From assembly GCA_963814275.1 (NCBI GenBank), contig CAWFCE010000002.1, positions 1,003,263 through 1,067,262 of the forward strand: 64,000 nucleotides of DNA, read 5' to 3'. Both the position numbers and the translations under genes were made by a program. Shown here one piece after another: positions 1-64,000 of this stretch. This DNA is from Candidatus Parcubacteria bacterium (GTDB lineage: Bacteria > Patescibacteriota > Patescibacteriia > Patescibacteriales > UBA12075). The notes under the pieces are model-generated. The model did not search any database and was not told where the DNA came from. It worked only from the letters and a program-made list of their open reading frames with translations. How positions within the stretch are numbered: position 1 is the first letter of the stretch; each line of letters begins with the position of its first letter.

Positions 1-2
1 GG

Positions 3-1187
3 CAGGAGTTAGTTCTCGGTGATGTATCAAGGATATACGATGGCACACACCAAACTCCAGACTATGTTGAATCTGGTGTGCCTTTTTATAGCGTAGAACA
101 TGTAACATCAAATAATTTTTCTGATACTAAGTTTATATCCGAAGATATTTATTTAAATGAAAATGGAAGGGTGAGGGTAGAAAAAGGCGATATCTTAATG
201 ACTAGAATCGGTGATGTTGGGACAGCCAGACTTATAGATTGGGATGTCAAAGCGTCATTTTATGTATCGCTTGCTTTAATGAAGACCAATAATAAGGTGG
301 ACTCTAAATTTCTAGCTTATCAAATAAATTCTTATGAATTTATAAGAGAAATATGGGGAAAGACATTACATGTTGCATTTCCAAATAAAATTAATTTGGG
401 CGATATAAGTAAATGTAAAATAGTTCATCCACCCCTCCCCGAACAAAAACGGATCGTTAAGGTGCTGGAGGCTTGGGATGAGGTGATTGTGAAATTGACG
501 AGGAAGATTGAGATTAAGAAGAATATAAAAAAAGGTTTGATGCAGAGGTTGTTGACCCCGCCAAAGGGCGGGCAGGCGCCAAAGGTGCGGTTGCCGGGGT
601 TTACGGAGCCGTGGCAAAAATTAAAACTAGGGGAATGTATAAAAAGCGTCAGTAGCAGAAATAGAGATTTGAAAATTAACAGAGTTTTAAGCGTGACCAA
701 TAAAAATGGTTTTGTATTGCCGGCAGATCGTTTTGCAAGGGTAGTTGCCAGCGATGACCTTTCAAATTATAAGATAGTCAGAAAAGGACAATTTGCATAC
801 AATCCTTCTCGTATTAACGTAGGATCAATCGCGAGATTAGATAGCTACGATGAAGGAGCGCTTAGTCCTATGTATATAGTATTTAAAATTGAAAATTGTT
901 TAAATTCTGATTTTTTAAATCATTGGTTAAAAACCGGCGAGGCGAATTCACGTATTAGGAACATGGCCAGCGGGTCGGTGAGAGAGACTGTAGACTTTAA
1001 AAGCTTGTCCCTGATTAAGATTACACTTCCCGGAAGAGAAGAACAAGACAAAATAGCAGAAGTTTTAAACGTCTCGAATTCGGAAATAAATATACTGGAA
1101 AATAAATTGAATAAGTTAATAAACCAGAAGAAATATTTATTAAATAATTTAGTAACCGGGAGAATAAGAGTTCCGGAGAAAGTTTAA
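3..1187 (+). CDS. hsdS: Type I restriction-modification specificity subunit HsdS (5' end cut by window edge)
   Basis: Frame is open back to nt 3 (QELVLGDVSRIYDGTHQTPDYVESGVPFYSVEHV, a typical TRD start). Two variable target-recognition halves are separated by conserved helical spacers (PPLPEQKRIVKVLEAWDEVIVKL; LPGREEQDKIAEVLNVSNSEINILENKL). Confidence 0.85.
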   Translation, partial: QELVLGDVSRIYDGTHQTPDYVESGVPFYSVEHVTSNNFSDTKFISEDIYLNENGRVRVEKGDILMTRIGDVGTARLIDWDVKASFYVSLALMKTNNKVDSKFLAYQINSYEFIREIWGKTLHVAFPNKINLGDISKCKIVHPPLPEQKRIVKVLEAWDEVIVKLTRKIEIKKNIKKGLMQRLLTPPKGGQAPKVRLPGFTEPWQKLKLGECIKSVSSRNRDLKINRVLSVTNKNGFVLPADRFARVVASDDLSNYKIVRKGQFAYNPSRINVGSIARLDSYDEGALSPMYIVFKIENCLNSDFLNHWLKTGEANSRIRNMASGSVRETVDFKSLSLIKITLPGREEQDKIAEVLNVSNSEINILENKLNKLINQKKYLLNNLVTGRIRVPEKV

Positions 1188-1254
1188 TAAAAAATGTTAG
1201 GTGCGCAAGCGTCGGGATTGCTTCGTCGCTTCGCTCCTCGCAATGACATAAAAT

Positions 1255-4200
1255 ATGATTATTGAAGCTGATTTTGATGAAGCTAAACAGTCGCAGCTAC
1301 CGGCGGTGGAGCTGCTTATAAATATGGGCTATGTTTATTTGCCCCGGGAGCAGGTTATGGCTAGCCGCGGGGGTAATGCCGCGCGTTTTATTTTGAAAGA
1401 CATTGCTTATGAAAAATTGCGGGAGATCAATTCCTATGAATACAAAGGCGAAATATATAAATTTACCGATAAGAACATTAAGGACGCGGTTGATGAGCTC
1501 GATAATATCCAGCTGGAAGGGCTCATCGATACCTCCAAGGCGGTTTATGACATGATCATGCGGACCGGGGGCAAGACCATAACCGAAGTCGTGGACGGCA
1601 AAAAGACCTCGCAGAACTTCCGGTTTATCGATTTTGACAACCCGGCCAATAATATTTTCCATGTCAGCGTTGAATTCGAAGCCTCGGGCAAAGGCGATAT
1701 CCGGCCCGACATCGTCTGCTTCATCAACGGCATTCCGTTTGTCGTGATCGAAAACAAAAAATCCAGCGTCGATATAAAAGACGCGATCACGCAAATGCAC
1801 CGCAACCAGCAGCCGGAACACTGCCCGCGCCTTTTTATCTATCCGCAGCTTTTAATCGGCGCCAACAAATATAAATTCCAATACGGCACCACCGGCACAC
1901 CCGGTAAATTCTATACCGCCTGGAAAGAAAAAGGCTTGGCTGAAGAGGGCGTTACCGATAAAAAACAATTGGAACTGGACAAACAAGCCAGGCAGGCGGT
2001 TGAAGACAGGGCCAAAGAGCTGATCGCAAGGCCAATTGGCCAAGAAATTTATGCGCAAATACTGCGCGACCTAAACGGGGCGACCAAGAATCATACGCAA
2101 GTATTGGACCGCTTGCCGACTGAACAAGACAAGGGAATAGTTAGCCTACTTGAGCCGGCGCGCTTGTTCGAGCTCACCCGCAATTTTATCCTCTATGACG
2201 CCGGCATAAAAAAGGTGCCGCGCTATCAGCAATTTTTCGCCGTCAACAAAATCCTTCGGCAAATTGAGAGCGAAGAGCCGGGCAAGACCGGCGCGCGGCG
2301 CAAAGGCGGAATCGTCTGGCATACCCAGGGCTCGGGCAAATCGCTCACCATGGTGATGTTCGTCAAAGCCCTGATCGAGAAAAAGGAAATTGATAATCCG
2401 CGGATCATTATCGTAACCGACCGCCGGGATTTGAACAAGCAGATAGCCGATACTTTCCGGGATTGCAAACTGAAGAAAAAAGTCTATTCGCCCAAGAGCG
2501 GCCGGGATTTACTCCGGCAGATAAAAAATAAAAGCACGGACGTGATTACCGTGCTAGTGCATAAATTCGAAAGCGCGCGCTACTCCCGGGCGGACTTTTC
2601 TGATCCGGACAAGAATATCTTCGTGTTAATCGATGAGGCCCACCGCACCCAGGGCGGCGAGGCCAACCTGGAAATGAACCGCACTATCCCTAACGCCTGC
2701 TTTATCGCTTTTACCGGCACACCCCTCTTTAAAGAAGAAAAATCACAGCAGAAATTCGGCGAGTTTATCGACAAATACACGATCGACGATGCCTTGGCCG
2801 ACAAGGTGATATTGCCCCTGGTTTATGAGGGCCGCTATACGCAAATGAAGCAGGACCGGGAGAGAATGGACAAAAAAGTCGACCGCGTTTTAGACGGGCT
2901 AAAAACGGAACACAAGAAAATTCTGCAAGGCAAGGTGAGCGACGCGATTATCAAGAACAACCCCAACCGCATTACCGAAATCGCTTACGACATTGAACAG
3001 CATTTTATCGCCAATTTCCAAGGCACCGGCCTCAAAGGGCAAGTGGTTTCCCCTTCGAAATTTTCCGCCGTGCTATTTCAGGAGTATTTTGCCAAATCAG
3101 GCAAACTGGAACCCGGCGGTAGTGATATCAGACGTCGGCAGCAAAGAAGAAGACGAGGAAGACGATCACCGGAAACCGGTCCTTGATTTTCTAAGGCAAA
3201 AAAAGCATGAGTATAAAAGCCTGGAATCCTACGAAAGGCACGTAATCGACAGTTTTAAGAATAACCCGGACGGCGTCGAGCTGATTATCGTGGTCGACAA
3301 GCTACTTACGGGGTTTGACGCTCCGCGCAATACCGCCTTATGTGGCCAAAGACCTGCGCGACCACAACCTGCTCCAGGCGATTGCCCGGGTGAACCGCTT
3401 GTTCGAAGCCAAGCAACGCCGAAGACCTCCGGTTTTATCATCGACTATTCCGAAAATGCCAAGAATCTCGATACCGCCATGAAGCTATTCGGCAACTACG
3501 ACGATGACGATGTGAAATCCGCCCTGATCGATGTCAACGAAAAAATCCATGAACTGGAAAAGAGCTATGACATGCTTCATGAAATATTCAAGGATCTGAA
3601 AGGCACGCGCGACGATGAGGCCTACATCCAAAAATTATTCGAAGAGCCGGAGCGGGAGCTGTTTTACAAAGCGGTAAATGAATTTATTAAATTATTTAAC
3701 GAGTGCCTGGCTTTGCGGGAGTTTGCCAATGAATTCAAGGACCTCGACGTTTATAAAAATGAACTGGAAAAAATTCGATAATCTGCGGAAAACCGTCCGC
3801 ATCCGCTACGCCGATTCGATTGATTTTACCGAATACAAACAGCGTTTAGTTAAGATCCTTGATCAATACGTGGACGCCGAATCGGTGGAGATCATGACTA
3901 GGCAGATTAATATCAACGATAAAGAGGCGTTCGACCAGGCGATCGAAACCCTAGGGTCGAATAAGTCCAAAGCCGAAGCGATCGCCGCCCATACCAAGAA
4001 AACCATCCACGAAAGAGAGCATACGGATCCGGAATTCTATCGGCGTTTTTCCGACAAGATTGCCGATCTGCTCAATAAGCTGCACCAGAAGAAGCTGGAA
4101 GACCTGGAGGCCTTAAAGCAAATGAAAGAAATAAGCGCCCAGGTGATAAAAAAAGAAGATGAATCGATTCCGGCCGGTATAAAAAGTCCAAGGCGCGGAT

Positions 4201-4480
4201 ATATTTTACCGCAATTTACAATGTGAGTTTAAAAAGTATCGGCTTAGAGGGGGAAGCGTACAGTCAAATTATTTTAGACATATTCAGTCTGCTTAAAAAA
4301 GAAGCGATCGTCGATTGGTACCGGAATAGCGAGGTAAAAAGGATAATCACCAACAAAATCGATGACTATATTTATGACGAGGTAATTACCGAGCAAGGCA
4401 TAAAAATACCCAGCGAGGAAATTAAAAAAATAATAAATTCTATCATTGAGCTGGCGGTATTTAATCACGAAGTAATATAG
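1255..4480 (+). pseudogene. hsdR: Type I restriction enzyme R subunit HsdR, fragmented by multiple frameshifts
   Basis: Helicase motifs appear in the correct order but across changing frames: WHTQGSGKSLTMV (Walker A) and DEAHRTQ in frame 1; LLTGFDAPRNTAL in frame 2; YVAKDLRDHNLLQAIARVNRLFEAK in a third frame; then GFIIDY..., the C-terminal region, ADIFYRNLQ, and ...VDWYRNSEVKRIITNKIDDYIYDEV in further frames. Confidence 0.85.
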
Positions 4481-4532
4481 TATATATTCGCATGTCCCGC
4501 ATTTGTAGTGCGGGTGAGCGAAGCGAATAACA

Positions 4533-5252
4533 ATGACTAAACAGGTTTTTAGTTACGGCAAATATACTTATGATTATTATTTAATCAAGGAGGCGCGGCA
4601 AACGATCAGTTTGACCGTCAAGCCTGATTTGTCCGTGGTGCTCAAGAGCCCTATTGGCTACAGCAAAGAGAAAATCAATGCTTTTCTCAAGCGGAAATGG
4701 CTGTGGCTGGAAAAGCAGTTATCATTTTTTAAAAAGTTTCAGAATAATAATGGTAAAAAGGAATATATTTCCGGAGAAAGTTTTTTGTATTTGGGCCGGC
4801 AATATAAGTTGATTGTCTGCCAGGCCAAGAATAATCAGGTTAAGCTTGATCAAGGGAAGTTAATGCTGTTTACTAATGGTGGTGCGCGCAACGGCAAAAA
4901 TAATAAAAAAATTCTGGAAAAGTGGTACGAAGAAAAAACCAAGGATGTTTTATGCGCAAGATATCAAGAAGTATTGAAAAGTTTTAAAGTAAAAACAGTT
5001 CCTGATTTCGTTATAAAAAAAATGGATAAGCGCTGGGGCAGTTTTGTATCGAATAAAAAAATATTATTAAATCCTAAATTAATCCAAGCGCCGAAGTACT
5101 GCATCGATTACGTGATTACCCACGAGCTTTGCCACCTGGAGCGCAAGCGCCATGACAGCAATTTTTTTAAATTACTAGAGTCCAAGATTCCTAATTGGGA
5201 GAAGGTAAAGGAGAAGTTGGAGATGAAATTATTAACTGAAGGGAGGATGTAG
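4533..5252 (+). CDS. DUF45/YgjP-like (M48-type) zinc metallopeptidase, commonly linked to Type I R-M loci
   Basis: C-terminal HExxH motif (ITHELCHLERKRHDSNFFKLL) and overall YgjP-like layout; lies directly after hsdR. Confidence 0.8.
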   Translation: MTKQVFSYGKYTYDYYLIKEARQTISLTVKPDLSVVLKSPIGYSKEKINAFLKRKWLWLEKQLSFFKKFQNNNGKKEYISGESFLYLGRQYKLIVCQAKNNQVKLDQGKLMLFTNGGARNGKNNKKILEKWYEEKTKDVLCARYQEVLKSFKVKTVPDFVIKKMDKRWGSFVSNKKILLNPKLIQAPKYCIDYVITHELCHLERKRHDSNFFKLLESKIPNWEKVKEKLEMKLLTEGRM

Positions 5253-5260
5253 AAAATAAT

Positions 5261-6109
5261 ATGGGTGATGATATTATTGAGATTAAACCAAATTTTCATG
5301 GGTTGGGAGTAAATTTTAATGCTTTATATAAACGCATAATTAAAAAACAACCCAAAATTTCAGATATCCAAAATATCACTATGAGATTCGTACGAACATT
5401 CGAGGATCATGGTGTTGCTACCACTCAAATCCCACGATTAATCCCACAAATAAGCCTTGATAGCTTAAAAAATTTACCTGAGTCTTTAATCCCATCGCTT
5501 AATAATAAAGTAATTGATAAAGTTGTAAATTTATTTCAGATTAGACGCCAATGGATAGAAGGATTAAGCGTTCGGATGTATGATACATTGTGGTGTTATA
5601 AAAATCCTCATCGTTTTTTTAAAGATATCGCTAACCTTAATTTTAAAGAACCATTTTATTGTCCCATATTTGCTTTTTGCCAGTCAGATAAAATTGGTTA
5701 TAAACGATTTCGTGGTCAACCAATCGTTCTTGTACTTAACGAAAAAATTGTGGATTTGGATGATAATGAAATAAATCGATACAGAATTTATATGGATAGT
5801 TGGGACTGGGGATATTGGAAATGCCGTATACAATTAAAAGCCATGGTGCGTGTATTGTATATCCTCAAAGAAACTATAGTGCCTTTGTATAAAGTTAGTC
5901 CGGAGATTTTGGAAAAGATTAAGTCTGGTCGTCAAGTTCCGCATTCGTATATGATTGGAGCTAAGCGCTTACAAAATCTTTCACTTGAAGATTTTGTTTT
6001 GTATCCAAATGAAAGTGCAGTGTCCAAGGAATCAGATGAACTTGTTCAAGTTGAGAATTATATAGATAATTTCGATTTAGAAAATTTCGCTCGTAAAATA
6101 TTAAATTAA
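5261..6109 (+). CDS. hypothetical protein (282 aa), visibly AT-richer than neighbours
   Basis: Long uninterrupted ORF starting 9 nt after the DUF45 stop; no motif I recognise. Confidence 0.5.
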   Translation: MGDDIIEIKPNFHGLGVNFNALYKRIIKKQPKISDIQNITMRFVRTFEDHGVATTQIPRLIPQISLDSLKNLPESLIPSLNNKVIDKVVNLFQIRRQWIEGLSVRMYDTLWCYKNPHRFFKDIANLNFKEPFYCPIFAFCQSDKIGYKRFRGQPIVLVLNEKIVDLDDNEINRYRIYMDSWDWGYWKCRIQLKAMVRVLYILKETIVPLYKVSPEILEKIKSGRQVPHSYMIGAKRLQNLSLEDFVLYPNESAVSKESDELVQVENYIDNFDLENFARKILN

Positions 6110-6155
6110 TATTTAAAATTAATCTATATTATAATTTATATTACTTTTCAAACCT

Positions 6156-6364
6156 ATGACCAGACGCAAAACCGAGGACAAAAATATCCGTAAAATCTTT
6201 ATCCCGTTAAATAGTTTTCAAATTTAACAGGGTGAAAATCAGGCTCCAGTTACGCCGTCACGATTCCGCTCGAGATTGTAGACGCAATGAATATCCGCAA
6301 GGGGCAAAAGGTGGTGGTGAAGCGGAGCGGGAAAAGAATTATTATTGAGGATTGGGAAAGATGA
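6156..6364 (+). pseudogene. AbrB/SpoVT/MazE-like small DNA-binding protein, disrupted
   Basis: MTRRKTEDKNIRKI... runs into a stop after 23 codons. The typical swapped-hairpin segment (KSGSSYAVTIPLEIVDAMNIRKGQKVVVKRSGKRIIIEDWER*) continues in another frame with no start codon. Confidence 0.4.
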
Positions 6365-6395
6365 CATTTGACCTTTGACTTTTAACATTTAACAT
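6362..6395 (+). repeat. Heptad array GACNTTT x ~5 (left copy of a 33-34 nt direct repeat)
   Basis: tGACATTTGACCTTTGACTTTTAACATTTAACAT, ending 1 nt before the ATG at 6396. Confidence 0.8.
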
Positions 6396-6854
6396 ATGTC
6401 AAAAAATATGAAACCAATTAAAACAATCGCCGGGAAAGTTCTTTTGTATTTTTATTATGTGCAAAGGACAGATACGGCCAAACTCTTTGATTTGGTTTTG
6501 AATTTCCAGATGAGAGACTTAAATAGCCGACAGGAAGAAATGCCCATCTTGGGAAGAACAGATACTTTGGTCCAAAAAAATCTATTAAAGCTTACCGATA
6601 CTGCCAATAACCTATTTAACGCCCTTCGGTATTTGAGGGACTTGGATTTTATCGAGATGAAATACTCGCCGGACAGAACCAACGATCATTTTTCCCTCTT
6701 CCGCGTCAAGTCCGGCGGGGTGGACGCTATCGAAGCAATCCTCAGGGGCAAAGAAGAAAAAGAGGAGTTTTATACTACATTTAACATCAAGCTACCTGAT
6801 AAAACCGATATTGAGAGCCTGCTTGAAAAACAGTTAGGCAGTTTGTATGAATGA
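6396..6854 (+). CDS. hypothetical protein, paralog A (possible winged-helix-like)
   Basis: ORF is about two-thirds identical by eye to 7789..8235. The true start may be the second Met (MKPIK, nt 6408), as in the paralog. Confidence 0.6.
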   Translation: MSKNMKPIKTIAGKVLLYFYYVQRTDTAKLFDLVLNFQMRDLNSRQEEMPILGRTDTLVQKNLLKLTDTANNLFNALRYLRDLDFIEMKYSPDRTNDHFSLFRVKSGGVDAIEAILRGKEEKEEFYTTFNIKLPDKTDIESLLEKQLGSLYE

Positions 6855-6865
6855 ACATACGTTCA

Positions 6866-6898
6866 TGACATTTGACACCTGACTTTTGACATTTGACG
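6866..6898 (+). repeat. Heptad array GACNTTT x ~5 (right copy of the direct repeat)
   Basis: tGACATTTGACACCTGACTTTTGACATTTGACg, starting 12 nt after the stop of the 6396..6854 ORF. Confidence 0.8.
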
Positions 6899-7047
6899 AA
6901 TTATTTTTTCTGATCTTATTAAGAATGGTGAACGGAAGTCGGTCGATTTTATTGTAAAGCAATTAGAGGAGTTGGAGAAAAAGGGAGCTATAAAGTCCGT
7001 TTTGAAAGCAATGAAATAATAATTATCAATTATGAATATACAAGAGC

Positions 7048-7069
7048 CAGCCTTACCGGGCTGTTTTTT
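7048..7069 (+). terminator. Rho-independent terminator candidate
   Basis: cagcc-ttaccg-ggctg followed by tttttt. Confidence 0.5.
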
Positions 7070-7137
7070 GTTTGTCTTTGGAGTTTTTGGTATAATAAAA
7101 TTAATCTATACTATAATCTAGATTATTAAATAATGAT

Positions 7138-7627
7138 ATGACCAGAAAAAAAATCGAGGATATTATTGTCCGGCGGGCAAAAATAAAAGACATCGATGAT
7201 CTTCGTATATTGTACATAGAATTTATGAAATACCACGGCCGTATTGACCCGTTGTTGAAGATCACGAGTAAACCGGACGAAGAGGCGGCAAAGTATTTAA
7301 GAAAAACCATATACGGACGGGATACTATTTTGTTGGTGGCGGAAAGATCCGGCCGCATCGTCGGTCTTTTGGGCGCCGGGGTTAGCAAAATCCCTCCGAT
7401 TTACCGTTATCGTGATTTTGGGGTTATTTTCGACTTGTTTGTGTCAGGAACCACATCGCAGGCAAGGCATAGCCAGGCTAATGGTCCAGACTGCATTGGA
7501 TTGGTTCAAAGAAAAAGGAGTCAAAAGAATCGAAGTGGGGATGAGCGCCGCCAATGAACCGGCCATAAAGACCTGGGAAGGGCTCGGCTTTCAAAATGTT
7601 TTCTTTCGCAAGAGAAAAATAATATAG
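7138..7627 (+). pseudogene. GNAT family N-acetyltransferase with one frameshift near nt 7440-7450
   Basis: The N-terminal part (…RSGRIVGLLGAGV…VIFDLFVS) and the acetyl-CoA-binding part (QEPHRRQGIARLMVQTALDWFKEKGVKRIEVGMSAANEPAIKTWEGLGF) lie in different frames. Confidence 0.75.
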
Positions 7628-7788
7628 ATTATAATCTGGATTAAAACCGAAAAATTTTCTTTCCATTTGCCAAGAAAAAAATAAAATCCCGCCATGATGC
7701 TTTGGTAAAAATTATTGGTTAAAAAATTAATTAAATTACCCGCCTTCGTCCTTCGACAGGTTCAGGACTACGGCGAGGCAAGGAATAT

Positions 7789-8235
7789 ATGAAACCAATC
7801 AAAACGATCGCCGGGAAAGTTCTTTTGTATTCTTATTTTGTCCAAAGGACAGATTATGCCCGACTCTATGACACAGCTTTTAATTTTCATATGAGAGACT
7901 TTAATGCAAGACAAGAAAAAATGCCCATATTGGGCGGGAAAGATAGTTCGACCATAAAAAATCTATTGGAACTTACCGATAATGACAATAACCTTTATAA
8001 TGCCCTTAAGTATTTGGAGGACAAAGGTTTTATCTCCATGAAATGCACTTCGGACAGGGTTTGCGATCTTATTTCTGAGCTCCGCGTCTTATCCAACGGG
8101 GTGGATGTGATAGAAGCCATCCTAAGGGGCGAAAAAGAAAGACAAGAGTTTTATACTACGTTTAACATCAAGTTAGTGGATAAAATCGATATTGAGGGCC
8201 TGCTTGAAAAACAATTAGGCAGTTTGTATAAATGA
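7789..8235 (+). CDS. hypothetical protein, paralog B of 6396..6854
   Basis: 148-aa ORF with AAGGA upstream of the ATG. N-terminal 14 aa and C-terminal ~45 aa are nearly identical to paralog A. Confidence 0.6.
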   Translation: MKPIKTIAGKVLLYSYFVQRTDYARLYDTAFNFHMRDFNARQEKMPILGGKDSSTIKNLLELTDNDNNLYNALKYLEDKGFISMKCTSDRVCDLISELRVLSNGVDVIEAILRGEKERQEFYTTFNIKLVDKIDIEGLLEKQLGSLYK

Positions 8236-8264
8236 ATATAACCCGCCCGGGATCGTGGATGCAC

Positions 8265-9036
8265 GGGTTCAAATAATGAACCCCTACGACGCGGCGGCCC
8301 TCACCCGCCACGGGTGCGACCGGGGCACCCTCTCCCACTCGCGCGGGTCGCGGGAGAGGGAAAATAGGAAAAACATATTATATCGCGATATCGTGTAGGG
8401 GCACAGGATTCTGTGCCCTGGTGTTAGGATGATGAAGATGGTATGGACGCGTAATGGTTTGAAAAGAAATCTATTCGTCTTTAAACCTTCGTGGAACGGG
8501 TTCAGAATCCTGAACCCCTACAGATCGGGTTATAAACGGACGGGGGATACGCGGGTTCAGAATCCTGAACCCCTACAAAATATATAAGACATTGTATGCG
8601 CCGCGTAGGGGCACAGGATTCTGTGCCCTGGTGTTAGGACGATGATGATGGTATTGACGCGTGATGGTTTGAAAAGAAATTAATCATATTTAAACCTTCG
8701 TGGAACGGGTTCAGAATCCTGAACCCCTACAGATTGGGTTATAAACGGACGGGGGATACGCGGGTTCAGAATCCTGAACCCCTACAGATCGGGTTATAAA
8801 CGGACGGGGGATACGCGGGTTCAGAATCCTGAACCCCTACAAAATTGACAAGACATTGTATGCGCCGCGTAGGGGCACAGGATTCTGTGCCCTGGTGTTA
8901 GGACGATGATGATGGTATTGACGCGTGATGGTTTTAAAAGAAATTGTTCGTATTTAAACCTTCGTGGAACGGGTTCAGAATCCTGAACCCCTACGACGCG
9001 GCGGCTTCGCCCGCTTGCGCGGGTCGCGGGAGAGGG
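8265..9036. repeat. REP-like hairpin array 1 (7 class-A and 3 class-B hairpins in about 3 higher-order units)
   Basis: Class A GGGTTCAGAATCCTGAACCCCTAC at 8265 (degenerate), 8498, 8553, 8707, 8762, 8817, 8971. Class B GTAGGGGCACAGGATTCTGTGCCC at 8395, 8605, 8869. Confidence 0.95.
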
Positions 9037-9143
9037 GAGATGGGGGAAATATATAATGCGTATGGGTTTGAGGATTTCGTGCTTTGGCAATATTTTGCGA
9101 AAAATAGCTATTAGGAGGTTGATAGAGACAAACGGAAATTAGT

Positions 9144-9176
9144 AAAAAAAATGACGTCATCGGGGGATGACGTCAT
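9144..9176 (-). terminator. Rho-independent terminator for the minus-strand small-protein pair
   Basis: atgacgtcat-cggggg-atgacgtcat hairpin with a 7-nt U-run on the minus strand. Confidence 0.65.
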
Positions 9177-9215
9177 ATGTTTTACAGGTATTTTAAAGGA
9201 CGTGTTAGATTGGCA

Positions 9216-9482
9216 TTAATCTTCGTTGTTGTTGTCGCAAACAACGCAGGAGCCGCCATCCGTTATATGGCCGCAGGATGAACATCTGATCGGATCGCCT
9301 TCGTCGTTTCTCGTTCTGACAAACCTTGTTGTTTCATAATTTCTCTTGCTGGACATTGTCTTCGGTTGGCCAGAAGAATTTGCTTTTTTGCTCCCGGTTG
9401 TTCCGGAATCTTGTTTGCTCCCCTTTGAAGCAAGAATAAAGATAAATACTACGATAAACAATATTATCCAAAATCCTTCCAT
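9216..9482 (-). CDS. small membrane-anchored zinc-ribbon protein (88 aa)
   Basis: AAGGAG SD; N-terminal TM helix (FWIILFIVVFIFILA); C-terminal CSSCGHIT-x5-CVVCDNN. Confidence 0.65.
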   Translation of the reverse strand: MEGFWIILFIVVFIFILASKGSKQDSGTTGSKKANSSGQPKTMSSKRNYETTRFVRTRNDEGDPIRCSSCGHITDGGSCVVCDNNNED

Positions 9483-9501
9483 TTATATTCTCCTTTTTGT
9501 G

Positions 9502-9759
9502 TCAATCATTGTTGTCGCAGTATGAGCAGTATCCATCATTAAAAGTGACGTTACCGCAAGTTGAACAGATTTTTCCCTCGCTTTTACTGTTTGGTTCTAC
9601 ACTTGAGTGATAGATGGCACTATATGGTTTTGTGTATTTTTCCGCCTCCTTTGCCCTTACTTTTTTCTCTGTGGGTTTGTCCTTGCCATTCTTGCCGCCC
9701 AGGGCCAGTAAAATCAATAAGCCAAAGATGAATAACGCGATCGATGCTTCTCCGGACAT
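9502..9759 (-). CDS. small membrane-anchored zinc-ribbon protein (85 aa), tandem paralog of 9216..9482
   Basis: AGGAGG SD; N-terminal TM helix (IALFIFGLLILLAL); C-terminal CSTCGNVT-x5-CSYCDNN. Confidence 0.65.
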   Translation of the reverse strand: MSGEASIALFIFGLLILLALGGKNGKDKPTEKKVRAKEAEKYTKPYSAIYHSSVEPNSKSEGKICSTCGNVTFNDGYCSYCDNND

Positions 9760-10015
9760 TTTGCACCTCCTTGATTGATAGTTGTATATTGGATTTTGGT
9801 GTTGAACAATTATTTTATTTCAATATCACATTTGCATGATAACGATTCAGTATATATTATTCCATTATAAAATGTCAATTTTGCCAAAACATATTATTTA
9901 TTCAGATAGGTTTATTCGCCAATTATGGCCATTTTTGCTATAATGAAATTAATCTAGACCATGATCCGGTTTATAATTAATTCCGAAACACTCGGTACCA
10001 TACAGAAAAACAAAT

Positions 10016-10483
10016 ATGAGCGTCCAGGAGATCGTAAAAAGAGGAAAATTGACGCCTAAGGGCGTGGCAAGAGTCCTCAAAATAATAGATAAGTATATGT
10101 TTATCTTGAAATATGCTTACTTGGACGCGAAAAACTCCCGTACCTATTGGGAACAGGCCAAAGAATATTATGAACATGAAGATTGCGACGAATCGGACAC
10201 CGATAATCTATATTATCTGGCGATAAAAATAAGCGCGGCCAAGAAAGAATTGTTTTATATTTACGCCAAAGACGTTTTCGAGTTTTTCTACGTCAATTAC
10301 CGGGAAAAAGCGGATGAATATTACTACCACCAATTCCCCCTGGACAGGAAGCGCTACGAAAAAGAGCGCGTACCCATAGCCAGATTAAAACCCCTGTTGG
10401 ACAACAAGAATTATCTGGACGAGGAATTTGTAAATCTGATCGAAGAAACCGCGGCAGTGTTCCATAAATGCCTGAAGAAATAA
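10016..10483 (+). CDS. hypothetical protein (155 aa, Tyr/Glu-rich)
   Basis: ORF only; a TGcTATAAT promoter-like element lies upstream at 9937-9944. Confidence 0.5.
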   Translation: MSVQEIVKRGKLTPKGVARVLKIIDKYMFILKYAYLDAKNSRTYWEQAKEYYEHEDCDESDTDNLYYLAIKISAAKKELFYIYAKDVFEFFYVNYREKADEYYYHQFPLDRKRYEKERVPIARLKPLLDNKNYLDEEFVNLIEETAAVFHKCLKK

Positions 10484-10497
10484 CAAGTCCGTGCATA

Positions 10498-11139
10498 GGG
10501 TTCAGAATCCTGAACCCCTACAAAATTTCGAAAAATGCTATATTTAAATTAATATTAAATATGGACTCAAGGAGGAGGAAACAAATACGATTGTTGGATT
10601 ATGATTATTCGCAGGAAGATGCTTATTTCATCACCATATGTACAAACAATCGAATTTGTCATTTCGGTGAAATCAAAAATGATAAGATGTTATTGAATAG
10701 TACCGGTAAGGCCGCGGATTATTATTGGCAGGAAATTCCGGCACATTATCCGAGGGCGGTCTTAGACGAATATACCGTTATGCCCAATCATATTCACGGT
10801 ATAATTATTATCGACAAGGATCACGATACGTCTGTGAACAGGGAATTTCCTACGCAATCAGCGCAACCGGATGATTCGATTAACCGGTTCCAACACATAA
10901 TTCCGAAATCTATCGGGTCAATAATTCGGGGGTATAAACTAGGCATGACCAAATGGGTCAGAGAACATACAAAAACCAATACGATATGGCAACGGTCATA
11001 TTATGACCATATCATCCGCGACGAGAAAGCAATGGACGAAATCAGGGCATATATTATAAATAATCCCGGCAATTGGGATAACGACCGAAATAACCTTAAA
11101 AATTATCACCCAACCGTAGGGGCACAGGATTCTGTGCCC
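10498..11139 (+). mobile_element. RAYT unit: class-A hairpin, Y1 transposase gene, class-B hairpin (IS200/IS605-like architecture)
   Basis: Class-A hairpin at 10498-10521 and oppositely oriented class-B hairpin at 11116-11139 bracket the transposase ORF. Confidence 0.8.
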
Positions 11140-11148
11140 TGGTGTTAG
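10561..11148 (+). CDS. REP-associated tyrosine transposase (RAYT), IS200-like Y1 HUH family
   Basis: MDSRRRKQIRLLDYDYSQEDAYFITICT… N-terminus typical of the family; HUH motif MPNHIHGII; catalytic Tyr region WQRSYYDHIIRDE. The track start at 10468 would read through the upstream hairpin, so Met at 10561 is preferred. Confidence 0.85.
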   Translation: MDSRRRKQIRLLDYDYSQEDAYFITICTNNRICHFGEIKNDKMLLNSTGKAADYYWQEIPAHYPRAVLDEYTVMPNHIHGIIIIDKDHDTSVNREFPTQSAQPDDSINRFQHIIPKSIGSIIRGYKLGMTKWVREHTKTNTIWQRSYYDHIIRDEKAMDEIRAYIINNPGNWDNDRNNLKNYHPTVGAQDSVPWC

Positions 11149-12200
11149 AACGATGACGATGGTATTGACGCGTGATGGTTTTAAAAGAAATTGTTCGTAT
11201 TTAAACCTTCGTGGAACGGGTTCAGAATCCTGAACCCCTACAAAATTGACAAGACATTGTATGCGCCGCGTAGGGGCACAGGATTCTGTGCCCTGGTGTT
11301 AGGACGATGATAATGGTATTGACCCGAAATGGTTTGAAAAGAAATTAATCATATTTAAACCTTCGTGGAACGGGTTCAGAATCCTGAACCCCTACAGATC
11401 GGGTTATAAACGGACGGGGGATACGCGGGTTCAGAATCCTGAACCCCTACAAAATTGACAAGACATTGTATGCGCCGCGTAGGGGCACAGGATTCTGTGC
11501 CCAGGTGTTAGGTTGATAAAGGTGGTATTGACGCGTAGTGGTTTGAAAAGAAATTATTCGTTTTGAAAATCTTCGTGGAGCGGGTTCAGAATCCTGAACC
11601 CCTACAGATCGGGTTATCAACGGACGGGGGATACGCTGGTTCAGAATCCTGAACCCCTACAAAATTGACAAGACATTGTATGCGCCGCGTAGGGGCACAG
11701 GATTCTGTGCCCAGGTGATAAGATCAATAAGGATGATTTTAACGCGTGATGGTTTGAAAAGAAATTAATCGATTTAAAAACCTTCGTGGAACGGGTTCAG
11801 AATTCTGAACCCCTACAGATCGGGTTATCAACGGACGGGGGATACGCGGGTTCAGAATCCTGAACCCCTACAAAATTGACAAGACATTGTATGCGCCGCG
11901 TAGGGGCACAGGATTCTGTGCCCAGGTGATAAGATCAATAAGGATGATTTTAACGCGTGATGGTTTGAAAAGAAATTATTCGTTTTGAAAATCTTCGATG
12001 ATCGGGTTCAGAATTATGAACCCCTACAGATCGGGTTATAAACGGACGGGGGATACGCGGGTTCAGAATCCTGAACCCCTACAAAATTGACAAGACATTG
12101 TATGCGTCGCGTAGGGGCACAGAATCCTGTGCCCAGGTGTTAGGACGATAACGATGGTATTTACGTATTATGGCTCGAAATGATATAAATCATTTTGGGC
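11116..12200. repeat. REP-like hairpin array 2 (9 class-A and 6 class-B hairpins in about 5 higher-order units plus a degenerate tail)
   Basis: Class A at 11218, 11372, 11427, 11582, 11637 (tgg variant), 11793, 11848, 12004, 12059. Class B at 11116, 11270, 11479, 11689, 11900, 12111. Confidence 0.95.
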
Positions 12201-12365
12201 ACTTCCTCACCCAGGATTCAGGATGTCTGATCGATGCAGGATATATCCATTTTATTGACATAGACGCCTTCGTCCCGTAAACGCGCATAACAGGTGATTT
12301 TTGCCTACTGGCCGTTAAAAGGATATAATTATATTAAAGGTTATTATTCAATTGATTAATCGATT

Positions 12366-13205
12366 ATGAAGACCAAAAAAACCATAGTATTTCTGGCTTG
12401 CACTCTGCTTCTGGCTGGATGCGAAGCCAAAGTCAATTTCGACAGTCTCCTTTCCGTTGACGAAGAGCGGCAAAAAGCGGTCGAGGCGCAGAACCCGGCC
12501 CTCTGCGCCGGGCTTGACGCGGAAAACGATGAGAAAACACAGACCCGTCGGGACCGTTGTTATGAAGAAGTGGCCATCGCCGCCAAAAAAAGCGATGTCT
12601 GCCAAGAGATCGGTGATGAAACCAGGAAGGACAACTGCCTGGCCACAGTGGCCAAGGAAACGAATGATGAAACAGTTTGCCGGCAGATCGATATTGAAAA
12701 CGAGCGTGATGCCTGCCTTATCAAAGTGGCCAAAGGAAAAGAGGAATTGTCCGTCTGCAGTTTGATCGGAAATGAAAGTGATCGGGAATTATGTGTTGAA
12801 GCAGTGGCAAGAGCGAAGGGTACGCCGGAAATATGCGATAACCTGGACAACGACCAGGCCCAGGGCTGGTGCTACGGCGAGGTCGCGTTGGCCAGGCGCG
12901 ATCCGTCAATCTGCCGGTCAATTGAAGACGATTACATGCTGGTGAAGTGCTACAGCCGCATGGCCCAAAGCCAGGCCGATATTTCCGTCTGCAGCGGCCT
13001 TAAGGATTCGTTCCTGAACGAACAGTGCCGATATTTTTACGGTATGGCCCGGCCCACGGCAGACGTGTGCCGTGACCTTCAGACTGAAGAATGGCATGAC
13101 CAGTGTCTGGCCCGCGCCGCCCAGCAGATGAAAGACCCGTCCCTTTGCGGGGAGCTTAAGGATACCCAGCTCCAGAAACAATGCGAAACCGGTGCCGGCG
13201 GATAG
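12366..13205 (+). CDS. lipoprotein with ~8 tandem Cys-pair repeats
   Basis: Signal peptide with lipobox (LLLAGC). Repeated ~34-aa unit of the form C..I....RD.C...VA. Confidence 0.7.
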   Translation: MKTKKTIVFLACTLLLAGCEAKVNFDSLLSVDEERQKAVEAQNPALCAGLDAENDEKTQTRRDRCYEEVAIAAKKSDVCQEIGDETRKDNCLATVAKETNDETVCRQIDIENERDACLIKVAKGKEELSVCSLIGNESDRELCVEAVARAKGTPEICDNLDNDQAQGWCYGEVALARRDPSICRSIEDDYMLVKCYSRMAQSQADISVCSGLKDSFLNEQCRYFYGMARPTADVCRDLQTEEWHDQCLARAAQQMKDPSLCGELKDTQLQKQCETGAGG

Positions 13206-13317
13206 GGGAGGACTGGTTTTGAATTTTAAAATTCGTGGAAAAATATTAATAGCAATAGTTGGATGGATATTGCGAAGAGGGCAGTGGCCTGTTCCCGCGG
13301 AAGGGTAAAGCGGGTTA

Positions 13318-13944
13318 ATGGCGATAGCTGTGAGAAATTACGGTACTATAATGGCTGGAAAAAAATATAACAACAAGGATCTGGTGCAGGGGGCCGGCAG
13401 CCTTTGGCTGTTGGTCATTGTTGTTATTTATTTTGGCGACCGGAGAATATTCTATCAGGTTTTGGTCTTGAGCCTGATCGCCCTGGGCCTTTTGTTGGGA
13501 TTGGTGGCAATAGTCAGGAAAAGGCGCTTTGGCCATATTCTGGAACAATCAGACGGACAACGGCAATTGGCAAAGCTTAGACAGATGAAGCCGGATGAAT
13601 TCGAGGACTTCATCGCCGACCTTTACCGCCGCCTGGGCTATGCGACCGAACGGGTGGGCGGCTCGCCTGGCGGAGGCATAGACGTCACCGCCAAAAAGAA
13701 CGGAGTGATATACTATATCCAGTGTAAGAAATTCATAAATTCAAAAGTAACCATCCATAATGTCCGGGATTTTTATGCTACGATGGCTAATAATCTGGCT
13801 GCCGGCAAAGGCATATTCATCACCACCAATATATTCACCGCAGAGGCGATCAAATTTGCCGCAGACAGGCCGTTGGCATTGATCGACGGAGTTAACTTAT
13901 TAACGCTAATAAAACAGGCCGGGAAAGACGATCAACCAACCTGA
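13318..13944 (+). CDS. membrane-anchored restriction endonuclease-like protein (Mrr_cat-type domain)
   Basis: Two N-terminal hydrophobic helices, then FEDFIADLYRRLGY…GGIDVTAKKNGVIYYIQCKKF…VRDFYATMA…GIFITT, matching the Mrr catalytic-core pattern. Start codon uncertain. Confidence 0.65.
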   Translation: MAIAVRNYGTIMAGKKYNNKDLVQGAGSLWLLVIVVIYFGDRRIFYQVLVLSLIALGLLLGLVAIVRKRRFGHILEQSDGQRQLAKLRQMKPDEFEDFIADLYRRLGYATERVGGSPGGGIDVTAKKNGVIYYIQCKKFINSKVTIHNVRDFYATMANNLAAGKGIFITTNIFTAEAIKFAADRPLALIDGVNLLTLIKQAGKDDQPT

Positions 13945-14068
13945 TAATAATATTCAAGGTCCGGATAATAGTCGCCTGTCAGGGCGCTTATTTTATTTGA
14001 CTAATCCCGTATAATCCGCTAATTTGTAGTGACGCACATCTTGAATAAAACAAAAAGGAGGTGGGGTA

Positions 14069-14578
14069 ATGCCTATAGTTTCTCTTCCGGTTGACAATGA
14101 CCAGTATATGTACCTTGCGCTACTGGGCCGACGCCTGGACCGGCAACTCGATATGGTGAATTATGCCGCCCAATCTGCCTGCAATTGCTATATCAAGCGG
14201 CACGAAATGAGTTGGGATGGCTGGAATTTCCATACCGTCAAAAAAGGCGAGCTCATCAGGCTGGATGATATTGAGAAAAATATCGTACCCTGGTTCGGGC
14301 GGAAATCTTCGGGAACGTATAGGACAGAAGTCCGTTTGGACGATATTACGGCTGCAAAATTAAAAGAGATATGTGCCAAATATATTCCTGACATGGAAGT
14401 ATCTTTGGGATATGCTGTCATGGAGGCCCTGGAACTTTACCGGGAGCTCATGAGATTCATTGATGACCAGTGGCGGATCTGCCGGGCCCGCGGTTCGGAG
14501 TTCATCAGGCAGGGAGTGGACAGGGAACTGGGGCTACCCGACCCCATACGCAATTTCAAACTGGTAGTTTCCCGCTAA
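14069..14578 (+). CDS. hypothetical protein (169 aa)
   Basis: AAGGAGG SD 6 nt upstream; followed by a strong terminator. Confidence 0.55.
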   Translation: MPIVSLPVDNDQYMYLALLGRRLDRQLDMVNYAAQSACNCYIKRHEMSWDGWNFHTVKKGELIRLDDIEKNIVPWFGRKSSGTYRTEVRLDDITAAKLKEICAKYIPDMEVSLGYAVMEALELYRELMRFIDDQWRICRARGSEFIRQGVDRELGLPDPIRNFKLVVSR

Positions 14579-14580
14579 GA

Positions 14581-14614
14581 AGGACATACCACAAAACCCG
14601 GTATGTCCTTTTCT
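14581..14614 (+). terminator. Rho-independent terminator
   Basis: aggacatacc / ggtatgtcct 10-bp stem followed by tttct. Confidence 0.7.
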
Positions 14615-14834
14615 AATTCCAGAATTGCGGGTTTATCAAGCATTGATGGCAATATGCAAGTTAGCCTAAACTATCTGCCGCTAGGGTAATATATTTAAAA
14701 TAAGCAAAAAATTTCTTTGGCAAAGAGATTTTTTATACAAAATTTAATCGCCAATAATGAAGTATTTTGATATAATTTGCATATAAGCAGTTGACTGATA
14801 AAACAGTAACTATTCATATAAAATTGCTATCCAT

Positions 14835-14990
14835 ATGGGAAAAATCAACAAAGAATGGCATGCGGCCAACAAAATGCCGAAGAATCCCAGCCTGGCGCAA
14901 AAGATCAAATGGCACGAGGGGCATGCGGCCAATTGCCAGTGCCGCGATTCGAAAGAACATTTGCTTAAATTAAAAAAGCTGGGCGCATAG
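14835..14990 (+). CDS. small conserved-looking protein (51 aa), below the ORF-track size cutoff
   Basis: MGKINKEWHAANKMPKNPSLAQKIKWHEGHAANCQCRDSKEHLLKLKKLGA. It has its own terminator at 15012-15045. Preferred over the overlapping 14791..14973 ORF, which has an Arg/Lys-rich, low-complexity translation. Confidence 0.5.
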   Translation: MGKINKEWHAANKMPKNPSLAQKIKWHEGHAANCQCRDSKEHLLKLKKLGA

Positions 14991-15011
14991 TACGCATTTG
15001 CGCTAGATGAA

Positions 15012-15045
15012 AACCGCCTGTGTAGCGCAACGGCGGTTTGTTTGC
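15012..15045 (+). terminator. Rho-independent terminator candidate
   Basis: aaccgcc…ggcggtt stem followed by tgtttg. Confidence 0.5.
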
Positions 15046-15070
15046 CATAAAATGGACAGGCAGGGGAAAT

Positions 15071-15099
15071 TTGACAATTGGCCTATAAATGTTTAATAT
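15071..15099 (+). promoter_or_regulatory. sigma70-type promoter candidate
   Basis: TTGACA, 17-nt spacer, TAATAT; 42 nt upstream of the HD-domain gene. Confidence 0.55.
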
Positions 15100-15140
15100 A
15101 GGGTAACTTCTTTTAAATAAATCCAAGGAAAGGGGGAAAG

Positions 15141-15716
15141 ATGATCTATACTGACGCGGTAAAAAAGGCGATCATATTCGCCATCAAGACCCATGAGGTC
15201 TATAAGAAGCAGAAAAGGAAGGGTACCGATGTCGCGTATATTACCCATCCGTTGTCCGTCGGGCTGATCCTGGCGTTGGCGGGAGCCGAAGAAGATGTGG
15301 TCGTGGCCGGGATATTGCATGATACGATCGAGGATAGCGCCAAACACAAAAGAGTGGACGCCAAAATGATCACTGCCCGCTTCGGCCGGAAGGTAGCGTA
15401 CCTGGTAATGAGCGTAACGGAAAAGAACAAGGATCTGCCTTGGGAAGCCAGGAAAAAGGAAGCCGTCGAACAAATCGCCGATTTTTCCCATGGTTCGCTG
15501 CTGATCAAAGCGGCTGATACCCTGAACAACGGCAGTGAGATCATCGATAGCTTCCGGCGTTATGGCAAGGGCATATTCAAGCGCTTCAACGCATCGCAGG
15601 AGAAGATCGTAGCGCATTATCTGGAAGTGATCGAAGCGATCATCGGGCGCTGGCCGGAAATTGTCTTGCGCGAAGACTTGATTCATCTGGCCGAAGAATT
15701 CCGGAGGCTCAAATGA
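15141..15716 (+). CDS. HD-domain phosphohydrolase, small (p)ppGpp-hydrolase-like (RelA/SpoT HD type)
   Basis: YITHPLSVGLILA…AGILHDTIEDS motif. Confidence 0.8.
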   Translation: MIYTDAVKKAIIFAIKTHEVYKKQKRKGTDVAYITHPLSVGLILALAGAEEDVVVAGILHDTIEDSAKHKRVDAKMITARFGRKVAYLVMSVTEKNKDLPWEARKKEAVEQIADFSHGSLLIKAADTLNNGSEIIDSFRRYGKGIFKRFNASQEKIVAHYLEVIEAIIGRWPEIVLREDLIHLAEEFRRLK

Positions 15717-15868
15717 CTGGTCCAAAATCAATGTTAACCGAAAAGCCAGCGACATTTGCCGTTGGCTTTTTAATTGCGTTATCATATTTGACATTCTGTC
15801 CGCTTTTTGATTAAATGTCTGTTATCGCCAATGACCGTTAACTTCAAATAAGGAGGGGAAGGAGTAAA

Positions 15869-16402
15869 ATGACGAAGAAAACCAAACTGAAGATCTACCA
15901 AGGGGATATTACCGCGTTGCCGGTCGATGCCATCGTTAATGCGGCTAATCCGAGCTTGCTGGGCGGCGGCGGTGTCGACGGCGCGATCCATCGGGCGGCC
16001 GGTCCGGGGCTCAGGGCAGAATGCGCGAAAATTCAGGCCGATAGCCACGGCCGGCGCTGTCTCACCGGTGAAGCGGTACTGACCGGCGGCCACAATCTGC
16101 GGGCCAGATACGTAATCCATACGGTGGGGCCGATCTATAGCCCTCGCCGCGATGTAATTTGCGCCCGGTTGCTGCGGAACTGTTACGTAAATTCGCTGCT
16201 GCTGGCCAAAGAAAAGAGTATCAAGACGATCGCCTATCCAGGTATTTCGACCGGCGCATATGGTTACCCGCTGGATGATGCGGCGGTAATTGCCACCCAG
16301 ACAGTCAAGAATTTTATCGCCGAATTTCCGGATGCCCTGGAAGAAGTAACTTTCGCTGTCTTTGGTAATGGAGCAAAAATGTTTTACGAAGCATTGGTCT
16401 GA
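15869..16402 (+). CDS. Macro-domain protein (O-acetyl-ADP-ribose deacetylase / YmdB-like)
   Basis: IYQGDITALPVDAIVNAANPSLLGGGGVDGAIHRAAG. Confidence 0.85.
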   Translation: MTKKTKLKIYQGDITALPVDAIVNAANPSLLGGGGVDGAIHRAAGPGLRAECAKIQADSHGRRCLTGEAVLTGGHNLRARYVIHTVGPIYSPRRDVICARLLRNCYVNSLLLAKEKSIKTIAYPGISTGAYGYPLDDAAVIATQTVKNFIAEFPDALEEVTFAVFGNGAKMFYEALV

Positions 16403-16418
16403 AAGTGAAATATGCATA

Positions 16419-16453
16419 AGCCGCTTACCTTTACCGGTAAGCGGCTCTTTTTT
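16419..16453 (+). terminator. Rho-independent terminator
   Basis: agccgcttacc / ggtaagcggct 11-bp stem followed by ctttttt. Confidence 0.75.
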
Positions 16454-16592
16454 GTATACGAAAATGCCCCAACCAATATTTATGAATTTGTGCTTGTGTG
16501 GATTTAGGTGGCCGAAAATAGCGATGTTTGCTATAATTGAATTAAATAAAATTATTCCGGAACGCAAGGTTTTGCGTTCCAATGGATCTAGT

Positions 16593-16847
16593 ATGTGGCA
16601 TGTTTATATATTAGAATGCGCGGATAAGACGCTCTATACCGGGATCAGCAGCGACCTCGAACGGCGGATCCGGGAACATAATCAGACGAACCTGGGGGCG
16701 AAATATACCAGGAGCCGGCGGCCGGTCGTTTTGGCGTATGCCCGAAAATTCAAGACCCGGCCACAGGCCTTAAAAGAAGAGTTAAGGATAAAGAAATTAG
16801 GACGGACCGGGAAGCTGGAAATGATAAAAAGCAATCGGGCAGCTTAA
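16593..16847 (+). CDS. GIY-YIG nuclease family protein (short URI-domain type)
   Basis: MWHVYILECADKTLYTGISSDLERRIREHN. The track ORF start (16362) overlaps the macro gene and its terminator, so Met at 16593 is preferred. Confidence 0.8.
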   Translation: MWHVYILECADKTLYTGISSDLERRIREHNQTNLGAKYTRSRRPVVLAYARKFKTRPQALKEELRIKKLGRTGKLEMIKSNRAA

Positions 16848-16875
16848 TCCCGGCTTAAATATAAAACGTTAAACT

Positions 16876-17073
16876 ATGGATGGACAAAACAGGGCCAATA
16901 TCACGGTCGGGGCGCGCGTCGCGATCGTGCAAAAGCAGGATCAGGCCAGCGGCGCCCTGACCGAAGGAATAGTGGCGGCTATCCTGACCAATTCGCCGAC
17001 CCATCCGCACGGGATCAAAGTGCGTTTGGAGAGCGGGGAAGTGGGGAGAGTACAGGAGATTTTGGAGGATTGA
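16876..17073 (+). CDS. YwbE/DUF2196 family small protein
   Basis: …VAIVQKQDQASGALTEGIVAAILTNSPTHPHGIKVRLESGEVGRVQEI. Confidence 0.75.
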   Translation: MDGQNRANITVGARVAIVQKQDQASGALTEGIVAAILTNSPTHPHGIKVRLESGEVGRVQEILED

Positions 17074-17091
17074 CATAAACTGTCAACACAT

Positions 17092-18081
17092 ATGGAAAAA
17101 CAAAATTTCGAACATCCGAATCCAATCCGGGTTCAGCCGGAACGCGACGAAGACCCGTTCGAGCAAGAAGACCCGGTTTTCAATGAACGGTTCAAAGAAC
17201 GGGAAAATTTTGACGGTATCGAAACGATCGATATCGCGCCAGCCAGGGAAACCGGCAAAAACCCGGTTCTGTTCGCGCCGGGATTTTCGCGAACCCCCGC
17301 AACCTTCAAGAATTCATTGCGGGTATTTTACGGAATGGAGCGGGAAGCCATATCCTTAAGCCATCCGCGCTTATTCGGGGAAGTAAAAAATGATGAACAT
17401 AAGCCGGATATGCCGAAAGAAGTCCTTCGGCGGGCGACCTCGTTGTACAAGCTTGCCCTTAAAAATATCGACAAAGACAAAGAACGCTGCATAGACAGAA
17501 AATACAATTTGGTGGGCCAGTCGGCCGGCGGCCTGGACGCGCCGTTGGCCGCTATGATGATCGAAGAGGAAAGGCCGGGGTCAATCGGAAACTTGGTTTT
17601 GGTCGATCCCGCGGGCATCATCGGGCCGGATAACGCCAAAGAACTGAAAACCAGATTCAAAGAACAGATAACCGATAACAAGGAAGTAATGAATAGCGGA
17701 ACCCGTCCATTCTCGGCCGTTAATAACCAGAAAACAGCGGCGAAAGAATTCGTCAAGTACCTGCTTAAAAACCCGAAACGGGCCATGAAAGAGATCGAAG
17801 GCATGACCGCAGTGCGGCTGGAAGAATTATTAGTGTCGTTAAAAGAGGCCAGTAATATCGGTATCTCGATCATCCACGGGGTCGATGACAAAACATTCCC
17901 GATGGATCGGGTGCAGGAAGGCGCGAAAGAACGGGGTTTGCCGGATGCTATCGACGGTTTTTACAGCGTAAAGGGCGGACACAACGAACTCTATTTAAAT
18001 CCGCAAAAGTATATCCCGTTGGTAGTGGAAGCGATGGCGGAGATGGAACGAAAAGCTAAATCAAAAATTGAGGACCGGTAA
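17092..18081 (+). CDS. alpha/beta hydrolase fold protein
   Basis: Nucleophile elbow GQSAGG; C-terminal …GGHNELY (His). Confidence 0.6.
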   Translation: MEKQNFEHPNPIRVQPERDEDPFEQEDPVFNERFKERENFDGIETIDIAPARETGKNPVLFAPGFSRTPATFKNSLRVFYGMEREAISLSHPRLFGEVKNDEHKPDMPKEVLRRATSLYKLALKNIDKDKERCIDRKYNLVGQSAGGLDAPLAAMMIEEERPGSIGNLVLVDPAGIIGPDNAKELKTRFKEQITDNKEVMNSGTRPFSAVNNQKTAAKEFVKYLLKNPKRAMKEIEGMTAVRLEELLVSLKEASNIGISIIHGVDDKTFPMDRVQEGAKERGLPDAIDGFYSVKGGHNELYLNPQKYIPLVVEAMAEMERKAKSKIEDR

Positions 18082-18194
18082 TCCAGAGCAAGTAGTACTT
18101 AAAGCCTGCCGAATTCCATAAACAAATATGGCCATAATGTTGATATTCCCTAAAATGCTCCACATTTAACTTTATTAAATATATCGAAAGCCAT

Positions 18195-18527
18195 ATGGCG
18201 ACCGAACAATCGATAATTGACTATCTCTTGGACCAGCTCAAAGGGGAGCGGGAAGTGCGGGCGCGGAAGATGTTCGGTGAATACGCGCTTTATTGCGACA
18301 ATAAGGTCGTGGCCCTGGTCTGTGATGGCCGGCTCTTCGTCAAAGAGACCCCGGCCGGAGCGGATCGGGCCGGCGGGCATTATCGGGAAGGCCATGCCTA
18401 TCCCGGCGCGAAAGCCTCAATGCTTGTAGACGAAGATATGATCGAAGACCGCGATTGGCTCAGAGAGCTCATATATCTTACGGCCGACGCCCTACCACAA
18501 CCCCGTTCCGGGGTGAAAGCTAAGTGA
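18195..18527 (+). CDS. TfoX N-terminal domain protein
   Basis: …ARKMFGEYALYCDNKVVALVCDGRLFVK. Confidence 0.75.
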   Translation: MATEQSIIDYLLDQLKGEREVRARKMFGEYALYCDNKVVALVCDGRLFVKETPAGADRAGGHYREGHAYPGAKASMLVDEDMIEDRDWLRELIYLTADALPQPRSGVKAK

Positions 18528-18547
18528 ATTAATAACCAATAAAAATT

Positions 18548-19117
18548 ATGTTTTTATTTTTCGATACCGAAACAACCGGTCTGCCGCGGGATTGGCGGGC
18601 GCCTTTGGATGACCTGGACAATTGGCCGCGGCTGGTCCAGCTGGCCTGGCTTATGGCGGACGGGCAAGGCAAGGAGGTCAAAAGCTATAGCGCCATCATC
18701 AAGCCGGAAGGATTTGTCATACCGGAAGAAGCGGCCCGCGTACACGGCATCAGTACAAAACGGGCCCTGGCCGAAGGGGTGTTATTGGACCGGGCGCTTG
18801 ATGACTTCAGTCAGGCCATGGACGAAGCGAAGATACTGGTCGCTCACAACATGAGCTTCGACGAGATGATAATGGGAGCCGAACTACTGAGGCAAAAGCG
18901 GGAGCATAAATTATTCGAAAAACCGAGAATATGCACCATGCAGAGTTCAACTGATTATTGCCGGCTGGATAATGGCCATGGCTACAAATGGCCGAAATTG
19001 GCCGAACTTCATAATTGCCTATTTAACGAGGGTTTTGATGATGCCCATGACGCCTCGGCCGATGTCAAAGCCTGCGCCCGCTGTTTTTTCGAAATGATCA
19101 AGCGGAAAATTATTTAG
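18548..19117 (+). CDS. DnaQ-like 3'-5' exonuclease (DEDDh)
   Basis: FFDTETTGLP (ExoI), AHNMSFDEMI (ExoII), HDASADVKA (ExoIII). Confidence 0.85.
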   Translation: MFLFFDTETTGLPRDWRAPLDDLDNWPRLVQLAWLMADGQGKEVKSYSAIIKPEGFVIPEEAARVHGISTKRALAEGVLLDRALDDFSQAMDEAKILVAHNMSFDEMIMGAELLRQKREHKLFEKPRICTMQSSTDYCRLDNGHGYKWPKLAELHNCLFNEGFDDAHDASADVKACARCFFEMIKRKII

Positions 19118-19155
19118 TAAAATTTTACCGCCAAAATTAACCGTTAAAAAGAAAA

Positions 19156-19180
19156 AACCCGTCCAGTTGGCGGGTTTTTG
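19156..19180. terminator. hairpin terminator between convergent genes
   Basis: aacccg…cgggtt stem flanked by an A-run and a T-run. Confidence 0.55.
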
Positions 19181-19208
19181 TGATTTTTTGTCTGAGCGGG
19201 AGGCTGTT

Positions 19209-19508
19209 TCATGGGCCGGAAACGCTAAGGTTTTTCCCCAGAAGATTGCGAACACGATCGAAATGGGCGGCAGTTTCTTCCGCATCCCGCACGTAACCTT
19301 GAAGTTCCGCCATTGCCTCGTCCATTTCCGGCGGCAGGATTATGGCTAACGGACGCTCAAGCAAATCGTCGGGTTTAACGTCAAGTACTTCACGTAACAT
19401 TGCCTCTACTTTCAGAAGAGGCGGCGCATTTCGGTCGCACTGTCCCGTGTCAGCGAACATAATGACAGAAGCTCGAAAATTTGTGAAATCAAGAAAGGTA
19501 TAAGCCAT
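19209..19508 (-). CDS. hypothetical protein (99 aa)
   Basis: ORF with a G-rich SD (AAGGGGG) upstream. Confidence 0.45.
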   Translation of the reverse strand: MAYTFLDFTNFRASVIMFADTGQCDRNAPPLLKVEAMLREVLDVKPDDLLERPLAIILPPEMDEAMAELQGYVRDAEETAAHFDRVRNLLGKNLSVSGP

Positions 19509-19688
19509 TTTTTACCCCCTTTTATTTATTGGTTTTATCATAAGGACTTTCGATATCTTAGCGCTAATCGAAGCTTAAGTCAACTGTTATCCATAAATTA
19601 AAATTAGCCGTGGTATTGACGGATTTTCGTTTTTCAACAAAAATATGGTAATATTAATATAGGTTTAATCTATTATTAAATTATTTTT

Positions 19689-21623
19689 ATGGAGAATGAA
19701 AACATCGCTCAAGATGAGCCGAAACAGGAGAAAATCGAAACCGTTAAAAAGGAGGACAAGCCTGTGCCCAGGGCAGGCAGCTTGTTTGCTAGGATCTGGG
19801 GCTGGGTGATTTTTGTTTTGTTTGCATTAGCGTTTTTCATGCTTTATATCGGCGGCCAGAGCGGTCTCAACGCGGAGATACGCGATATCGGAAACAGCGA
19901 AATGATCGGCATATTCAGTACCTGGAGTCCTTATGCCGGTATCATCTTAGCCCTGTTGTCGCTGGTGGTGTATATGCTTTTGCTCGGTATAAAGCGTCTG
20001 GCCAGATTGAAGAAACTTACCTGCTTAAATCCGGTCCTGTTGGCTATTTCATTTCTGCCTTGGTTTCTCCTGGCGCGCCAGCTCGTATATTTCGAACCCC
20101 GTTATACCGATATCGCCAAGGCATTGATCAGTTTCATCGGCGAACCACTTTATGATGCTACTGTATTCGTTTTTATCCTGTCGGCCCTTTGGCTGATCCT
20201 GTTGATTACAGTCAGATTTGCCGGGAAACCATCCAAGACAGCCGCGCTGGTTATATTGCTTGCCGCCAGCCCGCTTTTTCTTTCCGGCTGTGTCGGCGCG
20301 CTAATGGGCATTGTCTGTGATTTCATGCCGGAAGCGGACCATTGCTTCCAGGGTGCGGCAGTCCAGGAGGGCGATCCCAGCGGCTGCGACAAAGTAGAGG
20401 GGGAAGGTTTTACCGGGTCGAATCCTCCCCGTGATAAGTGCTATCTCATGATCGCGGAAAACACCGGCGACCTGTCCGCTTGCGACAATATCGAAGGTGG
20501 GCCTATGTCTTATACACGGGAAGAATGCATCCTGGGGGCCGCGGTCAAATTTGAGGATGCGGCCGGCTGCCGGATGCTCACCGGCACCGACAAAAGCGAA
20601 TGCATCGCCCAGGTCGGCCCGAAGATGGAGCCGGGAAGCGTGATTGAGATCGATGACCAGATCGCGCTTTTGCGGGAGGAATTGAAGAAAGGGGCTGATC
20701 CGGACCTGGAAAAGCAGCTGCAGGGTTTGACGCAAAAACGCACCGATATCCTGGATATCATGAGTGATACGAACAGACAGAATTATGAATCGATGTCCGA
20801 TCCCCTGAACCGGGCGGCGAGTCTGGATTATCACTTGGGCAAGATCGACGCGAAGACCCGGGATACCCTGGTCGAATTGAACGACCGGTTGCGCGCGCGG
20901 GGGGAGAGCATGAACGAGACTGATTATCAGAAACTGCGCGATGTGCTGGCCTACAAGAACGACCCCAAAAACGATATCGAGAATATGGACGAACGGGAAA
21001 TGTTGAAAAAGCGCTGGAACGAAAAATTAGGCAGCGCGGTCGATTATCTGAAATTCTGGAATGCCAACCCGACCGCCACCGAGCAGAAATACGACGAACA
21101 GCTATTCATGTACGAGCGCATGCTGGAGCGGCAGGCGGCGATCGATAAAGGCCTAAGTGAACGCCAGCAGGACATCGACCGCAATCTCGGCATGGTCAAA
21201 GATGCCCTCAAGGATAAGGCTTGGTCGACGGCGACGGACGAAGCGAAAAAAGCCGCCTTTGGCGAGCTGATGGACCTGGTAGACTCATCGGCCGAAGCGC
21301 CGGTGACTGCAGTCCTGGGCGAGGCGATCGATACGGTCAAAAAAGAGGCAAAATCGGCCGAGTTCCGCGGCCTGGTGCGCGCCTATAATCTCGGCATGGA
21401 AGAAGAGCTGGCCAAAGCCGGCGGCAACATCGAACGGGCGCACGAGATCGTGACGGCGAATTTGCAGAAAGACCCCTATATGTATGAGGACAAGAATTCT
21501 TTCGCCAAATACGGCAATGTCCTGGAGAACAAAGATTGCGACGGCACTAACCCGCATTGTATCAACCGCGATGTATTCTGGAAAGCGATGAAAAAATCGT
21601 ACAAATACCAGAATCAAGTTTAG
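19689..21623 (+). CDS. multi-pass membrane protein with Cys-pair repeats and a long charged/helical C-terminal region
   Basis: About 5-6 hydrophobic helices in the first 210 aa. Residues ~215-310 repeat the C…D.C…A motif seen in 12366..13205. Confidence 0.6.
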   Translation: MENENIAQDEPKQEKIETVKKEDKPVPRAGSLFARIWGWVIFVLFALAFFMLYIGGQSGLNAEIRDIGNSEMIGIFSTWSPYAGIILALLSLVVYMLLLGIKRLARLKKLTCLNPVLLAISFLPWFLLARQLVYFEPRYTDIAKALISFIGEPLYDATVFVFILSALWLILLITVRFAGKPSKTAALVILLAASPLFLSGCVGALMGIVCDFMPEADHCFQGAAVQEGDPSGCDKVEGEGFTGSNPPRDKCYLMIAENTGDLSACDNIEGGPMSYTREECILGAAVKFEDAAGCRMLTGTDKSECIAQVGPKMEPGSVIEIDDQIALLREELKKGADPDLEKQLQGLTQKRTDILDIMSDTNRQNYESMSDPLNRAASLDYHLGKIDAKTRDTLVELNDRLRARGESMNETDYQKLRDVLAYKNDPKNDIENMDEREMLKKRWNEKLGSAVDYLKFWNANPTATEQKYDEQLFMYERMLERQAAIDKGLSERQQDIDRNLGMVKDALKDKAWSTATDEAKKAAFGELMDLVDSSAEAPVTAVLGEAIDTVKKEAKSAEFRGLVRAYNLGMEEELAKAGGNIERAHEIVTANLQKDPYMYEDKNSFAKYGNVLENKDCDGTNPHCINRDVFWKAMKKSYKYQNQV

Positions 21624-21725
21624 GCGGCCTTAAAACAAATATTCAGCAGTTTTAAATTAATTGCCATATTAAAGAAGGGTAGTCCGGGGGACTACCCTTC
21701 GATCATTAATGCAGGCGTTTTCCGG

Positions 21726-22043
21726 TCAGGCGTAAATGCGGATTGCCGAAATCGGAATACTGGTTAGATTTTGGCATTGTTGGGCGTTGGAGTTTGTTGC
21801 GTTGGGTGATCTTTTGTCAGGCCATTGATATAATTTGTCCGGATAGACGAGAATTTTTGCCGAGATAGCTCGCCCCTCCGCATCGGAGGATAACGCAATT
21901 TGCGTCGGGGTGGCCGGGAATTTGTCTGTCAGACCGTCAGGGATAAATACTTTTAAATGAAAACGATTTCCTTTCTGGACTGCCAGTTTTAGCGCCGGCG
22001 GGATGGCGTGGTGTCTGATTTTTACTCCGGTTATTTTATCCAT
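21726..22043 (-). CDS. hypothetical protein (105 aa)
   Basis: ORF with an AAGGAG SD. Confidence 0.45.
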   Translation of the reverse strand: MDKITGVKIRHHAIPPALKLAVQKGNRFHLKVFIPDGLTDKFPATPTQIALSSDAEGRAISAKILVYPDKLYQWPDKRSPNATNSNAQQCQNLTSIPISAIRIYA

Positions 22044-22279
22044 ACATTCTCCTTTTGTTGGAAAGCGGCTGCATTGTAATGTGCGGAAATAGTTTTTATT
22101 TTCTATTCATATTATATATGGTTTTAATTAAAAGATTATTAAACCTTTTGTTAGCGGTAATTTTTCGTTTTTTCAATTACCTAAAATACGGCGATATTTC
22201 AATTAACAAAATTTTAATTGGTTTTCGGTATAATCACTATAAATAAACTTGCAAAATAATAACAAAAAGGGGAGCCAAG

Positions 22280-22615
22280 ATGGAGAATGAAAAAAAGGGG
22301 CGAATACCGAAAGCCGCTAATCCGGAATTCCAGGAAGAAATTACATTCCTGAAAAATGAAGCAAATATGGATGGTGTAAGCGAGGCGGAGAAACTGGAAA
22401 AAATCCTGGCGGCCGAATTCCTGAGAAAAATATCGGCCGTGAACCTCAGGAAAAGGGCGGAATGGAATGATTTTTTGCGATTAGCTTTCAGGTATGTAAA
22501 TCAGTTCAGGCAGCTACCGGTCGAGAAGCAAGAAGCGGTATTGGAGAATGGTTATGGCTTGGCCATAAAAATTTTAAGGAAATTCGATGCAAATAAAAAG
22601 AACATTATGCTATAA
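22280..22615 (+). CDS. hypothetical protein (111 aa)
   Basis: GGGGAG SD; hairpin agcgaggta/tacctcgct downstream. Confidence 0.5.
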   Translation: MENEKKGRIPKAANPEFQEEITFLKNEANMDGVSEAEKLEKILAAEFLRKISAVNLRKRAEWNDFLRLAFRYVNQFRQLPVEKQEAVLENGYGLAIKILRKFDANKKNIML

Positions 22616-22768
22616 TCGTCCTTATGAAAATAGCGAGGTAATCCATCGGGGGTACCTCGCTTAATTATTGGTTATTTTTACTATCTATCGTAATATTCGG
22701 AATATGCATAATCGTCAATTTTGACGATTTTTGTTATAATGGGGATATGTTTATAATGAAAAATATTT

Positions 22769-23311
22769 ATGGCCAATAAGCCAATCTACACTGTTCGAAG
22801 AAGCGATAAGGCCAAACGATTGCGTTTGGCCGTATATTGCGACGGCAGTGTCGTCTTGACTGCTCCAGCCTGGGTGAAGAACCGGATAATCGAAAAATTC
22901 ATTTCGGACAAGAAAAAATGGGTGGTTAATAAAGTCGAATATTTCAAAAATATCGGGAGCCGGCCTATCCGCCGCTATCCCCGGGGTGATTACAAGAAGT
23001 ATAAAGAAGCGGCGCGTGTGCTGGTCAGGGCAAAAATAGAGCATTTCAATCAAATATTCGGCTACACCTATAACCGCGTATCCATTAAAAATCAGAAGAC
23101 GCGCTGGGGCAGCTGTTCGGTCAAAAAAAATTTGAATTTCAATTATAAAATAGTGTATTTGCCCGAAAAGGAGCAGGATTATCTGGTCGTCCATGAACTG
23201 TGCCACTTGAAGGAGCTCAACCATTCACGCCGTTTCTGGCAGTTAGTGGAAAAGGCCTTGCCTGATTACAAAGCGGTCAGGCACGGGCTAAAAAACCGGG
23301 ACTTATTTTAA
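22769..23311 (+). CDS. DUF45/YgjP-like zinc metallopeptidase (second copy)
   Basis: VVHELCHLKELNHSRRFWQLV (HExxH). Confidence 0.8.
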   Translation: MANKPIYTVRRSDKAKRLRLAVYCDGSVVLTAPAWVKNRIIEKFISDKKKWVVNKVEYFKNIGSRPIRRYPRGDYKKYKEAARVLVRAKIEHFNQIFGYTYNRVSIKNQKTRWGSCSVKKNLNFNYKIVYLPEKEQDYLVVHELCHLKELNHSRRFWQLVEKALPDYKAVRHGLKNRDLF

Positions 23312-23429
23312 AGTGCCATCTAGTCCCGGCAGAGGCCATTCATATAGAATTAAGAATTAAATTTGCGAATTAAATTAAATATAAACCGCAATCGGCTGCG
23401 AATAAGCAATACGCGAAAATTGTAAATCT

Positions 23430-24647
23430 ATGCCCGATAAAAGCAAGTTCACCAAAGGTATAACGAAAAACGTGGTCGTCTTGGGACTGGTGAGCTTTTT
23501 TAATGATATCGCTTCGGAGATGATCTACCCGATCGTGCCCCTATTTCTGACCTCGGTCCTGGGGGCGCCGGCGGCGGTCGTGGGACTCATTGAAGGTGTG
23601 GCCGAATCGACCGCCAGTATCATGAAGATGGTGTTTGGCTGGCTGTCCGACCGCCTGGGAAAGCGCAAGACATTAATCGTCTTCGGCTATTCGTTTTCCA
23701 CTGTATCCAAATTGCTTATCAGTATCGCCGGCAGCTGGCCGTTCGTCCTGTTTGCCCGTTTCATCGACCGCAGCGGCAAAGGGGTCAGGACAGCCGCCCG
23801 CGACGCCCTGATCGCGGAAAGCACCGAGCCGGCTTTCCGGGGCAAAGCCTTCGGCTTCCATCGCGGGCTCGATACCATGGGCGCGGTAGTCGGTCCGCTC
23901 CTGGCCTTGGCCGCCATCAACTTCCTGCACGACGACTACCGCCGGATATTTTTCCTGGCCGCCATACCTTCCGCCGTGGGCGTGCTGCTTATTTTTTTCG
24001 TCCGGGAAAAGGCCCTGGCATCGCGGACGGACAAAACCTTCAGTCTGGGTTTGCGCAACTTGGATCCGGCCTTCAAGACCTTCCTTTTTATCAGTTTTAT
24101 TTTTGCCCTAGGCAATAGTTCGGATGCCTTTTTGATCCTGCGCGCCCAGAATCTGGGATTGTCGGTCACGATGGTGGTTCTCGCCTACGTCCTCTATAAT
24201 CTGGTCTATACCGCGGTTTCCACGCCGGCTGGGGCCATTGCCGACCGGATCGGCCCGAAAAAAGTGATTACGGCCGGCTATTTCTTTTTTGCCGCGGTTT
24301 ACCTGTTTTTCGGCTTGATCGGCGACAGTTTTTATCTTTGGTTCCTGTTTCCGGCTTACGGTATCTATATGGCGCTGACCGAAGGGGTGGGCAAGGCCTT
24401 TATCGCCAACCTGGTACCAGCCGGAAAAACCGGCACGGCATACGGAGTCTACAATGCCACGGTCGGACTATGCGCTTTTTTCGCGTCTTTCGCCGCCGGA
24501 CTGCTTTGGTCCTATGTAAGCGTCAGTGCTCCGTTTATCTTCGGCAGTGTAATGGCGGCCTTGTCAGGCATCTTGTTCGTTGTTCTGCGTAATAAAAAAA
24601 AGTACAATTATGGCGAAATTATCGAAAAAGAGAAAACTTCCGAATAA
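23430..24647 (+). CDS. MFS transporter
   Basis: About 12 TM segments; GWLSDRLGKRK loop motif. Confidence 0.8.
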   Translation: MPDKSKFTKGITKNVVVLGLVSFFNDIASEMIYPIVPLFLTSVLGAPAAVVGLIEGVAESTASIMKMVFGWLSDRLGKRKTLIVFGYSFSTVSKLLISIAGSWPFVLFARFIDRSGKGVRTAARDALIAESTEPAFRGKAFGFHRGLDTMGAVVGPLLALAAINFLHDDYRRIFFLAAIPSAVGVLLIFFVREKALASRTDKTFSLGLRNLDPAFKTFLFISFIFALGNSSDAFLILRAQNLGLSVTMVVLAYVLYNLVYTAVSTPAGAIADRIGPKKVITAGYFFFAAVYLFFGLIGDSFYLWFLFPAYGIYMALTEGVGKAFIANLVPAGKTGTAYGVYNATVGLCAFFASFAAGLLWSYVSVSAPFIFGSVMAALSGILFVVLRNKKKYNYGEIIEKEKTSE

Positions 24648-25662
24648 GGCTTTATATTTGATTATTTTGATAATGCTTGGCGGCTTCAACAGCTGGCCGG
24701 CCTTCGGAGTGCAGGCGGGCGAGACCAGGGATATCTTTTTTCCGACCGATACAAGCGCTACCCTGACCGACAGTTTCGGGGATGGCCGGACCGGGCATTT
24801 GCACGAAGGGGACGATATCATGGGCGAACAGATGATGCCGCTTTATGCCGCTGCAGACGGACGCGTCAAAGACGTGGAAATTCCCGAAGCGAGCTGGGGA
24901 TACGCGATCTCGCTGGTGGATGCCGACGGCTATATCTATAATTATCTTCATGTCAATAACGATACGCCGGGAACCGATGACGATATGGGCGGACCGGAGC
25001 AGGCATACGCGCCTGGTATAGAGAAAGGGGCAGCAGTAAGTCGCGGACAGCTGATCGGCTGGATGGGGGATAGCGGCAATGCCGAAGATGTCGGTCCGCA
25101 TCTTCATTTCGAGATCAGGGAGCCGGACGGAACGGCAATTGATCCGTATCCCAGCCTGCTCAAAGCGCTTTATGCCGATTCTTACAACCCGGCAATCGCC
25201 GGCGAACTCAGCCCGGACATCAATACCGATAAAGACCTGGAAAATACCGGTAATATCGCTTCATCCTGTGCTTCCGGTTCCCTCGCCAAATTAGCCGGCC
25301 AGTCCGCGGTTTACTATTGCGGAGCCGACGGCCGGAGATATGTATTCCCCAACGACAAGGTCTATTTCACCTGGTACGACGGTTTTGACAATGTCATCGT
25401 GCTGACTAACGAACAAATGGCCGCCATGGCGCTGGGCGGTAACGTGACCTACCGGCCGGGCAGCAAACTGGTGAAGATCCAGACCGATCCGAAAGTCTAC
25501 GCGGTAGGGCGCGGCGGTATGCTCCGGTGGGTGCAATCCGCGGAAATTGCGGCTGCACTTTACGGCGATGACTGGAGCGAAATGGTCGATGATATACCCG
25601 ATTCGTTTTTCTTCAGTTACAGGGTCGCTAGCCCGATATCATCCGTTAAGCCGGCCGGTTAG
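24610..25662 (+). CDS. M23/LytM family peptidase with N-terminal signal/anchor
   Basis: HLHEGDDI and GDSGNAEDVGPHLHFEI motifs; start chosen at MAKLSKKRKLP. Confidence 0.8.
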   Translation: MAKLSKKRKLPNKALYLIILIMLGGFNSWPAFGVQAGETRDIFFPTDTSATLTDSFGDGRTGHLHEGDDIMGEQMMPLYAAADGRVKDVEIPEASWGYAISLVDADGYIYNYLHVNNDTPGTDDDMGGPEQAYAPGIEKGAAVSRGQLIGWMGDSGNAEDVGPHLHFEIREPDGTAIDPYPSLLKALYADSYNPAIAGELSPDINTDKDLENTGNIASSCASGSLAKLAGQSAVYYCGADGRRYVFPNDKVYFTWYDGFDNVIVLTNEQMAAMALGGNVTYRPGSKLVKIQTDPKVYAVGRGGMLRWVQSAEIAAALYGDDWSEMVDDIPDSFFFSYRVASPISSVKPAG

Positions 25663-25822
25663 ATACCGCTGACGCTCGAAGCCATTGGCCAGTGCCGGAA
25701 AAGGGCATCAGCCAATGGTTTTTTTGATGAGACAAAAAACGCAAGCATTATTTCTAAATTAATATTTTTATAATAATTATTTAATATAATGGTATTATGA
25801 GGTTCAAAATAAGCTGTGATAA

Positions 25823-26239
25823 ATGATGATCGAATTCCTTCGAACTAATTTGACCGGCTGGCCGGCCGCTAAGATAATCCTGGCCGCTATTACCGTGGCC
25901 AGCGCGGTATATGTGATAGCGTTATTTCTTAAAAATACCCGAATAAGCCGGCAGGCGCGCCGTCTCAACCGGGCGCTTAAGCGCCGGAATGTGAAAAGCA
26001 AGTTAGAGCATTGGGACGGACACAAGCATGTGGATATTTTCCTGCCAGAGAGTAAAATGTCCATCGAAGTCGACGGATTGCAGCATTTTCTGGATTCGGG
26101 GCAAATATTAGCCGATATGAAGCGGGCCTGCGCCTCTTGCAGTTCCGATTCCTATACTTTCCATGTCCCCAATTCGGTTATCGAAAGGCATTTGAATGAA
26201 TTGGCGGACGCTATCACGGCCGCGGCCAAGAAACTCTGA
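25823..26239 (+). CDS. membrane-anchored DUF559/Vsr-like endonuclease-fold protein (tentative)
   Basis: N-terminal TM helix, then VDIFLPESKMSIEVDGLQH…Q…D…R, resembling the DUF559 core pattern. Confidence 0.4.
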   Translation: MMIEFLRTNLTGWPAAKIILAAITVASAVYVIALFLKNTRISRQARRLNRALKRRNVKSKLEHWDGHKHVDIFLPESKMSIEVDGLQHFLDSGQILADMKRACASCSSDSYTFHVPNSVIERHLNELADAITAAAKKL

Positions 26240-26415
26240 AATTCCGGATTTAAAACCGATGCCAAGACCGGTTGTTTTAAGGTAGTTCACAATTCCCGCA
26301 ACAGCAAATAAAAGCGCATATTAATAGCTTTAATGAATAATATTGGCTAATTTGCTTCTATTGTTTTTTTGTATTATAATTCAAGCATAAGCAATAAATT
26401 AAAAGCAACAAACAT

Positions 26416-26790
26416 ATGCCGGAAAATAAGAAAAAAATCCTTATTATCGAAGATGAGGAATTGATCCTCAAAGCTTTGTCGGAGGGATTCAACCGGAGAG
26501 GATTCGACATCGTCAAAGCAGAGGACGGTAAGCGCGGGCTTGACCTGGTGGAAAGCGAGCAACCGGATTTGGTCCTATTGGACCTGATACTGCCGGTAAT
26601 GTCCGGGCAGGAACTTCTGGAACAAATGAAGCAAAAGGGCTTGGTCGAAAAAATACCGGTCATCATCCTGACCAACGTCTCGGATGGCGTTACCCTGAAG
26701 AAATGCATGTCTTTGGGGGCAAAAGATTACGTGATAAAAGCGAATTTTTCTTTTGAGGATATGGAGCGGGCGATCAAGAAAGTGCTTTGA
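26416..26790 (+). CDS. stand-alone response regulator receiver domain (CheY-like)
   Basis: KILIIEDEE…DLVLLDLILP…PVIILTN…KDYVIK. Confidence 0.85.
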   Translation: MPENKKKILIIEDEELILKALSEGFNRRGFDIVKAEDGKRGLDLVESEQPDLVLLDLILPVMSGQELLEQMKQKGLVEKIPVIILTNVSDGVTLKKCMSLGAKDYVIKANFSFEDMERAIKKVL

Positions 26791-26850
26791 TTTGTATTAA
26801 GTATTTAGTATCAAGTATTAAGTATTATTATAAATTCAGATATAATTTAA

Positions 26851-26874
26851 AACCGCCCTTAGGGCGGTTTTTTG
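26851..26874. terminator. bidirectional hairpin terminator
   Basis: aaccgccc-tta-gggcggtt followed by ttttt; lies between convergent genes. Confidence 0.7.
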
Positions 26875-26943
26875 GTGAGAATCCCGGGATTAGACGATGA
26901 AATTATTATTTGAATTATGATAATTCTGATTTTTGGGTAGGTT

Positions 26944-29124
26944 CTATTTGCGGTAGATCCTCATGCTGTTGGAGATGACCGTGAGGTCGGAGAAGCTCAT
27001 GGCCAGGGCGGCGATCATGGGGTTGACCAGGCCGAAGACGGCCAGCGGGATCGCCAGTACGTTATAGAAAAAAGCCCAAAACAGATTTTGTTTGATCACA
27101 TTGAACGTTTTTTGCGAAAGTTTGATCGCCTCCACGACCTTCATCGGATCGTTCTGCATGATAATAATGTCGCCTGCCTCTTTGGCGATGTCGGTTCCTC
27201 CGCCCATCGCTATCCCCAGGTCGGATTGCACGATTGCCGGCGCGTCGTTGATGCCGTCGCCGGCAAAAGCGACTTTTTTACCCTCAGCCTGCAGCTTCTT
27301 GACTTCGTTTTGCTTGTCGGCCGGCATTACTTCGTAGAGGTAGTTGTCGATGCCGACTTCGGCTGCGACATGCTTGACAACCGATGCGCTGTCGCCGGAG
27401 ATCATGTAGGGGGCCAGGCCCAGCTGTTTGACCCAGGAGACGGAATCCTTGGCTGTTTTCCTGATTCGGTCGGACAATAACAAGGCACCGACCAATTCTT
27501 TGCCGTGGACGACAAATAGCCAGCTGCCGATCTGGTCTCCGGTTTTGTAACTGGCGATGGTATTGTTGTCGAAGGCGATTTGGTTGGCGTCCAACAGTCT
27601 TTTGTTTCCCAGGAGGATATTGGTCCCGTGTTTGCGGCAGCGGCCGGACAGGCCCTGGCCGGGTATTTCTTTGAATTGATCGACATCGACAAAAACGACA
27701 TTTTTTTCTTGGCCGTATTTGTTGACGGCACGCGACAAGGGGTGTTCCGAGTTTTTGGCCAATGACGCAGCGATTTTCAGTACCTGGTTGCTGTCGGCGT
27801 CCGCCGAAAACGTAACAATGTCCGCTACCTCGACCTTGCCTTCTGTCAGGGTACCGGTCTTATCGAACATTATGACGTCGATATTCCTGGCCCGTTCGAA
27901 ACTTTCGCCGTTTTTGATCAGGATACCGCGCCGCGCGCCGACCGAAGACCCGACCATGATGGCAATCGGAGTGGCGATACCCAGGGCGCAGGGGCAGGAA
28001 ATAACCAGAACCGATACGGCCGCGATGATCCCCGACGCGAAATCGCCCGTGATCAAGATCCAGCCGACAAAGGTAAGCAGGGAGATGCCGACCACGACCG
28101 GTACGAAGACTGACGCAATCCGGTCCGCCAGGCGCTGGGCCGGCGCCTTGAAGCTCTGGGCCTCTTCGACGGTTTTGATTATCTGCGCCAGTACGGTCTT
28201 GTCGCCATCCTTGGTCACTTCGACCGATATGGCGCCGTCCTGATTGATCGTCGCGCCGTAAACCTCGCTGCCGGACAGCTTGTAAACCGGCAAACTTTCG
28301 CCGGAGAGCATCGATTCATCGATATTGGATTGGCCGGACGTAACCACGCCGTCCAGGGGGATCTTCTCGCCGGGTTTGACTGTGATGGTGTCGCCGATCT
28401 TGACCTGGCCAATCGGGACCATCGCCTCACTCCCGTCTTGGGCGAGCAATCGCGCTTCCTTGACTCCGAGCTCCATCAGTTTGCGCATAGCCAAAGACGC
28501 CCGGTCGCGCGTTTTGAACTCCAGATAGCGGCCCAGGAGGATGAGGGCGGTGATCGTAGCGGCGCTTTCAAAATACAAATGCCCGCCCCGGAACATGGAA
28601 TAAGTGCTATAGCCATAGGCGGCCAGGGTGCCCAGTGAAATCAAGGTGTCCATGTCGGTCTGGCCGTGCCGGAGGGCGCGCAGGGCATTGCGGTGGAATT
28701 CGAAGCCGAAAATGAAAACCACCAAAAAGGCCAGATCGTGCTGCAACCAGGCGGTGAAGCTGACTCCGAGGATCTCACCGGGTATCTCCCACATCCAGAG
28801 CATGCGTACGATCAGGGGCAGGGAAAAAAGTACGGCAAAAATGACCTTGAGTTTCAGCATTTTTTCACTTCTGGTCCCATGGCTATGGCTTTGGCCGTCA
28901 CCCGGAGCGGTTTCATTTTCAATGACCTGGTATCCGGTTTCGGTGATTACTTTTTTTATTTCTGCGAGTTTGATCTTTCCTTCGTCATAAACGATATTGG
29001 CCTTGCCGGCGGTAAAATTGACCTCGGCTTTTTCGACCCCTTCTTTTCGCTTGAGATTGATCGTAATATTGGCGGCGCAGGAGGCACAATGCATGCCGCC
29101 GATCTTAAGTGATATAGTAGGCAT
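26944..29124 (-). CDS. copA: copper-translocating P1B-type ATPase
   Basis: HMA domain [11 protein letters not shown] motif ([11 protein letters not shown]), [15 protein letters not shown]. Confidence 0.9.
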
Positions 29125-29223
29125 AGTGTATATAGTTAATTGATTATGGTATAGGTTGTGGTAGCATGGCTGTAAGACTATCGACAGGGGAAGTATTAGC
29201 CGGCTCCGCAGCCGACGCTCACA

Positions 29224-30642
29224 TTACATGAGTGTTTTTCCAATATCATCCGTAGTTTCGGCGGTTTTGGCAGCGGCCGGAGCGGAAGCGCCTTCTTCCG
29301 TCACTATGAATTTGCCCCAGACCATTCTCATCCAGCAGGAAAATTTGAGCTCTCCGGATCTGGTCGGGGTGAATTCGATTATATTCTCTCCGGAATGCAG
29401 TTTTTGCTTAATGTTGTAATCCGGCAAGAGTATCTCGTTGGTACAACCGGTAATTTCGTCGCCGCTAATAACCCAGCGGACGGGAATACCTTTTTTGATA
29501 TACAGGACATTTGGCTGGTAGCCGCGATAAGTGACGGCCATCTTGACTGTTTGGACCTCACCCGATGGTGATGACGGGCTAATTTGGGTTTGGGCGACGG
29601 AGTTCTTCGCCAATAGCGTCCGAGCACCCAGTCCGAAATTCGTCAGGCCGCGGTTAAGCATGAGTAAGGCCAGGCCAATGACCACTACCCCCGAAAAACG
29701 CATCATCTGTTTGACGCGCGAACGGTTGATAAGCGACAAAATGCCGCCGAATAGGAGCAGTACCGGAAAAGTGCCCAGCGCGTATACGCCCATGGCCACC
29801 GCGCCCTGCCAGGCGCTGCCGGTGGTCAAGGCGAATAGCTGCATCGCCTGCAGCGGTCCGCAAGGCATGAAAGCCGTCAATAAACCGATGATAAACGGCC
29901 CCTTGGGCTTGTCGGAACGCCGGTTACGGAAAAGGAAGCGGGCGATGAAGTCGGGGGTTTTGAGCTTGATCGCTTTAAGCAGACGGTGTTCGGTCATGAG
30001 GGACAAGCCCATCAAGACCATAAAACCGGCGGCAATGATCAGGATATAACCGGAAACGCTCGGGTTAAGGCCGAAGAACGATCCGATGCCGCCCAGTACC
30101 GTCCCGACGATGGTATACGATATTAATCGTCCCAGATTATAAAAAATATGCGGCTTCATGCCTTTGAGGATATTTTTTCCTGTGCTCTCCGGGCGTGACA
30201 CGGAATAAGATACTATCAGGCCGCCGCACATTCCGACGCAGTGGAAACTGGCCAAAAGTCCGATCACGAAAACCAGCCAAACGCTTATTGTCCCTTCATT
30301 AAGCTTGCCCATTAGCGATAACAGACCCAGGCGGTCGATTATAAAATATCCGAAAATGAGAACTATTATCAGGGCGCCGGCCATAAATAGCGGTTTGCGT
30401 CCGGATCTTTTATCGATTTTTTCTTCGTCTGCTATGGGCGACACGCCATAATTAAGTTTTTTTATCTCTTTAAATATTTCTTTGTCCGTGATTTCGGCCT
30501 CGTCATATTCCAAGCTTAAATTGCCGGTAGAAAAATTCACATCGGCCCTCTTGACCCCGGGCAGATCGGACAGCTCCGTTTCGATCAGAGTCTTACAGCT
30601 CCGGCAATGCATGCCGGTTATTTTGACTGAATTTTTTTTCAT
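29224..30642 (-). CDS. HMA domain, DsbD_2/TauE-like membrane domain and C-terminal cupredoxin-like domain fusion protein
   Basis: N-terminal GMHCRSC; membrane core with FHCVGMCGG; C-terminal …CTNEILLPDY…FSCWMRMVWGKFIV. Confidence 0.7.
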   Translation of the reverse strand: MKKNSVKITGMHCRSCKTLIETELSDLPGVKRADVNFSTGNLSLEYDEAEITDKEIFKEIKKLNYGVSPIADEEKIDKRSGRKPLFMAGALIIVLIFGYFIIDRLGLLSLMGKLNEGTISVWLVFVIGLLASFHCVGMCGGLIVSYSVSRPESTGKNILKGMKPHIFYNLGRLISYTIVGTVLGGIGSFFGLNPSVSGYILIIAAGFMVLMGLSLMTEHRLLKAIKLKTPDFIARFLFRNRRSDKPKGPFIIGLLTAFMPCGPLQAMQLFALTTGSAWQGAVAMGVYALGTFPVLLLFGGILSLINRSRVKQMMRFSGVVVIGLALLMLNRGLTNFGLGARTLLAKNSVAQTQISPSSPSGEVQTVKMAVTYRGYQPNVLYIKKGIPVRWVISGDEITGCTNEILLPDYNIKQKLHSGENIIEFTPTRSGELKFSCWMRMVWGKFIVTEEGASAPAAAKTAETTDDIGKTLM

Positions 30643-30679
30643 ATAAGAGCGTTAGATGTTAAAATATATTTATTATAAT

Positions 30680-31393
30680 TTATTGCGCAAAACTTTCCGT
30701 GACGACATCATTAAACACGGATAGCGTCATCAGTCCGACGAATTTATTGCCGTTAATGAAGGTGGTGGGTATGTTCGTCACGCCGGCATGGAGGCCTTCG
30801 CTATGTTCCACGGCAACACGGTCGGCATATTTGCCGTCATTGAGGCAGGCATAATAGCTATTCTTGTCCAGCCCCAACTCTTCATCCAGCGAAAAGAGGA
30901 AATTGCGGCTAATGCTGTTCTGATTTCTAAAGATAAAATCAACGGTCTTCCAGAGCTTGCCTTGCTCGCCGGCGCATTCGACCGCCTCGGCCGCCATGAA
31001 TGAATCGGGATACACTTCGGTTTTGGGAAAGTGTTTAAAAGTCAATTTGTACTCAGGGTTCGAAAATAGATAATCTTTGAGCATGAAATACTGTTCGGCG
31101 CAATAAGGGCAGCTTAGATCGAAATATACGGTAATTTCCTTGTCTGCCAGAATATTGCCCAACTGTAAATTTTCCGGACGTGCAATGACGGCCGGTCCGG
31201 TCTTGGCAATACTGTTTGCCATTTGCCCCTGTCCTATCGATGGCTTAGAAAAAAAACTTTCCACTATGACCAACGATATACCGAGACCGGCAACAAATAT
31301 CGACATGGCCAGGACCGCAAAAAGGATCGGGGGAATGGATAGTTTATGGCCCGGTTTTTTACTTAATAATTGTTTAATTTGCTTTAGATGCAT
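30680..31393 (-). CDS. DsbA-family thiol:disulfide oxidoreductase, membrane-anchored
   Basis: CPYC active site (DLSCPYCAEQ). The start is uncertain; the track ORF extends to 31462 with a TTG. Confidence 0.75.
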   Translation of the reverse strand: MHLKQIKQLLSKKPGHKLSIPPILFAVLAMSIFVAGLGISLVIVESFFSKPSIGQGQMANSIAKTGPAVIARPENLQLGNILADKEITVYFDLSCPYCAEQYFMLKDYLFSNPEYKLTFKHFPKTEVYPDSFMAAEAVECAGEQGKLWKTVDFIFRNQNSISRNFLFSLDEELGLDKNSYYACLNDGKYADRVAVEHSEGLHAGVTNIPTTFINGNKFVGLMTLSVFNDVVTESFAQ

Positions 31394-31540
31394 ACTATTT
31401 TTTAAAGTTTCTAATAAATCTGGCCCTGTTTGCGGGCCAAGAAGGCTTTCGGAGCGGACCAATCATTTTTGTGATATAATTTATAAACATGATTTGCATT
31501 CTGTTGACCGGACAGGGGAGGAGCGGCGATTTACAAACGG

Positions 31541-31813
31541 TCACTTGTTGTAAAGCTTGTTCACTTTTAGTATTTCATCGACCATTCCCTGCTTTATTTT
31601 CTCATTTTTAGCCGCCAGGGCGTTTTTGAAACAGGTATTCAGATGGTTTTCCATCAGCATTTCATGGGCCGATTTGAGCAGGCCGACTACGGCCAGGTTT
31701 TGCTGCATAATATCGATGCAATATTCATTTTCTTCGGTCATATTTATTATTTTGTCGATTAAACTCCTTGCTTTTTTCATGGCAATAAGCGCTTTGTCTT
31801 TTTTTAGGGTCAT
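31541..31813 (-). CDS. csoR: CsoR/RcnR-family metal-sensing transcriptional repressor
   Basis: C…H-x3-C signature (EYCIDIM…ENHLNTC). Met at MTLKKDK is preferred over the longer track ORF. Confidence 0.85.
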   Translation of the reverse strand: MTLKKDKALIAMKKARSLIDKIINMTEENEYCIDIMQQNLAVVGLLKSAHEMLMENHLNTCFKNALAAKNEKIKQGMVDEILKVNKLYNK

Positions 31814-31909
31814 AAATCGTTGATTATAATGCTTTATGAATTTACTATTTGAAACAGTAATAAAAAATACATTATATTTAATTAATAATATTAGCAATAA
31901 ATAACTAGT

Positions 31910-31936
31910 TATACCCATACCCTAGGTATGGGTATA
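31910..31936. promoter_or_regulatory. candidate CsoR operator: perfect 12-nt inverted repeat
   Basis: TATACCCATACC-cta-GGTATGGGTATA, about 97 nt upstream of csoR, in the divergent intergenic region. Confidence 0.55.
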
Positions 31937-32101
31937 CACATAGTATAACATAAGAGTTGGCGATTTACAATTGGCAATTAAATGATTATAATTAGAGTAA
32001 ACAGCAGGCAGGAATAAAGGGCCGGACCGAAGAGATAAAACAGCCATATTCCGGAATGAAGAAACAAATTTGCGTGGTAAGTGAATTTATAAATAAATAA
32101 A

Positions 32102-33310
32102 ATGATAATGTATCGGCTATATTTACTAATTCTGCTAATGTTCGCGGTATTAATCCCTGTTTCGGTTTCTGCCGGACTCGGCAGCAAGCTGTCCGGGCAG
32201 ATATTGCTGAATGTCGAGGGCAATGGCGAAGCCTGGTATGTCTGGCCGGAAAACAGCCAGCGCTATTACCTCGGCCGGCCGGCTGACGCGTTTGCTGTTA
32301 TGCGCGAGCTCGGCTTGGGCATCAGCGAAGCCGATTTCCAGAAGATCGCCCAGAATGGAATGCCGGTGGCCGGCGATACGATTCTGGCCGCGCGCCTGTC
32401 CGGCCGTATTATATTGCAGGTCGAAAAAAACGGTGAAGCCTGGTACATATATCCAAAGGATCTCAGGAAATATTACCTCGGCCGCCCCGATGACGCTTTC
32501 CGCATAATGCGTGAACTATCCCTGGGGATCACCCGCGAAAATCTCGCGAAAGTGCACAAACCCGGGACAGAAGAGTCGCTGGACGAATATTCGAAATATG
32601 AGCATGCCAAGATCACGACCGCGGCCGGCACTTTCTCGACCGATATCATTACGATTGACCTCGCGAACCCCAGGCTGCGCATCATTACCGACACTGCCCA
32701 GGATTTCAATTGTAAAAACGATTGTACGGCCAAACCGCTGGGCGAATACGTACTTGGCCATGACGGCTTCGCCGCGATCAATGCCACATATTTCGATACC
32801 AGCGCCGCCAAGGCCAATTATTATTTCTTTCCGGTTTATCGCAGCAGCGACCATACCCTGATCAATGAAGATCAGCTAAAATATTGGACGACCGGACCAA
32901 TCATGGCCTGGGATGTAAATAATAAATTTTACTATTTCAAAGACAGCCGTGAGTTCAAAAGCGTAGCGGATTTCGAAAATAAGTTTGGCGTAAAATTGCA
33001 GGCAGCCCTGGGCAATAAGCCGCGCCTGATCGAGGACGGCATGAATCTGCTGATCGAATGGGATATCGATGCCAGCCAGCGGGATGTCAAATCCACCCGC
33101 AACGCCATCGGGTACAAAGACAATACCGTTTATCTGGTCGTAACCTACAATGCAACCGTGCCGGAATTGGCCGATATAATGAAAAAACTCGGTGTCCAAT
33201 ACGCCCTCAATCTGGATGGGGGCTCATCGTCCGCATTATGGTATAATGATGAATATATGGTCGGTCCCGGCCGTGAAATACCGACTGCTATTGTATTTGC
33301 CGAGGAGTAA
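32102..33310 (+). CDS. secreted phosphodiester glycosidase (DUF2233/NAGPA-like) family protein with two N-terminal ~60-aa repeats
   Basis: Signal peptide; duplicated GxILLxVExNGEAWYxxPxxxxxYYLGRPxDAFxxMRELxLGI; C-terminal LNLDGGSSSALWYN. Confidence 0.65.
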   Translation: MIMYRLYLLILLMFAVLIPVSVSAGLGSKLSGQILLNVEGNGEAWYVWPENSQRYYLGRPADAFAVMRELGLGISEADFQKIAQNGMPVAGDTILAARLSGRIILQVEKNGEAWYIYPKDLRKYYLGRPDDAFRIMRELSLGITRENLAKVHKPGTEESLDEYSKYEHAKITTAAGTFSTDIITIDLANPRLRIITDTAQDFNCKNDCTAKPLGEYVLGHDGFAAINATYFDTSAAKANYYFFPVYRSSDHTLINEDQLKYWTTGPIMAWDVNNKFYYFKDSREFKSVADFENKFGVKLQAALGNKPRLIEDGMNLLIEWDIDASQRDVKSTRNAIGYKDNTVYLVVTYNATVPELADIMKKLGVQYALNLDGGSSSALWYNDEYMVGPGREIPTAIVFAEE

Positions 33311-33516
33311 ATATGCATCGAATAAAGCCTGCGCGCCGTTAATGGTTTATCGCATATGCAAGGCCTTCAAGTCTAATTAATGACAAATTCGAATATTTAC
33401 AACCATTAGAGTAAGGGGAAAAATTATCATTTACGCCGATAATGTCTTCGCAACAGACAGATATAACACAATTTTTAATCATTCGCATTTTCGTACTAAT
33501 TAGTAATTCGTAGCTT

Positions 33517-34233
33517 ATGAATTTGAAAGATTTTAAAAATCTAATTTACGGCATTTCCACCAAGATGGACGGCAGTATGAAGCTTCTGACCGCGGAAAAT
33601 GACGCAAATTCGGATAACCGGCTGCATTTTTTTGCCGGATTGGGCATTGGCATGGACCGGGTGGTCTCCGCCCGGCTGGCCCATGGCGGCAAAGTGAAAA
33701 ATGTCGACCGGTCGTATGGCGGCCGCATCCTCGATAATATCGACGGCTTGGCCACCCAAGAGCCGGACCTGATATTGGCGATCACTATAGCCGATTGCCT
33801 GCCGGTTTATTTCTATAATCCCGATGATCACGCTATCGGCATTTGCCACGCTGGCTGGCGCGGAATACAGCAGGGGATTATAGCGAATACCTGCCAGGCG
33901 CTAAAGGAGGATTTCGGCGCAAAAGCGGAAGAAACGATCGTTTTCGTCGGGCCGCATATCCGCTCTTGCCATTTCGAAGTGAAAAAGGATGTATGGACCC
34001 ATTTTGAATCTATACCGGAAGCGGTTATTGTCCGTGACGGCAAACGGTATTTGGACCTTTCCAAAGTAGTGAAAAATATATTGCTGAACAACGGTTATCG
34101 CGAGGAGAATATCGGCATCAGCCCGGAATGTACGCAATGCCAGCCGCAAAAATATTTTTCCTTCCGCCGTGATAAGCCGGAAGTCATCGAAGCGATGGTA
34201 GCGTATATCGGACTGAAGAAAGCGGCTTTCTGA
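33517..34233 (+). CDS. pgeF: YfiH/PgeF (DUF152) purine nucleoside phosphorylase / laccase-domain protein
   Basis: TIADCLPVYF…ICHAGWRG…CHFEV. Confidence 0.85.
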   Translation: MNLKDFKNLIYGISTKMDGSMKLLTAENDANSDNRLHFFAGLGIGMDRVVSARLAHGGKVKNVDRSYGGRILDNIDGLATQEPDLILAITIADCLPVYFYNPDDHAIGICHAGWRGIQQGIIANTCQALKEDFGAKAEETIVFVGPHIRSCHFEVKKDVWTHFESIPEAVIVRDGKRYLDLSKVVKNILLNNGYREENIGISPECTQCQPQKYFSFRRDKPEVIEAMVAYIGLKKAAF

Positions 34234-34342
34234 ATGCAGATATCTGCCGCCTGCGGAGGCGGCGGGATTCAGCCGTTTTTCTCCGGAATCCGATAATCGC
34301 ATTCGACCAGGGCAAGGCCGGTAAATTGAGGATATTAATATT

Positions 34343-34660
34343 ATGGATGATAAAAAAACAATACTCGAAAAATTGATTGATGATGTCGGAAGTAGCGGCG
34401 AGGCGGTGTTGAGGGTAAAAGCGAGAGTGAACGCGCCCAGTACGGGATTACGGGATATTATGGCCGACGGCACCTGGAAAATAGAAGTGGCGGCAGTGCC
34501 GGAGAAAGGCAAAGCCAACCGAGAACTTATCCGTTATTTGGCTGGAATATTTGAAGTGAAACGGGCGAATATAAAAATCCTTCACGGAGAAAAAGAAAAA
34601 TTTAAGATTATTAAAATTTTAGTCAGCGGAAAACGGAAAGAGGAAAGCGGAAAATCATAA
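34343..34660 (+). CDS. DUF167 (YggU) family protein
   Basis: …VAAVPEKGKANRELIRYLAGIFEVKRANIKILHGEKEKFKIIKI. Confidence 0.75.
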   Translation: MDDKKTILEKLIDDVGSSGEAVLRVKARVNAPSTGLRDIMADGTWKIEVAAVPEKGKANRELIRYLAGIFEVKRANIKILHGEKEKFKIIKILVSGKRKEESGKS

Positions 34661-34662
34661 AT

Positions 34663-35307
34663 ATGGATCATTTTTTTCAAAAGAAAAGCGGCTGGAAGGA
34701 TTATTTGATGCTAAAATCGGTAAATCCGGTTGTCAGGATCCTGACATTAACCGATTTTTTGGTTTTATCCGGTTTTGGTTTGTTCGGGCCGATATTCGCG
34801 ATCTTCGTGAGCGACAGCATCAGGGGCGGTTCGGTGGAAGTGGTGGGAATAGCGGAAGCGCTTTATTTATTGACCAAAGGGCTTTTACAGATCCCGATTG
34901 CCAGTGTTATCGACAAGATAAAGGGAGAAAGAGATGATTTTTGGGCGTTGTTTATCGGAACATTGGTTTACAGCTTTATCCCGATCATGTATATCCTGAT
35001 CCGGACGCCAATGCAGCTGTACCTGGTCCAGATCGTTTACGGCGCTGCCTCCGCATTGACTCTGCCTAGCTGGTATGCTTTGTTCACGCGCCACGTCGAT
35101 AAGAACCATGAAGGCATCGAGTGGGGCGTATACCGGACATTTACCGATTTTGGCGGGGCGGTTTCCGCTTCGATTGGCGGGCTTCTCGCCTATCGCTACG
35201 GATTTGCCCGCTTATTCATCTTGGTCAGCATAATATCGATAATCGGCACGATCTTCCTGGCCGGTGTATACAACAAACTGCGCCGGGGACGGGTGACCGG
35301 CAAATAA
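34663..35307 (+). CDS. polytopic membrane protein (half-size MFS-like)
   Basis: About 6 hydrophobic helices; no diagnostic motif. Confidence 0.45.
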   Translation: MDHFFQKKSGWKDYLMLKSVNPVVRILTLTDFLVLSGFGLFGPIFAIFVSDSIRGGSVEVVGIAEALYLLTKGLLQIPIASVIDKIKGERDDFWALFIGTLVYSFIPIMYILIRTPMQLYLVQIVYGAASALTLPSWYALFTRHVDKNHEGIEWGVYRTFTDFGGAVSASIGGLLAYRYGFARLFILVSIISIIGTIFLAGVYNKLRRGRVTGK

Positions 35308-35353
35308 ATCCGCTTCCGGTGATTTCATATTAACGCAAATCATAATAATTCAT

Positions 35354-36064
35354 ATGAGCGAAAATGAAACGTTAAAATCAAATATACCCGCCCATGTCGG
35401 AATCATAATGGACGGCAACCGGCGCTGGGCCAAGGAACGGAATCTCCCCACTCTGGAGGGGCATGCCAAGGGGTATGAGAAAATGAAACAGTGCGGGGAT
35501 TGGTTTTTCCCGCGCGGCGTTAAGATCCTGAGCGTATTCGCCTTTTCGACGGAAAATTGGAACCGTTCCCAGAGTGAAGTGAATTATCTCATGAAATTGC
35601 TGGGACGCTCGCTTATGGACAATTTGGATGATTTCCATTCCCGCGGCTACCGGGTGCTTATATCCGGACGCATCGAAGAACTACCCGGTGACCTGCCGGA
35701 GCTCTGCCGTAATGCCATTGCCCAGACCGAAACCAACAAGAAAGGCACCCTCAATATCTGCATCAACTACGGCGGCAGGGCGGAAATCGTGGACGCGGTA
35801 AAGAAAATATTCGCCAAACAACTGACCGCGGATCAAATACATGAAGGCATGATCAGAAAATATTTGTACCAGCCGGAGCTGTCTGATCCGGATATTATCG
35901 TGCGCACGTCGGGGGAAGAGCGCTTATCGGGCTTCCAGCTTTGGGAAGGAACCTATAGCGAGCTGATGTTCATAAAAAAGTATTGGCCGGACTTCGAGAG
36001 AACGGATGCCGAGGCGATAATAGAGGAGTATGGGCTCCGGAAAAGGCGTTTTGGGGGAAATTGA
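35354..36064 (+). CDS. uppS: undecaprenyl-diphosphate synthase (cis-prenyltransferase)
   Basis: HVGIIMDGNRRWA; FAFSTENWNR; RTSGEERLSGFQLW. Confidence 0.9.
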   Translation: MSENETLKSNIPAHVGIIMDGNRRWAKERNLPTLEGHAKGYEKMKQCGDWFFPRGVKILSVFAFSTENWNRSQSEVNYLMKLLGRSLMDNLDDFHSRGYRVLISGRIEELPGDLPELCRNAIAQTETNKKGTLNICINYGGRAEIVDAVKKIFAKQLTADQIHEGMIRKYLYQPELSDPDIIVRTSGEERLSGFQLWEGTYSELMFIKKYWPDFERTDAEAIIEEYGLRKRRFGGN

Positions 36065-36117
36065 TTGAATATTTAGGCATTTTATAATTGCAAAAAGAAT
36101 AACCAACAATACTAGAT

Positions 36118-37329
36118 ATGGCAAAAACGGAAAAAGACAAACGGCCGTTGGCGGACAGGATCAGGCCGCAAACCATTGATGAATTCCTCGGACAGGAGGA
36201 AGTGGTCGGGCAGGGGAAGATGCTCAGGCTGGCGATCGAATCGGACTCTCTTCCTTCAATGATATTTTGGGGTCCGCCCGGCAGCGGTAAAACCACCCTG
36301 GCGTCGATCATTGCCAGGCAAACCAAAGCAGCCTTCCTGCAGATAAGCGCCGTTACCAGCGGGATGAAAGACCTGCGCACCATAATAAAAGAAGCGAAAG
36401 CCAACCAGATCGAAGAGAAAAAAACGATCCTTTTCATCGACGAGATCCACCGCTGGAACAAATCGCAGCAGGATGCGCTTCTGCCGCATGTCGAGAACGG
36501 TACTTTGATCCTGATCGGCGCGACCACGGAAAATCCCAGCTTTGAGGTCCGGGGCGCGCTTTTGTCGCGCTGTCGGGTCTTTGTCCTTTATCGTTTGTCC
36601 GATGAACATATCGAACGGATAATCCGCCACGCCCTAAAAGACGAGGACAGGGGATTGGGCCAGAAAAACATCGAGATCGGCGATGATGCCGTAAAATTAT
36701 TGGCGCAAATGAGCAATGGGGACGCCCGTACGGCGCTTAATATTCTCGAATATTCCGGAACGATCAACCGCAAGATTACGGTTGACGCCATCAAGGAAGC
36801 ATTCCAGAAATCCCATTTAATGTACGACAAGGACGGCGAAGAGCATTATAATATCATTTCCGCGCTGCATAAGTCGATGCGCGGTTCCGACGCCAATGCC
36901 GCATTGTACTGGCTGGCGCGAATGCTGGAAGCCGGAGAAGATCCGCTATATGTTGCCCGGCGCCTGGTGCGTTTTGCCAGCGAAGATATCGGCCTGGCCA
37001 ACAGCCGCGCCCTGGAACAGGCCGTAGCCGCTTACCAAGCCTGCCATTTCATCGGTATGCCGGAATGCAACGTCATACTGGCGCAGACCGTGGTCTATAT
37101 GGCTAAATGCGACAAATCCAACGGTCTTTATCTGGCATACAAAGAAGCGGCCCGCGACGTCAGGGAGAAAGGCAATTTGCCGGTACCGCTCCATATCCGC
37201 AACGCTCCGACCAAGCTGATGAAGGACCTTGGCTATGGCAAGGATTACAAATATTCGCCAAGCCATGGGTACAAAGAGGACCAGGAGTATTTGCCGGAGA
37301 AGCTTAAGGACAAAAAATATATTAAATAG
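36118..37329 (+). CDS. rarA: replication-associated recombination protein A (AAA+ ATPase)
   Basis: GPPGSGKTTLA; FIDEIHRWNKSQQDALLP; C-terminal MgsA domain (ISALHKSMRGSD…LYWLARM). Confidence 0.9.
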   Translation: MAKTEKDKRPLADRIRPQTIDEFLGQEEVVGQGKMLRLAIESDSLPSMIFWGPPGSGKTTLASIIARQTKAAFLQISAVTSGMKDLRTIIKEAKANQIEEKKTILFIDEIHRWNKSQQDALLPHVENGTLILIGATTENPSFEVRGALLSRCRVFVLYRLSDEHIERIIRHALKDEDRGLGQKNIEIGDDAVKLLAQMSNGDARTALNILEYSGTINRKITVDAIKEAFQKSHLMYDKDGEEHYNIISALHKSMRGSDANAALYWLARMLEAGEDPLYVARRLVRFASEDIGLANSRALEQAVAAYQACHFIGMPECNVILAQTVVYMAKCDKSNGLYLAYKEAARDVREKGNLPVPLHIRNAPTKLMKDLGYGKDYKYSPSHGYKEDQEYLPEKLKDKKYIK

Positions 37330-37448
37330 ATAGATATAGACGAAAGAAAACAAATATATAAATTGAAAATTAAATTTTTTGGATTGTATTATTACTTAGA
37401 TATTTTTAATAATTTTAAAAAATTTATAATAAAAAAAATTAAAATCAT

Positions 37449-38579
37449 ATGAATTATAATAAGAAGGCGATTGGTTTGCATAAAAAACACCGGGGAAAAA
37501 TAGAGATCAGGTCAAAAGTGCCGCTGGTATCGAAAGACGACTTATCGACCGCTTATACTCCGGGAGTAGCGGCGGTTTGTCTGGAAATAGAAAGGAACAA
37601 GGCGAAAAGCTGGGAACTTACGAACCGCGCGAACAGCGTCGCTATTGTAACCGATGGCAGCGCCATTCTCGGTTTGGGCAATATCGGGCCGGAGGCCGGT
37701 ATGCCGGTAATGGAAGGCAAGGCGGCGATATTCAAGGAATTTGCCGGAGTTGACGCCTATCCGTTGTGTATCGACACGCAGGACAGCGAGGAAATAATCA
37801 AATTCGTCAAAATGATCGCTCCCAGTTTCGGCGGGATCAATCTGGAGGATATAGCCGCTCCCCGGTGTTTCGATATTTTGGAAAGACTGGAAAAGGAGCT
37901 TTCTATCCCGGTATTCCACGATGATCAGGACGGAACGGCAATCGTAACTTTGGCGGCGCTGATCAACGCCTGCCGCGCCACCAACAAAGTGATCAGGGAG
38001 CTGAAAGTGGTGATAAACGGAGCCGGAGCGGCCGGGATCGCCATCGCCAAATTACTTTTGGCCCAGGGGGTTAAGGACATCATAATAATTGACAGTGTCG
38101 GCGCGATATACCGTGGCCGTCAAGGCATGAACCCTTATAAAGCCGTCATGGCCGCTAAGACCAATAAAGGCAAGATCAAAGGCGGGAAGGAAGAAGCGCT
38201 CATGGGCAGTGATGTATTCATTGGAGTATCGAAGCCGAAACAGCTGACCGCGGGAATGATCAAAACCATGAATCCCGAGCCGATTATATTCGCCATGGCC
38301 AATCCGGACCCGGAAATATATCCCGAAGAAGCATTGAGGGCCGGAGCTGTTGTGGTCGGTACCGGGCGGAGTGATTTTATGAACCAGATCAATAATGCCC
38401 TGGTGTTTCCCGGCATATTCCGCGGCCTATTGGATAAGCGCCGGAGAAAAGTCACTGTCAAAATGAAAACAGCAGCTGCAATTGCGATCGCCTACAGCGT
38501 AAAGCGCCCCCATAAAAATAATATTTTGCCTAAGGTTACGGACAAAAAAGTAGCGAAAAAAATTGCCCGCGCGATCTGA
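37449..38579 (+). CDS. NAD(P)-dependent malic enzyme (short form)
   Basis: AYTPGVA; [37 protein letters not shown]; INGAGAAG. Confidence 0.85.
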
Positions 38580-38591
38580 CGATAGTCATCC

Positions 38592-38619
38592 TTGACTATT
38601 TGCAGTAAATCAGTATAAT
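38592..38619 (+). promoter_or_regulatory. sigma70-type promoter candidate for rplU
   Basis: TTGACT, 16-nt spacer, TATAAT. Confidence 0.55.
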
Positions 38620-38665
38620 AAAGATTACGAAATAAAGTTTATAATTACATAATATACAGACAAAT

Positions 38666-38980
38666 ATGGATAAAATCGCAGTAATAAAAACAGGCGGTAA
38701 GCAATACAAGGTCAAGGAAGGCCAAAGCCTGAAAATCGAGAAATTAGACGTAAAAGACGGCGGTAAAGTCAGCTTCGATACACTTTTAGTCGCCGCTACC
38801 GACGGAACCGATGTCCAGGTGGGCAAGCCGCTACTGGGAAAAAAGGTGGAAGGCAAGGTGCTCGAACAGGGAAAAGGGAAGAAGGTGACGGTTGTCAAAT
38901 ACAAGAATAAGACCCGGTATTTGCGTAATAAGAGCCACCGCCAGGAATATTCGAAAGTAGAGATCACGAAGATCGCGTAA
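38666..38980 (+). CDS. rplU: 50S ribosomal protein L21
   Basis: MDKIAVIKTGGKQYKVKEGQSLKIEKL…. Confidence 0.9.
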   Translation: MDKIAVIKTGGKQYKVKEGQSLKIEKLDVKDGGKVSFDTLLVAATDGTDVQVGKPLLGKKVEGKVLEQGKGKKVTVVKYKNKTRYLRNKSHRQEYSKVEITKIA

Positions 38981-39005
38981 TAACAGTTATAATCGTTTTT
39001 ATATA

Positions 39006-39043
39006 ATAAGCGCCCCGGTTCATACCGGGGCGCTTATTTTTTT
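39006..39043 (+). terminator. Rho-independent terminator
   Basis: ataagcgccccgg-ttcata-ccggggcgcttat followed by ttttttt. Confidence 0.85.
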
Positions 39044-39096
39044 GAAAATCTAGAAAATATAACATTCAAGATCAACATTTCCGTTACCCGATAGGA

Positions 39097-39128
39097 TAAA
39101 AAAATACCACCAGCAACTGCGGTGGTAT
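39097..39128 (-). terminator. Rho-independent terminator of the dnaB-ybaB-recR transcription unit
   Basis: ataccacc…ggtggtat hairpin with a 7-nt U-run on the minus strand. Confidence 0.7.
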
Positions 39129-39156
39129 ATTTGTGTACCGGACAGAATATAAATAA

Positions 39157-39315
39157 TCATTCCGGCTCCAGCTCATCGGGGTTTTCCGGATCATCACTGC
39201 ATACTCCTCCTTCTTCGTGATCGAATTGCGAGAGTAGATAGGCGTCCTGATCTGAATTTTGGTCGATTGCCGGTTTTTGCAGTGCTTTTGCGAAGATGCT
39301 GTCGCATTGTACCAT
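39157..39315 (-). CDS. small acidic protein (52 aa), below the ORF-track size cutoff
   Basis: AAGGAGG SD 7 nt upstream of the ATG. MVQCDSIFAKALQKPAIDQNSDQDAYLLSQFDHEEGGVCSDDPENPDELEPE. Lies between recR and the operon terminator. Confidence 0.4.
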   Translation of the reverse strand: MVQCDSIFAKALQKPAIDQNSDQDAYLLSQFDHEEGGVCSDDPENPDELEPE

Positions 39316-39330
39316 TGGGATATCCTCCTT

Positions 39331-39927
39331 TTATAGTTGGGTGCGGTATTTCAGGGCGTTGCCCAGGGTCAGTTCATCGGCATATTCCAGTTCGGCGCCG
39401 CTGGGCAGACCTTTGGCCAAACGGCTGATCTTGATCTTGTTATTTTGAAACAGTTTTTTGAGATACAAGGCGGTGGTTTCTCCCTCCATATTGGGGTTTA
39501 AGGCAAGGATCATTTCCTTTATATCGCCCTTGGCGGTTTTCTTCAAAAGTTGTTTGACCGTCAACTTATCAGGACCGATATTATCAATGACATTTACCAG
39601 CCCGCCTAAAACATGATAGTAACCGCGAAAAGTGCCGGTTGATTCGATCGTGAGCATATCGCGGGTATTGGCGACAACACATAGGATCGAACGGTCGCGC
39701 TTCGCGTCGGCGCAGACAGAGCAAGGGTTGGCTTCAGCTACTGCCAGGCATTGTTTGCAAATTGTAATATTCTCTTTAAGCTCGGCGATTGCTTGCGCCA
39801 GTTTTTGCAGCTCCTCGGGGTGCCGGTTCAAAAGGTAAAAAACATACCGTTCAGCGGTTTTCGGGCCGACGGACGGCAGCATGGACAGTAGATCGATCAG
39901 TTTTTGGATCGCTTTGGGATAATGCAT
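39331..39927 (-). CDS. recR: recombination protein RecR
   Basis: Helix-hairpin-helix LPSVGPKTAERY, C4 zinc finger CKQC…CSVC, Toprim region. Start chosen at MHYPKAIQKL. Confidence 0.9.
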   Translation of the reverse strand: MHYPKAIQKLIDLLSMLPSVGPKTAERYVFYLLNRHPEELQKLAQAIAELKENITICKQCLAVAEANPCSVCADAKRDRSILCVVANTRDMLTIESTGTFRGYYHVLGGLVNVIDNIGPDKLTVKQLLKKTAKGDIKEMILALNPNMEGETTALYLKKLFQNNKIKISRLAKGLPSGAELEYADELTLGNALKYRTQL

Positions 39928-40017
39928 TATGTTGTAACTGGAAATTTGATACTGGAAATTTGTAAATATCACCATTCAACCATGCATCCAAATTTCCAGT
40001 TTTAATATAAATTTTAC

Positions 40018-40296
40018 TTAACCTGTCAAGCCGGGTAAACCACCCATTGATTGCATTTTTTCCGCCATTAACCGCTGGGTTTTTTTGATCGCTTCATTTA
40101 CGGCCGGGACGATATCAGCCGCCAGCTTTTCGCCGGCTTTATCTGCGGGCAATGACAGGGAGATGATCTCCATATTGCCGTTCATGGTAACCGTAATACC
40201 GTTTTTTTCCACAGTAATCGTTTCGCCGGCGAGCATGTTCTGCAATGTTTTGGCCTGGCTTCTCAAGTCTTTATATTGTTTTAATTTACTGAACAT
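40018..40296 (-). CDS. ybaB: YbaB/EbfC nucleoid-associated protein
   Basis: 92 aa with typical …GNMEIISLSL… and C-terminal MGGLPGL; located directly upstream of recR. Confidence 0.85.
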   Translation of the reverse strand: MFSKLKQYKDLRSQAKTLQNMLAGETITVEKNGITVTMNGNMEIISLSLPADKAGEKLAADIVPAVNEAIKKTQRLMAEKMQSMGGLPGLTG

Positions 40297-40352
40297 AAGA
40301 TGCTTAAATTACAAATAATTTATAAGTATATTTTATTGAACATCGCTATTAT

Positions 40353-41753
40353 TTAAAATTCAGGGGCTGGTTCGGTGAGCCCGGTGTGTTCGATATTCCG
40401 GAAACTAACCGTATCCTCATCGAAAAAGAGGTCGACTTTGCCGGTCGGACCATTGCGATGTTTGGCGATATGAATCTCCGCTTTGTATCGTTCCTCGCCG
40501 GTCAATTCTTCGCGGTTGTAATTGCGGTCAGCGGCCTTGCGGTATATGAACATGACCACATCGGCATCTTGTTCGATCGAGCCGGATTCGCGCAGGTTGG
40601 CCAGGCGGGGGATAGCCGGCTTGGTCTGTTCGACGGCGCGTGAAAGCTGCGATAGGGCCAGTACCGGAATGTTAAGCTCGCGGGCAATACCCTTGAGACC
40701 GCGGGTAATTTCCGCCACTTCCTGGACGCGGTTATCGCTGTATTTGCCCCGGCCTTCCATGAGCTGGAGATAATCGATGACCAGAAGTCCCAGATCTTTT
40801 TCCACCTGGAGGCGGCGGGCTTTGGTCCGGATCTCCATGATGGAGCAATTGGGGGTATCGTCAATGTATATCGGTGTTTCCGAAAGGACGCCCATGCCCT
40901 CGCCGATGCGGGCGAAATCATTGTCTTCTTCATGGTCAGAAAGCTTGCCCGTGCGCATTTTCCATAAAGAGACATTGGCTTGGGCGCAGAGCATGCGGTC
41001 GACCAGCTGCTCCTTGCTCATTTCCAGGGAAAATACTCCGACCGGGGTTTTGGATTTGACGGCGCACTGGCGCGCAATATCGAGGGCCAGCGATGTCTTG
41101 CCTACACTCGGACGGGCGGCCAGGATGATCAGATCCGATTTTTGCAGACCAGCCAGAAGGTTGTCCAGATCGGGAAAACCGGTAGGCAAGCCGCGTAATT
41201 TGCCGCTTTGCTTGTGCAGTTCGTCAATTCTTTCGAAAGCTTCGGCTAATAGCTGGTCGACGGGCACGAAAACGTTTTTCAGGTATTTTTGCGATACGGA
41301 AAATAATTTTGATTCGGCATCATCGAGCAATTTATCAATGTCTTCCTCTTCCTTGAAACCCATTTCGGCGATCTCTCCGGCGGCGGCCAACAAACGGCGC
41401 AATGTCGCTTTACGCTGAATAATCTGGGCGTAGTGCACTATGTTGGAAGAAGTGGCGATAACATTCGACAAATGCGCCAAATATGTCCTGCCGCCGACTG
41501 CTTCCAGCTTGCTTTTTTCATCCAGGCGGTTGGTCAGGCTCAGGATATCGATCGGATCATGGCGGGTATAGAGCTCTTTCATTGTTTCATAAATGATACG
41601 ATGGGCGTCACGATAAAAATCCTTTTCGTCGATGATGTCGGCGATCTTGATGATGGCATCCTTGTCGATCAGCAGGCATCCCAAAAATGATTCTTCAGCC
41701 TCAAGGTTCTGGGGCGGTAATTTTTCTATTTGTGTGGCAACTGCTGTTGGCAT
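40353..41753 (-). CDS. dnaB: replicative DNA helicase
   Basis: PPQNLEAEESFLGCLL N-terminus; Walker A ARPSVGKTSLAL; LLVIDYLQLM. Confidence 0.95.
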   Translation of the reverse strand: MPTAVATQIEKLPPQNLEAEESFLGCLLIDKDAIIKIADIIDEKDFYRDAHRIIYETMKELYTRHDPIDILSLTNRLDEKSKLEAVGGRTYLAHLSNVIATSSNIVHYAQIIQRKATLRRLLAAAGEIAEMGFKEEEDIDKLLDDAESKLFSVSQKYLKNVFVPVDQLLAEAFERIDELHKQSGKLRGLPTGFPDLDNLLAGLQKSDLIILAARPSVGKTSLALDIARQCAVKSKTPVGVFSLEMSKEQLVDRMLCAQANVSLWKMRTGKLSDHEEDNDFARIGEGMGVLSETPIYIDDTPNCSIMEIRTKARRLQVEKDLGLLVIDYLQLMEGRGKYSDNRVQEVAEITRGLKGIARELNIPVLALSQLSRAVEQTKPAIPRLANLRESGSIEQDADVVMFIYRKAADRNYNREELTGEERYKAEIHIAKHRNGPTGKVDLFFDEDTVSFRNIEHTGLTEPAPEF

Positions 41754-42139
41754 AGTATTATCATAGTAACTGATGGGAGCTATTTTCGCAAGTGCATTTT
41801 GTCCACTTTTTCTCCACTGAAATTAGCCAAAGATGATGAAAAAAAGTTAATATTGGCATTCATAAAAATGCCGGTAATTTTCGGCAAACTTTGGTAATAA
41901 TCATTTAATAATTAAATAAAAATTTGTTAAAATAAGCGAATATTGAAAGGCTTGCAAAAAGGCTTATTTTCTGTTATTATTTCAATAACAAAATGATCTG
42001 CTTTCAGGCAGTTTTATTTTTGTTTTATATAGAGTGTTTTAGCTTCCCTCGACCCGGCTCGGGACAGGCACAGCCGGTACCCGGCCGCAGCGGTGCCATT
42101 TAAGGAGAAGGTCGCTAAAACAAAAAAATATCATAGAAC

Positions 42140-42212
42140 GCGCCGTTAGCTCAGCTGGTAGAGCAGCTCCCTTTTAAGGAGAAGGTCACAGGTTCGAATC
42201 CTGTACGGCGCA
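42140..42212 (+). tRNA. tRNA-Lys (anticodon UUU)
   Basis: Cloverleaf by hand: acceptor gcgccgt/acggcgc, D arm gctc-agctggta-gagc, anticodon loop cuUUUaa, T arm acagg-ttcgaat-cctgt. CCA is not encoded. Confidence 0.9.
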
Positions 42213-42398
42213 CAAAAAATTTTCTGTTTTAAATTGAAAATCTGCGTAATAGTAAGTTGATATTAATATCGGGATTCGAACCTGAGGTAAGCTGACGTTT
42301 ACGGAACTAAGATGTTCAGGTAATTCTCAAGTAATGCTGCTTATACTGTTTAGCAAGTGGGGAGCGGGCCTCGGCCTTTCGAATCCTGTACGGCGCAC

Positions 42399-42845
42399 AT
42401 GTCCAAAGAAGCATATCCACCGATGCATACGGCCGAACATATTCTGAACCAGACTATGATTCGGCTTTTTAAGACCGGACGGTGTTTTAGCGCCCATATC
42501 GAAAAGAAAAAATCGAAGTGTGATTACTTATTTGACCAGCCTCTTAGTGCAGATGAAGAGAAAATGATAGAAGACAAAATGAATGAGATCATAAACGAGG
42601 ATTTGAAAGTGGAGGAGGTTTTTATAGAAAAGGATAAAGCGGCTGAAAAATTCGATCTTGGACGGTTGCCGGAGGGGACAGAGGGGAAAATAAGAGTGGT
42701 CAGGATAGGGGATTATGACGCCGTGCCGTGTATCGGACAACATGTAACAAGCACGAAGGAGCTCGGCATATTCCGCGTCATCTCCACATCACATGAGAAC
42801 GGGATTCTCAGGATCAGATTCAAGCTGCATGGTACAGAAATATAA
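42399..42845 (+). CDS. alaX: AlaX-type Ala-tRNA editing domain protein (tRNA_SAD)
   Basis: HTAEHIL and CIGQHV zinc-binding motifs. Start set at MSKEAYPP because the upstream part of the track ORF is tRNA-derived sequence. Confidence 0.75.
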   Translation: MSKEAYPPMHTAEHILNQTMIRLFKTGRCFSAHIEKKKSKCDYLFDQPLSADEEKMIEDKMNEIINEDLKVEEVFIEKDKAAEKFDLGRLPEGTEGKIRVVRIGDYDAVPCIGQHVTSTKELGIFRVISTSHENGILRIRFKLHGTEI

Positions 42846-42983
42846 AGATATTTCAGAAAAAGTAATTTCCGCGTTAAATCAGCGTAGCAATCTGCGTTAA
42901 ATCAGCGGATAAATGGTTGTTATCTAAATTAACTTTTGTAACAGAATAAAACTGAAAGTACTGATTACCAAATCTTTAAACAG

Positions 42984-43055
42984 GCCGAGATAGCTCAACG
43001 GTAGAGCAACAGTTTTGTAAACTGTAGGTTATGGGTTCAAATCCCATTCTCGGCT
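42984..43055 (+). tRNA. tRNA-Thr (anticodon UGU)
   Basis: Acceptor gccgaga/tctcggc, D arm gctc-aacggta-gagc, anticodon loop ttTGTaa, T arm atggg-ttcaaat-cccat. Confidence 0.9.
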
Positions 43056-43119
43056 CAACTATGGCGTGCAGTACGCCATTATTGGTCTTTTATCAATTTT
43101 AAACCGAAGGAGGTAAGCG

Positions 43120-43821
43120 ATGCAAATTATCAATGGAATGGCTACGGGAGCTTTGTTGTATCTTGCGTTACTTGTATGGATCCATCATGATTTTGACAAA
43201 GACGAAGAGTCGGTCGCATCCAACCATGACCGGATACAGGGGAATTACTGGAAATATTTCCTGATCCGGCCGAACACGATTTGTTTCTGGCGGGTACTGT
43301 TGGGATTACCGGGATTGTGGCTGTTTTGCCAAGGATTTTACTTTCCGGGAAGCCTGTTGTTTGTCTTTGCCAGTTTGGGCGATACGCTTGATGGGATGGT
43401 AGCGAGACTATGCGGCCTCACAAGCAAGGTCGGAGAGCTTATCGATCCGGTAGCGGATAAGATTATCGATAACGCGGCGTTTTATGTATTTGCTTTTTTT
43501 TACCCGATTATCACATTGGGCTACGTCGCGCTTCTGGTGTTTTTAGAAGTGTTCGTTAATATGATCTTTGTACGCTGGTATGCGAATTTATTCGGCGGAT
43601 CATTGGCGGCAAAGGTCTATGGCAAGCGTAAGAGACTTTTCTACAACTTGTTTTTTATCTATTTGGGGATTGGCGTCGAAATACCTTATGTTGTATCTCA
43701 AGAGATTATTGGCGTCTGCATGATATTTTGTATAACACTATCGCTCTTATCCAGCTTTGACAAAATTCCGGAAAAAGCGAAGCTTCGCTTGGCGGCATGG
43801 ATACACACATTCTACATTTAA
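43120..43821 (+). CDS. CDP-alcohol phosphatidyltransferase family protein
   Basis: D-x2-DG-x2-AR-x8-G-x3-D-x3-D motif (GDTLDGMVARLCGLTSKVGELIDPVADK). Confidence 0.85.
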   Translation: MQIINGMATGALLYLALLVWIHHDFDKDEESVASNHDRIQGNYWKYFLIRPNTICFWRVLLGLPGLWLFCQGFYFPGSLLFVFASLGDTLDGMVARLCGLTSKVGELIDPVADKIIDNAAFYVFAFFYPIITLGYVALLVFLEVFVNMIFVRWYANLFGGSLAAKVYGKRKRLFYNLFFIYLGIGVEIPYVVSQEIIGVCMIFCITLSLLSSFDKIPEKAKLRLAAWIHTFYI

Positions 43822-43867
43822 CAACTAGGCCGTTGCCGACCGAAGATCGGCACGGCCTATATTTATA

Positions 43868-45136
43868 ATGGGGATTAAAACTTACAACATAAAAACATTG
43901 GGTTGCAAGGTAAACCAATACGAAAGCAACAAGCTGCGTCAAGAACTTTCTGATGCCGGCTTGGTCTATGCGCACCAAAATGCAGATATCGTAATAATCA
44001 ATTCATGCGCCGTGACCAAAATAGCCGTCAGGAAAGTTCGCGCGCTGGTGAGCCGTTCAAGAAGGGATAATCCCGGAGCCAGGATTTTTTTGAGCGGCTG
44101 TTGGCCGGCGCTTGACCCTGTCGGCGCGGAAAGTTTTGGCACGGATATTATTACCGTTTTCGGCAAAAAAGACTTGCCGGGAAAATTGATCATCCGTGGT
44201 GAAAAGGGCAATGAAGATGGCTCCCGGTCTATAAAAAAGCACATCGGACAAGAACGTTCACGCTATTTCATTAAAGTCCAAGATGGCTGTGAACAATTTT
44301 GTACTTATTGCATTATCCCGTATGTCCGCGGGAAATTGAAGAGCCGTCCGCAAGAAGAAATTTTGGAAGAGATAAGAAGCGCGGTAAAAGCAGGTTTCCG
44401 CGAGTTCGTATTGTCCGGTATACACCTGGGGTTATACGGCATAAACAGCAGCGGCCGCAGGCAACGCCGTTTCTCAACATTAGCGGAATTACTCGAAAAA
44501 ATCCTGACGATACCCGGCCTGGGGCGAATACGCCTGAGCTCGATCGAAGTAACGGAAATAAATGACGAATTGATCGGCTTAATGAAAAATAACCGTAAGT
44601 TTTGCCGGCATTTGCATATACCGCTTCAGTCCGGTTGCGATAAAATATTGAAATTGATGAAGCGGCCATATACCGTTGAAAGCTTCGAACGATCAATCGC
44701 AAAAATAAGGAGAGCAATGCCGGAAATCGCCGTTACAACCGATGTGGTAGCCGGTTTTCCCGGCGAATCAGACCTGGATTATCGGGAAACCTGCGACACG
44801 ATAGGACGTATCGGGTTCAGCCGTTTGCATGTTTTCCCTTTTTCCGCGCATGCAATCACGCCGGCCGCAAAGCTGCCTCATCAGGTAAACGGAAAAATGA
44901 AACAGTCGCGTGCAAAAATATTACGGCAGATGAGCTTGGCCCTGGAAGACAAATATCAGAAACGATTCATGGGAAAAATACTGCCGCTAGTACTGGAAAA
45001 ATGCAATGGTAAAAAAATGATTGGTAAAACCGAGTATTATTTTGATATTGAATTCGATAAAAATATGATCACAGGTAATCCGGCATATCCGCTCAAAGAA
45101 GGAAATATTTATCGGGTAAGAAGCCAATCGCAATAG
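43868..45136 (+). CDS. mtaB: radical-SAM methylthiotransferase, MtaB-like
   Basis: N-terminal MTTase domain (IKTLGCKVNQYES), CxxxCxxC (CEQFCTYC), C-terminal TRAM-like region. Confidence 0.8.
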   Translation: MGIKTYNIKTLGCKVNQYESNKLRQELSDAGLVYAHQNADIVIINSCAVTKIAVRKVRALVSRSRRDNPGARIFLSGCWPALDPVGAESFGTDIITVFGKKDLPGKLIIRGEKGNEDGSRSIKKHIGQERSRYFIKVQDGCEQFCTYCIIPYVRGKLKSRPQEEILEEIRSAVKAGFREFVLSGIHLGLYGINSSGRRQRRFSTLAELLEKILTIPGLGRIRLSSIEVTEINDELIGLMKNNRKFCRHLHIPLQSGCDKILKLMKRPYTVESFERSIAKIRRAMPEIAVTTDVVAGFPGESDLDYRETCDTIGRIGFSRLHVFPFSAHAITPAAKLPHQVNGKMKQSRAKILRQMSLALEDKYQKRFMGKILPLVLEKCNGKKMIGKTEYYFDIEFDKNMITGNPAYPLKEGNIYRVRSQSQ

Positions 45137-45263
45137 ACAAGCCGGAAATTTTGAATTGTTTATTTTAATTTTTGGGATGGGATAAATACGAAAATTCCCA
45201 TAATAATTCTTGATTTTCGTTGTTTGCCTTTAAATCATTGTTTGTGTTATAATTAAAGATGTT

Positions 45264-47525
45264 ATGAGCAAAAAAATAACGTCTTTTTTTGGTATTTTAT
45301 TTATTTTTCCAATGGTGGCAGGGCTTTTTTGTCCGGCCTTGCCCTGCATGGCTTTGGCCGAAGAAAATGGGCTGGACCGTGAATTGGAATTTCCACACCA
45401 GAGCGAAATTATCGTTAAATACTACGGAATAGACGAGTTGAAATATATCCGGTTCGAAGAAGATGAACTCAGGGAGAAACTAGAATATTTCCGCTCCCTC
45501 GAGGATGTCGAGTATGCCGAATTGAATTATCTATATGACGCGTCGATCATTCCCTCCGATACGTTCTACTCCAATCAATGGTACCTGCAAAAAATAAAAG
45601 CAAAAGATGCCTGGGATTATGTGCGAGAGAGCGCAAATATCGTAATCGCGATAATAGACAGCGGTGTGCAAATCAGCCATCCCGACCTGGCCGATAATAT
45701 CTGGCGCAACAGCGGAGAGATCCCCGGCAACAATATCGATGATGACCATAACGGCTACATAGATGACCTAAACGGCTGGGACTTCGTCAACAATAGCTCC
45801 CAGCCGACCGTTAAATTCAACGATGGCTATACGCTGGACGGGGTTTTGCACGGCACGATAGTGGCCGGAGTGGCCGCCGCTTCGGGAAATAACGGAATCG
45901 GAGTCAGCGGTATCACCTGGAATGCCCGGATCATGGCGCTGAAAGCGCTGGATGACCAGGGCTCGGGCGACTCGAAAAATGTTGTCCGGGCGATCGATTA
46001 TGCCGTCGCGAACGGAGCCGATATCATCAATTTGAGCTTTGTCGGCCATGGATTCAGCCAAAGCCTGCAAAACGCGATTCGTAACGCGTACCAGTCGGGA
46101 GTGCTGGTCGTAGCTGCGGCCGGGAACGAGCAGGGACAAGGCAATGGGATAGATATCGACAATGAACCGATCTATCCCGCCTGTATGGACGGTAATACAG
46201 GGGAAAACATGGTTATTGGCGTCAGCGCTACCGACGCCCTGGACCAGAAAGCGAATTTTTCGGGATACGGTTCGAAATGCGTCGACATATCCGCTCCGGG
46301 TGTAAGTATTTTTAGCACTTCTGTCTATGCGCCCGACAAGGAGGTCGACGGGAAAGTTCTGAATAATTATTATGACGGATATTGGGCGGGCACTTCCATG
46401 GCCACTCCGATGATCAGCGGCGCATTGGCCCTGGTTACGGCAGCCAATCCGAGCTTGTCACCGGCGGAAGTGAGGGATTCATTGCTGTCAACGGCTGATT
46501 CTATCGAACGGTTGAATCCCGAGTACCATGGTATGCTTGGAACGGGACGGGTAAACGTGCTGCAGGCGGTGACCAGAGCCAGGACGCTCTTAGAGAACCG
46601 GAAAGTTGAGCTTATATTATCGCCTTATCAGGACAGGAACGGAGTCGTGGATCTGACGGACAGTAAAGGCGATAAAATCAAGGAATTTTCCGCCTACACC
46701 GAGAATTATAAAAATGGGATAAGCACCGCCAGCGGCGATGTTGACGGTGACGGCAAAGACGAAATTGTCACCGGCACAGGCAACGGCGGCGGCCCGCAGG
46801 TACGCGTTTTTAATGCCGATGGCGAGCCTAAGGGGCAGTTTTTCGCCTATGCTGAGAATTTCCGGGGAGGCGTGAATGTCGCGGTAGGGGATATTGACGG
46901 GGATGGAGTGGATGAAATAGTAACCGGAGCTGGAAACGGCGGCGGTCCGCATATAAGAATATTCAATGATCGCGGTGATCTTATGGGCCAATTCTTCGCC
47001 TATGACAAGAATTTCCGGGGAGGCGTGAATGTCGCGGTAGGGGATATTGACGGGGATGGAGTGGATGAAATAGTAACCGGAGCTGGAAACGGCGGCGGTC
47101 CGCAAGTGCGCATTTTCGATCGCCATGGCAATGTGGAAGGCCAATTCTTCGCCTATGACAAGAATTTCCGGGGCGGAGTCAGGGTGGCAGTAGGCAGGTT
47201 AAGCAGGGGGTCGGGCAATAGCATGAATATTATTACCGCGCCCGGCCAGGGCGGCGGACCCCACATCATCGTATATGACAATCATGCCCGTGCAATATCC
47301 CAGTTCTTCGCCTATAGCGAACAATTCCACGGCGGTGTTTCGATAGCCGCGGCTGATATTGATTCCGACGGGCTGGAAGAGATAATCACCGGTGCCGGTC
47401 CGGGAGGGACGCCGCATGTGAGATGTTTTGAAACTAACGGGCAGTTATTGGAGTCTTTCTATGCCTGGCCGCCCGATTTTACCGGAGGAGTAAATGTATC
47501 GGCAATAACATTGTCGGCTGGATAA
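45264..47525 (+). CDS. secreted S8 subtilisin-like serine protease with C-terminal FG-GAP/VCBS-type repeats
   Basis: Signal peptide; catalytic D (AIIDSGV), H (HGTIVAGV), S (GTSMATP); at least 5 repeats of FFAY..NFRGGV.VAVGDIDGDG.DEIVTGAGNGGGP. Confidence 0.9.
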   Translation: MSKKITSFFGILFIFPMVAGLFCPALPCMALAEENGLDRELEFPHQSEIIVKYYGIDELKYIRFEEDELREKLEYFRSLEDVEYAELNYLYDASIIPSDTFYSNQWYLQKIKAKDAWDYVRESANIVIAIIDSGVQISHPDLADNIWRNSGEIPGNNIDDDHNGYIDDLNGWDFVNNSSQPTVKFNDGYTLDGVLHGTIVAGVAAASGNNGIGVSGITWNARIMALKALDDQGSGDSKNVVRAIDYAVANGADIINLSFVGHGFSQSLQNAIRNAYQSGVLVVAAAGNEQGQGNGIDIDNEPIYPACMDGNTGENMVIGVSATDALDQKANFSGYGSKCVDISAPGVSIFSTSVYAPDKEVDGKVLNNYYDGYWAGTSMATPMISGALALVTAANPSLSPAEVRDSLLSTADSIERLNPEYHGMLGTGRVNVLQAVTRARTLLENRKVELILSPYQDRNGVVDLTDSKGDKIKEFSAYTENYKNGISTASGDVDGDGKDEIVTGTGNGGGPQVRVFNADGEPKGQFFAYAENFRGGVNVAVGDIDGDGVDEIVTGAGNGGGPHIRIFNDRGDLMGQFFAYDKNFRGGVNVAVGDIDGDGVDEIVTGAGNGGGPQVRIFDRHGNVEGQFFAYDKNFRGGVRVAVGRLSRGSGNSMNIITAPGQGGGPHIIVYDNHARAISQFFAYSEQFHGGVSIAAADIDSDGLEEIITGAGPGGTPHVRCFETNGQLLESFYAWPPDFTGGVNVSAITLSAG

Positions 47526-47631
47526 AGATTGTTTTTTAAGCTACGAAGACAAATTAAATAATCAAAAGTTGCCGGCTGTCCCGAACATTCGATGGATAAG
47601 ATTTGGTTTTTTTTTATAATAAACAACATAT

Positions 47632-48687
47632 ATGGCAAAAAAAGTAATATTCGACAAGAAAAATGTGCTGGTTATCGGCGGTGCCGGATTTATCGGTTCG
47701 CATCTTTGTGATGCTTTGATCAAAGATGCCAAAGTGATCTGTCTGGATGATTTTTCGTCCGGTGACGAAAAAAACATCGATCATTTGCTGGCGGAACCGG
47801 ATTTTGAATTTGTCCGTCATGATATTACCGATCCGATCGACCTGATGGCCATGCCGGAATTGCAAAAATTCAAGATAGAATTCCAGGGAATTCAGGAGAT
47901 ATACCATCTGGCCTGTCCGATGTCGCCCAAACATTTTGAAGATAATCGTATAAAAATTTTGATGGCGAATTCATATGGCACGAAAAATGCCCTGGATCTG
48001 GCAGTCAAGCACGAGGCGAAATTCTTCCATTTTTCGTCATCCGTCGTATACGGGCAGCGGGAAACATCCCACCATCAGATCAGGGAAAACGATTTCGGCC
48101 AAGTGGATACCCAGTCTCCGACCAGCTGTTATGACGAGGGCAAGCGGTTTTCCGAGTCGCTGGTGGCTACCTATCGCGATAAATATAATCTGGATACCCG
48201 CATTATGCGCCTTTTCCGGGTGTACGGGCCGAGAATGAAATTGAATGACAATCAGATGATTCCCGATATTATTAATAATGCCCTCGATAATACCGATGTC
48301 ATGGTATATGGCGGTAAAGATTTTTCATCCTCGTTTTGTTATGTCGGCGATTGTATCGATGCGGTTATGAAGTTGATGGAATCGGATATTAAAGACCCGA
48401 TTAATATCGGATCCGATGTCGAGATCAATCTTACCGATCTGGCGGAAAAAGTTATCGCAATTACACGCTCGAAATCAAGCATCAGCTATTCCGGGCAAAT
48501 ACTATTTATGCGCCCGCTACTGATTCCCGATATCGCGAAAGCGCGCAATGAGCTGGGTTGGATGCCGGTTATCGCTTTGGACAAAGGCCTGGAAATGACG
48601 ATATATGAATTACAGGCCGTGAAGGGCCTTAAAAGCGCAGATATAGCGCCTAATGATAAAAGGGGAAATAATGGACAATACACTTAA
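47632..48687 (+). CDS. NAD-dependent sugar epimerase/dehydratase (UDP-glucuronate decarboxylase-like SDR)
   Basis: GGAGFIGSHL; YDEGKR (YxxxK). Confidence 0.85.
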   Translation: MAKKVIFDKKNVLVIGGAGFIGSHLCDALIKDAKVICLDDFSSGDEKNIDHLLAEPDFEFVRHDITDPIDLMAMPELQKFKIEFQGIQEIYHLACPMSPKHFEDNRIKILMANSYGTKNALDLAVKHEAKFFHFSSSVVYGQRETSHHQIRENDFGQVDTQSPTSCYDEGKRFSESLVATYRDKYNLDTRIMRLFRVYGPRMKLNDNQMIPDIINNALDNTDVMVYGGKDFSSSFCYVGDCIDAVMKLMESDIKDPINIGSDVEINLTDLAEKVIAITRSKSSISYSGQILFMRPLLIPDIAKARNELGWMPVIALDKGLEMTIYELQAVKGLKSADIAPNDKRGNNGQYT

Positions 48688-49369
48688 AAATATTTATTGC
48701 ATAATACCCGCCTTCAACGAAGGCGCCCATATCGCAGAGGTTGTCAAAGACGCAAAGCTTTATGTCGACCGGGTGATAGTGGTTGACGATGGTTCATCCG
48801 ACAATACGTTTGAGGCAGCCGAATCAGCCGGCGCTATCGTTTTGCGGCATTTGACGAACCGCGGACAGGGTGCGGCACTGGAAACAGGCGACCTCTTTGC
48901 GTTGTCCGCAGGCGCTTATGCCTTGGTTCATTTCGATGCTGACGGACAATTCTTGGCAACGGAAATAAACGATATGATCGAGCCCATAAGCAATGGCCAG
49001 GCTGATGTTGTGATTGGTTCGAGATTCCTGGGTAAAAGATCGGAAATTCCCCGATTCAAAAGATACGTCATTTTTCCCATAGCAAAAATCGTTAATCGGA
49101 TCCTTTTTGGTATTCGCCTGACTGATCCGCAAAACGGCTTCCGGGCGTTAAGCCGCCAGGCGGCGGAAAAAATCCGCATCACCAATGACGGCGGCGCCCA
49201 TTGTACCGAAATAATAGCATCCGCCCTATCCTTCGGATTTAGGATCAAAGAAGTCCCCGTGTCCGTGATCTATAATGATTTCGGCCAGGGATTTCTCGCC
49301 GGTAAAGGGCGGGGAGTAGGCGGTTTCCGTATCTTTAAGGACCTGTTGTTCAGTAAAATAATAAAATAG
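48671..49369 (+). CDS. family 2 glycosyltransferase
   Basis: IIPAFNEG…VVVDDGSSDNT…DADGQ. Confidence 0.85.
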   Translation: MDNTLKNIYCIIPAFNEGAHIAEVVKDAKLYVDRVIVVDDGSSDNTFEAAESAGAIVLRHLTNRGQGAALETGDLFALSAGAYALVHFDADGQFLATEINDMIEPISNGQADVVIGSRFLGKRSEIPRFKRYVIFPIAKIVNRILFGIRLTDPQNGFRALSRQAAEKIRITNDGGAHCTEIIASALSFGFRIKEVPVSVIYNDFGQGFLAGKGRGVGGFRIFKDLLFSKIIK

Positions 49370-49493
49370 CTATATTATTTATGGTCGGACACCGGGTCCG
49401 CGAGATGAGATTCCATCCGAAACCATGTTTGCGGGGTAACGCCAGCCAGAGCGAATATGCTTTTGGCCAATTTAAAAATTCATTTGACAAAAT

Positions 49494-49829
49494 ATGATTC
49501 AACAGCTTTTGGCCGTGATCGTAATCGCTTTTTTCATCATCCGCTTATTCCAGCAAAGACGGAACAATTCGATCTCCAAGGGTGAGTATTTGCTCTGGCT
49601 GGTGTTTTGGATACTAACCGGCTTATCGGTGATATTTATCAAATATATAGACCGGCTTGTTGGTTTTTTCGGCTTTAGCGGTTCGGGGATCGAAGTGCTT
49701 TTGTATCTGGCGGTAGCATTGATGTTTTACCTGTTTTTCCGGCTTAGGATAAAAATCGAAAGGATCGAAAAGGAGTTGACCAAGGTGGTAAGGGCAATTG
49801 CAATCGATAAAAAAAACAAAAATAAATAA
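49494..49829 (+). CDS. small membrane protein, DUF2304-like
   Basis: About 110 aa with 3-4 helices; lies directly after a GT2 gene, which is a common context for this family. Confidence 0.45.
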   Translation: MIQQLLAVIVIAFFIIRLFQQRRNNSISKGEYLLWLVFWILTGLSVIFIKYIDRLVGFFGFSGSGIEVLLYLAVALMFYLFFRLRIKIERIEKELTKVVRAIAIDKKNKNK

Positions 49830-49831
49830 TT

Positions 49832-50434
49832 ATGGACCCCAAAGACCTAATAATAGAATTTGTTAATACCGTATTTTTGATTTTGCTGGTCACCTTTGTT
49901 ATTTTTTATTTCATTGTCGGAAAACGCTATGCGGTGGCGGCCGAAATGGTTAAAATGGCCATGCCGTTAGTTTTGTTCGTGATAGTTTTGCTTTTCAAAA
50001 CCAAGGAACATCGCTACAAGGCCAGAAGGCTGAGGAGTGACAACACTGAGGACGAAGTTGTATTCTATCCGTCGAACAAAACAATTACCATCGACCGTTT
50101 CGTCATAATATTCATAATCATTTTTATTATTCTGGTGCCGATAATCGACGGCAGGATATTTTTTGAAGATTTTTGCCAAAGCATTATTATCGGTTTACTA
50201 CTGTTCGCCTGGCATCGTCATCTATTTATAACGTCCAAAGCCGGCATCGAAAACATCGGCATTACCCGCAAACAGAAAGGACAGGATGAAGTCATCATAT
50301 TTTTGATACCGGTGATTGTCCTGGGAATCGCCTTGATCAATCGGGACATCGATTATACCGATTTGGCGCAAGCTCTCATTCCTTTTGCCCTGTATTTTTT
50401 ATGGCGCCAATACATGTTTCGGCAGGGAGAATAA
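49832..50434 (+). CDS. hypothetical polytopic membrane protein
   Basis: ORF with about 5 hydrophobic helices. Confidence 0.5.
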   Translation: MDPKDLIIEFVNTVFLILLVTFVIFYFIVGKRYAVAAEMVKMAMPLVLFVIVLLFKTKEHRYKARRLRSDNTEDEVVFYPSNKTITIDRFVIIFIIIFIILVPIIDGRIFFEDFCQSIIIGLLLFAWHRHLFITSKAGIENIGITRKQKGQDEVIIFLIPVIVLGIALINRDIDYTDLAQALIPFALYFLWRQYMFRQGE

Positions 50435-50438
50435 ACAA

Positions 50439-51566
50439 ATGAAAATCGCACAAATCGTATGCGCCTATCCGCCTTACCGTTCGGGGATCGGCAAGGTGGC
50501 GGCTTTTTTTCATAATGCCGCCAAAAATAGCGGCTTTGACTCAGTCGTATTCACCCCGCTTTTCCGTAAAGCGATAATATCAGGCGAAGACAGCGCAATA
50601 AAACGCCTGAAACCATGGCTCGAATACGGTAATGCGGCCTTTATCCCACAACTAATTCTAAAGTTGCGGGATTTTGATATTGTTCATCTTCATTACCCAT
50701 TTTTCGGCGGCAGCGAGGCGGTGTGGCTGGCAAAACGGTTCAATGCCGGCCCGGGCAAGCTGATTATCCATTATCACATGGACACGCCGGGTTTGCCCTT
50801 CTGTATTCGCCCGTTAAGCCTGCCTTCACTGATTTTGAAAAAATCATTATTTCGATGTGCTTCGGTTGTTACCTGTGCCAGCCTTGATTATGTTGAGAGT
50901 AGCCAGATTAGGAAGATTTATTATGAAAATACCGAAAAATTCATTGAACTGCCGTTTGGCGTAGATGAAAATAAATATTATATCGGAAATAATATAGTTA
51001 AAGACGGCAAAAGCATACTTTTCGTCGGGGGACTGGACAAAGCGCATGATTTCAAAGGATTATCAGTACTGTTTGGCGCTTGCCGACTGCTCAAAACTGC
51101 CGGTTGGCGCCTACGGATAGCGGGCAGCGGAGAACTTCTTGAATTGTATCGGAAACAGGCAAACAAATTAGGCTCGGGTGGGTTGGTCGAATTTTTGGGA
51201 GGAATTTCCGATCAAGAGCTGGCCGATGAATATCGCCGGGCATCCGTATTCGTTTTGCCTTCAATAAACAGGAATGAAGCATTTGGCTTAGTGCTTCTGG
51301 AAGCCATGGCTTCCGGAACCCCGGTTGTGGCCAGTGATCTGCCCGGTGTGCGCAAGGTCTTCGAATCGGGAAAGCAGGGATATCTGGCAATTGCCGGAGA
51401 CAGTTCAGACCTGGCCAATAAGATCGATTCGATATTGTCCAGAATTGATTTGCGGGACTCAATGGGATTAGCGGCGCGCCGCTTGGTTCTGGAGAAATAC
51501 AGTCAGTCCAAGACCGCTGACCGCCTGATGGAAATTTACAAAAAAGTTTATTCCAATAGAACATAA
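50439..51566 (+). CDS. family 4 (GT-B) glycosyltransferase
   Basis: MKIAQIVCAYPPYRSGIG…; E-x7-E region (PSINRNEAFGLVLLEAMASGTPVV). Confidence 0.85.
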   Translation: MKIAQIVCAYPPYRSGIGKVAAFFHNAAKNSGFDSVVFTPLFRKAIISGEDSAIKRLKPWLEYGNAAFIPQLILKLRDFDIVHLHYPFFGGSEAVWLAKRFNAGPGKLIIHYHMDTPGLPFCIRPLSLPSLILKKSLFRCASVVTCASLDYVESSQIRKIYYENTEKFIELPFGVDENKYYIGNNIVKDGKSILFVGGLDKAHDFKGLSVLFGACRLLKTAGWRLRIAGSGELLELYRKQANKLGSGGLVEFLGGISDQELADEYRRASVFVLPSINRNEAFGLVLLEAMASGTPVVASDLPGVRKVFESGKQGYLAIAGDSSDLANKIDSILSRIDLRDSMGLAARRLVLEKYSQSKTADRLMEIYKKVYSNRT

Positions 51567-51611
51567 ACCCTGAAAATCGCCGGTGCATCGGGGTGTGGAA
51601 AAAATCCTTTT

Positions 51612-52772
51612 ATGAAGATTTGTATCATCAACAATATATATAGCGATAGCAATAAGTCGTCAGGATCGGAGCGGATAGCCAAGCACATGGCGGAAGAGCT
51701 GACCCGCCAAGGACATAATGTGTTCATTATCGCAACAGGCAATAACACGTCCCATGACGCCGCAAAAAGGATTTATCGCATAAAGAGTGTTTTTGGTCGT
51801 TTGCCGGGTATGCCCATGGCGATCAGGCTTATTTGGCACTGGTGGGACGCGGTAAATTTGGTATCATATTTTAAAATTCGTAAAATATTGTCACGCGAAA
51901 AGCCCGACATTACCATATCCCATAATCTCAAAGGGCTTGGGCTGGTCAGTGCCCGGGCAATTCGCTCTTATGGGGGGCAACACATCCATATTTTGCATGA
52001 CCTGCAGTTAATTTATCCTTCCGGGCTTTTGTATTGGGGGAGAGAGGGCGTACTTCGCCTGCCCTGGTCGCGACTTTATGGTTTTATAAGCCGAATTTGT
52101 GTCGGTTCACCGGTAAAAGTAATAGCACCGTCAAGCTGGCTGCTCGATTTACATCGGAAAGCGGGATTTTTTCGCAAAGCCAAACATGCGGTGGTTCTGA
52201 ACCCGATAATGGTTGATACCGGAGATTCGATATCCGCAAGTAAAACAAGCTACTCCGAATTCGCCTTTTTATATGTCGGCCAAATTAATAATGCCAAGGG
52301 GGTGGATATACTGTTAGATGCCTACGAGGTGGCCAGAAAGGGGATTGCGGCGCGTATCAAGCTCGTTATAATCGGATATGGCGAACGAAAAAAGGAATGG
52401 CAAACTAAATATGAACAAAGGGAAGATATATCGATTCCCGAAGAACCCAGCCATCAAGATGTTTTGGCGGCTATGTATGCAACCGACTGCTTGGTCGTTC
52501 CTTCCCGTTGCTATGAAAATTCCCCCACAGTGATCTATGAGGCGGCCGGCACGGGCTTACCGGTAATCGCCGCTAATATTGGCGGGATACCAGAGCTGAT
52601 CTCTGTTTTCGGAGGTAAATTGTTCACTCCAGACAACAGTAAAGATTTAGCGAATGCGATGCTTTGGGCATATGATAATCGGCTCGATATGATCAATGCC
52701 GCGCGTCTGGCTATGGACAAGATCGGCGAATATAATACCAGGCGTTATCTGAAAAGTTTATTATCAGCATAA
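51612..52772 (+). CDS. family 4 (GT-B) glycosyltransferase
   Basis: …PSRCYENSPTVIYEAAGTGLPVIAANIGGIPE. Confidence 0.8.
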   Translation: MKICIINNIYSDSNKSSGSERIAKHMAEELTRQGHNVFIIATGNNTSHDAAKRIYRIKSVFGRLPGMPMAIRLIWHWWDAVNLVSYFKIRKILSREKPDITISHNLKGLGLVSARAIRSYGGQHIHILHDLQLIYPSGLLYWGREGVLRLPWSRLYGFISRICVGSPVKVIAPSSWLLDLHRKAGFFRKAKHAVVLNPIMVDTGDSISASKTSYSEFAFLYVGQINNAKGVDILLDAYEVARKGIAARIKLVIIGYGERKKEWQTKYEQREDISIPEEPSHQDVLAAMYATDCLVVPSRCYENSPTVIYEAAGTGLPVIAANIGGIPELISVFGGKLFTPDNSKDLANAMLWAYDNRLDMINAARLAMDKIGEYNTRRYLKSLLSA

Positions 52773-52803
52773 TTATCGCATATATATTGAAGGAACCGAA
52801 AAA

Positions 52804-52825
52804 AGCGGCTGATCGCCGCTTTTCT
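52804..52825. terminator. bidirectional hairpin terminator
   Basis: agcggc-tgatc-gccgct flanked by an A-run and a T-run; lies between convergent genes. Confidence 0.55.
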
Positions 52826-52843
52826 GCTATACTGATGGCTATT

Positions 52844-53083
52844 CTAATGTGTTGACTTAATTCTGATGCCTTCTATGATTTCGTCGAATTTCTCCAGGTT
52901 TATGTCGCCGGAAGAACGGGCAGAAAGCATATCCACTTCGTCCTGGTCTATTACGTAGGCGCCATAAACATAATGCTTTAGGAAAACAAAAAGATAAAAG
53001 CAGGCAACCATATTCACGACAATAAGCAAAACATACAGATACCTGAATATTAGTTCGTTGGAAAACGCAATTTTTAATTTCAT
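52844..53083 (-). CDS. small single-pass membrane protein at the end of the pilus operon
   Basis: 79-aa ORF with one TM helix (YLYVLLIVVNMVACFYLFVFL). Confidence 0.45.
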   Translation of the reverse strand: MKLKIAFSNELIFRYLYVLLIVVNMVACFYLFVFLKHYVYGAYVIDQDEVDMLSARSSGDINLEKFDEIIEGIRIKSTH

Positions 53084-53106
53084 ATCATGTTAGATTATCC
53101 GGTAAA

Positions 53107-53712
53107 TTATTGCCAGTAAGTGCTGGACATGATCTGCATATTATAAACCATGTCCGCGTTTCCCGGCAAACGGTTTTCTGGCGTAATTTCCTCTTGGACG
53201 GGCAGGGAAGTGTTTCCGGAGCTAAGTTTTAGTTGGTTAACGGATATGTAGTAATCCATCGTTTCCAGGTCAATCAAATATTTGAGGATGCTGCCCATTT
53301 TGCCGTTTATATTTATTTGCAGCGGAATAATCTCGTAATTGCCCGAATTTTTTCCGTTTTTGACATCAAGCTGAATATTTTGGGTGACACTATTATTCCG
53401 GGCGATGCCCTCCAGCGCTGTAATGAATTCCAACTCGCGGTTATGGTTGATATAAGCGGCAGAAAGCGTATCCAGGTCCGGTTCGATCTTTTTCAGTTTG
53501 GCGCTTAATATGGTGCTATTTTTTTCCTGGTTAAGCTGCTTTTCCATTTCTACTTTCTGCGTAACTATTTCCCCGCGTAAAGACTTGATCGAGTTTGCAA
53601 TCGGTATAATGCCAAAATATACCGCGGCGACAGATGCCACAACGAAAAATAACGATAAATACATGATTCGGCTATTGTAATTCGTGGAAATTTTCAAATT
53701 ATTCAAATTCAT
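53107..53712 (-). CDS. PilO-like pilus assembly protein
   Basis: Single TM (MYLSLFFVVASVAAVYFGII) followed by a coiled-coil, positioned after pilN. Start is uncertain (53712 or 53664); the longer track ORF overlaps pilN. Confidence 0.5.
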   Translation of the reverse strand: MNLNNLKISTNYNSRIMYLSLFFVVASVAAVYFGIIPIANSIKSLRGEIVTQKVEMEKQLNQEKNSTILSAKLKKIEPDLDTLSAAYINHNRELEFITALEGIARNNSVTQNIQLDVKNGKNSGNYEIIPLQININGKMGSILKYLIDLETMDYYISVNQLKLSSGNTSLPVQEEITPENRLPGNADMVYNMQIMSSTYWQ

Positions 53713-54256
53713 AAGTTTTGAAAGTGGTATTGATGGTAAAATTAATATTGCTTTGTGCGAGGAGGTTGTTGATCGGGAAATCAATTTCGTTGAAATAGCC
53801 GGAATTTTCCAGGCTCGCTTTAAAATCGAGCAGATTGGTTCTGGTGGAGGCGTACCCGGAAAAATTGATCGTCCCCGCATCTTTATTGATTGTGATGTTA
53901 TTTATAATCAGGTCTTTGTCCGTAACTTGTCCGATAAATTCCAGGAAATATGACCAATATACCGTATTTTTTTGGATAGCATCCATATCCGTCAACTCAC
54001 TGTTAATAATTTTTACCCGTTCGTTGTAGTCCTGCGTGTTTTTCGTCAATAAAGTGGTTTCGCGGGTGGTTTTGCCCAGGTATACGTTAAGCAGGATTTT
54101 TCCGGCAACAAAAATAAGTACGTAAATTGCCATGCAAAAAATTATCCACCCATAAAGGTGCTTCAGGTGCTTGTAGATGGATTTGATCTTAAGCTCTTTT
54201 TTAAGCTCCGGTGAAATAATATTCAAAGTAATCATAATTTTAGGATTTGCCGGCAA
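53699..54256 (-). CDS. PilN-like pilus assembly protein
   Basis: Short cytoplasmic N-terminus, one TM helix and a periplasmic domain; positioned after pilM. Confidence 0.55.
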   Translation of the reverse strand: MPANPKIMITLNIISPELKKELKIKSIYKHLKHLYGWIIFCMAIYVLIFVAGKILLNVYLGKTTRETTLLTKNTQDYNERVKIINSELTDMDAIQKNTVYWSYFLEFIGQVTDKDLIINNITINKDAGTINFSGYASTRTNLLDFKASLENSGYFNEIDFPINNLLAQSNINFTINTTFKTYEFE

Positions 54257-55370
54257 TTATCGAGCGAAGTGCCAGTCCGATTGCTGGGGCATAGGACAGT
54301 CCGTTGTTGCTCATGTTCGTTGCCGGGAGATTGTTTTTTGACTCGGGGTCATTTACGGGGGTAAGCCATTTCGAAAATTTGCCCGTATCCTCGTTAAGAT
54401 TCGTGAAAATATTTCCGACCACGGTAGTCACCGCTATTTTATCGTGTATTAATTTATCCAGATCTTTGATGTTCGAACCGCCACCGGTAATAATAATTTC
54501 GGATACCGGTCCGCGATTGCCGTAATGACTGTTGTAATAATCTATGGAAATTTCCATACGGTTAATCAAACTGTTTATTAATGATGACAATATGTCCGCC
54601 ACAATACCGTGAGCTTGCGATTTGTCAAGACCGCATATGAGTTTAGCTTTTTCCGCCTGCTCGCGTTTGATCTCAAGGGTTTTTGAGATTTCGTCAGTGG
54701 CAGCTTCGCTCGAAATCGGGATGCTGACCGACAGCGCGATCGTACCCTTTGAATAAACAGTCAAATTCGAGTTCATGGCACCGATATCGATCAGAGCGTA
54801 ATTCTTGTCAAGAGGACCATTGTATTTTTTGTTTTCTTCCGGCAATAAACAACGGCACATTGCCACCGAACCAGTCTCTAGGGCGGAGATCGTTAATTTA
54901 GTGCCACGCAATAACTCAATATAGCTGTTCACGATGCCTTTGGGCGCCGCGCCGATAAGAATATCGAAACTGTCTTTTTTTTCTTTGATGATCTGCCAGT
55001 CATAATAAATTTCCTTTGCGGTCAAGGGGATGTGTTTTTCAAGTTCGGCGCCGATAAGGTCGGCGATGTTATTGGGCGATTTATCGATTGATATAAGCTT
55101 GATGAAGGTTCTGCTTTCCGGTAAAGAGGCCACCACGCTATTGGTCGTAAATGAACCATATATGGGTTTGCTCAGAAGCTTATTGATGTTTTTGCTTAAT
55201 TCGGCGTAATCCTTTGGCATGCCGTCAACAATCAATCCTTCCGGCAGCCGGTATCGTCCGAAAGCCTGAATTTTCGTGTGTTCCCCGGCTTTTTTTAGCT
55301 GGAAGGCTTTTATTGAGCGGTCCGAGATGTCAAGGCCGAATGAAGTTGTTTTATTTCCGGAAAAAATCAT
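54240..55370 (-). CDS. pilM: type IV pilus assembly protein PilM (actin-like ATPase fold)
   Basis: FGLDISDRSIKAF…; IDIGAMNSNLTVY…; IIITGGGSNI. Confidence 0.8.
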   Translation of the reverse strand: MIFSGNKTTSFGLDISDRSIKAFQLKKAGEHTKIQAFGRYRLPEGLIVDGMPKDYAELSKNINKLLSKPIYGSFTTNSVVASLPESRTFIKLISIDKSPNNIADLIGAELEKHIPLTAKEIYYDWQIIKEKKDSFDILIGAAPKGIVNSYIELLRGTKLTISALETGSVAMCRCLLPEENKKYNGPLDKNYALIDIGAMNSNLTVYSKGTIALSVSIPISSEAATDEISKTLEIKREQAEKAKLICGLDKSQAHGIVADILSSLINSLINRMEISIDYYNSHYGNRGPVSEIIITGGGSNIKDLDKLIHDKIAVTTVVGNIFTNLNEDTGKFSKWLTPVNDPESKNNLPATNMSNNGLSYAPAIGLALRSIIAGKS

Positions 55371-55464
55371 ATTGGAAATTATAACATAATTTTATGTTAT
55401 TAAATACAAAGCCGGCTCGGGATGTCAAATATTGGCTTTGATAGTATAAATAGTTTGGTTAAGG

Positions 55465-56598
55465 TTAAATTTGGGTGGTAATGCTGTACATCGGCATGAT
55501 GATAGCCACGGCCATACCGCCAACGCCCAACCCGAGGGCGAGAATAAGCAGCGGTTCGATGATGGAAGGCAGATTTTCCATGATTTGATTCACTTCTTCC
55601 TCGTAAAACTCCGCCAGTTCACTCAATATATTGTCCAGTTCACCGGTTTCTTCGCCAATTGCCACCATTTGCGTCACTACCGGTGGGAAAAGCTTGGGGT
55701 ATTCTTTGATTACTTCATTGAGTTTGCCGCCTTTCTTGATCTTTTGCGCCATATCGTTAATGACTGCGCGATAGTGCAGATTGCCGAGGACATTGGCGGT
55801 GATTTGGAAAGTTTTGATTATCATGATGTCTGTCTTAAGCAGCGAGCTGATGTTGCGGGCAAAACGGGCGAGATTTATCTTTTTTATGATCGGTCCGAAT
55901 ACCGGTGTATGCAGCAATATGGCCTGAAAAATATATTTACCTTTGTGTGTTTTCAGCACCCGAATAAGCGTGAATACGAAAACCACCAGCAGGATTACGG
56001 ATAATACGCCGTTTTTTATCAAGGCGCCGCTTACCCCGATCAGAATTTTGGTCGGCAGCGGTAATTCGGCATCCATGTCCGTGAACATCTGAGTGATCTT
56101 GGGAACGACAACGATCATCATGAAAGTACCGATCCCGCCCATCGCCATTACGATCACCGCCGGGTAGGTCAAGGCGCCTTTGACTTTGGAGATCAGGGCA
56201 TGTTCTTTTTTCATTTGGATATAAAGCTCGGAAAGCACATCCTCAAGCTTCCCCGACATCTCGCCAGCTTCTACCATGGATACGAACAATTCTCCGAAAA
56301 TTTTGATGTAGGGACGCATACTGTCGGCAAAACTGGTGCCTTTTTCGACTTTTCCCGAGACATCAGTAAGGACTTTCACGAAGTATTTGTTAGTTGATTG
56401 CGAGGCAAGCGTGGTGATGGCTATCGACAATGATATTCCGGATTTAAGCATCAGCCGTAGGTGTTGGACAAAAAATAGTTTTTCTTTTAACGGAATCCGG
56501 GACAATGACATGACAAAATCATTGAGCCGCTCCATTAGCGGCCTTTTTACTGCTTCTTCAGTGTCAGTAGATAAGGCGGATGAGAAATTTACAGGCAT
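55465..56598 (-). CDS. pilC: type II secretion/type IV pilus platform protein (GspF/PilC family)
   Basis: Two T2SSF repeats and 3 TM segments; …VAIGEETGELDNIL…. Confidence 0.85.
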   Translation of the reverse strand: MPVNFSSALSTDTEEAVKRPLMERLNDFVMSLSRIPLKEKLFFVQHLRLMLKSGISLSIAITTLASQSTNKYFVKVLTDVSGKVEKGTSFADSMRPYIKIFGELFVSMVEAGEMSGKLEDVLSELYIQMKKEHALISKVKGALTYPAVIVMAMGGIGTFMMIVVVPKITQMFTDMDAELPLPTKILIGVSGALIKNGVLSVILLVVFVFTLIRVLKTHKGKYIFQAILLHTPVFGPIIKKINLARFARNISSLLKTDIMIIKTFQITANVLGNLHYRAVINDMAQKIKKGGKLNEVIKEYPKLFPPVVTQMVAIGEETGELDNILSELAEFYEEEVNQIMENLPSIIEPLLILALGLGVGGMAVAIIMPMYSITTQI

Positions 56599-56755
56599 TA
56601 TTTTAGCGGTTAATAATTTATTAAATGTTTATTGGTTTTGAGACCAATAATATCCAATAAACGAATATTCAAAACACTTTTTAAATATTTAAAATTAATT
56701 ATTCCTGGAAAATTAAATATTAATGATCATTTTTTAGTTAATGGCATTTTTCAAT

Positions 56756-58483
56756 TTATTCCTTTGTTACCCTCATCACTTCTTCCAGGGTGGTGATACC
56801 GTTTTTGGCTTTGATGAAACCGTCATCGACCATGGTGATCATGCCATCAAGCAAGGATTGCTTTTTGATGTCATGGGCGGAAGCATTTTTAAGCATCAGG
56901 GATGAAACCGCTTCGTTGTTTTCCAATATTTCATATATGCCGATACGTCCCTTGTAGCCGCTGTTATTGCAGCGCTTACAGCCTTTACCGCGGTAAAAAA
57001 GAAGGGATTTGAGGCCTTTTTTTGCGCTAATAATCGTTTTTTCCTTCTCCATTGTGTCGAGAATGGACTCGACATCAAGCTGCTTTTCCAATTCCTGCAC
57101 TTGTTCTGCGTCAAGGTTGAAGCTTTGTATGCAATCCGGGCAGATCTTCCTGACCAGGCGCTGGGCAACGATGCAATTAGTGGTCGTAGCTATCAGGAAC
57201 GAGGGAACGCCCATTTCCGCCAGGCGCGGCAGGGTGGTGGGGGCGTCATTGGTATGAAGGGTCGAGAGGACCAAGTGGCCCGTCATAGCGGCGTGTATCG
57301 CGATTTCGGCGGTTTCTTGGTCGCGAATTTCACCGACCATAATGATATCGGGATCCTGGCGAAGAAAAGCGCGCAAACCGGAAGCAAAAGTGAAGCCGAT
57401 CTTGGTGTTCACCTGTGACTGGTTGACATGCGGCATGCGGTACTCGATCGGGTCTTCGATAGTGGAGATGTTCACTTCGGGTACGTTCAGGATATTGAGC
57501 ACGGTATAAAGAGTGGTCGTTTTCCCCGAGCCGGTGGGGCCGGTGACCATTATTATGCCATGGGGTTTTTCGATATTGCGTTTCAGGGTTTTTAAAGCGT
57601 TCGGCTGAAGGCCCAATTGTTCAAGGCTCAGGACCTGGGCTTTCTCGTTCAGCAGGCGCAAGACGATCTTTTCGCCATCGAAAGTAGGCATGATCGAAAC
57701 GCGAAACGCAACCTTGTATTCACTGGTCGCGATTTTGAAACGTCCATCCTGCGGCATGCGATGTTCGTCGACTTTGAGGTTGGAAAGTATCTTGATGCGG
57801 GCGGCAATACCGGATTGGACGCTTTTGGGCAGGACCATCACGTTACGCAGAATACCGTCAATGCGGTAGCGGACCAGGACGTTTTTTTCTTCCGGCTCGA
57901 TATGGATATCGCTGGCCCCCTCAATCACCGAATATTCCAGCAGGGTGTCGACAATCCTGACCACCGGCAGATCCTCAGCCAGTTTCTTAAGATCCTTATT
58001 GTCATCGAGCTTGAGGTTTTTATCTTCGGACAAATAATCGAATTCGGCTTTAAGGCTTTTGTGGTATTGCTTAAGCGTTTCTGAAATATTGTCCGGTGTG
58101 GTCAGATAAATGATCGGTTTAAGTCCGGTCTTTTTTTTGATAAATTCAAAAATTTCGATGTCTTCAGGATCGATAACCGCCAGTTTTATTTCCTTGTCCG
58201 TGGCGTCAAAAGAGATTATGCTATGGGTAGTTGCGATCGGTTCGGGAACCGTGAATAATACGTCTTTGCGGATCGTTTGATTCTTAAGGTCGATAAAAGG
58301 AATTTTGTAGTATGTGGCCGCGCTTTCGTAAAGCACCAAAGGGGTGATGATCTTCTTTTCCAACAGGTAATTTTCCAGTTTTTTCGATTTGCTAACAGCT
58401 TCCTCCTTATTTTTTTTGAAATTTTCAGGGTTTAAAATTTCTGAAGCTATTAAAATTTTTTCCAACTGCTTATCTGTGAACAT
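56756..58483 (-). CDS. pilB: type IV pilus assembly ATPase (GspE/PilB family)
   Basis: Walker A VTGPTGSGKTTTLY; Asp/His boxes; tetracysteine CPDC…CKRC. Confidence 0.9.
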   Translation of the reverse strand: MFTDKQLEKILIASEILNPENFKKNKEEAVSKSKKLENYLLEKKIITPLVLYESAATYYKIPFIDLKNQTIRKDVLFTVPEPIATTHSIISFDATDKEIKLAVIDPEDIEIFEFIKKKTGLKPIIYLTTPDNISETLKQYHKSLKAEFDYLSEDKNLKLDDNKDLKKLAEDLPVVRIVDTLLEYSVIEGASDIHIEPEEKNVLVRYRIDGILRNVMVLPKSVQSGIAARIKILSNLKVDEHRMPQDGRFKIATSEYKVAFRVSIMPTFDGEKIVLRLLNEKAQVLSLEQLGLQPNALKTLKRNIEKPHGIIMVTGPTGSGKTTTLYTVLNILNVPEVNISTIEDPIEYRMPHVNQSQVNTKIGFTFASGLRAFLRQDPDIIMVGEIRDQETAEIAIHAAMTGHLVLSTLHTNDAPTTLPRLAEMGVPSFLIATTTNCIVAQRLVRKICPDCIQSFNLDAEQVQELEKQLDVESILDTMEKEKTIISAKKGLKSLLFYRGKGCKRCNNSGYKGRIGIYEILENNEAVSSLMLKNASAHDIKKQSLLDGMITMVDDGFIKAKNGITTLEEVMRVTKE

Positions 58484-58716
58484 ACTAAAAGCGAATTCTA
58501 AAGAATCCGAGGTAATGATTATAAATATTGTTGAAAACTATTTATATTATAACATAAAATAGATAAAGTAGGCCAGCAAATAAGGAGCTGGCTAAAAAAA
58601 TATAGATTAATAAGCTTTTTTTGCCTTAATACTTGTATTATTAAAAATTAATATTTTTTATTAAACGTTATTTATTGAATATAATCGTAAAATAATATAT
58701 GGTATTAAGATATTAT

Positions 58717-60057
58717 ATGAAAGAAAAAACTTACAATATTATTACTATCGGTTGCCAGATGAATAAAAGCGACAGTGAAAGGATCGCGTCATATTTGGAC
58801 GGACAAGGCTATGTGGGGATAGCAAATAGCGACCAAGCCGATATGATCGTTTTGACCACTTGCGCCGTGAGGCAATCAGCGGAGGATAAGGCTTACAGCC
58901 TGGCTCATAAGATCAAAAAAGCGAACCCGGAATGTATATTGGTTTTAACCGGCTGTCTGGCCGAGAGGGAAGATGTGAAAAAGAAACTGGATAAATTCAT
59001 AGATGCCTGGATGCCGATAGGTGAGATCGCTAAATTTAAATTGCCTTTATCGGCTTTCCGCCAAAAAAAATCGGCTTCAGGGCCGGACAATTGCGGGTAT
59101 TTGGAAATCGCCGCAAAACATAAAAGCGAATTTTCGGCATATGTTCCGATCGGTAACGGCTGTGACAATTTTTGTTCATATTGCGTGGTACCATACGCCC
59201 GCGGCAGAGAAAAATACCGCCCGGCCGGTTCGATCATCAATGAAGTGCGGAAATTAGTGGATAACGGCTTCAAAGAAATCAATTTGATAGCGCAGAACGT
59301 TAATAGCTATCGGTCGGGGATCGGAGAGCGGGGATCGGTGAGCGTGGTGGAAAACAAGTCCAGAGGCGAGCGCTGTGATTTTACTGGACTGCTCAGTGCT
59401 ATCAACGATATTCCGGGAAAATTTTGGATCAGGTTCGCGACCAGCCACCCCAAAGATATGAGCGATGAGCTGATCGACATGGTTGCGAAATGCGATAAAG
59501 TGTGCGAGCATATCCATCTGCCTGTCCAGGCCGGGGATGACAAGATCCTGAAAAGCATGAATCGTAAATATACAATAAGTAAGTACGGGAATTTAATAAA
59601 AAAAATCCGCGGGAGCATGCCAAAAGCGGCTATTTCAACGGATATTATCGTGGGATTTCCCGGTGAAAGCGATAAGCAATTCGAAAACACAGCCAAATTG
59701 GCCCGGCAAATGGAATTCGACCAGATCTATGTTGCCCAGTATAGTGAGCGTCCCGGCACCGCGGCCGCTCAGTTAGCAGATGATGTGCCCAAGACCGAAA
59801 AAAGACGGCGAGAGCGGGTGTTGGCCGATATTCTGCGCCATTCCGCCCTGAAAAAAAACAAAAAATATATCGGAGAAACAATCGAGGTATTGGTCGAAGC
59901 GAAAAACAGGAAGGGGAATTGGCTTGGCCGGACCAGGTCGGGAAAAAATGTCGAATTACTAATGTCAAATGCCGGAATAAAAGCTGGCGATTTCGTCACG
60001 GTAAGAATAACAGAAGCCAGGGATTTCGGACTGTCCGGAGAGCTTATTAAAGGCTGA
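58717..60057 (+). CDS. miaB: tRNA-2-methylthio-N6-dimethylallyladenosine synthase
   Basis: IITIGCQMNKSDSE; CDNFCSYCVVPYARGRE; C-terminal TRAM domain; adjacent to miaA. Confidence 0.85.
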   Translation: MKEKTYNIITIGCQMNKSDSERIASYLDGQGYVGIANSDQADMIVLTTCAVRQSAEDKAYSLAHKIKKANPECILVLTGCLAEREDVKKKLDKFIDAWMPIGEIAKFKLPLSAFRQKKSASGPDNCGYLEIAAKHKSEFSAYVPIGNGCDNFCSYCVVPYARGREKYRPAGSIINEVRKLVDNGFKEINLIAQNVNSYRSGIGERGSVSVVENKSRGERCDFTGLLSAINDIPGKFWIRFATSHPKDMSDELIDMVAKCDKVCEHIHLPVQAGDDKILKSMNRKYTISKYGNLIKKIRGSMPKAAISTDIIVGFPGESDKQFENTAKLARQMEFDQIYVAQYSERPGTAAAQLADDVPKTEKRRRERVLADILRHSALKKNKKYIGETIEVLVEAKNRKGNWLGRTRSGKNVELLMSNAGIKAGDFVTVRITEARDFGLSGELIKG

Positions 60058-60116
60058 TATAGCATATCAAGCTGCCTGGCATCAGTGTCTGATCTTTAGT
60101 ATATTGCTATACTTTT

Positions 60117-61061
60117 ATGAAAAAAACCATAAACAAGAAGATTGTTGCGATAGTCGGTACGACCGCTAGCGGCAAAACCAATTTAGCCGTCTATTTGGCT
60201 TATTTGTTCAATGGCGAAATAATAAGCGCGGATTCGCGCCAGGTCTATAGATATATGGATATCGGTACCGGCAAAGATCTTGATGAATATACGGTCAAAA
60301 CGAAAAGCGGACCGTTCCGGATACCATACCATTGTATCGATGTAGTTGGCCCGAATACGGATTATAATCTCGGTAAATGGCATAAAAAGGCGGTAAAAGC
60401 AGCCGATAATATCCTGTCCCGCGATAAATTGCCGATAGTAGCCGGGGGCAGCGGACTTTACGCCCAGGCCTTGATCGACGGTTATGATCTGCCCGCCGTA
60501 AAACCTGATTTTAAATTGCGCGCGCGTCTGGAGAGATCCGGCAACATTGAATTGTTCAGGGAGCTTGAAAAACTGGACAGAAATTTTGCCATGGGCATCA
60601 ATGCCAGCGACAGGAAAAACAAAAGACGGTTAATCAGGTATCTAGAAGTTAGAAAGCAGAAAAAAGAAAGCAAGAAACAGAACCATAAAAAAAAGTACGA
60701 TTCTTTAATATTGGGGTTGGCTTGGCCGGCTGAGGAGTTGAAGGAAAGAATAAATAAAAGATTGGTCCAAAGGCTGGAAAATGAAGATATGATAGGGGAG
60801 ATTGATCGGCTTCATAATAAATACCATGTCAGCTGGAAACGCCTGATAAGTTTTGGTTTGGAATATAAGTATGTTGCCCTTTATTTACAGAAGAAATTAA
60901 ACTATGAAGAAATGAAAGCCGAAATCAACCGGGCCAGCTACCAGTTCAGCCGGCGCCAGCTGAGCTGGCTCAGGCGCTGGGAACGGCAAGGAGTAAAGAT
61001 CCATTGGTTGAGTTCCCCTAAAGCCGCCGGGGATATAACGCGCAAGTTTATAAAAAAATAA
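60117..61061 (+). CDS. miaA: tRNA dimethylallyltransferase
   Basis: VGTTASGKTNLA; ISADSRQVYRYMDIGTGK. Confidence 0.9.
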   Translation: MKKTINKKIVAIVGTTASGKTNLAVYLAYLFNGEIISADSRQVYRYMDIGTGKDLDEYTVKTKSGPFRIPYHCIDVVGPNTDYNLGKWHKKAVKAADNILSRDKLPIVAGGSGLYAQALIDGYDLPAVKPDFKLRARLERSGNIELFRELEKLDRNFAMGINASDRKNKRRLIRYLEVRKQKKESKKQNHKKKYDSLILGLAWPAEELKERINKRLVQRLENEDMIGEIDRLHNKYHVSWKRLISFGLEYKYVALYLQKKLNYEEMKAEINRASYQFSRRQLSWLRRWERQGVKIHWLSSPKAAGDITRKFIKK

Positions 61062-61104
61062 GGATCATCCAGATGCGGATAATCCTTATTAGCTTTTATC
61101 GCTG

Positions 61105-61257
61105 TTATTCTTTTTCCTTGTCTTTTTCGATTTCTTTGTATATCCTGCATTCCGTCCCTTCTTTGGCAGTGCAGGGGAACCCGTGAAACTGGCAACCACG
61201 TCCACTTTGATGCTTCAGACATCTTTTTTCATCTATCTTTTTTCCCATTTTTCCCAT
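61105..61257 (-). CDS. possible 50-aa Cys/His-rich ORF overlapping the 3' end of 61229..61462 out of frame
   Basis: MGKMGKKIDEKRCLKHQSGRGCQFHGFPCTAKEGTECRIYKEIEKDKEKE. No independent SD; speculative. Confidence 0.25.
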   Translation of the reverse strand: MGKMGKKIDEKRCLKHQSGRGCQFHGFPCTAKEGTECRIYKEIEKDKEKE

Positions 61258-61462
61258 TCTCCTTTTCCATGATCATATTGATGTTTGCCACCCGACGGCA
61301 TTCCGGGCACTCAAAAAAGTCATTTCGCCTTACTACCGGAATGTCCTTGCCAATTTTCTGGCAGTTACAACAAATACTGCCATTGAACAATGTGAGCGGG
61401 CCTAAATCCATAAACTCATAGTACAACGCCAAATTGTCTTTTAAAGAGCTATTTATTCCCAA
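61229..61462 (-). CDS. small zinc-ribbon protein (77 aa)
   Basis: GAGGAGG SD 6 nt before a TTG start; CCNC…CPEC cysteine pairs. Confidence 0.55.
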   Translation of the reverse strand: MGINSSLKDNLALYYEFMDLGPLTLFNGSICCNCQKIGKDIPVVRRNDFFECPECRRVANINMIMEKENGKNGKKDR

Positions 61463-61500
61463 AATTTACCTCCTCTCTTTGTTGATATGTGAAATAATTA

Positions 61501-61532
61501 AAAAAAAATCCTCCGTACCCGGAGGAATTTTT
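61501..61532. terminator. bidirectional hairpin terminator
   Basis: tcctccg-tacc-cggagga flanked by A8 and T5 runs. Confidence 0.65.
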
Positions 61533-61641
61533 ATAAATATATAAATTACATTTTTTTAATCGGGTTTTTGGATGTTTCAATGCCTTATTCATAAATAATA
61601 ATTTTCACTTAATTCATTGTAACAAAATCAAAAGGTTTTGT

Positions 61642-62142
61642 CTATTGCGATTTTTGACGGTTTGCTCTTTCCCAATTATCTATAACTCTCTTTATCTTGG
61701 ATGCCAAAGCGTCTTGTGTCACCTTATTCTGTGCTTTGCCGGCAAAAACTTTAAATTGACCCACCAAGCTGGCAAGCAGATCTTCATCAATGTCGCCCCC
61801 AGTAATCGTTCCCGCAAGTTGCGATATGATTCCTTCAGGCTCGGCGGTCCAGTCGATTGTATCGGTAGAAACAGCTCTTTCCGACTTATCACCTAATTTT
61901 TCATTCAATAACGCAAATACCTTTTCCTTTATGTGCCCGGCATTACCGGCCAGATTATCCGTCAACAGATTGTATCTGTTTCTGGCAAACTCCAGATAGC
62001 CTTTCTGGATTTCCTCAAGGTTATTAATTCGTTTGTATTGTTCGATCAGGTCTTCAAAAGATTTGAAATCGCCTTCCGCGTCATTTTCTTTACCGCCATT
62101 CATGTCAAGAGCCTCGGTATTTAGGGCTGGTTCTTTAAACAT
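61642..62142 (-). CDS. hypothetical protein (166 aa)
   Basis: ORF starting 8 nt after the gatB stop; ends before the 61501-61532 terminator. Confidence 0.55.
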   Translation of the reverse strand: MFKEPALNTEALDMNGGKENDAEGDFKSFEDLIEQYKRINNLEEIQKGYLEFARNRYNLLTDNLAGNAGHIKEKVFALLNEKLGDKSERAVSTDTIDWTAEPEGIISQLAGTITGGDIDEDLLASLVGQFKVFAGKAQNKVTQDALASKIKRVIDNWERANRQKSQ

Positions 62143-62149
62143 AAATTTA

Positions 62150-63664
62150 TTATTTAAGATTATTAATTATGTCTATTACGGTTTTGGGGTTGGCTTTGCC
62201 CTTGGTGGCGGCCATGGCCTGGCCGACAAAGAACTTGGCTATTGCCTCCTTGCCGTTTTTCAGCTCTTCGAACTGTTTGGGAAATTTTTGCGTCAGTTCA
62301 ATGACGATCTTCTCCAGCTCATCGGCATTGTCGATCTGCTCCAGTCCCAGGTCGCGCATTATATCGCTTGGGTCACCGCCTTTTCGGTACATAACGGACA
62401 ATATTTCCTGGGCGGCGGACGAATTGACCTTGCCCTGGTAAGCGAGCGCCACGAATTCGGCAAAATTTTCCGGTGTTATTTCTATATCGATAATCGTTTT
62501 GTGGTCATTATTCAGGTGCTTGAACAGTCCGCTGATCAGCCAATTCGCCGCCGCTTTGGCCAACAGATGCCTTTGTCTCTCCCAGGAATCGCCGGTCGAA
62601 TCGATCCAGGCGCGCAGTTCGGATATCACCTTTTCGGTATAGTCCGCCAAGTGTCGGTCACTCACCAGGATGGCAGCGTCTTCTTTGCGCAGGTTATATT
62701 GGCTGATGAAACGATCCTTTTTCTCCGCCGGCATTTCAATGAGCCGGGATTTTATTTCGCCAAGCCATTCCGGCGTTACCGCAATCGGCGGGATATCCGG
62801 TTCCGGAAAGTAGCGGTAATCAGCCGAAGTTTCCTTGACGCGCTGGCTTACGGTCTTTGCCGTCTGGTCGTTCCAGCCGCGGGTTTCCTGGGTAAGCTTT
62901 TCGCCATTCAGGAGCGCTTCTTTCTGTCTTTTGACCTCGAAATTGATGGCTTTTTCGACTGCCTTGAACGAATTGATATTCTTGATCTCGATTTTCGGAT
63001 TGAGTTCGTAGTCGGCCAGCGGACGGATCTCTCCCTCGGTATATTCCCACTTGCCCGGTTCCTGGACGCTTATGTTGGCTTCACAGCGCATTTCGCCTTT
63101 TTCCATGTCGGCATTGGAAATATCCAGGTAGCGCAAAGCCTCGCGGTAAGCCTGGCAGAACGCTTTGGCCTCTTCGGCATTTTCGATTACCGGCTCGGTT
63201 ACCAGTTCAACCAGGGGCGTACCGGCGCGGTTGAAATCGATGAGGGAGTAAGCCTTGCCGGACGGATGGGTGTTTTTGGCCGTGTCTTCTTCCAGGTGGA
63301 TGCGGGTAATGGCGATTTCACGGTCATTGATCTTCAAGCGGGCGTTTTTTACGAATGGTTTATCGTATTGGGATATTTGGTAGCCCTTGGGCAGGTCGGG
63401 ATAAAAGTAATTTTTCCGGTCGAATTTGCTCAAATTGCCGATGTGGCCGTTCAAAGACAAGCCCAAAAGCAATGTCCATTCGATCGCTTGCCGGTTGGGC
63501 GAGGGCAGAGTTCCGGGATGGCCCAGGCAGATCGGACATACGTTCCGGTTCGGTGAAGTATCCTGCGAATCATTGTCGCATCGGCAAAACATCTTCGATT
63601 CGGTTTTGAGCTCGGCATGGATCTCCAAGCCGATTATGACGTCGTATTCCATAGATGACTCCAA
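62150..63664 (-). CDS. gatB: Asp/Glu-tRNA amidotransferase subunit B
   Basis: YDVIIGLEIHAELKTESKMFC…; GatB_N, GatB_Yqey-like C-terminus. The start may be the second Met (63652). Confidence 0.9.
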   Translation of the reverse strand: MESSMEYDVIIGLEIHAELKTESKMFCRCDNDSQDTSPNRNVCPICLGHPGTLPSPNRQAIEWTLLLGLSLNGHIGNLSKFDRKNYFYPDLPKGYQISQYDKPFVKNARLKINDREIAITRIHLEEDTAKNTHPSGKAYSLIDFNRAGTPLVELVTEPVIENAEEAKAFCQAYREALRYLDISNADMEKGEMRCEANISVQEPGKWEYTEGEIRPLADYELNPKIEIKNINSFKAVEKAINFEVKRQKEALLNGEKLTQETRGWNDQTAKTVSQRVKETSADYRYFPEPDIPPIAVTPEWLGEIKSRLIEMPAEKKDRFISQYNLRKEDAAILVSDRHLADYTEKVISELRAWIDSTGDSWERQRHLLAKAAANWLISGLFKHLNNDHKTIIDIEITPENFAEFVALAYQGKVNSSAAQEILSVMYRKGGDPSDIMRDLGLEQIDNADELEKIVIELTQKFPKQFEELKNGKEAIAKFFVGQAMAATKGKANPKTVIDIINNLK

Positions 63665-63826
63665 CAGACCTAATCTTTAAATCATTAAAACGATAATACT
63701 AATAAGGCGTAAGCAATAAGCGCTCAGCCAAGGATATTAGCGTTAAAAAAGGCTTATAGCTTATGTCTTATTACTTATTACTTCTCTTAAAGAATTTTAG
63801 CTTAAATATCGATTTTTGACAATTTT

Positions 63827-64000
63827 TCAATTGTCGATTTTCTGAATAAAAAGATAACCGATTTTTTGGCCGGGTGATATATTTATTATGTCATGGGTAT
63901 TATTGCCGATATCGAACCGTATTTCATCGTCCGAGTTACGTCCGAACATCTTTAATGGGCGGCCTTTATGGTCGGTTATCATGCCGAAACAGCTGTCCGG
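63827..64000 (-). CDS. 3' end of a gene truncated by the window edge (possibly dUTPase/dCTP-deaminase-like beta-barrel; weak)
   Basis: Open frame to the window edge: …GMITDHKGRPLKMFGRNSDDEIRFDIGNNTHDIINISPGQKIGYLFIQKIDN*. Confidence 0.3.
   Translation of the reverse strand, partial: PDSCFGMITDHKGRPLKMFGRNSDDEIRFDIGNNTHDIINISPGQKIGYLFIQKIDN

Follow-up and report, generated by a model that had tools for sequence, protein, structure and literature searches.

A probable REPtron with BIME-like arrays of GTAG hairpins in a Patescibacteria genome

Does a dense cluster of GTAG-tagged hairpins around a single transposase-like gene form a REP/RAYT system, and how have the hairpins come to be so numerous beside that gene? 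Both questions are raised by a locus in the 64-kb window considered here (the whole stretch of DNA that was analysed, 64,000 nucleotides). The host, described as CPR-like in an earlier, sequence-only reading, does belong to the Patescibacteria, and its DnaB shares 82-85% identity with the closest relatives in the database, of which those with names are Parcubacteria and Falkowbacteria. Class 2 TnpA_Y1 genes have a published preference for large genomes, and a full-text literature search returned no paper describing REP/RAYT systems in CPR. We propose that the locus is very probably a REPtron, composed of one TnpA_REP/RAYT gene (a Y1 HUH ssDNA endonuclease/ligase) and its cognate GTAG hairpins in a BIME-like arrangement.

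Two hairpin classes in two arrays

A motif scan of the 64-kb window located 16 class A hairpins, GGGTTCAGAATCCTGAACCCCTAC, with no more than two mismatches (8498 to 12082, + strand), and nine class B hairpins, GTAGGGGCACAGGATTCTGTGCCC, of which eight are exact and one (12111) carries two loop changes; in shuffled sequences the chance expectation for either motif was 0.00 matches. All nine class B copies counted in the sequence-only reading were therefore located, and of its 17 class A copies 16 stand, the 17th being a degenerate class A REP at 8265-8287 (- strand) with a 7-bp stem and a 5-nt loop (GGGTTCAAATAATGAACCCCTAC, or GTAGGGGTTCATTATTTGAACCC when read on the - strand), which marks the left edge of the locus. 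A GTAG-hairpin finder, run independently on both strands of the window, reported 25 sites, all within 8265-12134, and none on either strand of the remaining ~60 kb. Hence the claim that the arrays are local to the RAYT locus holds within the 64-kb window, where the hairpins occur nowhere else.

Read with GTAG first, both classes consist of GTAG, an 8-bp stem and a GATT loop, and the sole difference between them is a fully compensatory change at stem positions 4-5 (TT/AA in class A and CA/TG in class B). The GTAG lies on the - strand in every class A copy and on the + strand in every class B copy. The shared architecture, the two-pair difference, the constant opposite orientation and the structural equivalence of the two classes had all been put forward previously, and each is borne out. 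The stem base is GGG/CCC (three G-C pairs), the hairpins are of the canonical, single-foot type, mutated copies retain their folding, and no T-runs occur 3' of the array hairpins. By analogy with the E. coli subfamilies Y and Z, it is plausible that the two compensatory stem classes prevent a hairpin and its inverted neighbour from making up one long, perfect palindrome.

As assembled, 25-26 hairpins (GT[AG]G-tagged, 8-bp) lie around the RAYT gene, no farther than 2.3 kb from it on the upstream side and 1 kb on the downstream side, and both arrays follow the grammar (B-S79-A-(S31-A)0-2-S28)n, with three linker types of 79, 31 and 28 nt. The left array (8395-8994) contains three class B hairpins (8395, 8605 and 8869; + strand) and six class A hairpins (8498, 8553, 8707, 8762, 8817 and 8971; GTAG on the - strand), in the order B-S79-A-(S31-A)n-S28. 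It is bracketed by the direct repeats A'+G1 and A+G2, in which G1 (8288-8375) is a GC-rich module with a compound hairpin (CCCTCTCCC...GGGAGAGGG) directly after an A copy, and G2 (8995-9050) is its shorter homologue. The right array (11116-12134) packs 15 hairpins into 1.02 kb, six of class B (11116, 11270, 11479, 11689, 11900 and 12111) and nine of class A (11218, 11372, 11427, 11582, 11637, 11793, 11848, 12004 and 12059), and fades into unique sequence through a truncated S79-like tail (12135-12200; aggtgttaggacgataacgatggtatt...). The hairpins are denser than at any of 161 comparison loci, where the maximum is 9 per 2 kb.

Both arrays show the tandem alternation of REP and iREP with defined linkers that characterizes BIMEs; as to interspersed copies, there is a single locus in the 64-kb window. 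The most uniform module of the locus is the 76-nt A-S28-B doublet, in which two separate small hairpins are favoured over one long REPIN hairpin because the A and B stems differ. In the 55-nt A+S31 unit, each GTAG is immediately preceded, on the - strand, by a CT dinucleotide. A CRISPR array was considered and rejected, since all three linker types are themselves repeated and are not unique spacers. No Rfam match in the region attained a gathering score, and the region has neither tRNA genes nor genes for other RNAs.

The RAYT gene and its neighbours

The only RAYT gene in the window (10561-11148, + strand, 195 aa) sits where a 28-nt linker would be expected, between an A and a B hairpin, as had been read from the sequence. 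The A hairpin (10498-10521, - strand) lies 39 nt upstream of the start codon with its CTAC foot toward the gene, and the B hairpin (11116-11139, + strand) overlies the 3' end of the ORF, where it encodes VGAQDSVP. The stop codon, TAG, falls at 11146-11148 within the linker after the B hairpin, and the last 10 codons and the stop are made up of sequence from that hairpin and from the beginning of the 79-nt linker. Motif and hairpin scans agree that the gene is flanked by inverted GTAG-tagged hairpins, with arrays on both sides.

The protein passes Pfam Y1_Tnp (PF01797) narrowly, with 24.7 bits against a cut-off of 23, and matches NCBIfam REP_Tyr_transpos (NF047646) with E 1e-14 and 54.4 bits, short of the equivalog cut-off of 80, which is consistent with a clade other than that of the E. 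coli enzyme. Among its 1497 homologues, those with names carry the label 'transposase', 'putative transposase' or 'REP element-mobilizing transposase RayT'. When the AlphaFold model (pLDDT 83.7, with a low-confidence loop at residues ~85-117) was compared with the PDB by Foldseek, the top match was 4ER8_A, E. coli TnpA_REP with a REP hairpin (E 2e-6, TM 0.52/0.60), followed by the TnpA of IS608 and ISDra2, and a profile of 42 homologues had 4ER8 as its sole PDB match. In the profile alignment the HUH, W-Q-x4-[ED]-H-x2-R and Y-x3-N motifs were matched with 4ER8, including its W94, Q95, E100, H101, R104, Y115 and N119. The HUH motif is H77-I-H79, and in the alignment the counterparts of E. coli Y115 and N119 are the catalytic tyrosine, Y164 (in the context IRAYIINNP), and N168. 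The motif WQRSYYDHIIR, initially taken to hold the catalytic tyrosine, aligns instead with the GTAG-contact residues of E. coli TnpA_REP; the predicted contact residues W143, Q144, D149, H150 and R153 have a spacing identical to that of W94, Q95, E100, H101 and R104. The replacement of E100 by D149 is of a kind published for subclasses 2.5 and 2.7. Judged by its profile matches and modelled fold, the 195-aa ORF is a genuine TnpA_REP/RAYT, a predicted Y1 HUH enzyme, in agreement with the original assignment. Within the gene's loop (residues ~85-117), the hairpin finder detected no intact hairpin.

Three small genes lie upstream of the RAYT gene, separated from the left array by a bidirectional terminator-like hairpin with an 11-bp stem (9151-9176), and we treat them as neighbours only. 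The first (9216-9482, - strand) encodes 88 aa, with a hydrophobic segment in the N-terminal part and CxxC...CxxC in the C-terminal part, and the second (9502-9759, - strand) is an 85-aa weak paralogue of it (28% identity, E 3e-8). The third (10016-10483, + strand) encodes 155 aa with no known domain and belongs to a rare family: in a set of 1.84 billion representatives it has 12 full-length homologues, all distant. The sequence-only reading placed these ORFs correctly, but its view of them as trapped cargo is not upheld: they have their own promoter-like and terminator-like signals, and none recurs beside RAYT homologues in the 161 comparison loci.

Proposed growth of the arrays and competing explanations

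In the REPtron that we favour, the enzyme would bind GTAG and the hairpin in single-stranded DNA and would cut at a nearby dinucleotide via Y164, while unequal recombination or slippage between modules that carry hairpins, possibly aided by RAYT cleavage and strand transfer, would have made the arrays grow locally, with the hairpins and short linkers kept uniform. Hairpins depart from their consensus at 1.0% of positions, S31 at 1.4%, S28 at 2.0% and S79 at 10.6% (Fisher p 2e-14), so that S79 is ~10 times more diverged than the hairpins and about 5-8 times more than S28 and S31. The S79 linkers differ by 17% on average, and their variants are mosaic, position-specific and common to the left and right arrays. 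This uneven divergence, together with the mosaic linkers, points to recombination and homogenisation and not to assembly error. Homologous loci speak for the REPtron reading: the matching 24-nt hairpin is found in many phyla, with the two variable stem positions base-paired in 122 of 135 instances, and the GTAG foot and GGG/CCC stem base of the window hairpins are those that accompany the same RAYT clade across phyla. Against the REPtron reading we count the 0 copies in the ~60 kb outside the locus, dispersal being the usual hallmark of REPs, as well as the sub-cut-off NF047646 score, the lack of an intact intragenic REP and the single-foot hairpins. The uniformity of the hairpins and short linkers, too, could be the product of recent slippage alone, with no RAYT involvement.

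A more specific version seems to us doubtful. In it, the 55-nt A+S31 and 76-nt A-S28-B modules are being actively copied in cis by a RAYT of the subclass 2.4 type whose intragenic REP has been lost. Such amplification would account for the uniformity of these modules, ~5- to 10-fold greater than that of the 79-nt linker, for the lack of dispersal of the hairpins (so far), and for a density higher than at the loci of any of the RAYT homologues compared.

Slippage also figures in a rival reading, on which the arrays would be a RAYT-independent satellite, an ordinary tandem repeat shaped by slippage and RecA-mediated unequal crossing-over beside an inactive or irrelevant passenger gene, whose hairpins might be kept as terminators or insulators, mRNA 3'-end stabilisers or nucleoid-protein sites. 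The unit number does change by simple increments, 55 nt (A+S31) and about 154/209-211 nt, and the mosaic S79 variants indicate homologous recombination; moreover, the RAYT mRNA has a B hairpin at its 3' end, and transcripts are reported to be stabilised or terminated by REPs. We nevertheless consider this explanation improbable, because the RAYT is full length with all catalytic and GTAG-contact residues intact, the foot and stem base are exactly those of its clade, the hairpins lack following T-runs, and slippage alone leaves the contrast between S79 and the other modules unexplained.

Less probable still is an autonomous IS200/IS605-like transposon, with A as left end, B as right end, and the RAYT gene and possibly the small genes as cargo. 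Its appeal lies in the position of the gene directly between one A and one B and in a fold that also resembles the IS608 and ISDra2 TnpA. However, IS200/IS605 ends show the same hairpin on one strand, whereas A and B are inverted, and therefore only one class per strand presents a 5' GTAG hairpin; Ec and Sm, the two enzymes that were tried on the inverted REP (iREP), did not bind or cleave it (Corneloup 2021). The left-end and right-end roles first suggested for A and B are thus not supported, and a better description of the two classes is that of REP/iREP partners in a BIME, B being the REP and A the inverted REP. Furthermore, the window holds one gene copy and not several identical elements, the closest structure and family profile are TnpA_REP and not TnpA_IS200, and the small genes have signals of their own and are absent beside RAYT homologues elsewhere.

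Finally, a wrongly expanded or mis-joined repeat deserves very little credence: short reads have difficulty in resolving units of 55-264 bp that are 91-98% identical, but the copies are non-identical, with position-specific mosaic S79 variants, the number of A-S31 sub-units varies between units, degenerate copies mark both edges, and smaller, similar clusters lie beside RAYT homologues in independent assemblies (L143, L093, L102 and L105).

Comparison with known systems

Each conceptual element of the locus has a precedent. REPtrons, two REP subfamilies in inverted pairs and tandem REP/iREP BIMEs have already been published, as have REP clusters beside tnpA_REP and GTAG hairpins across phyla, and the novelty at first implied for local REP multiplication, two subfamilies and tandem arrays was overstated. 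The locus leaves the current picture of REP biology unchanged; it extends REP/RAYT systems to a streamlined Patescibacteria genome. It is compact and well resolved, its hairpins falling into two classes and its linkers into three types that contrast clearly in divergence, and is useful for asking how BIME-like arrays grow. If amplification in cis were true, the formation of REP/BIME arrays, a step only modelled so far, could be worked out in a natural setting, that of a minimal CPR genome.

The E. coli K-12 REPtron (tnpA_REP/yafM, REP Y and Z2) likewise has a single Y1 HUH gene with flanking GTAG hairpins and two related REP subfamilies in inverted pairs, and its enzyme, at ~19% identity in the structural alignment, has alignable GTAG-contact and catalytic residues. 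E. coli BIME-2 arrays share the alternation of REP and iREP, the defined linkers and the tandem reiteration. By contrast, an E. coli REP is a long, bulged and imperfect palindrome, and about 600 copies are dispersed through the genome, whereas the window hairpins have short perfect 8-bp stems and lie beside the gene only (64 kb examined), in a CPR genome of 1.27 Mb. REPINs (Bertels and Rainey 2011) are similar in having two inverted REPs and a short spacer as a unit, but A-S28-B folds as two small hairpins and has no dispersed copies in the window or in viral contigs.

In the Marinomonas sp. MWYL1 REPtrons Ma and Mb, REPs are also concentrated beside tnpA_REP, a pattern that its authors attribute to a recent arrival and subsequent multiplication on the spot, and S. 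maltophilia REP_Sm resembles the window hairpins in having GTAG directly before a perfect 8-bp stem with a short loop. The enzymes of these two large-genome Gammaproteobacteria belong to groups 2 and 3, unlike the window's, and the biochemically assayed enzymes in the published work considered are of the same two groups.

Another close counterpart is TnpA_Y1 subclass 2.4 (Quentin et al. 2018, PMC6006769), the hallmarks of which are a GGG/CCC stem base, 'double-foot' GTAG...CTAC hairpins and an in-frame intragenic REP between HUH and Tyr. These hallmarks are carried by homologues of the window protein at 35-56% identity, an assignment suggested by shared features and similarity and not by the authors' profiles: a GTAG hairpin lies within the gene, after the HUH motif, at 70 of 80 metagenomic homologue loci, and the hairpins there are mostly double-foot. 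The window gene differs in having no intact intragenic REP, and its single-foot hairpins are also unlike those of most homologues. Subclass 2.4 in this sense probably corresponds to group 4 in the RAYT grouping by Bertels et al. 2017, and the locus offers a convenient substrate set for a first biochemical test of an enzyme of this type. Like the window hairpins, subclass 2.4 REPs, canonical or double-foot, have three G-C pairs at the stem base; the distribution across phyla is patchy, and genome-wide the flanking repeats of the subclass are of low abundance.

The RAYT gene and its hairpin arrays

The locus is a real and well-defined REPtron (a RAYT gene with its cognate REP hairpins) carrying BIME-like arrays, in which REP and inverted REP (iREP) copies stand in tandem, in a Patescibacteria genome. 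The RAYT gene, at 10561-11148 on the + strand, encodes 195 aa. The Y1 HUH transposase recognized in the sequence-only reading is borne out by a narrow pass against Pfam Y1_Tnp (24.7 bits, cut-off 23) and by the best PDB match of an AlphaFold model built from 42 homologues (mean pLDDT 83.7), which is 4ER8_A, the E. coli TnpA_REP with bound REP hairpin, followed by the TnpA of IS608 and ISDra2. 4ER8 is also the sole PDB match of a profile of the 42 homologues. NCBIfam REP_Tyr_transpos gave E 1e-14, with 54.4 bits under its equivalog cut-off of 80. Among 1497 database homologues, the closest (self excluded) are 53-56% identical, and those with names are called "transposase", "putative transposase" or "REP element-mobilizing transposase RayT". 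In the profile alignment with 4ER8, H77/H79 form the HUH motif, Y164 falls on the catalytic Y115 and N168 on N119, and W143, Q144, D149, H150 and R153 fall on E. coli W94, Q95, E100, H101 and R104, the GTAG-contact residues listed by Quentin et al. (2018, PMC6006769). Because all of these positions align with E. coli TnpA_REP, the enzyme looks intact from its sequence. The segment WQRSYYDHIIR, taken earlier for the catalytic-tyrosine motif, aligns instead as the GTAG-recognition segment, and the catalytic tyrosine lies in IRAYIINNP. A loop at residues ~85-117 is predicted to be disordered. The final 10 codons (VGAQDSVPWC) and the stop derive from the hairpin at 11116 and the linker after it; stop codons are often furnished by REP ends (Di Nocera 2013).

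A motif search of the window with the class A hairpin GGGTTCAGAATCCTGAACCCCTAC, which has its GTAG on the - strand (iREP), returned 16 matches with at most 2 mismatches, all on the + strand, to which a degenerate 17th copy at 8265-8287 can be added, and the class B hairpin GTAGGGGCACAGGATTCTGTGCCC, with GTAG on the + strand (REP), returned 9 matches; neither motif matched shuffled sequence. The earlier count of 17 A and 9 B copies in 8265-12200 therefore stands. Read from the GTAG, both classes consist of GTAG, an 8-bp stem and a GATT loop, and they differ only at stem positions 4-5 (TT/AA vs CA/TG). The few mutated copies are still foldable, with stems of 7 bp (8265), 9 bp (11793) and 7 bp (12004). 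In the final class B copy (12111-12134), the loop reads AATC, the reverse complement of GATT, above an unaltered stem, and resembles a flipped loop. A generic finder, requiring GT[AG]G and then a perfect stem of 7 bp or longer, detected 25 sites in the 64-kb window, every one inside 8265-12134, and none on either strand of the remaining ~60 kb.

All intervals could be parsed by a single grammar, B - S79 (78-80 nt) - A - (S31 - A)0-2 - S28 - next B, where S79, S31 and S28 are the linkers between hairpins, and the TRF periods of 55, 154, 209, 211 and 264 nt match it. Three B and six A hairpins make up the left array (8395-8994). The right one (11116-12134) has 6 B and 9 A, so that 15 hairpins fit into 1.02 kb, with a truncated S79 as its terminus. 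The RAYT gene takes the place of an S28, flanked by A (10498) and B (11116), and the six bases directly after this A, aaaatt, match the first bases of S28. A direct repeat, A'+G1 (8265-8375) and A+G2 (8971-9050), encloses the left array. G1 (8288-8375) and G2 (8995-9050) are homologous GC-rich modules, each directly after an A hairpin, that contain CCCTCTCCC...GCGCGGGTCGC...GGGAGAGGG, with an extra 31 nt in G1; their composition is far off the 39-46% GC of the surroundings.

Mismatch to consensus is 1.0% for A, 0.9% for B, 1.4% for S31 and 2.0% for S28, against 10.6% for S79 (hairpins vs S79, Fisher p 2e-14), a contrast that reveals constraint, homogenisation or recent copying of the hairpins and short linkers. 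The S79 variants are mosaic: 8893 resembles 11140 and 8629 resembles 11294, while 5' halves are common to 11713 and 11924 and 3' halves to 11503 and 11924, which indicates recombination between array units. The uneven divergence, the mosaic linkers and the degenerate edge copies together argue against the arrays being an assembly artefact. A coding repeat is out, given that the 209- and 211-nt units are not multiples of 3 and that no long ORF spans the arrays, and a CRISPR-like reading is ruled out by linkers that are themselves repeated. A promoter inside S79 was likewise set aside, with only weak consensus matches (9/12 positions). At gathering thresholds Rfam found only two tRNAs, far off; within the region there was one sub-threshold chance match (E up to 1). 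Folded as single-stranded DNA, the modules form separate small hairpins (z-scores about -3.6 to -5.1), and a long REPIN-type structure in which B pairs with A is just marginally competitive because the A and B stems differ.

Related hairpins and RAYT loci in other genomes

At least 80 genome stretches carry the hairpin pattern GTAGGGGNNCAGRATYCTGNNCCC; their hosts include Latescibacterota, Chloroflexota (Ardenticatenales), Fibrobacterota, Bacteroidota, Cyanobacteria, Omnitrophota, Desulfomonile, Patescibacteria and Peribacteria; none of the stretches listed is from the source contig of the window. Among the matches listed, the two free stem positions can pair in 122 of 135 instances, as TT/AA (46), CG/CG (42), CA/TG (28) and CT/AG (6). 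Since the TT/AA and CA/TG types are found elsewhere, both stem classes of the window are variants that already existed in a widespread hairpin family, and neither is peculiar to this locus. In these stretches (L001-L080), the 24-nt hairpin GTAGGGG-NN-CAGRATYCTG-NN-CCC spans many phyla and is often a fully palindromic "double-foot" GTAG...CTAC. Many of the copies are located within RAYT homologue genes. Dispersed copies are numerous in some genomes, such as the MAGs Latescibacterota NC_groundwater_1462 and Ardenticatenales co275_164. Class-A-type hairpins GTAGGGGTTCAGAATCCTGAACCC with a common 3' flank, ttgctatgcc, were seen in a Desulfomonile MAG and a Pseudomonadota MAG (L048, L036, L029, L057, L003), where they form direct repeats spaced about 850-1000 nt apart and so may belong to a larger repeated element. 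The A-linker-B doublet had no match in viral contigs.

At 70 of 80 metagenomic RAYT homologue loci, a GTAG hairpin lies in frame within the gene, ~10-15 codons past the HUH motif, where the homologue alignment has the protein consensus VGVQNxxPL; at 19 of the loci, a hairpin outside the gene has the identical stem. The intragenic hairpins translate as VGVQNSEPL, VGAQDSVPL, VGAQHAAPL and alike (L082-L161, L073, L059, L044, L041), and residues 3 and 7 covary (V..E, A..V, A..A, A..E) exactly as predicted from stem pairing. The intragenic REP with its V..E / A..V covariation is a published hallmark of subclass 2.4 (TnpA_Y1), along with the "double-foot" GTAG...CTAC and the GGG/CCC stem base (Quentin et al. 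2018, PMC6006769). Whereas its homologues mostly have an intragenic REP, the RAYT gene of the window has no intact intragenic hairpin; at the corresponding site, 10838-10861, it reads gtgaacagggaatttcctacgcaa (SVNREFPTQ), ending in CCTAC, which may be a decayed hairpin remnant.

Hairpins also cluster next to the gene in L143 (9 in 2 kb, with a ~200-nt period), L102, L105 and L093. In L093 (89-6361), a metagenomic locus, inverted abutting pairs recur with a 295-nt period and comprise two classes, GGGCGAAT... (+) and GGGCGCAT... (-), set apart by their loops and by a compensatory change in the stem; this locus is an independent case of the design in which two compensatory classes stand in opposite orientation. 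The window arrays are denser than any cluster in the comparison loci, whose short-read contigs probably under-represent such arrays. L081, the locus on the longest contig among the closest RAYT homologues, has no REP arrays.

Host and genomic neighbourhood

The host had been described as CPR-like, and its DnaB agrees, being 82-85% identical to its nearest database relatives, among which those named are from Parcubacteria group bacterium ADurb.Bin316, Candidatus Falkowbacteria and Patescibacteria; an identical DnaB is found on a 1,274,625-bp contig. No database RAYT exceeds 56% identity, though relatives at the 85% DnaB level are present, and this disparity fits acquisition of the RAYT locus by transfer. 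Genes for a type I restriction R subunit (1255-3186), a YgjP-like metallopeptidase (4533-5252) and a Mrr-type restriction endonuclease (13318-13944) flank the REPtron, placing it in a variable region that resembles a defence island. The ORFs at 6396-6854 and 7789-8235, just upstream of the locus, are paralogous (~150 aa, 68% identity) and lack a Pfam domain.

Three small ORFs between the arrays had been taken for trapped cargo. They have their own promoter-like sites, at 9878-9849 on the - strand (TTGACA-18-TATACT) and at 9916-9944 on the + strand (TCGCCA-17-TATAAT, with TG upstream), as well as a bidirectional terminator-like hairpin at 9151-9176, and the three proteins had no tblastn match in any of the 161 comparison loci. 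The ORFs are neighbours, and no evidence marks them as cargo. For the 155-aa protein (10016-10483, +), a set of 1.84 billion representatives yielded 12 full-length homologues, all distant; the protein has no known domain in Pfam or NCBIfam. The 88-aa and 85-aa proteins, encoded in tandem on the - strand (9216-9482 and 9502-9759), are weak paralogues without a family match. Each consists of a hydrophobic N-terminal segment, a Lys-rich linker and a C-terminal zinc-ribbon-like motif, CxxC-x9-11-CxxC, and ends in DNN(N)(E)D.

Proposed mechanism and comparison with published systems

On single-stranded DNA, the RAYT would recognise GTAG plus hairpin and use Y164 to cut at a dinucleotide close by. 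Cumulative GC skew rises over nearly the entire window, with a plateau near 30-32 kb, which suggests that the + strand is leading-strand sequence and so the lagging-strand template, on which class B would stand in the active GTAG-5' orientation and class A would be inverted. Each S31-preceded A has CT immediately 5' of its GTAG (- strand), and a CCC/T or CCC/A junction follows each B; these are candidate cleavage sites, by analogy to CT and CA sites that have been mapped for other enzymes (Corneloup 2021). The stepwise numbers of 55-nt units and the mosaic linkers fit unequal recombination or slippage, which RAYT nicks may have initiated. The proposal that A and B serve as left and right ends does not hold, because they are mutually inverted and cannot act as one-strand ends in the manner of IS608, whose left and right ends lie on one strand. 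Instead, A and B are REP/iREP partners, and their compensatory stem difference plausibly blocks a perfect long palindrome.

Unusual features of the locus are its small-genome host, the density of its hairpins and their purely local distribution within the visible 64 kb, a RAYT gene without the intragenic REP that its clade typically carries, and modules that differ roughly tenfold in divergence. Every conceptual element has precedent in published REPtrons, subfamily pairs, local REP clusters and GTAG + 8-bp hairpins. A REPtron comprises tnpA_REP and flanking REPs, which in E. coli form three inverted pairs of subfamilies Y and Z2, and almost half of all REPtrons possess two or more REP subfamilies (Quentin et al. 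2018, PMC6006769). In the classification of Bertels et al. (2017), group 4 RAYTs are frequent in Cyanobacteria, Chlorobia and Caldilineae; the 16-mers that flank them are scarce genome-wide. In Marinomonas MWYL1, REPs are concentrated beside tnpA_REP, which was taken as recent arrival followed by local multiplication (Corneloup 2021). The REP_Sm of S. maltophilia, GTAG with an 8-bp perfect stem, has the same design as the window hairpins; its enzyme cuts it at a CT dinucleotide and neither binds nor cuts the inverted REP (Corneloup 2021).

Follow-up and report, generated by a model that had tools for sequence, protein, structure and literature searches.

A probable REPtron with ordered arrays of REP hairpins around a RAYT gene in a Patescibacteria genome

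Described REP systems and how the locus compares

Arrays of REPs around a RAYT gene are a familiar arrangement in E. coli and Pseudomonas, and the RAYT is thought to mobilise the REPs. In the BIME-2 of E. coli the tandem copies vary in number, and strand transfer by TnpA_REP builds tandem BIMEs in vitro; GTAG-dependent binding and cleavage of single-stranded REP DNA has been demonstrated only for this enzyme (PMC3333891). In P. fluorescens SBW25 ordered tandem clusters of REPINs adjoin each RAYT (PMC3116915).

The repeat considered here lies at about 8265-12240 of the window (the whole stretch of DNA that was analysed, 64 kb long). In our opinion it is very probably a REPtron, i.e. a single RAYT gene of the HUH/Y1 tyrosine transposase-like kind flanked by arrays of cognate REPs. 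It consists of array 1 (8395-8994), array 2 (11116-12134) and a solo hairpin (10498-10521), which bracket an ORF at 10561-11148. The unit of the arrays is B-L1-A-(M-A)n-L2, where A and B are hairpins, L1, M and L2 are linkers, and the A hairpins number one, two or three per unit. An earlier note on this DNA had described the repeat at 8395-8868; the repeat is real, but that interval takes in only two of nine units of a feature made of two arrays, the solo hairpin and a degenerate copy at 8265-8287. The note also overlooked that its hairpin classes A and B are the same thing in opposite orientation, with a 5' GTAG, and that a RAYT gene lies between the arrays. Given these two facts, the whole repeat can be explained as a REP/BIME cluster that would act as single-stranded DNA hairpins.

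The E. coli REPtron with its BIME-2 (tnpA_REP/yafM with tandem y/z2 REP pairs; Ton-Hoang et al. 2012, PMC3333891) shares with our locus a single Y1/HUH RAYT that has variable numbers of REPs on either side. The REPs carry a 5' GTAG in both, come in two stem variants and stand in inverted orientation; tandem copies are conserved within the locus, some short linkers are conserved while others vary, and copy number is modular. There are also differences. The RAYT of the window falls by its sequence into subclass 2.4 and that of E. coli into subclass 2.2, with only distant similarity (54 bits against the 80-bit cutoff of NF047646). The stems of the window are perfect, whereas E. coli TnpA_REP requires a stem mismatch; extra A hairpins are added in direct orientation (as M+A) and not in alternation alone; and there are no dispersed copies in the 60 kb around the locus, the host being a member of the Patescibacteria with a genome of about 1.3 Mb.

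The likeness to the REPINs of SBW25 (Bertels & Rainey 2011, PMC3116915) concerns the inverted REPs, whose spacer is about 70-110 nt there and 78-80 nt in B-L1-A here, and the near-identical tandem units, flanking sequence included, that adjoin a RAYT. The minimum-free-energy fold of B-L1-A indeed pairs B with A into a long REPIN-like hairpin (-20.8 kcal/mol), but this fold is not clearly preferred over the centroid of two separate hairpins (-19.5 kcal/mol), and A-L2-B folds as two separate hairpins. Unlike in SBW25, the spacer L1 is less conserved than all the rest of the unit, the RAYT belongs to Group 4 and not to Group 3, and a genome-wide REPIN population is not seen within the window. The IS200/IS605 elements (TnpA Y1, subterminal hairpins) have in common with the locus an HUH/Y1 enzyme, single-stranded DNA hairpins and a guiding tetranucleotide at the hairpin foot. 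They differ in that the hairpins flanking our gene are inverted and not all on one strand, TnpB is missing, the Y motif is of the RAYT type (Y---NP), and the element does not resemble a discrete transposing unit.

The hairpins and the gene between the arrays

Hairpin A, GGGTTCAGAATCCTGAACCCCTAC, is present in 16 exact or near-exact copies and hairpin B, GTAGGGGCACAGGATTCTGTGCCC, in nine, with 0 expected by chance for either; a 17th match to A in the pattern search is a minus-strand echo of the palindrome and is not counted. In array 1 the B-type REPs, all on the plus strand, lie at 8395-8418, 8605-8628 and 8869-8892, and the A-type REPs, all with their GTAG on the minus strand, at 8498-8521, 8553-8576, 8707-8730, 8762-8785, 8817-8840 and 8971-8994, the last of which both ends the array and opens the right flank repeat. 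The solo A-type REP at 10498-10521 (minus strand) has flanks, CGTG... and ...AAAATT, that are common to the array context. Array 2 holds B-type REPs on the plus strand at 11116-11139 (overlapping the 3' end of the RAYT gene), 11270-11293, 11479-11502, 11689-11712 and 11900-11923, and it terminates in a variant with an inverted loop, AATC, at 12111-12134. Its A-type REPs, on the minus strand, are those at 11218-11241, 11372-11395, 11427-11450, 11582-11605, 11637-11660 (1 mismatch), 11793-11816 (1 mismatch, in the loop), 11848-11871, 12004-12027 (2 mismatches) and 12059-12082.

REPs are palindromes of 20-40 nt with a G+C-rich basal stem, a loop of 2-5 nt and a 5' tetranucleotide, GT[AG]G, that stands 0-2 nt away from the hairpin foot. 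The hairpins of the window have exactly this anatomy: 24 nt made of GTAG, a perfect 8-bp stem that begins with three G-C pairs, and GATT as the loop of 4 nt. GTAG directly abuts the stem in each of the 25 intact copies; it is on the plus strand in B and on the minus strand in A. Classes A and B are one element on opposite strands. When A is read on the minus strand it differs from B at exactly four positions, which make up two compensated pairs (T-A to C-G and T-A to A-T), and for this reason the arrays are BIME- or REPIN-like clusters within a REPtron. Single-stranded folds of constructs that carry A and/or B are far stabler than shuffled sequences (z = -2.9 to -5.1).

All 26 GTAGGG-footed hairpins in the 64-kb window, that is, the 25 intact copies and the degenerate one at 8265-8287, are inside 8265-12134 around the RAYT gene and none is in the other 60 kb or so, hence dispersal, the classical hallmark of REPs, is not demonstrated within the window. 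The degenerate copy, GTAGGGGTTCATTATTTGAACCC, is of A type (minus strand) and starts the left copy of a direct repeat that brackets array 1. This left copy (8288-8390) runs from a GC-rich tail, GACGCGGCGG...CGCGGGTCGCGGGAGAGGG, into an AT-rich end and contains a 31-nt insert that the right copy of the GC-rich flank repeat (8995-9065) lacks. The REPs are extragenic: two convergent genes (8235 / 9216) enclose array 1, and array 2 occupies the interval from the RAYT gene to the ORF at 12366-13205, the sole overlap with a gene being the B REP at 11116, which covers the last 10 RAYT codons.

The ORF at 10561-11148 (plus strand, 195 aa) is, as judged from its sequence, a REP-associated tyrosine transposase (RAYT/TnpA_REP) of subclass 2.4 or Group 4. 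Its match to the NCBIfam family NF047646, 'REP-associated tyrosine transposase' (E = 1.2e-14, 54.4 bits), is below the 80-bit equivalog cutoff, as is expected for a subclass other than that of E. coli, but it still fails a curated threshold. The score against Pfam Y1_Tnp (24.7 bits) is above the gathering score of 23, and a profile built from the RAYT and its homologues matches only PDB 4ER8, the E. coli TnpA_REP (E = 2.1e-5). There are 1497 homologues, several of which are called RayT by their sources; the best non-self relative among 5.8 billion proteins is 56% identical. The catalytic motifs are all intact. H77, H79, W143, Q144 and N168 are invariant in a 16-sequence alignment, where at least 90% of the sequences keep Y164.

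The subclass 2.4 of Quentin et al. 2018 (PMC6006769), which is the Group 4 of Bertels et al. 2017 (PMC5581495), is defined in Table 1 of the former by NH[IFV]H, WQ, YIxNNP and a length of about 194 aa (the median). The window RAYT has PNHIHG as its HUH motif (H77, H79), W143-Q144, Y164-IINNP and 195 aa, and its hairpins are of the 'long canonical' kind, with three G-C pairs at the foot, as in this subclass, the clade of which is scattered across phyla. An in-frame REP within the gene is described as unique to subclass 2.4, where it is predominant and not obligatory (PMC6006769). Homologues have such insertions (VGVQNxEPL) between HuH and Y, while the window RAYT has only a decayed remnant, DTSVNREFPT; an in-gene REP is absent between HuH and Y, and the region 10800-10870 folds like shuffled sequence (z = -0.52). 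The homologues also include ones with 'double-foot' REPs, whereas the REPs here are single-foot.

The gene takes the place that L2 has in a unit: it has an A on one side and a B on the other, both with the GTAG foot towards it. The A REP is 39 nt upstream of its start codon, a B REP is at its 3' end and the arrays follow beyond, which is the arrangement of a REPtron; indeed array 2, with its first B REP and L1, provides the last 10 codons and the stop. The 25 intact REPs and one degenerate REP stand around this RAYT in ordered arrays. Tandem arrays were seen at none of the eight homologue loci examined, so the arrays are not a general property of the clade.

The hairpin family goes with the RAYT family. 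Hairpins of the same family are inside the gene of the RAYT homologue at 7 of these 8 loci and flank it at L014 (on both sides) and L023, and they sit in or beside RAYT homologues of other phyla. Among nine hairpin variants from ten genomes, five of the eight stem pairs change on both sides and 98.6% of cells stay paired, a figure whose weight is limited since the variants had been picked as hairpins. The related hairpins of other genomes retain GTAGGG...CCC and have the inner stem swapped. The exact A 24-mer was found in GTDB genomes of unrelated phyla and the exact B 24-mer in JGI metagenomes, in both cases as isolated hairpins only, and the same 24-mers occur as dispersed single copies in other genomes, e.g. 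on four contigs of one Bacteroidia MAG. The JGI loci with a B hairpin gave no linker match (blastn with both arrays) and no RAYT (tblastn with the window RAYT). A, M and the L2-B junction are all without a match in IMG/VR; the exact-pattern searches for M and L2 covered IMG/VR only, and the composite unit is therefore unseen elsewhere rather than excluded. As the 24-nt hairpins are identical in unrelated phyla, beside RAYTs of only about 50% identity, the hairpin may either be very tightly constrained or have spread horizontally.

Variation among the units

Array 1 (8395-8994) is built of three units, in which B, L1 (78-79 nt) and A are followed by one, two and no copies of M (31 nt) plus A, with L2 (28 nt) as the joint. 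Array 2 (11116-12134) has five full units and the terminal B with the inverted loop, after which a decayed L1 runs to about 12200. The two arrays thus differ in number of units, and the units differ in their number of A hairpins (1-3); for a comparison between strains, the metagenome and GTDB scans yielded no contig of this organism. The B-to-B distances given in the earlier note (210 and 264 in array 1; 154, 209, 210, 211 and 211 in array 2) are reproduced exactly from the hairpin coordinates, and so are its distances of 55 between A hairpins within a unit, of 102-104 from B to the first A and of 52 from the last A to the next B; its statement that a 55-nt module is present 0, 1 or 2 extra times corresponds to the one, two or three A hairpins per unit. 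TRF independently gives periods of 209, 55, 264, 154 and 211. As in BIMEs, B (plus) alternates with A (minus) and the linkers are fixed, L1 at 78-80 nt and L2 at 28 nt; the departure from alternation is the additional A copies in direct orientation that are joined through the 31-nt M linker.

The earlier note placed most point variation in the B-to-A segment, and this is borne out. L1, the tail-to-tail linker from B to A (e.g. 8629-8706), is the variable part of the unit, with 33 variable columns of 81, against 11 of 107 for A, B, M and L2 pooled (Fisher p = 1.5e-6). M, of the 55-nt M+A module (e.g. 8731-8761), and L2, the head-to-head linker from A to B (e.g. 8841-8868), are nearly invariant. 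Polymorphism per site in the REPs, M and L2 is about 3- to 6-fold below that in the L1 of the same units when measured by theta_W, and about 4- to 8-fold below it in mean pairwise difference. The modular change in copy number and the exchange between units that the earlier note had read from the repeat are both visible: unit 8 is a mosaic whose left half is that of unit 7 and whose right half is that of unit 6, and the two arrays share a block of 235 nt at 97% identity. Such mosaic units fit recombination or local amplification driven by the RAYT. Furthermore, the A module meets four right-hand contexts (M, L2, the GC-rich tail and the RAYT leader), joined exactly after ...CCCCTAC, and four left-hand ones; B meets three left-hand contexts, joined exactly before GTAGGGG.

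Within L1 there is a third, weak and AT-rich hairpin, GGTTTGAAA...TTTAAACC, which was said to keep its stem while its loop varies. Seven of its eight proposed pairs do hold in the 8 full units; the central pair, however, is G-T in three units and non-standard in five, and the right arm drifts (AAACC to AAATC), so that only the left arm is truly conserved. Covariation, by which the earlier note proposed to check the stems, amounts for this one to 0.080 against 0.071 in shuffles, with 100 of 500 shuffles as high (9-unit alignment), and so gives no support beyond copying. Taken alone the hairpin has -2.9 kcal/mol and is no stabler than shuffled sequence (z = 0.03). Because both tests are negative, we dropped the idea of a selected third stem; the hairpin is part of the drifting L1 and at most the tip of the REPIN-like long hairpin. 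The view that secondary structure is under selection therefore holds for the A and B stems, with their compensated pairs and with the inner stem swapped in other genomes, but not for the third one.

Origin of the arrays

By analogy with E. coli TnpA_REP, the hairpins would extrude when the DNA is single-stranded, as on the lagging-strand template. The RAYT would then bind a GTAG-footed hairpin, cut at or near the inverted foot (between the CC and the TAC of CCTAC) and rejoin the strands, by which it may seed REPs beside existing REPs; for the enzyme of the window we infer both binding and cleavage from that of E. coli. Seeding by the RAYT, replication slippage and unequal recombination between identical 24-nt hairpins would together lead to gain and loss of 55-nt (M+A) modules and of whole units of about 210 nt, while the REPs, M and L2 would be held near-identical by selection or by continual re-copying and L1 would drift. 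As to which process lay behind each copy-number change, either the enzyme or recombination may be invoked; RecA-dependent or slippage events between identical hairpins explain the differences in copy number equally well.

A doubtful variant is that the system is active and confined to its locus, the RAYT continually re-copying short REP-bounded modules (M+A, A-L2-B) in cis, beside the gene that encodes it. This would explain why these modules are about 3- to 6-fold less polymorphic than L1. If it is true, the locus would be a self-contained 'REP nursery', as opposed to a REPIN population spread over the genome, and no REP/BIME system would have been documented earlier from the Candidate Phyla Radiation. 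Group 4 RAYTs are so far without a link to abundant REPs, and the locus would then offer a natural setting in which to study how one of them amplifies REPs locally. A purely passive satellite, whose length changes through nothing but replication slippage and unequal homologous recombination around a domesticated or inactive relic of a RAYT, seems improbable to us. It is true that the copy-number steps are exactly one period (55 nt or about 210 nt), with breakpoints that cannot be placed within identical 24-nt hairpins, that the mosaic units and the 97% identical block resemble gene conversion, that dispersed REP copies are missing from the 64-kb window, and that Bertels et al. 2017 (PMC5581495) found only low-abundance flanking 16-mers for Group 4 RAYTs. 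However, the RAYT retains every catalytic motif, the modules meet their different contexts exactly at the GTAG foot, the hairpin family accompanies RAYT homologues across phyla, and neutral copying of whole units does not predict the gap in polymorphism between the REPs, M and L2 on the one hand and L1 on the other.

There are two further explanations. That the units are transcribed and processed into small RNAs, with the three stems selected as RNA, is highly improbable in our opinion. The A and B hairpins are stable and the units fold with z of about -4.4 to -5.1, array 2 is probably co-transcribed as a 3' UTR because it follows the RAYT gene with no terminator in between, and E. coli REPs affect mRNA stability (background in PMC3333891). 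The RNA option of the earlier note nevertheless gained nothing from the searches: both strands of 6000-14000 are free of Rfam matches at E <= 1, and no promoter- or terminator-like site recurs with the period of the unit. The third stem has neither covariation nor excess stability, the long linker that would be the bulk of such an RNA is the most variable part of the unit, and the GTAG tag together with the adjacent HUH enzyme points to recognition of single-stranded DNA. Hardly credible is an array of the CRISPR kind or one with another role in adaptive immunity or defence, and so is a repeat that the assembly collapsed or expanded, even though regularly spaced palindromic repeats near a type I R-M system and an Mrr-type endonuclease might bring the former to mind and tandem repeats are liable to mis-assembly. 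The would-be spacers M, L2 and L1 are repeated and not unique, the repeats are in both orientations, no cas genes are present, and PADLOC had no match for the RAYT or the genes adjoining the arrays; unit-specific substitutions and the consistent mosaic pattern speak against simple collapse or expansion.

With the REPtron as the preferred reading, an unexplained "higher-order repeat" becomes an ordinary, annotatable feature, namely a REPtron with BIME-like arrays. This is a known kind of system, well described elsewhere, here with ordered tandem amplification in a Patescibacteria (CPR) genome of about 1.3 Mb. In a full-text literature search, the top-ranked papers matching combined REP/RAYT and Patescibacteria terms do not mention RAYTs. 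The REPs of Group 4 are reported as low-abundance, and its members usually hold a REP inside the gene, not in flanking arrays. Moreover, nearly invariant REPs, M and L2 next to a drifting L1 in the same units could help to tell enzyme-driven re-copying from plain recombination.

Surroundings of the locus

The neighbourhood is rich in defence genes, with a type I R-M system at 78-4226 and an Mrr-type restriction endonuclease at 13318-13944. When PADLOC was run on the RAYT and nine neighbours, this Mrr-like nuclease was the sole match, and a defence-system reading of the arrays was dropped. The nearest tRNA gene is 30 kb from the arrays, and a tRNA integration site was likewise set aside. Cumulative GC skew climbs monotonically across the window, which rules out iterons of a replication origin. 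A coding repeat was rejected too, as the unit lengths of 154, 209, 210, 211 and 264 and the module of 55 are not consistently multiples of 3. The promoter and terminator scan gave one strong terminator only, at 9151-9176, outside the arrays. The ORFs that cross the arrays (e.g. 8821-9090, minus strand) are read-through of the REPs.

Anatomy of the hairpins and arrays

The repeat is a REPtron, i.e. a gene for a REP-associated tyrosine transposase (RAYT) with flanking cognate repetitive extragenic palindromes (REPs), whose BIME/REPIN-like tandem arrays represent an already known kind of system. Hairpin A (GGGTTCAGAATCCTGAACCCCTAC, or GTAGGGGTTCAGGATTCTGAACCC as read on the minus strand) and hairpin B (GTAGGGGCACAGGATTCTGTGCCC on the plus strand) are built alike (GTAG, an 8-bp stem on a GGG/CCC foot, a GATT loop) and are therefore one and the same element in opposite orientations. 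The four positions at which they differ make up two compensated base pairs, a difference that was not picked by us, unlike the set of nine distinct hairpin variants, in which GTAGGG/CCC is kept and five inner pairs are changed on both sides. In that set 98.6% of cells are paired (0 of 500 shuffles as high), which is descriptive only, since the variants had been chosen as hairpins. Such anatomy is that of a GTAG-type REP, and the inverted pairs correspond to a BIME or REPIN.

A pattern search returned 16 copies of A and nine of B in the window, with none of either expected from dinucleotide-preserving shuffles. All 26 GTAGGG-footed hairpins of the window fall in 8265-12134; the remaining six GTAGGG sites of the 64 kb are without hairpin. 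Array 1 (8395-8994) holds three units and array 2 (11116-12134) five full units and a terminal B, besides a solo A (10498-10521) and a degenerate A (8265-8287). Each unit reads B, linker L1 (78-80 nt), A, zero to two 55-nt modules of linker M (31 nt) plus A, and linker L2 (28 nt). The earlier note had reported B-to-B distances of 210, 264 / 154, 209, 210, 211 and 211 nt, a constant A-to-A spacing of 55 nt within units, 102-104 nt from B to the first A and a constant 52 nt from the last A to the following B. Every one of these numbers was reproduced from the hairpin positions, and TRF periods agree with the unit distances, but the extent it gave, 8395-8868, takes in just two units of a larger feature.

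Variation within and among units

The suggestion that a third hairpin, between B and A, keeps its stem holds only roughly when the nine B-to-A segments are aligned and their base pairs counted. The B stem is invariant and variation in the A stem is confined to decayed copies. Of the eight full units, three have G-T and five a non-standard pair at the centre of the proposed third stem (GGTTTGAA/TT-TAAACC); G-C has twice become G-T, and the nine segments show no compensated change except in the decayed terminal copy. Its left arm (GGTTTGAAAAGAAAT) is conserved and its right arm drifts, and such one-armed conservation is not the pattern expected from selection on a stem. The proposed covariation check on the unit stems gave a whole-structure score of 0.080 versus 0.071 for shuffled alignments (100 of 500 shuffles as high), and the third hairpin, folded alone as DNA, has a stability of -2.9 kcal/mol (z = 0.03). 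The minimum-free-energy fold of B-L1-A is a long REPIN-like hairpin with B paired to A and the third hairpin at its tip (-20.8 kcal/mol); the centroid contains just the two REP hairpins (-19.5).

The REPs, M and L2 are homogenised while L1 drifts: 33 of 81 columns vary in L1 as against 11 of 107 in A, B, M and L2 combined (Fisher p = 1.5e-6), and the mean pairwise difference is 0.16 in L1 and 0.02-0.04 in the other segments. Exchange has taken place among units and across arrays. The L1 of unit 8 is a mosaic (first 53 nt as in unit 7, following 22 nt as in unit 6), units pair across arrays (3 with 4, 2 with 5), and a 235-nt block common to both arrays is 97% identical. Junctions are precise at the hairpin foot, the A module having four different right-hand contexts, all joined exactly past CCCCTAC, and B three left-hand contexts, each joined exactly ahead of GTAGGGG. 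Array 1 is bracketed by a direct repeat of 105-130 nt, an A REP first and then a GC-rich tail. These tails (8288-8390 and 8995-9065; GACGCGGCGG...CGCGGGTCGCGGGAGAGGG), each directly after the REP, have ~75% G+C within a region of ~42%, and the left one carries a 31-nt insert producing a CCCTCTCCC/GGGAGAGGG inverted repeat; the window holds no further copy.

The RAYT gene and the origin of the arrays

Between the arrays lies an intact RAYT ORF (10561-11148, 195 aa), bordered on either side by inverted REPs that look cognate to it. Its start is 39 nt past the solo A. The 3' end reaches into the first B of array 2, and that array's B and L1 encode the C-terminal residues VGAQDSVPWC and the stop codon. 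It matches the NCBIfam model 'REP-associated tyrosine transposase' (E = 1.2e-14; 54 bits, short of the equivalog cutoff of 80) and Pfam Y1_Tnp (24.7 bits, cutoff 23), and a profile of it with 15 homologues has a sole PDB match, 4ER8, the E. coli TnpA_REP. There are 1497 homologues at E <= 1e-3, the top non-self one 56% identical and several named 'REP element-mobilizing transposase RayT'. In the homologue alignment no variation is seen at H77 and H79 (PNHIHG), W143-Q144 or N168, and at least 90% of sequences have Y164 (of YIINNP).

TnpA_REP subclass 2.4, equivalent to Group 4 in the RAYT scheme of Bertels et al. 2017, has the signature NH[IFV]H / WQ / YIxNNP, a median length of 194 aa and REPs that are either 'long canonical' with three G-C foot pairs or 'double foot' GTAG...CTAC; reported as unique to it are in-frame REPs within tnpA_REP, between HuH and Y (Quentin et al. 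2018, PMC6006769). The window RAYT and its hairpins fit this description. The internal hairpin of the window gene is just a decayed remnant, DTSVNREFPT, with no fold (z = -0.52).

The E. coli TnpA_REP binds REPs as single strands via GTAG and the hairpin. Its cleavage sites, at CC|T, lie in linkers or the inverted REP, and through strand transfer it assembles BIMEs in tandem (PMC3333891). By analogy, the window RAYT may seed and re-copy REP-bounded modules beside existing REPs; the counts of 55-nt modules and ~210-nt units would then change by slippage and by unequal recombination among the identical hairpins. For the individual steps, sequence alone would be compatible with either an enzyme-driven or a recombination-driven origin. 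P. fluorescens SBW25 has REPIN clusters beside each RAYT that are likewise ordered and tandem (PMC3116915).

Would a purely passive satellite adjoining an idle RAYT suffice? In our opinion this is improbable, and it leaves unexplained the contrast in per-site conservation (theta_W), 3- to 6-fold between L1 and the other segments inside units. An array of RNAs would be another reading of the repeat, against which stand the lack of any Rfam match, of a promoter or terminator recurring at the unit period, and of evidence in favour of the third stem. Units bear their own distinguishing substitutions, which makes an assembly artefact unlikely. A CRISPR-like array is excluded, since its 'spacers' are themselves repeats and neither cas genes nor a PADLOC match is present next to the arrays.

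Related loci and neighbourhood

Among eight loci with RAYT homologues, seven have an in-gene GTAGGG...CCCTAC hairpin encoding VGVQNxEPL; L014 (Kuenenbacteria) has an additional hairpin on either side of the gene and L023 one downstream, and none of the eight has a tandem array. GTDB genomes from unrelated phyla carry the exact A 24-mer as isolated hairpins, mostly double-foot, at loci examined for hairpin and RAYT only (a Bacteroidia MAG, on four of its contigs, a Spirochaetia MAG, Desulfomonile, a Chitinophaga MAG and Ca. Magnetocorallium); exact B occurs on eight JGI metagenome contigs, in which blastn of both arrays matched none of the window linkers. No composite unit was seen outside the window, the linker comparison covering the B-bearing metagenome loci. 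In these other genomes and contigs (loci L001-L008 and L015-L022), the exact hairpins are mostly 28-nt double-foot palindromes. RAYT proteins accompanying identical hairpins across phyla are just ~50% identical; either constraint on the 24-nt hairpin far exceeds that on the enzyme, or the hairpin spreads horizontally. In the Bacteroidia MAG locus L006 (about 4240-4300) some eight tandem GGTAGGG heptamers precede the REP foot, apparently a microsatellite-like expansion of the GTAG foot, and L005 has a (TCATTCGG)n run at the equivalent position.

We see modest interest in hairpins identical across phyla, in the confinement of every copy in the window to the RAYT neighbourhood, in the Group 4 assignment (flanking repeats of this group are reported as low-abundance) and in REP/RAYT arrays in a CPR bacterium; none of the top-ranked full-text literature matches for REP/RAYT plus Patescibacteria terms mentions RAYTs.

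RAYT homologues of this clade often lie in defence islands. The window has type I R-M and Mrr-type nuclease genes (1-6109 and 13318-13944), L009 and L010 have Eco57I-like type IIG enzymes, PLD-SNF2 helicases and SIR2, and L011-L014 have HEPN/nucleotidyltransferase pairs; four homologues (L023-L026) are surrounded by housekeeping genes. The host is a bacterium of Patescibacteria/Parcubacteria type, with a source contig of 1,274,625 bp; the window DnaB shares 84% identity with 'Parcubacteria group bacterium ADurb.Bin316' and 82% with a protein from Falkowbacteria. The HsdR-like type I restriction subunit appears spread over three overlapping frames (1255-3186, 2993-3781, 3678-4226), which suggests frameshifts or a pseudogene. 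A 17-nt palindrome with GTAG/CTAC ends (GTAGTCCGGGGGACTAC, 21679-21695), just past ORF 19689-21623, has a stem unrelated to A and B.

Paralogous ORFs 6396-6854 (152 aa) and 7789-8235 (148 aa), 75% identical in DNA across 300 nt, have no Pfam or PADLOC match, and the former is flanked by TGACATTTGAC-rich 33-nt direct repeats (6361-6393, 6865-6897). A promoter-like module of ~43 nt (TTTTTGGTATAATAAAATTAATCTATACTATAATCTAGATTAT) lies upstream of several small ORFs (6102-6144, 7084-7126, 7602-7644, 9932-9974); inverted copies (7101-7127 / 7618-7644) flank an ORF apparently split by a frameshift into two frames, 7138-7557 (no Pfam match) and 7412-7627. Two small adjacent paralogues on the minus strand (9216-9482, 9502-9759) have hydrophobic N-termini and, at each C-terminus, two CxxC pairs; past them lies a bidirectional terminator hairpin with a perfect 11-bp stem (9151-9176).

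Follow-up and report, generated by a model that had tools for sequence, protein, structure and literature searches.

REP sequences of the GTAG type are elements of 20–40 nt, each a GC-rich stem-loop whose foot is immediately preceded on the 5′ side by a GT[AG]G tetranucleotide (PMC3733652, PMC3333891). Heterodimers with differing stems are known, and REP clusters consist of dimers reiterated in tandem (PMC3733652). The rayt genes are always flanked by inverted REPs, an arrangement referred to as a REPtron (PMC2817692, PMC3333891), and one third of them lie in modular BIMEs; some genomes accumulate REPs only near rayt (PMC2817692). The functional unit of the Escherichia coli enzyme, TnpAREP, is the BIME, with cleavage at CT, a requirement for GTAG and the formation of tandem BIME products in vitro (PMC3333891, PMC3479197). 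In Pseudomonas fluorescens SBW25, tandem arrays alternate two REP types (PMC3116915). TnpAREP subclass 2.4, which is scattered over many phyla, is distinguished by double-foot REPs, by a stem base of GGG and by a REP inside the gene, located between HuH and Y (PMC6006769). As to how such clusters arise, Nunvar and colleagues suggested that a basic module is copied by a rolling-circle process and that new REPs form beside a recently acquired rayt (PMC2817692).

The locus described here spans positions 8265–12240 of a 64-kb stretch of DNA from a Candidatus Parcubacteria bacterium, the whole of which was analysed and is hereafter called the window. The features that define a GTAG REP, a REPtron and a BIME array are all present in it, and the locus is of a known kind. 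We consider it probable that the entire segment represents a REPtron, in which a single RAYT gene sits in a BIME-like array of its cognate GTAG REPs, and that the copies within it arose through in-situ amplification of modules. An initial annotation had instead proposed that a recurrent pair of hairpins, A and B, separated by 28 nt, was a gene-less miniature of the RAYT element, internally deleted and mobilized in trans.

Organization of the locus

The segment comprises two arrays of hairpins on either side of a block that ends with the RAYT gene. Its features are as follows:

8265–8287, − strand: A′, a decayed A-type REP (GGGTTCAAATAATGAACCCCTAC), at the left edge of array 1 and 29 nt past the stop codon of the gene at 7789–8235
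8288–8394, no strand assigned: C element, a GC-rich spacer of 107 nt between A′ and the B at 8395, with the hairpin CCCTCTCCC...GGGAGAGGG; a third kind of spacer between tail-to-tail A and B
8395–8994, + strand: array 1, three modules of the form B-78/79-A-(31-A)n-28, with B starting at 8395, 8605 and 8869
8995–9087, + strand: C′, a shorter, 65-nt copy of the C element, followed by B″ (9060–9087), a decayed B; right edge of array 1
10498–10521, − strand: A-type REP directly upstream of the RAYT gene, followed by AAAATT
10561–11148, + strand: gene for a RAYT/TnpAREP-like Y1 HUH transposase of 195 residues (HUH H77/H79, Y164), the last codons of which run through B
11116–11139, + strand: B-type REP, made up of GTAG and a hairpin, at the RAYT gene's 3′ end; also the first REP of array 2
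11116–12134, + strand: array 2, five modules with B starting at 11116, 11270, 11479, 11689 and 11900, and a closing B at 12111
12135–12240, + strand: decayed terminal linker with a remnant of an A hairpin, in which homology to the array continues for ~100 nt past the last doublet

Each array begins just downstream of a + strand gene, namely that at 7789–8235 for array 1 and RAYT for array 2, and the REPtron as a whole lies between the genes at 7789–8235 and 12366–13205. The right edge of array 1 is formed by a tail-to-tail pair made up of the A at 8971, the 65-nt C′ and B″ (9060–9087), the decay of which consists mostly of C-to-T changes.

Hairpins A and B

On the + strand of the window, hairpin A (GGGTTCAGAATCCTGAACCCCTAC) was found in 16 copies, allowing for up to two mismatches, and hairpin B (GTAGGGGCACAGGATTCTGTGCCC) in nine, all copies of both being located within 8395–12134. 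The number of matches expected in shuffled sequence was zero for either hairpin. Apart from two stem positions that changed in a compensatory manner (TT/AA to CA/TG), B is the reverse complement of A, and the two share the same anatomy: an 8-bp stem that opens with GGG, a 4-nt loop, and GTAG/CTAC at the foot of the stem. Read on the + strand, B is GTAG followed by GGGCACAG-GATT-CTGTGCCC; read on the − strand, A is GTAG followed by GGGTTCAG-GATT-CTGAACCC, with CTAC on the + strand. Each thus consists of a GC-rich stem-loop with the tetranucleotide immediately 5′ of its foot, within the length range of the GTAG type, and as single-stranded DNA the hairpins are more stable than shuffled sequence, with z-scores of −4 to −5. 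A and B are a single REP of the GTAG type, present on opposite strands. Because B is the reverse complement of A with compensatory changes, the A-28-B pair is a tail-to-tail REP heterodimer.

A census of the window yielded 25 intact and three decayed REPs, all inside 8265–12240. Even under loose matching, no REP-like site was detected in the remaining 60 kb of the window.

The RAYT gene and its cassette

The protein encoded at 10561–11148 had initially been annotated as a RAYT, and searches at the levels of family, profile and fold bore this out as a Y1 HUH enzyme of the TnpAREP type. It scored 24.7 bits against Pfam Y1_Tnp, the cut-off of which is 23, and matched NCBIfam REP_Tyr_transpos with E = 1.2e-14 and 54 bits, which is below the cut-off of 80. 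A single-sequence search of the PDB with the protein returned no match and a profile search was required: a profile of 37 homologues matched E. coli TnpAREP (PDB 4ER8) with E = 3.8e-6. Both the HUH motif and the tyrosine of Y-I-x-x-N-P were aligned with 4ER8, PNHIH facing PEHMH, and Y164 in AYIINNP facing Tyr 115 in DYIYINP, which we take to be the catalytic residue of the E. coli enzyme. An AlphaFold model (pLDDT 84.5) likewise had 4ER8 as its top Foldseek match, at 18% identity in the structural alignment, followed by the TnpA structures of IS608 and ISDra2. Y115 of TnpAREP is named in PMC3479197.

As first annotated, the gene is bracketed by A (10498) and B (11116), which enclose an interior of 594 nt that opens with AAAATT and closes with ...CCCAACC. 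The likeness between this cassette and the doublets also held on inspection: the hairpins are identical (24/24 for A and 24/24 for B), they have the same tail-to-tail orientation, and AAAATT follows A in both. Inverted cognate REPs therefore flank the gene with GTAG/CTAC toward it, and RAYT gene and REPs together are a REPtron. Within the grammar of the array, the RAYT segment fills the exact slot of the 28-nt tail-to-tail spacer, and the sequence to the left of the RAYT-proximal A (CGTG...) is similar to that left of the first A of a module.

Array grammar and conservation

Three types of junction recur, which we name following the usage of Di Nocera (PMC3733652): A-28-B is tail-to-tail, with GTAG/CTAC inward, B-78-A is head-to-head, and A-31-A is head-to-tail. 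Together they make up a grammar of B-78/80-A-(31-A)n-28, repeated in eight modules over the two arrays, which lie on both sides of the RAYT gene. Module sizes are 154, 209–211 and 264 bp and follow the rule 154 + n×55 bp. With alternating REPs, regular spacing, conserved linkers and tandem repetition, the arrays have the makeup of a BIME.

The 78-nt linkers are homologous across all modules. Neighbouring modules are most alike, as in the pair HH7/HH8 (HHn being the nth B-78-A unit), which differ by 0.09. The closest pair of all, HH3/HH4, differs by 0.03 and flanks the 2.2-kb block made up of C′, three genes, A and RAYT. Judged from these sequence comparisons, the HH3/HH4 pair and the similarity of neighbours point to exchange between whole modules.

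Conservation differed sharply between the parts of a module. In one pair of modules, the A-31-A-28-B block had two differences over 131 positions, compared with 19 over 80 in the B-78-A linker (p = 2e-7). Counted as variable columns, the figures were 6 of 59 for the block and 33 of 81 for the linker (p = 5e-5). Within the same modules, the block is thus 8- to 15-fold more conserved than the linker, so that the doublets are more conserved than their surroundings, as is the case for REPINs. A search of the 78-nt linker for the covariation of a head-to-head REPIN hairpin gave zero compensatory pairs, in a test that was uninformative.

A CRISPR array, to which the 24 + 31-nt periodicity might point, was considered and rejected. 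The 31-nt and 28-nt "spacers" are near-identical copies rather than unique sequences.

The A-28-B doublets

Exactly seven A hairpins are followed by B after exactly 28 nt, which is the number and spacing that had been claimed. They are as follows:

8553–8628, + strand: doublet 1, the example chosen in the initial annotation; A-28-B with the variant spacer AAAATATATAAGACATTGTATGCGCCGC, without TTGACA
8817–8892, + strand: doublet 2; A-28-B with the consensus spacer
11218–11293, + strand: doublet 3; A-28-B, alone in that its A is the first one in the module; the left flank, CGTGGAAC, is that also seen at the RAYT-proximal A
11427–11502, + strand: doublet 4; A-28-B
11637–11712, + strand: doublet 5; A-28-B with one mismatch in A
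11848–11923, + strand: doublet 6; A-28-B
12059–12134, + strand: doublet 7; A-28-B with a single spacer substitution and two substitutions in the loop of B

The 28-nt spacer sequence that had been given for all of them is exact in five of the seven; it carries one substitution in the doublet at 12059 and three in that at 8553–8628. Similarly, the TTGACA hexamer reported for every spacer occurs in six of the seven and is missing from the very doublet that had been cited, 8553–8628.

In structure, the doublet corresponds to a REPIN, being composed of two inverted REPs and a short spacer (n = 7). It departs from REPINs in dispersal, since every doublet in the window lies inside the array. The predicted minimum-energy folds of the doublet as single-stranded DNA contain A and B as two separate hairpins; manual pairing of the sequences indicated that A and B can pair with each other, with three mismatches and one G-T pair.

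Relatives outside the window

The nearest non-identical relatives of the RAYT protein have 42–56% identity and come from many phyla. The best relative of Mrr, on a 4-kb contig, has 68% identity, and a database search with the downstream neighbour of 279 residues returned no homologue. Across 5.8 billion clusters, 68% was the highest identity reached by a relative of any protein tested, so the lineage is one for which the databases contain no close relative.

Nearly all listed RAYT homologues at 42–56% identity carry, in frame, one or several copies of a peptide such as VGVQNFEPL or VGAKNFSPL, located after the HUH motif and before the next helix. At the DNA level, the peptide is a palindrome of the form GTAGGGG-stem-loop-stem-CCCCTAC (loci L044, L037 and L025). 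Inside the RAYT gene of the window, neither an internal REP nor a significant remnant of one was found. Two homologue loci inspected with ±10 kb of context (L051 and L052) have the internal REP only and no array, and double-foot GTAG...CTAC REPs were seen in the genome loci.

A scan of a genome collection with the hairpin pattern turned up this 24-nt REP at 49 loci, which belong to many phyla and include no array. The two variable stem positions were complementary in 67 of the 69 REP copies counted over these loci, under a pattern that allows 16 combinations, four of which are complementary, and in a count that may include palindromic copies twice.

Copies of the 28-nt spacer were sought in a metagenome scan and none was found. 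A further scan of the metagenomes, for generic tail-to-tail doublets, returned only an unrelated long palindrome (L050), with a pattern that required CCTG/CAGG loop ends and so passed over doublets with GAATTC loops. Viral contigs contributed four single matches, and BLAST searches of plasmids and phages with the cassette and two modules gave no match. In 411 kb of loci, most of them from genomes with the same REP, the fits to the pattern were a pair of double-foot REPs 83 nt apart and a chance palindrome.

Comparison with described systems

The locus has much in common with the E. coli REPtron/BIME-2 (tnpAREP/yafM; Ton-Hoang 2012, PMC3333891; Messing 2012, PMC3479197). In both, a Y1 HUH gene is flanked by cognate REPs, and the REP consists of a 5′ GTAG tetranucleotide and a hairpin. 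BIME-2 also has two inverted, alternating REP types with short and long conserved linkers in tandem, as here, and the inverted pair that is the functional unit of TnpAREP may, by analogy, be likened to the doublets. The locus differs in its additional head-to-tail A-31-A sub-repeat and in the distribution of its REPs, which in the window lie beside the gene, whereas those of E. coli are spread over hundreds of loci. The protein, at the 18% identity given above, is also distant from TnpAREP.

Subclass 2.4 (Quentin 2018, PMC6006769) is characterized by a REP stem with three G-C pairs after GT[AG]G, which A and B possess (GTAG-GGG...CCC). Its in-gene REP is present in nearly all of the listed homologues at 42–56% identity, whereas the gene in the window is devoid of it. 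Furthermore, the REPs here are single-foot, heterodimeric with two stem types, and tandemly amplified. The assignment to this subclass rests on similarity rather than on the models of its authors.

The REPINs of P. fluorescens SBW25 and its GI–GIII arrays (Bertels & Rainey 2011, PMC3116915) likewise comprise inverted doublets more conserved than their surroundings, with a RAYT nearby in both cases. The SBW25 arrays alternate two REP types at 112 and 72 bp, and the one here at 78 and 28 bp. REPINs are, however, defined by over-representation, random extragenic dispersal and excision reads, none of which was seen in the window, and their spacer is less conserved than the REPs, whereas the spacer here is invariant. 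Finally, in three marine gammaproteobacteria and a betaproteobacterium (Nunvar 2010, PMC2817692), cognate REPs are confined to the vicinity of rayt, as here, which was read as new REPs forming close to a gene that had been acquired recently. The present locus differs from those cases in host lineage and REP sequence, and its cluster spans only 4 kb of the window.

Origin of the doublets and the array

The initial annotation regarded A-28-B as a non-autonomous derivative of the REPIN or PATE kind, mobilized in trans by the RAYT, so that the array would be either an accumulation of insertions or a source of dispersal. We consider this unlikely as an account of the doublets, although part of it stood. 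PATE/MITE-like derivatives of IS200/IS605 are short elements that retain both structured ends of an autonomous element with an HUH transposase. The doublet shares its hairpins, their orientation and the AAAATT with the RAYT cassette, and the A...B frame holds three contents, namely the 28 nt, the C element and RAYT. The block that contains the doublet is far more conserved than the linker, as are the doublets of SBW25 REPINs (PMC3116915), and TnpAREP has a pair of inverted REPs as its substrate unit (PMC3333891). The claim of internal deletion, in turn, failed. Only AAAATT is common to spacer and interior, and nothing in the 594-nt interior corresponds to the other 22 of the 28 spacer bases, which match it on either strand, its right end included, no better than shuffled sequence does. 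A simple internal deletion of the present cassette, as in MITE- or PATE-like elements, was therefore rejected: the interior of the short form does not derive from that of the long form, and the flanks are inverted REPs rather than the same-strand left and right ends of an insertion sequence. Whether doublets occur outside the array had been set beforehand as a check, and none does so in the 64-kb window, all of them lying within 8265–12240, so that by this check the idea is refuted for the window itself; REPs altogether are absent from the window outside the 4-kb cluster. Dispersed copies of the doublet or its spacer were not found in the collections scanned either, the metagenome scans giving none and the 411 kb only two non-equivalent fits. 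The sequences between doublets are mutually homologous copies and thus not independent targets. Two further points against a mobile miniature are the tail-to-tail orientation, as opposed to the head-to-head doublets of Pseudomonas according to Di Nocera (PMC3733652), and the predicted single-stranded fold, which consists of two separate hairpins rather than one long one. Nothing in the data shows that the doublets moved on their own, and the mobile miniature is partly supported, by the common ends, orientation, AAAATT and conserved block, against which stand the missing dispersal and the embedding in the array. As every doublet is embedded in a larger homologous module, and homology extends past the last doublet into the decayed linker, these sequences argue for in-situ amplification of modules rather than for independent insertions.

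Amplification of this kind could also be passive, the array being a minisatellite that grew by slippage or RecA-dependent unequal crossing-over without RAYT catalysis, next to an enzyme that may be inactive or domesticated. The tandem head-to-tail modules do vary in a 55-bp sub-repeat, with zero, one or two extra A-31 units, adjacent modules are the most similar, and RAYTs are described as typically single-copy and regarded as domesticated (PMC5581495). This reading nevertheless appears improbable to us, given that the array is positioned exactly around its cognate RAYT, with the gene in a spacer position of the grammar, that the catalytic HUH and Tyr residues are intact, and that REPs and short spacers are strongly conserved next to a decaying linker, which speaks for constraint or recognition and not for a neutral satellite. 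It is very unlikely, in our view, that the doublets act mainly at the level of RNA or transcription, as outward promoters (through TTGACA), terminators or mRNA-stabilizing 3′ hairpins for the upstream genes and RAYT. The hairpins are indeed stable, with the z-scores of −4 to −5 given above, two + strand genes (7789–8235 and RAYT) lie just upstream of the array starts, and in other bacteria REPs are reported to stabilize mRNA and to act in transcription termination (PMC3733652, PMC3333891). Against such a role, the idea that TTGACA serves as an outward −35 hexamer did not hold, as no −10 partner lies 16–18 nt from any spacer TTGACA and one doublet lacks the hexamer. No T-run follows the hairpins, none of which was listed as terminator-like, an Rfam search gave no match, and the 25 copies and their link with RAYT would be left unexplained.

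Under the preferred reading of a REPtron with module amplification, and by analogy with E. coli TnpAREP, the RAYT enzyme would bind GTAG and the hairpin on single-stranded DNA, cut at C|T near a partner inverted REP or in the linker, and then rejoin the strands. On its + strand the 28-nt spacer has no CT, and the cut would be expected at C|T in the CTAC of the partner. Successive rounds of cutting and strand transfer at the site, or unequal exchange of modules, could thereby amplify whole modules beside the gene. A-28-B would be the smallest inverted-REP unit to serve as substrate, equivalent in structure to the RAYT cassette but without the gene, and its seven copies would have arisen by module amplification in situ rather than by transposition of doublets to new sites. 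The array terminates in decayed REPs and linker, and not in a clean doublet. The block is more conserved than would be expected from plain duplication of whole modules followed by neutral decay, so that an additional factor is needed, which may be a constraint from recognition, homogenization or renewed copying. This factor is what survives of the idea in the initial annotation.

More speculatively, the locus might be a REP "nursery", young or still active, in a small (1.27-Mb) genome, in which the RAYT re-copies or homogenizes, beside its own gene, the invariant A-(31-A)n-28-B block rather than the entire module, and the A...B frame serves as a general cassette for the 28 nt, the C element or the transposase gene. 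We regard this as distinctly improbable. If true, it would capture the birth stage of a REPIN-like population from a RAYT of the subclass-2.4 type, the REP of which has shifted from the interior of the gene to flanking positions.

The locus agrees with existing descriptions and leaves current models unchallenged, with the possible interest of an early-stage REP cluster. What it adds is a cleanly organized REPtron, together with its BIME-like array, from a small genome that is otherwise unrepresented. It also bears on how REP arrays grow, as all REPs seen in the window lie beside the gene, and the block of REPs and short spacers is strongly conserved next to a decaying linker. Its short perfect hairpins and fixed 28-nt and 31-nt spacers would make simple substrates for in-vitro work. 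Of note, the 8-bp stems of A and B are perfect, whereas E. coli TnpAREP needs a mismatch in the stem (PMC3333891), and the rules of recognition may therefore differ between the two enzymes.

Conservation of the REP and its place within RAYT genes

The 24-28-nt REP, GTAGGGG(TT/CA/CT)CAGAATTCTG(AA/TG/AG)CCCCTAC, was found nearly unchanged across genomes of many phyla (loci L001-L049), among them Bacteroidota, Fibrobacterota, Omnitrophota, Patescibacteria, Planctomycetota, Desulfobacterota and Cyanobacteria. Double-foot singletons make up the majority of the copies in these loci, and multiple copies with conserved flanks were observed in a Desulfomonile MAG, a Fibrobacteres MAG, a Bacteroidia MAG and Emticicia. 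Within the window, the GTAG head lies on the G-rich strand in every B-type REP and on the opposite strand in every A-type REP.

Nearly all homologues of the window's RAYT, a TnpAREP-like transposase (proteins P0002-P0122), carry an REP palindrome in frame within the gene, where it encodes peptides such as VGVQNFEPL, VGAQNSEPL and VGAKNFSPL; in some, it is present in 2-4 tandem or partial copies. Three examples are listed below.

L044 5947-5974, internal REP palindrome in RAYT homologue gene
L037 625-652, internal REP palindrome in RAYT homologue gene
L025 221-248, internal REP palindrome in RAYT homologue gene

An REP carried in frame inside the gene is a known trait of TnpAREP subclass 2.4 (PMC6006769); the window's RAYT gene departs from this pattern. 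Separately, a Magnetocorallium MAG (L005 1141-1553) holds a RAYT homologue reduced to its N-terminal 76 residues and flanked on both sides by double-foot REPs; this gene appears to have been cut off at its own internal REP.

Genomic context of the REPtron

In and around the REPtron, comprising the RAYT gene and its REP arrays, lie the following small genes and repeats.

8288-8394 and 8995-9059, GC-rich C element, GACGCGGCGGC...CGCGGGTCGCGGGAGAGGG, two copies
6396-6854 and 7789-8235, paralogous gene pair, 152 and 148 aa, function unassigned
6102-6144, 7084-7126, 7602-7644 and 9932-9974, AT-rich 43-nt repeat (...TATAATAAAATTAATCTATACTATAATCTAGATTAT)
9216-9482 and 9502-9759, − strand, two neighbouring small paralogous proteins
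7138-7557 and 7412-7627, overlapping ORF pair (span 7138-7627)

Both copies of the C element, which contains the hairpin CCCTCTCCC/GGGAGAGGG and may constitute a second repeat type, stand directly after an A hairpin, at the edges of array 1. The first, decayed REP of this array begins 29 nt after the stop codon of the 148-aa paralogue, which shares approximately 75% DNA identity over 300 nt with its 152-aa counterpart; searches of Pfam and NCBIfam returned no match for either. The AT-rich repeat lies upstream of several small genes in the window and looks like a common promoter or operator region. Between arrays 1 and 2, the two − strand paralogues each combine an N-terminal hydrophobic segment with a C-terminal CxxC...CxxC motif, and are followed by a perfect 11-bp palindrome resembling a bidirectional terminator (9151-9176). 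The overlapping ORFs may represent a single frameshifted gene, which from sequence alone gives the impression of an acetyltransferase; a Pfam scan of ORF 7138-7557 yielded no family.

In its wider setting, the REPtron sits among defence genes.

78-5249 and 13318-13944, type I R-M HsdS, HsdR, YgjP-like gene and Mrr-type endonuclease

HsdR is seemingly in two pieces, encoded by overlapping ORFs (1255-3186 and 2993-3781). Of the RAYT homologues with context, the closest two (L051 and L052) likewise adjoin genes for an Eco57I-type methylase/endonuclease and a PLD-SNF2 helicase.

Across the whole window, GC skew in 2-kb bins is positive in 29 of 32 and close to zero in the remaining three, which makes it probable that the window is contained in a single replichore. 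A tandem repeat at 46761-47173 (153-nt unit, 2.7 copies, 81% matches) is coding, within a subtilase/FG-GAP gene (45264-47525).
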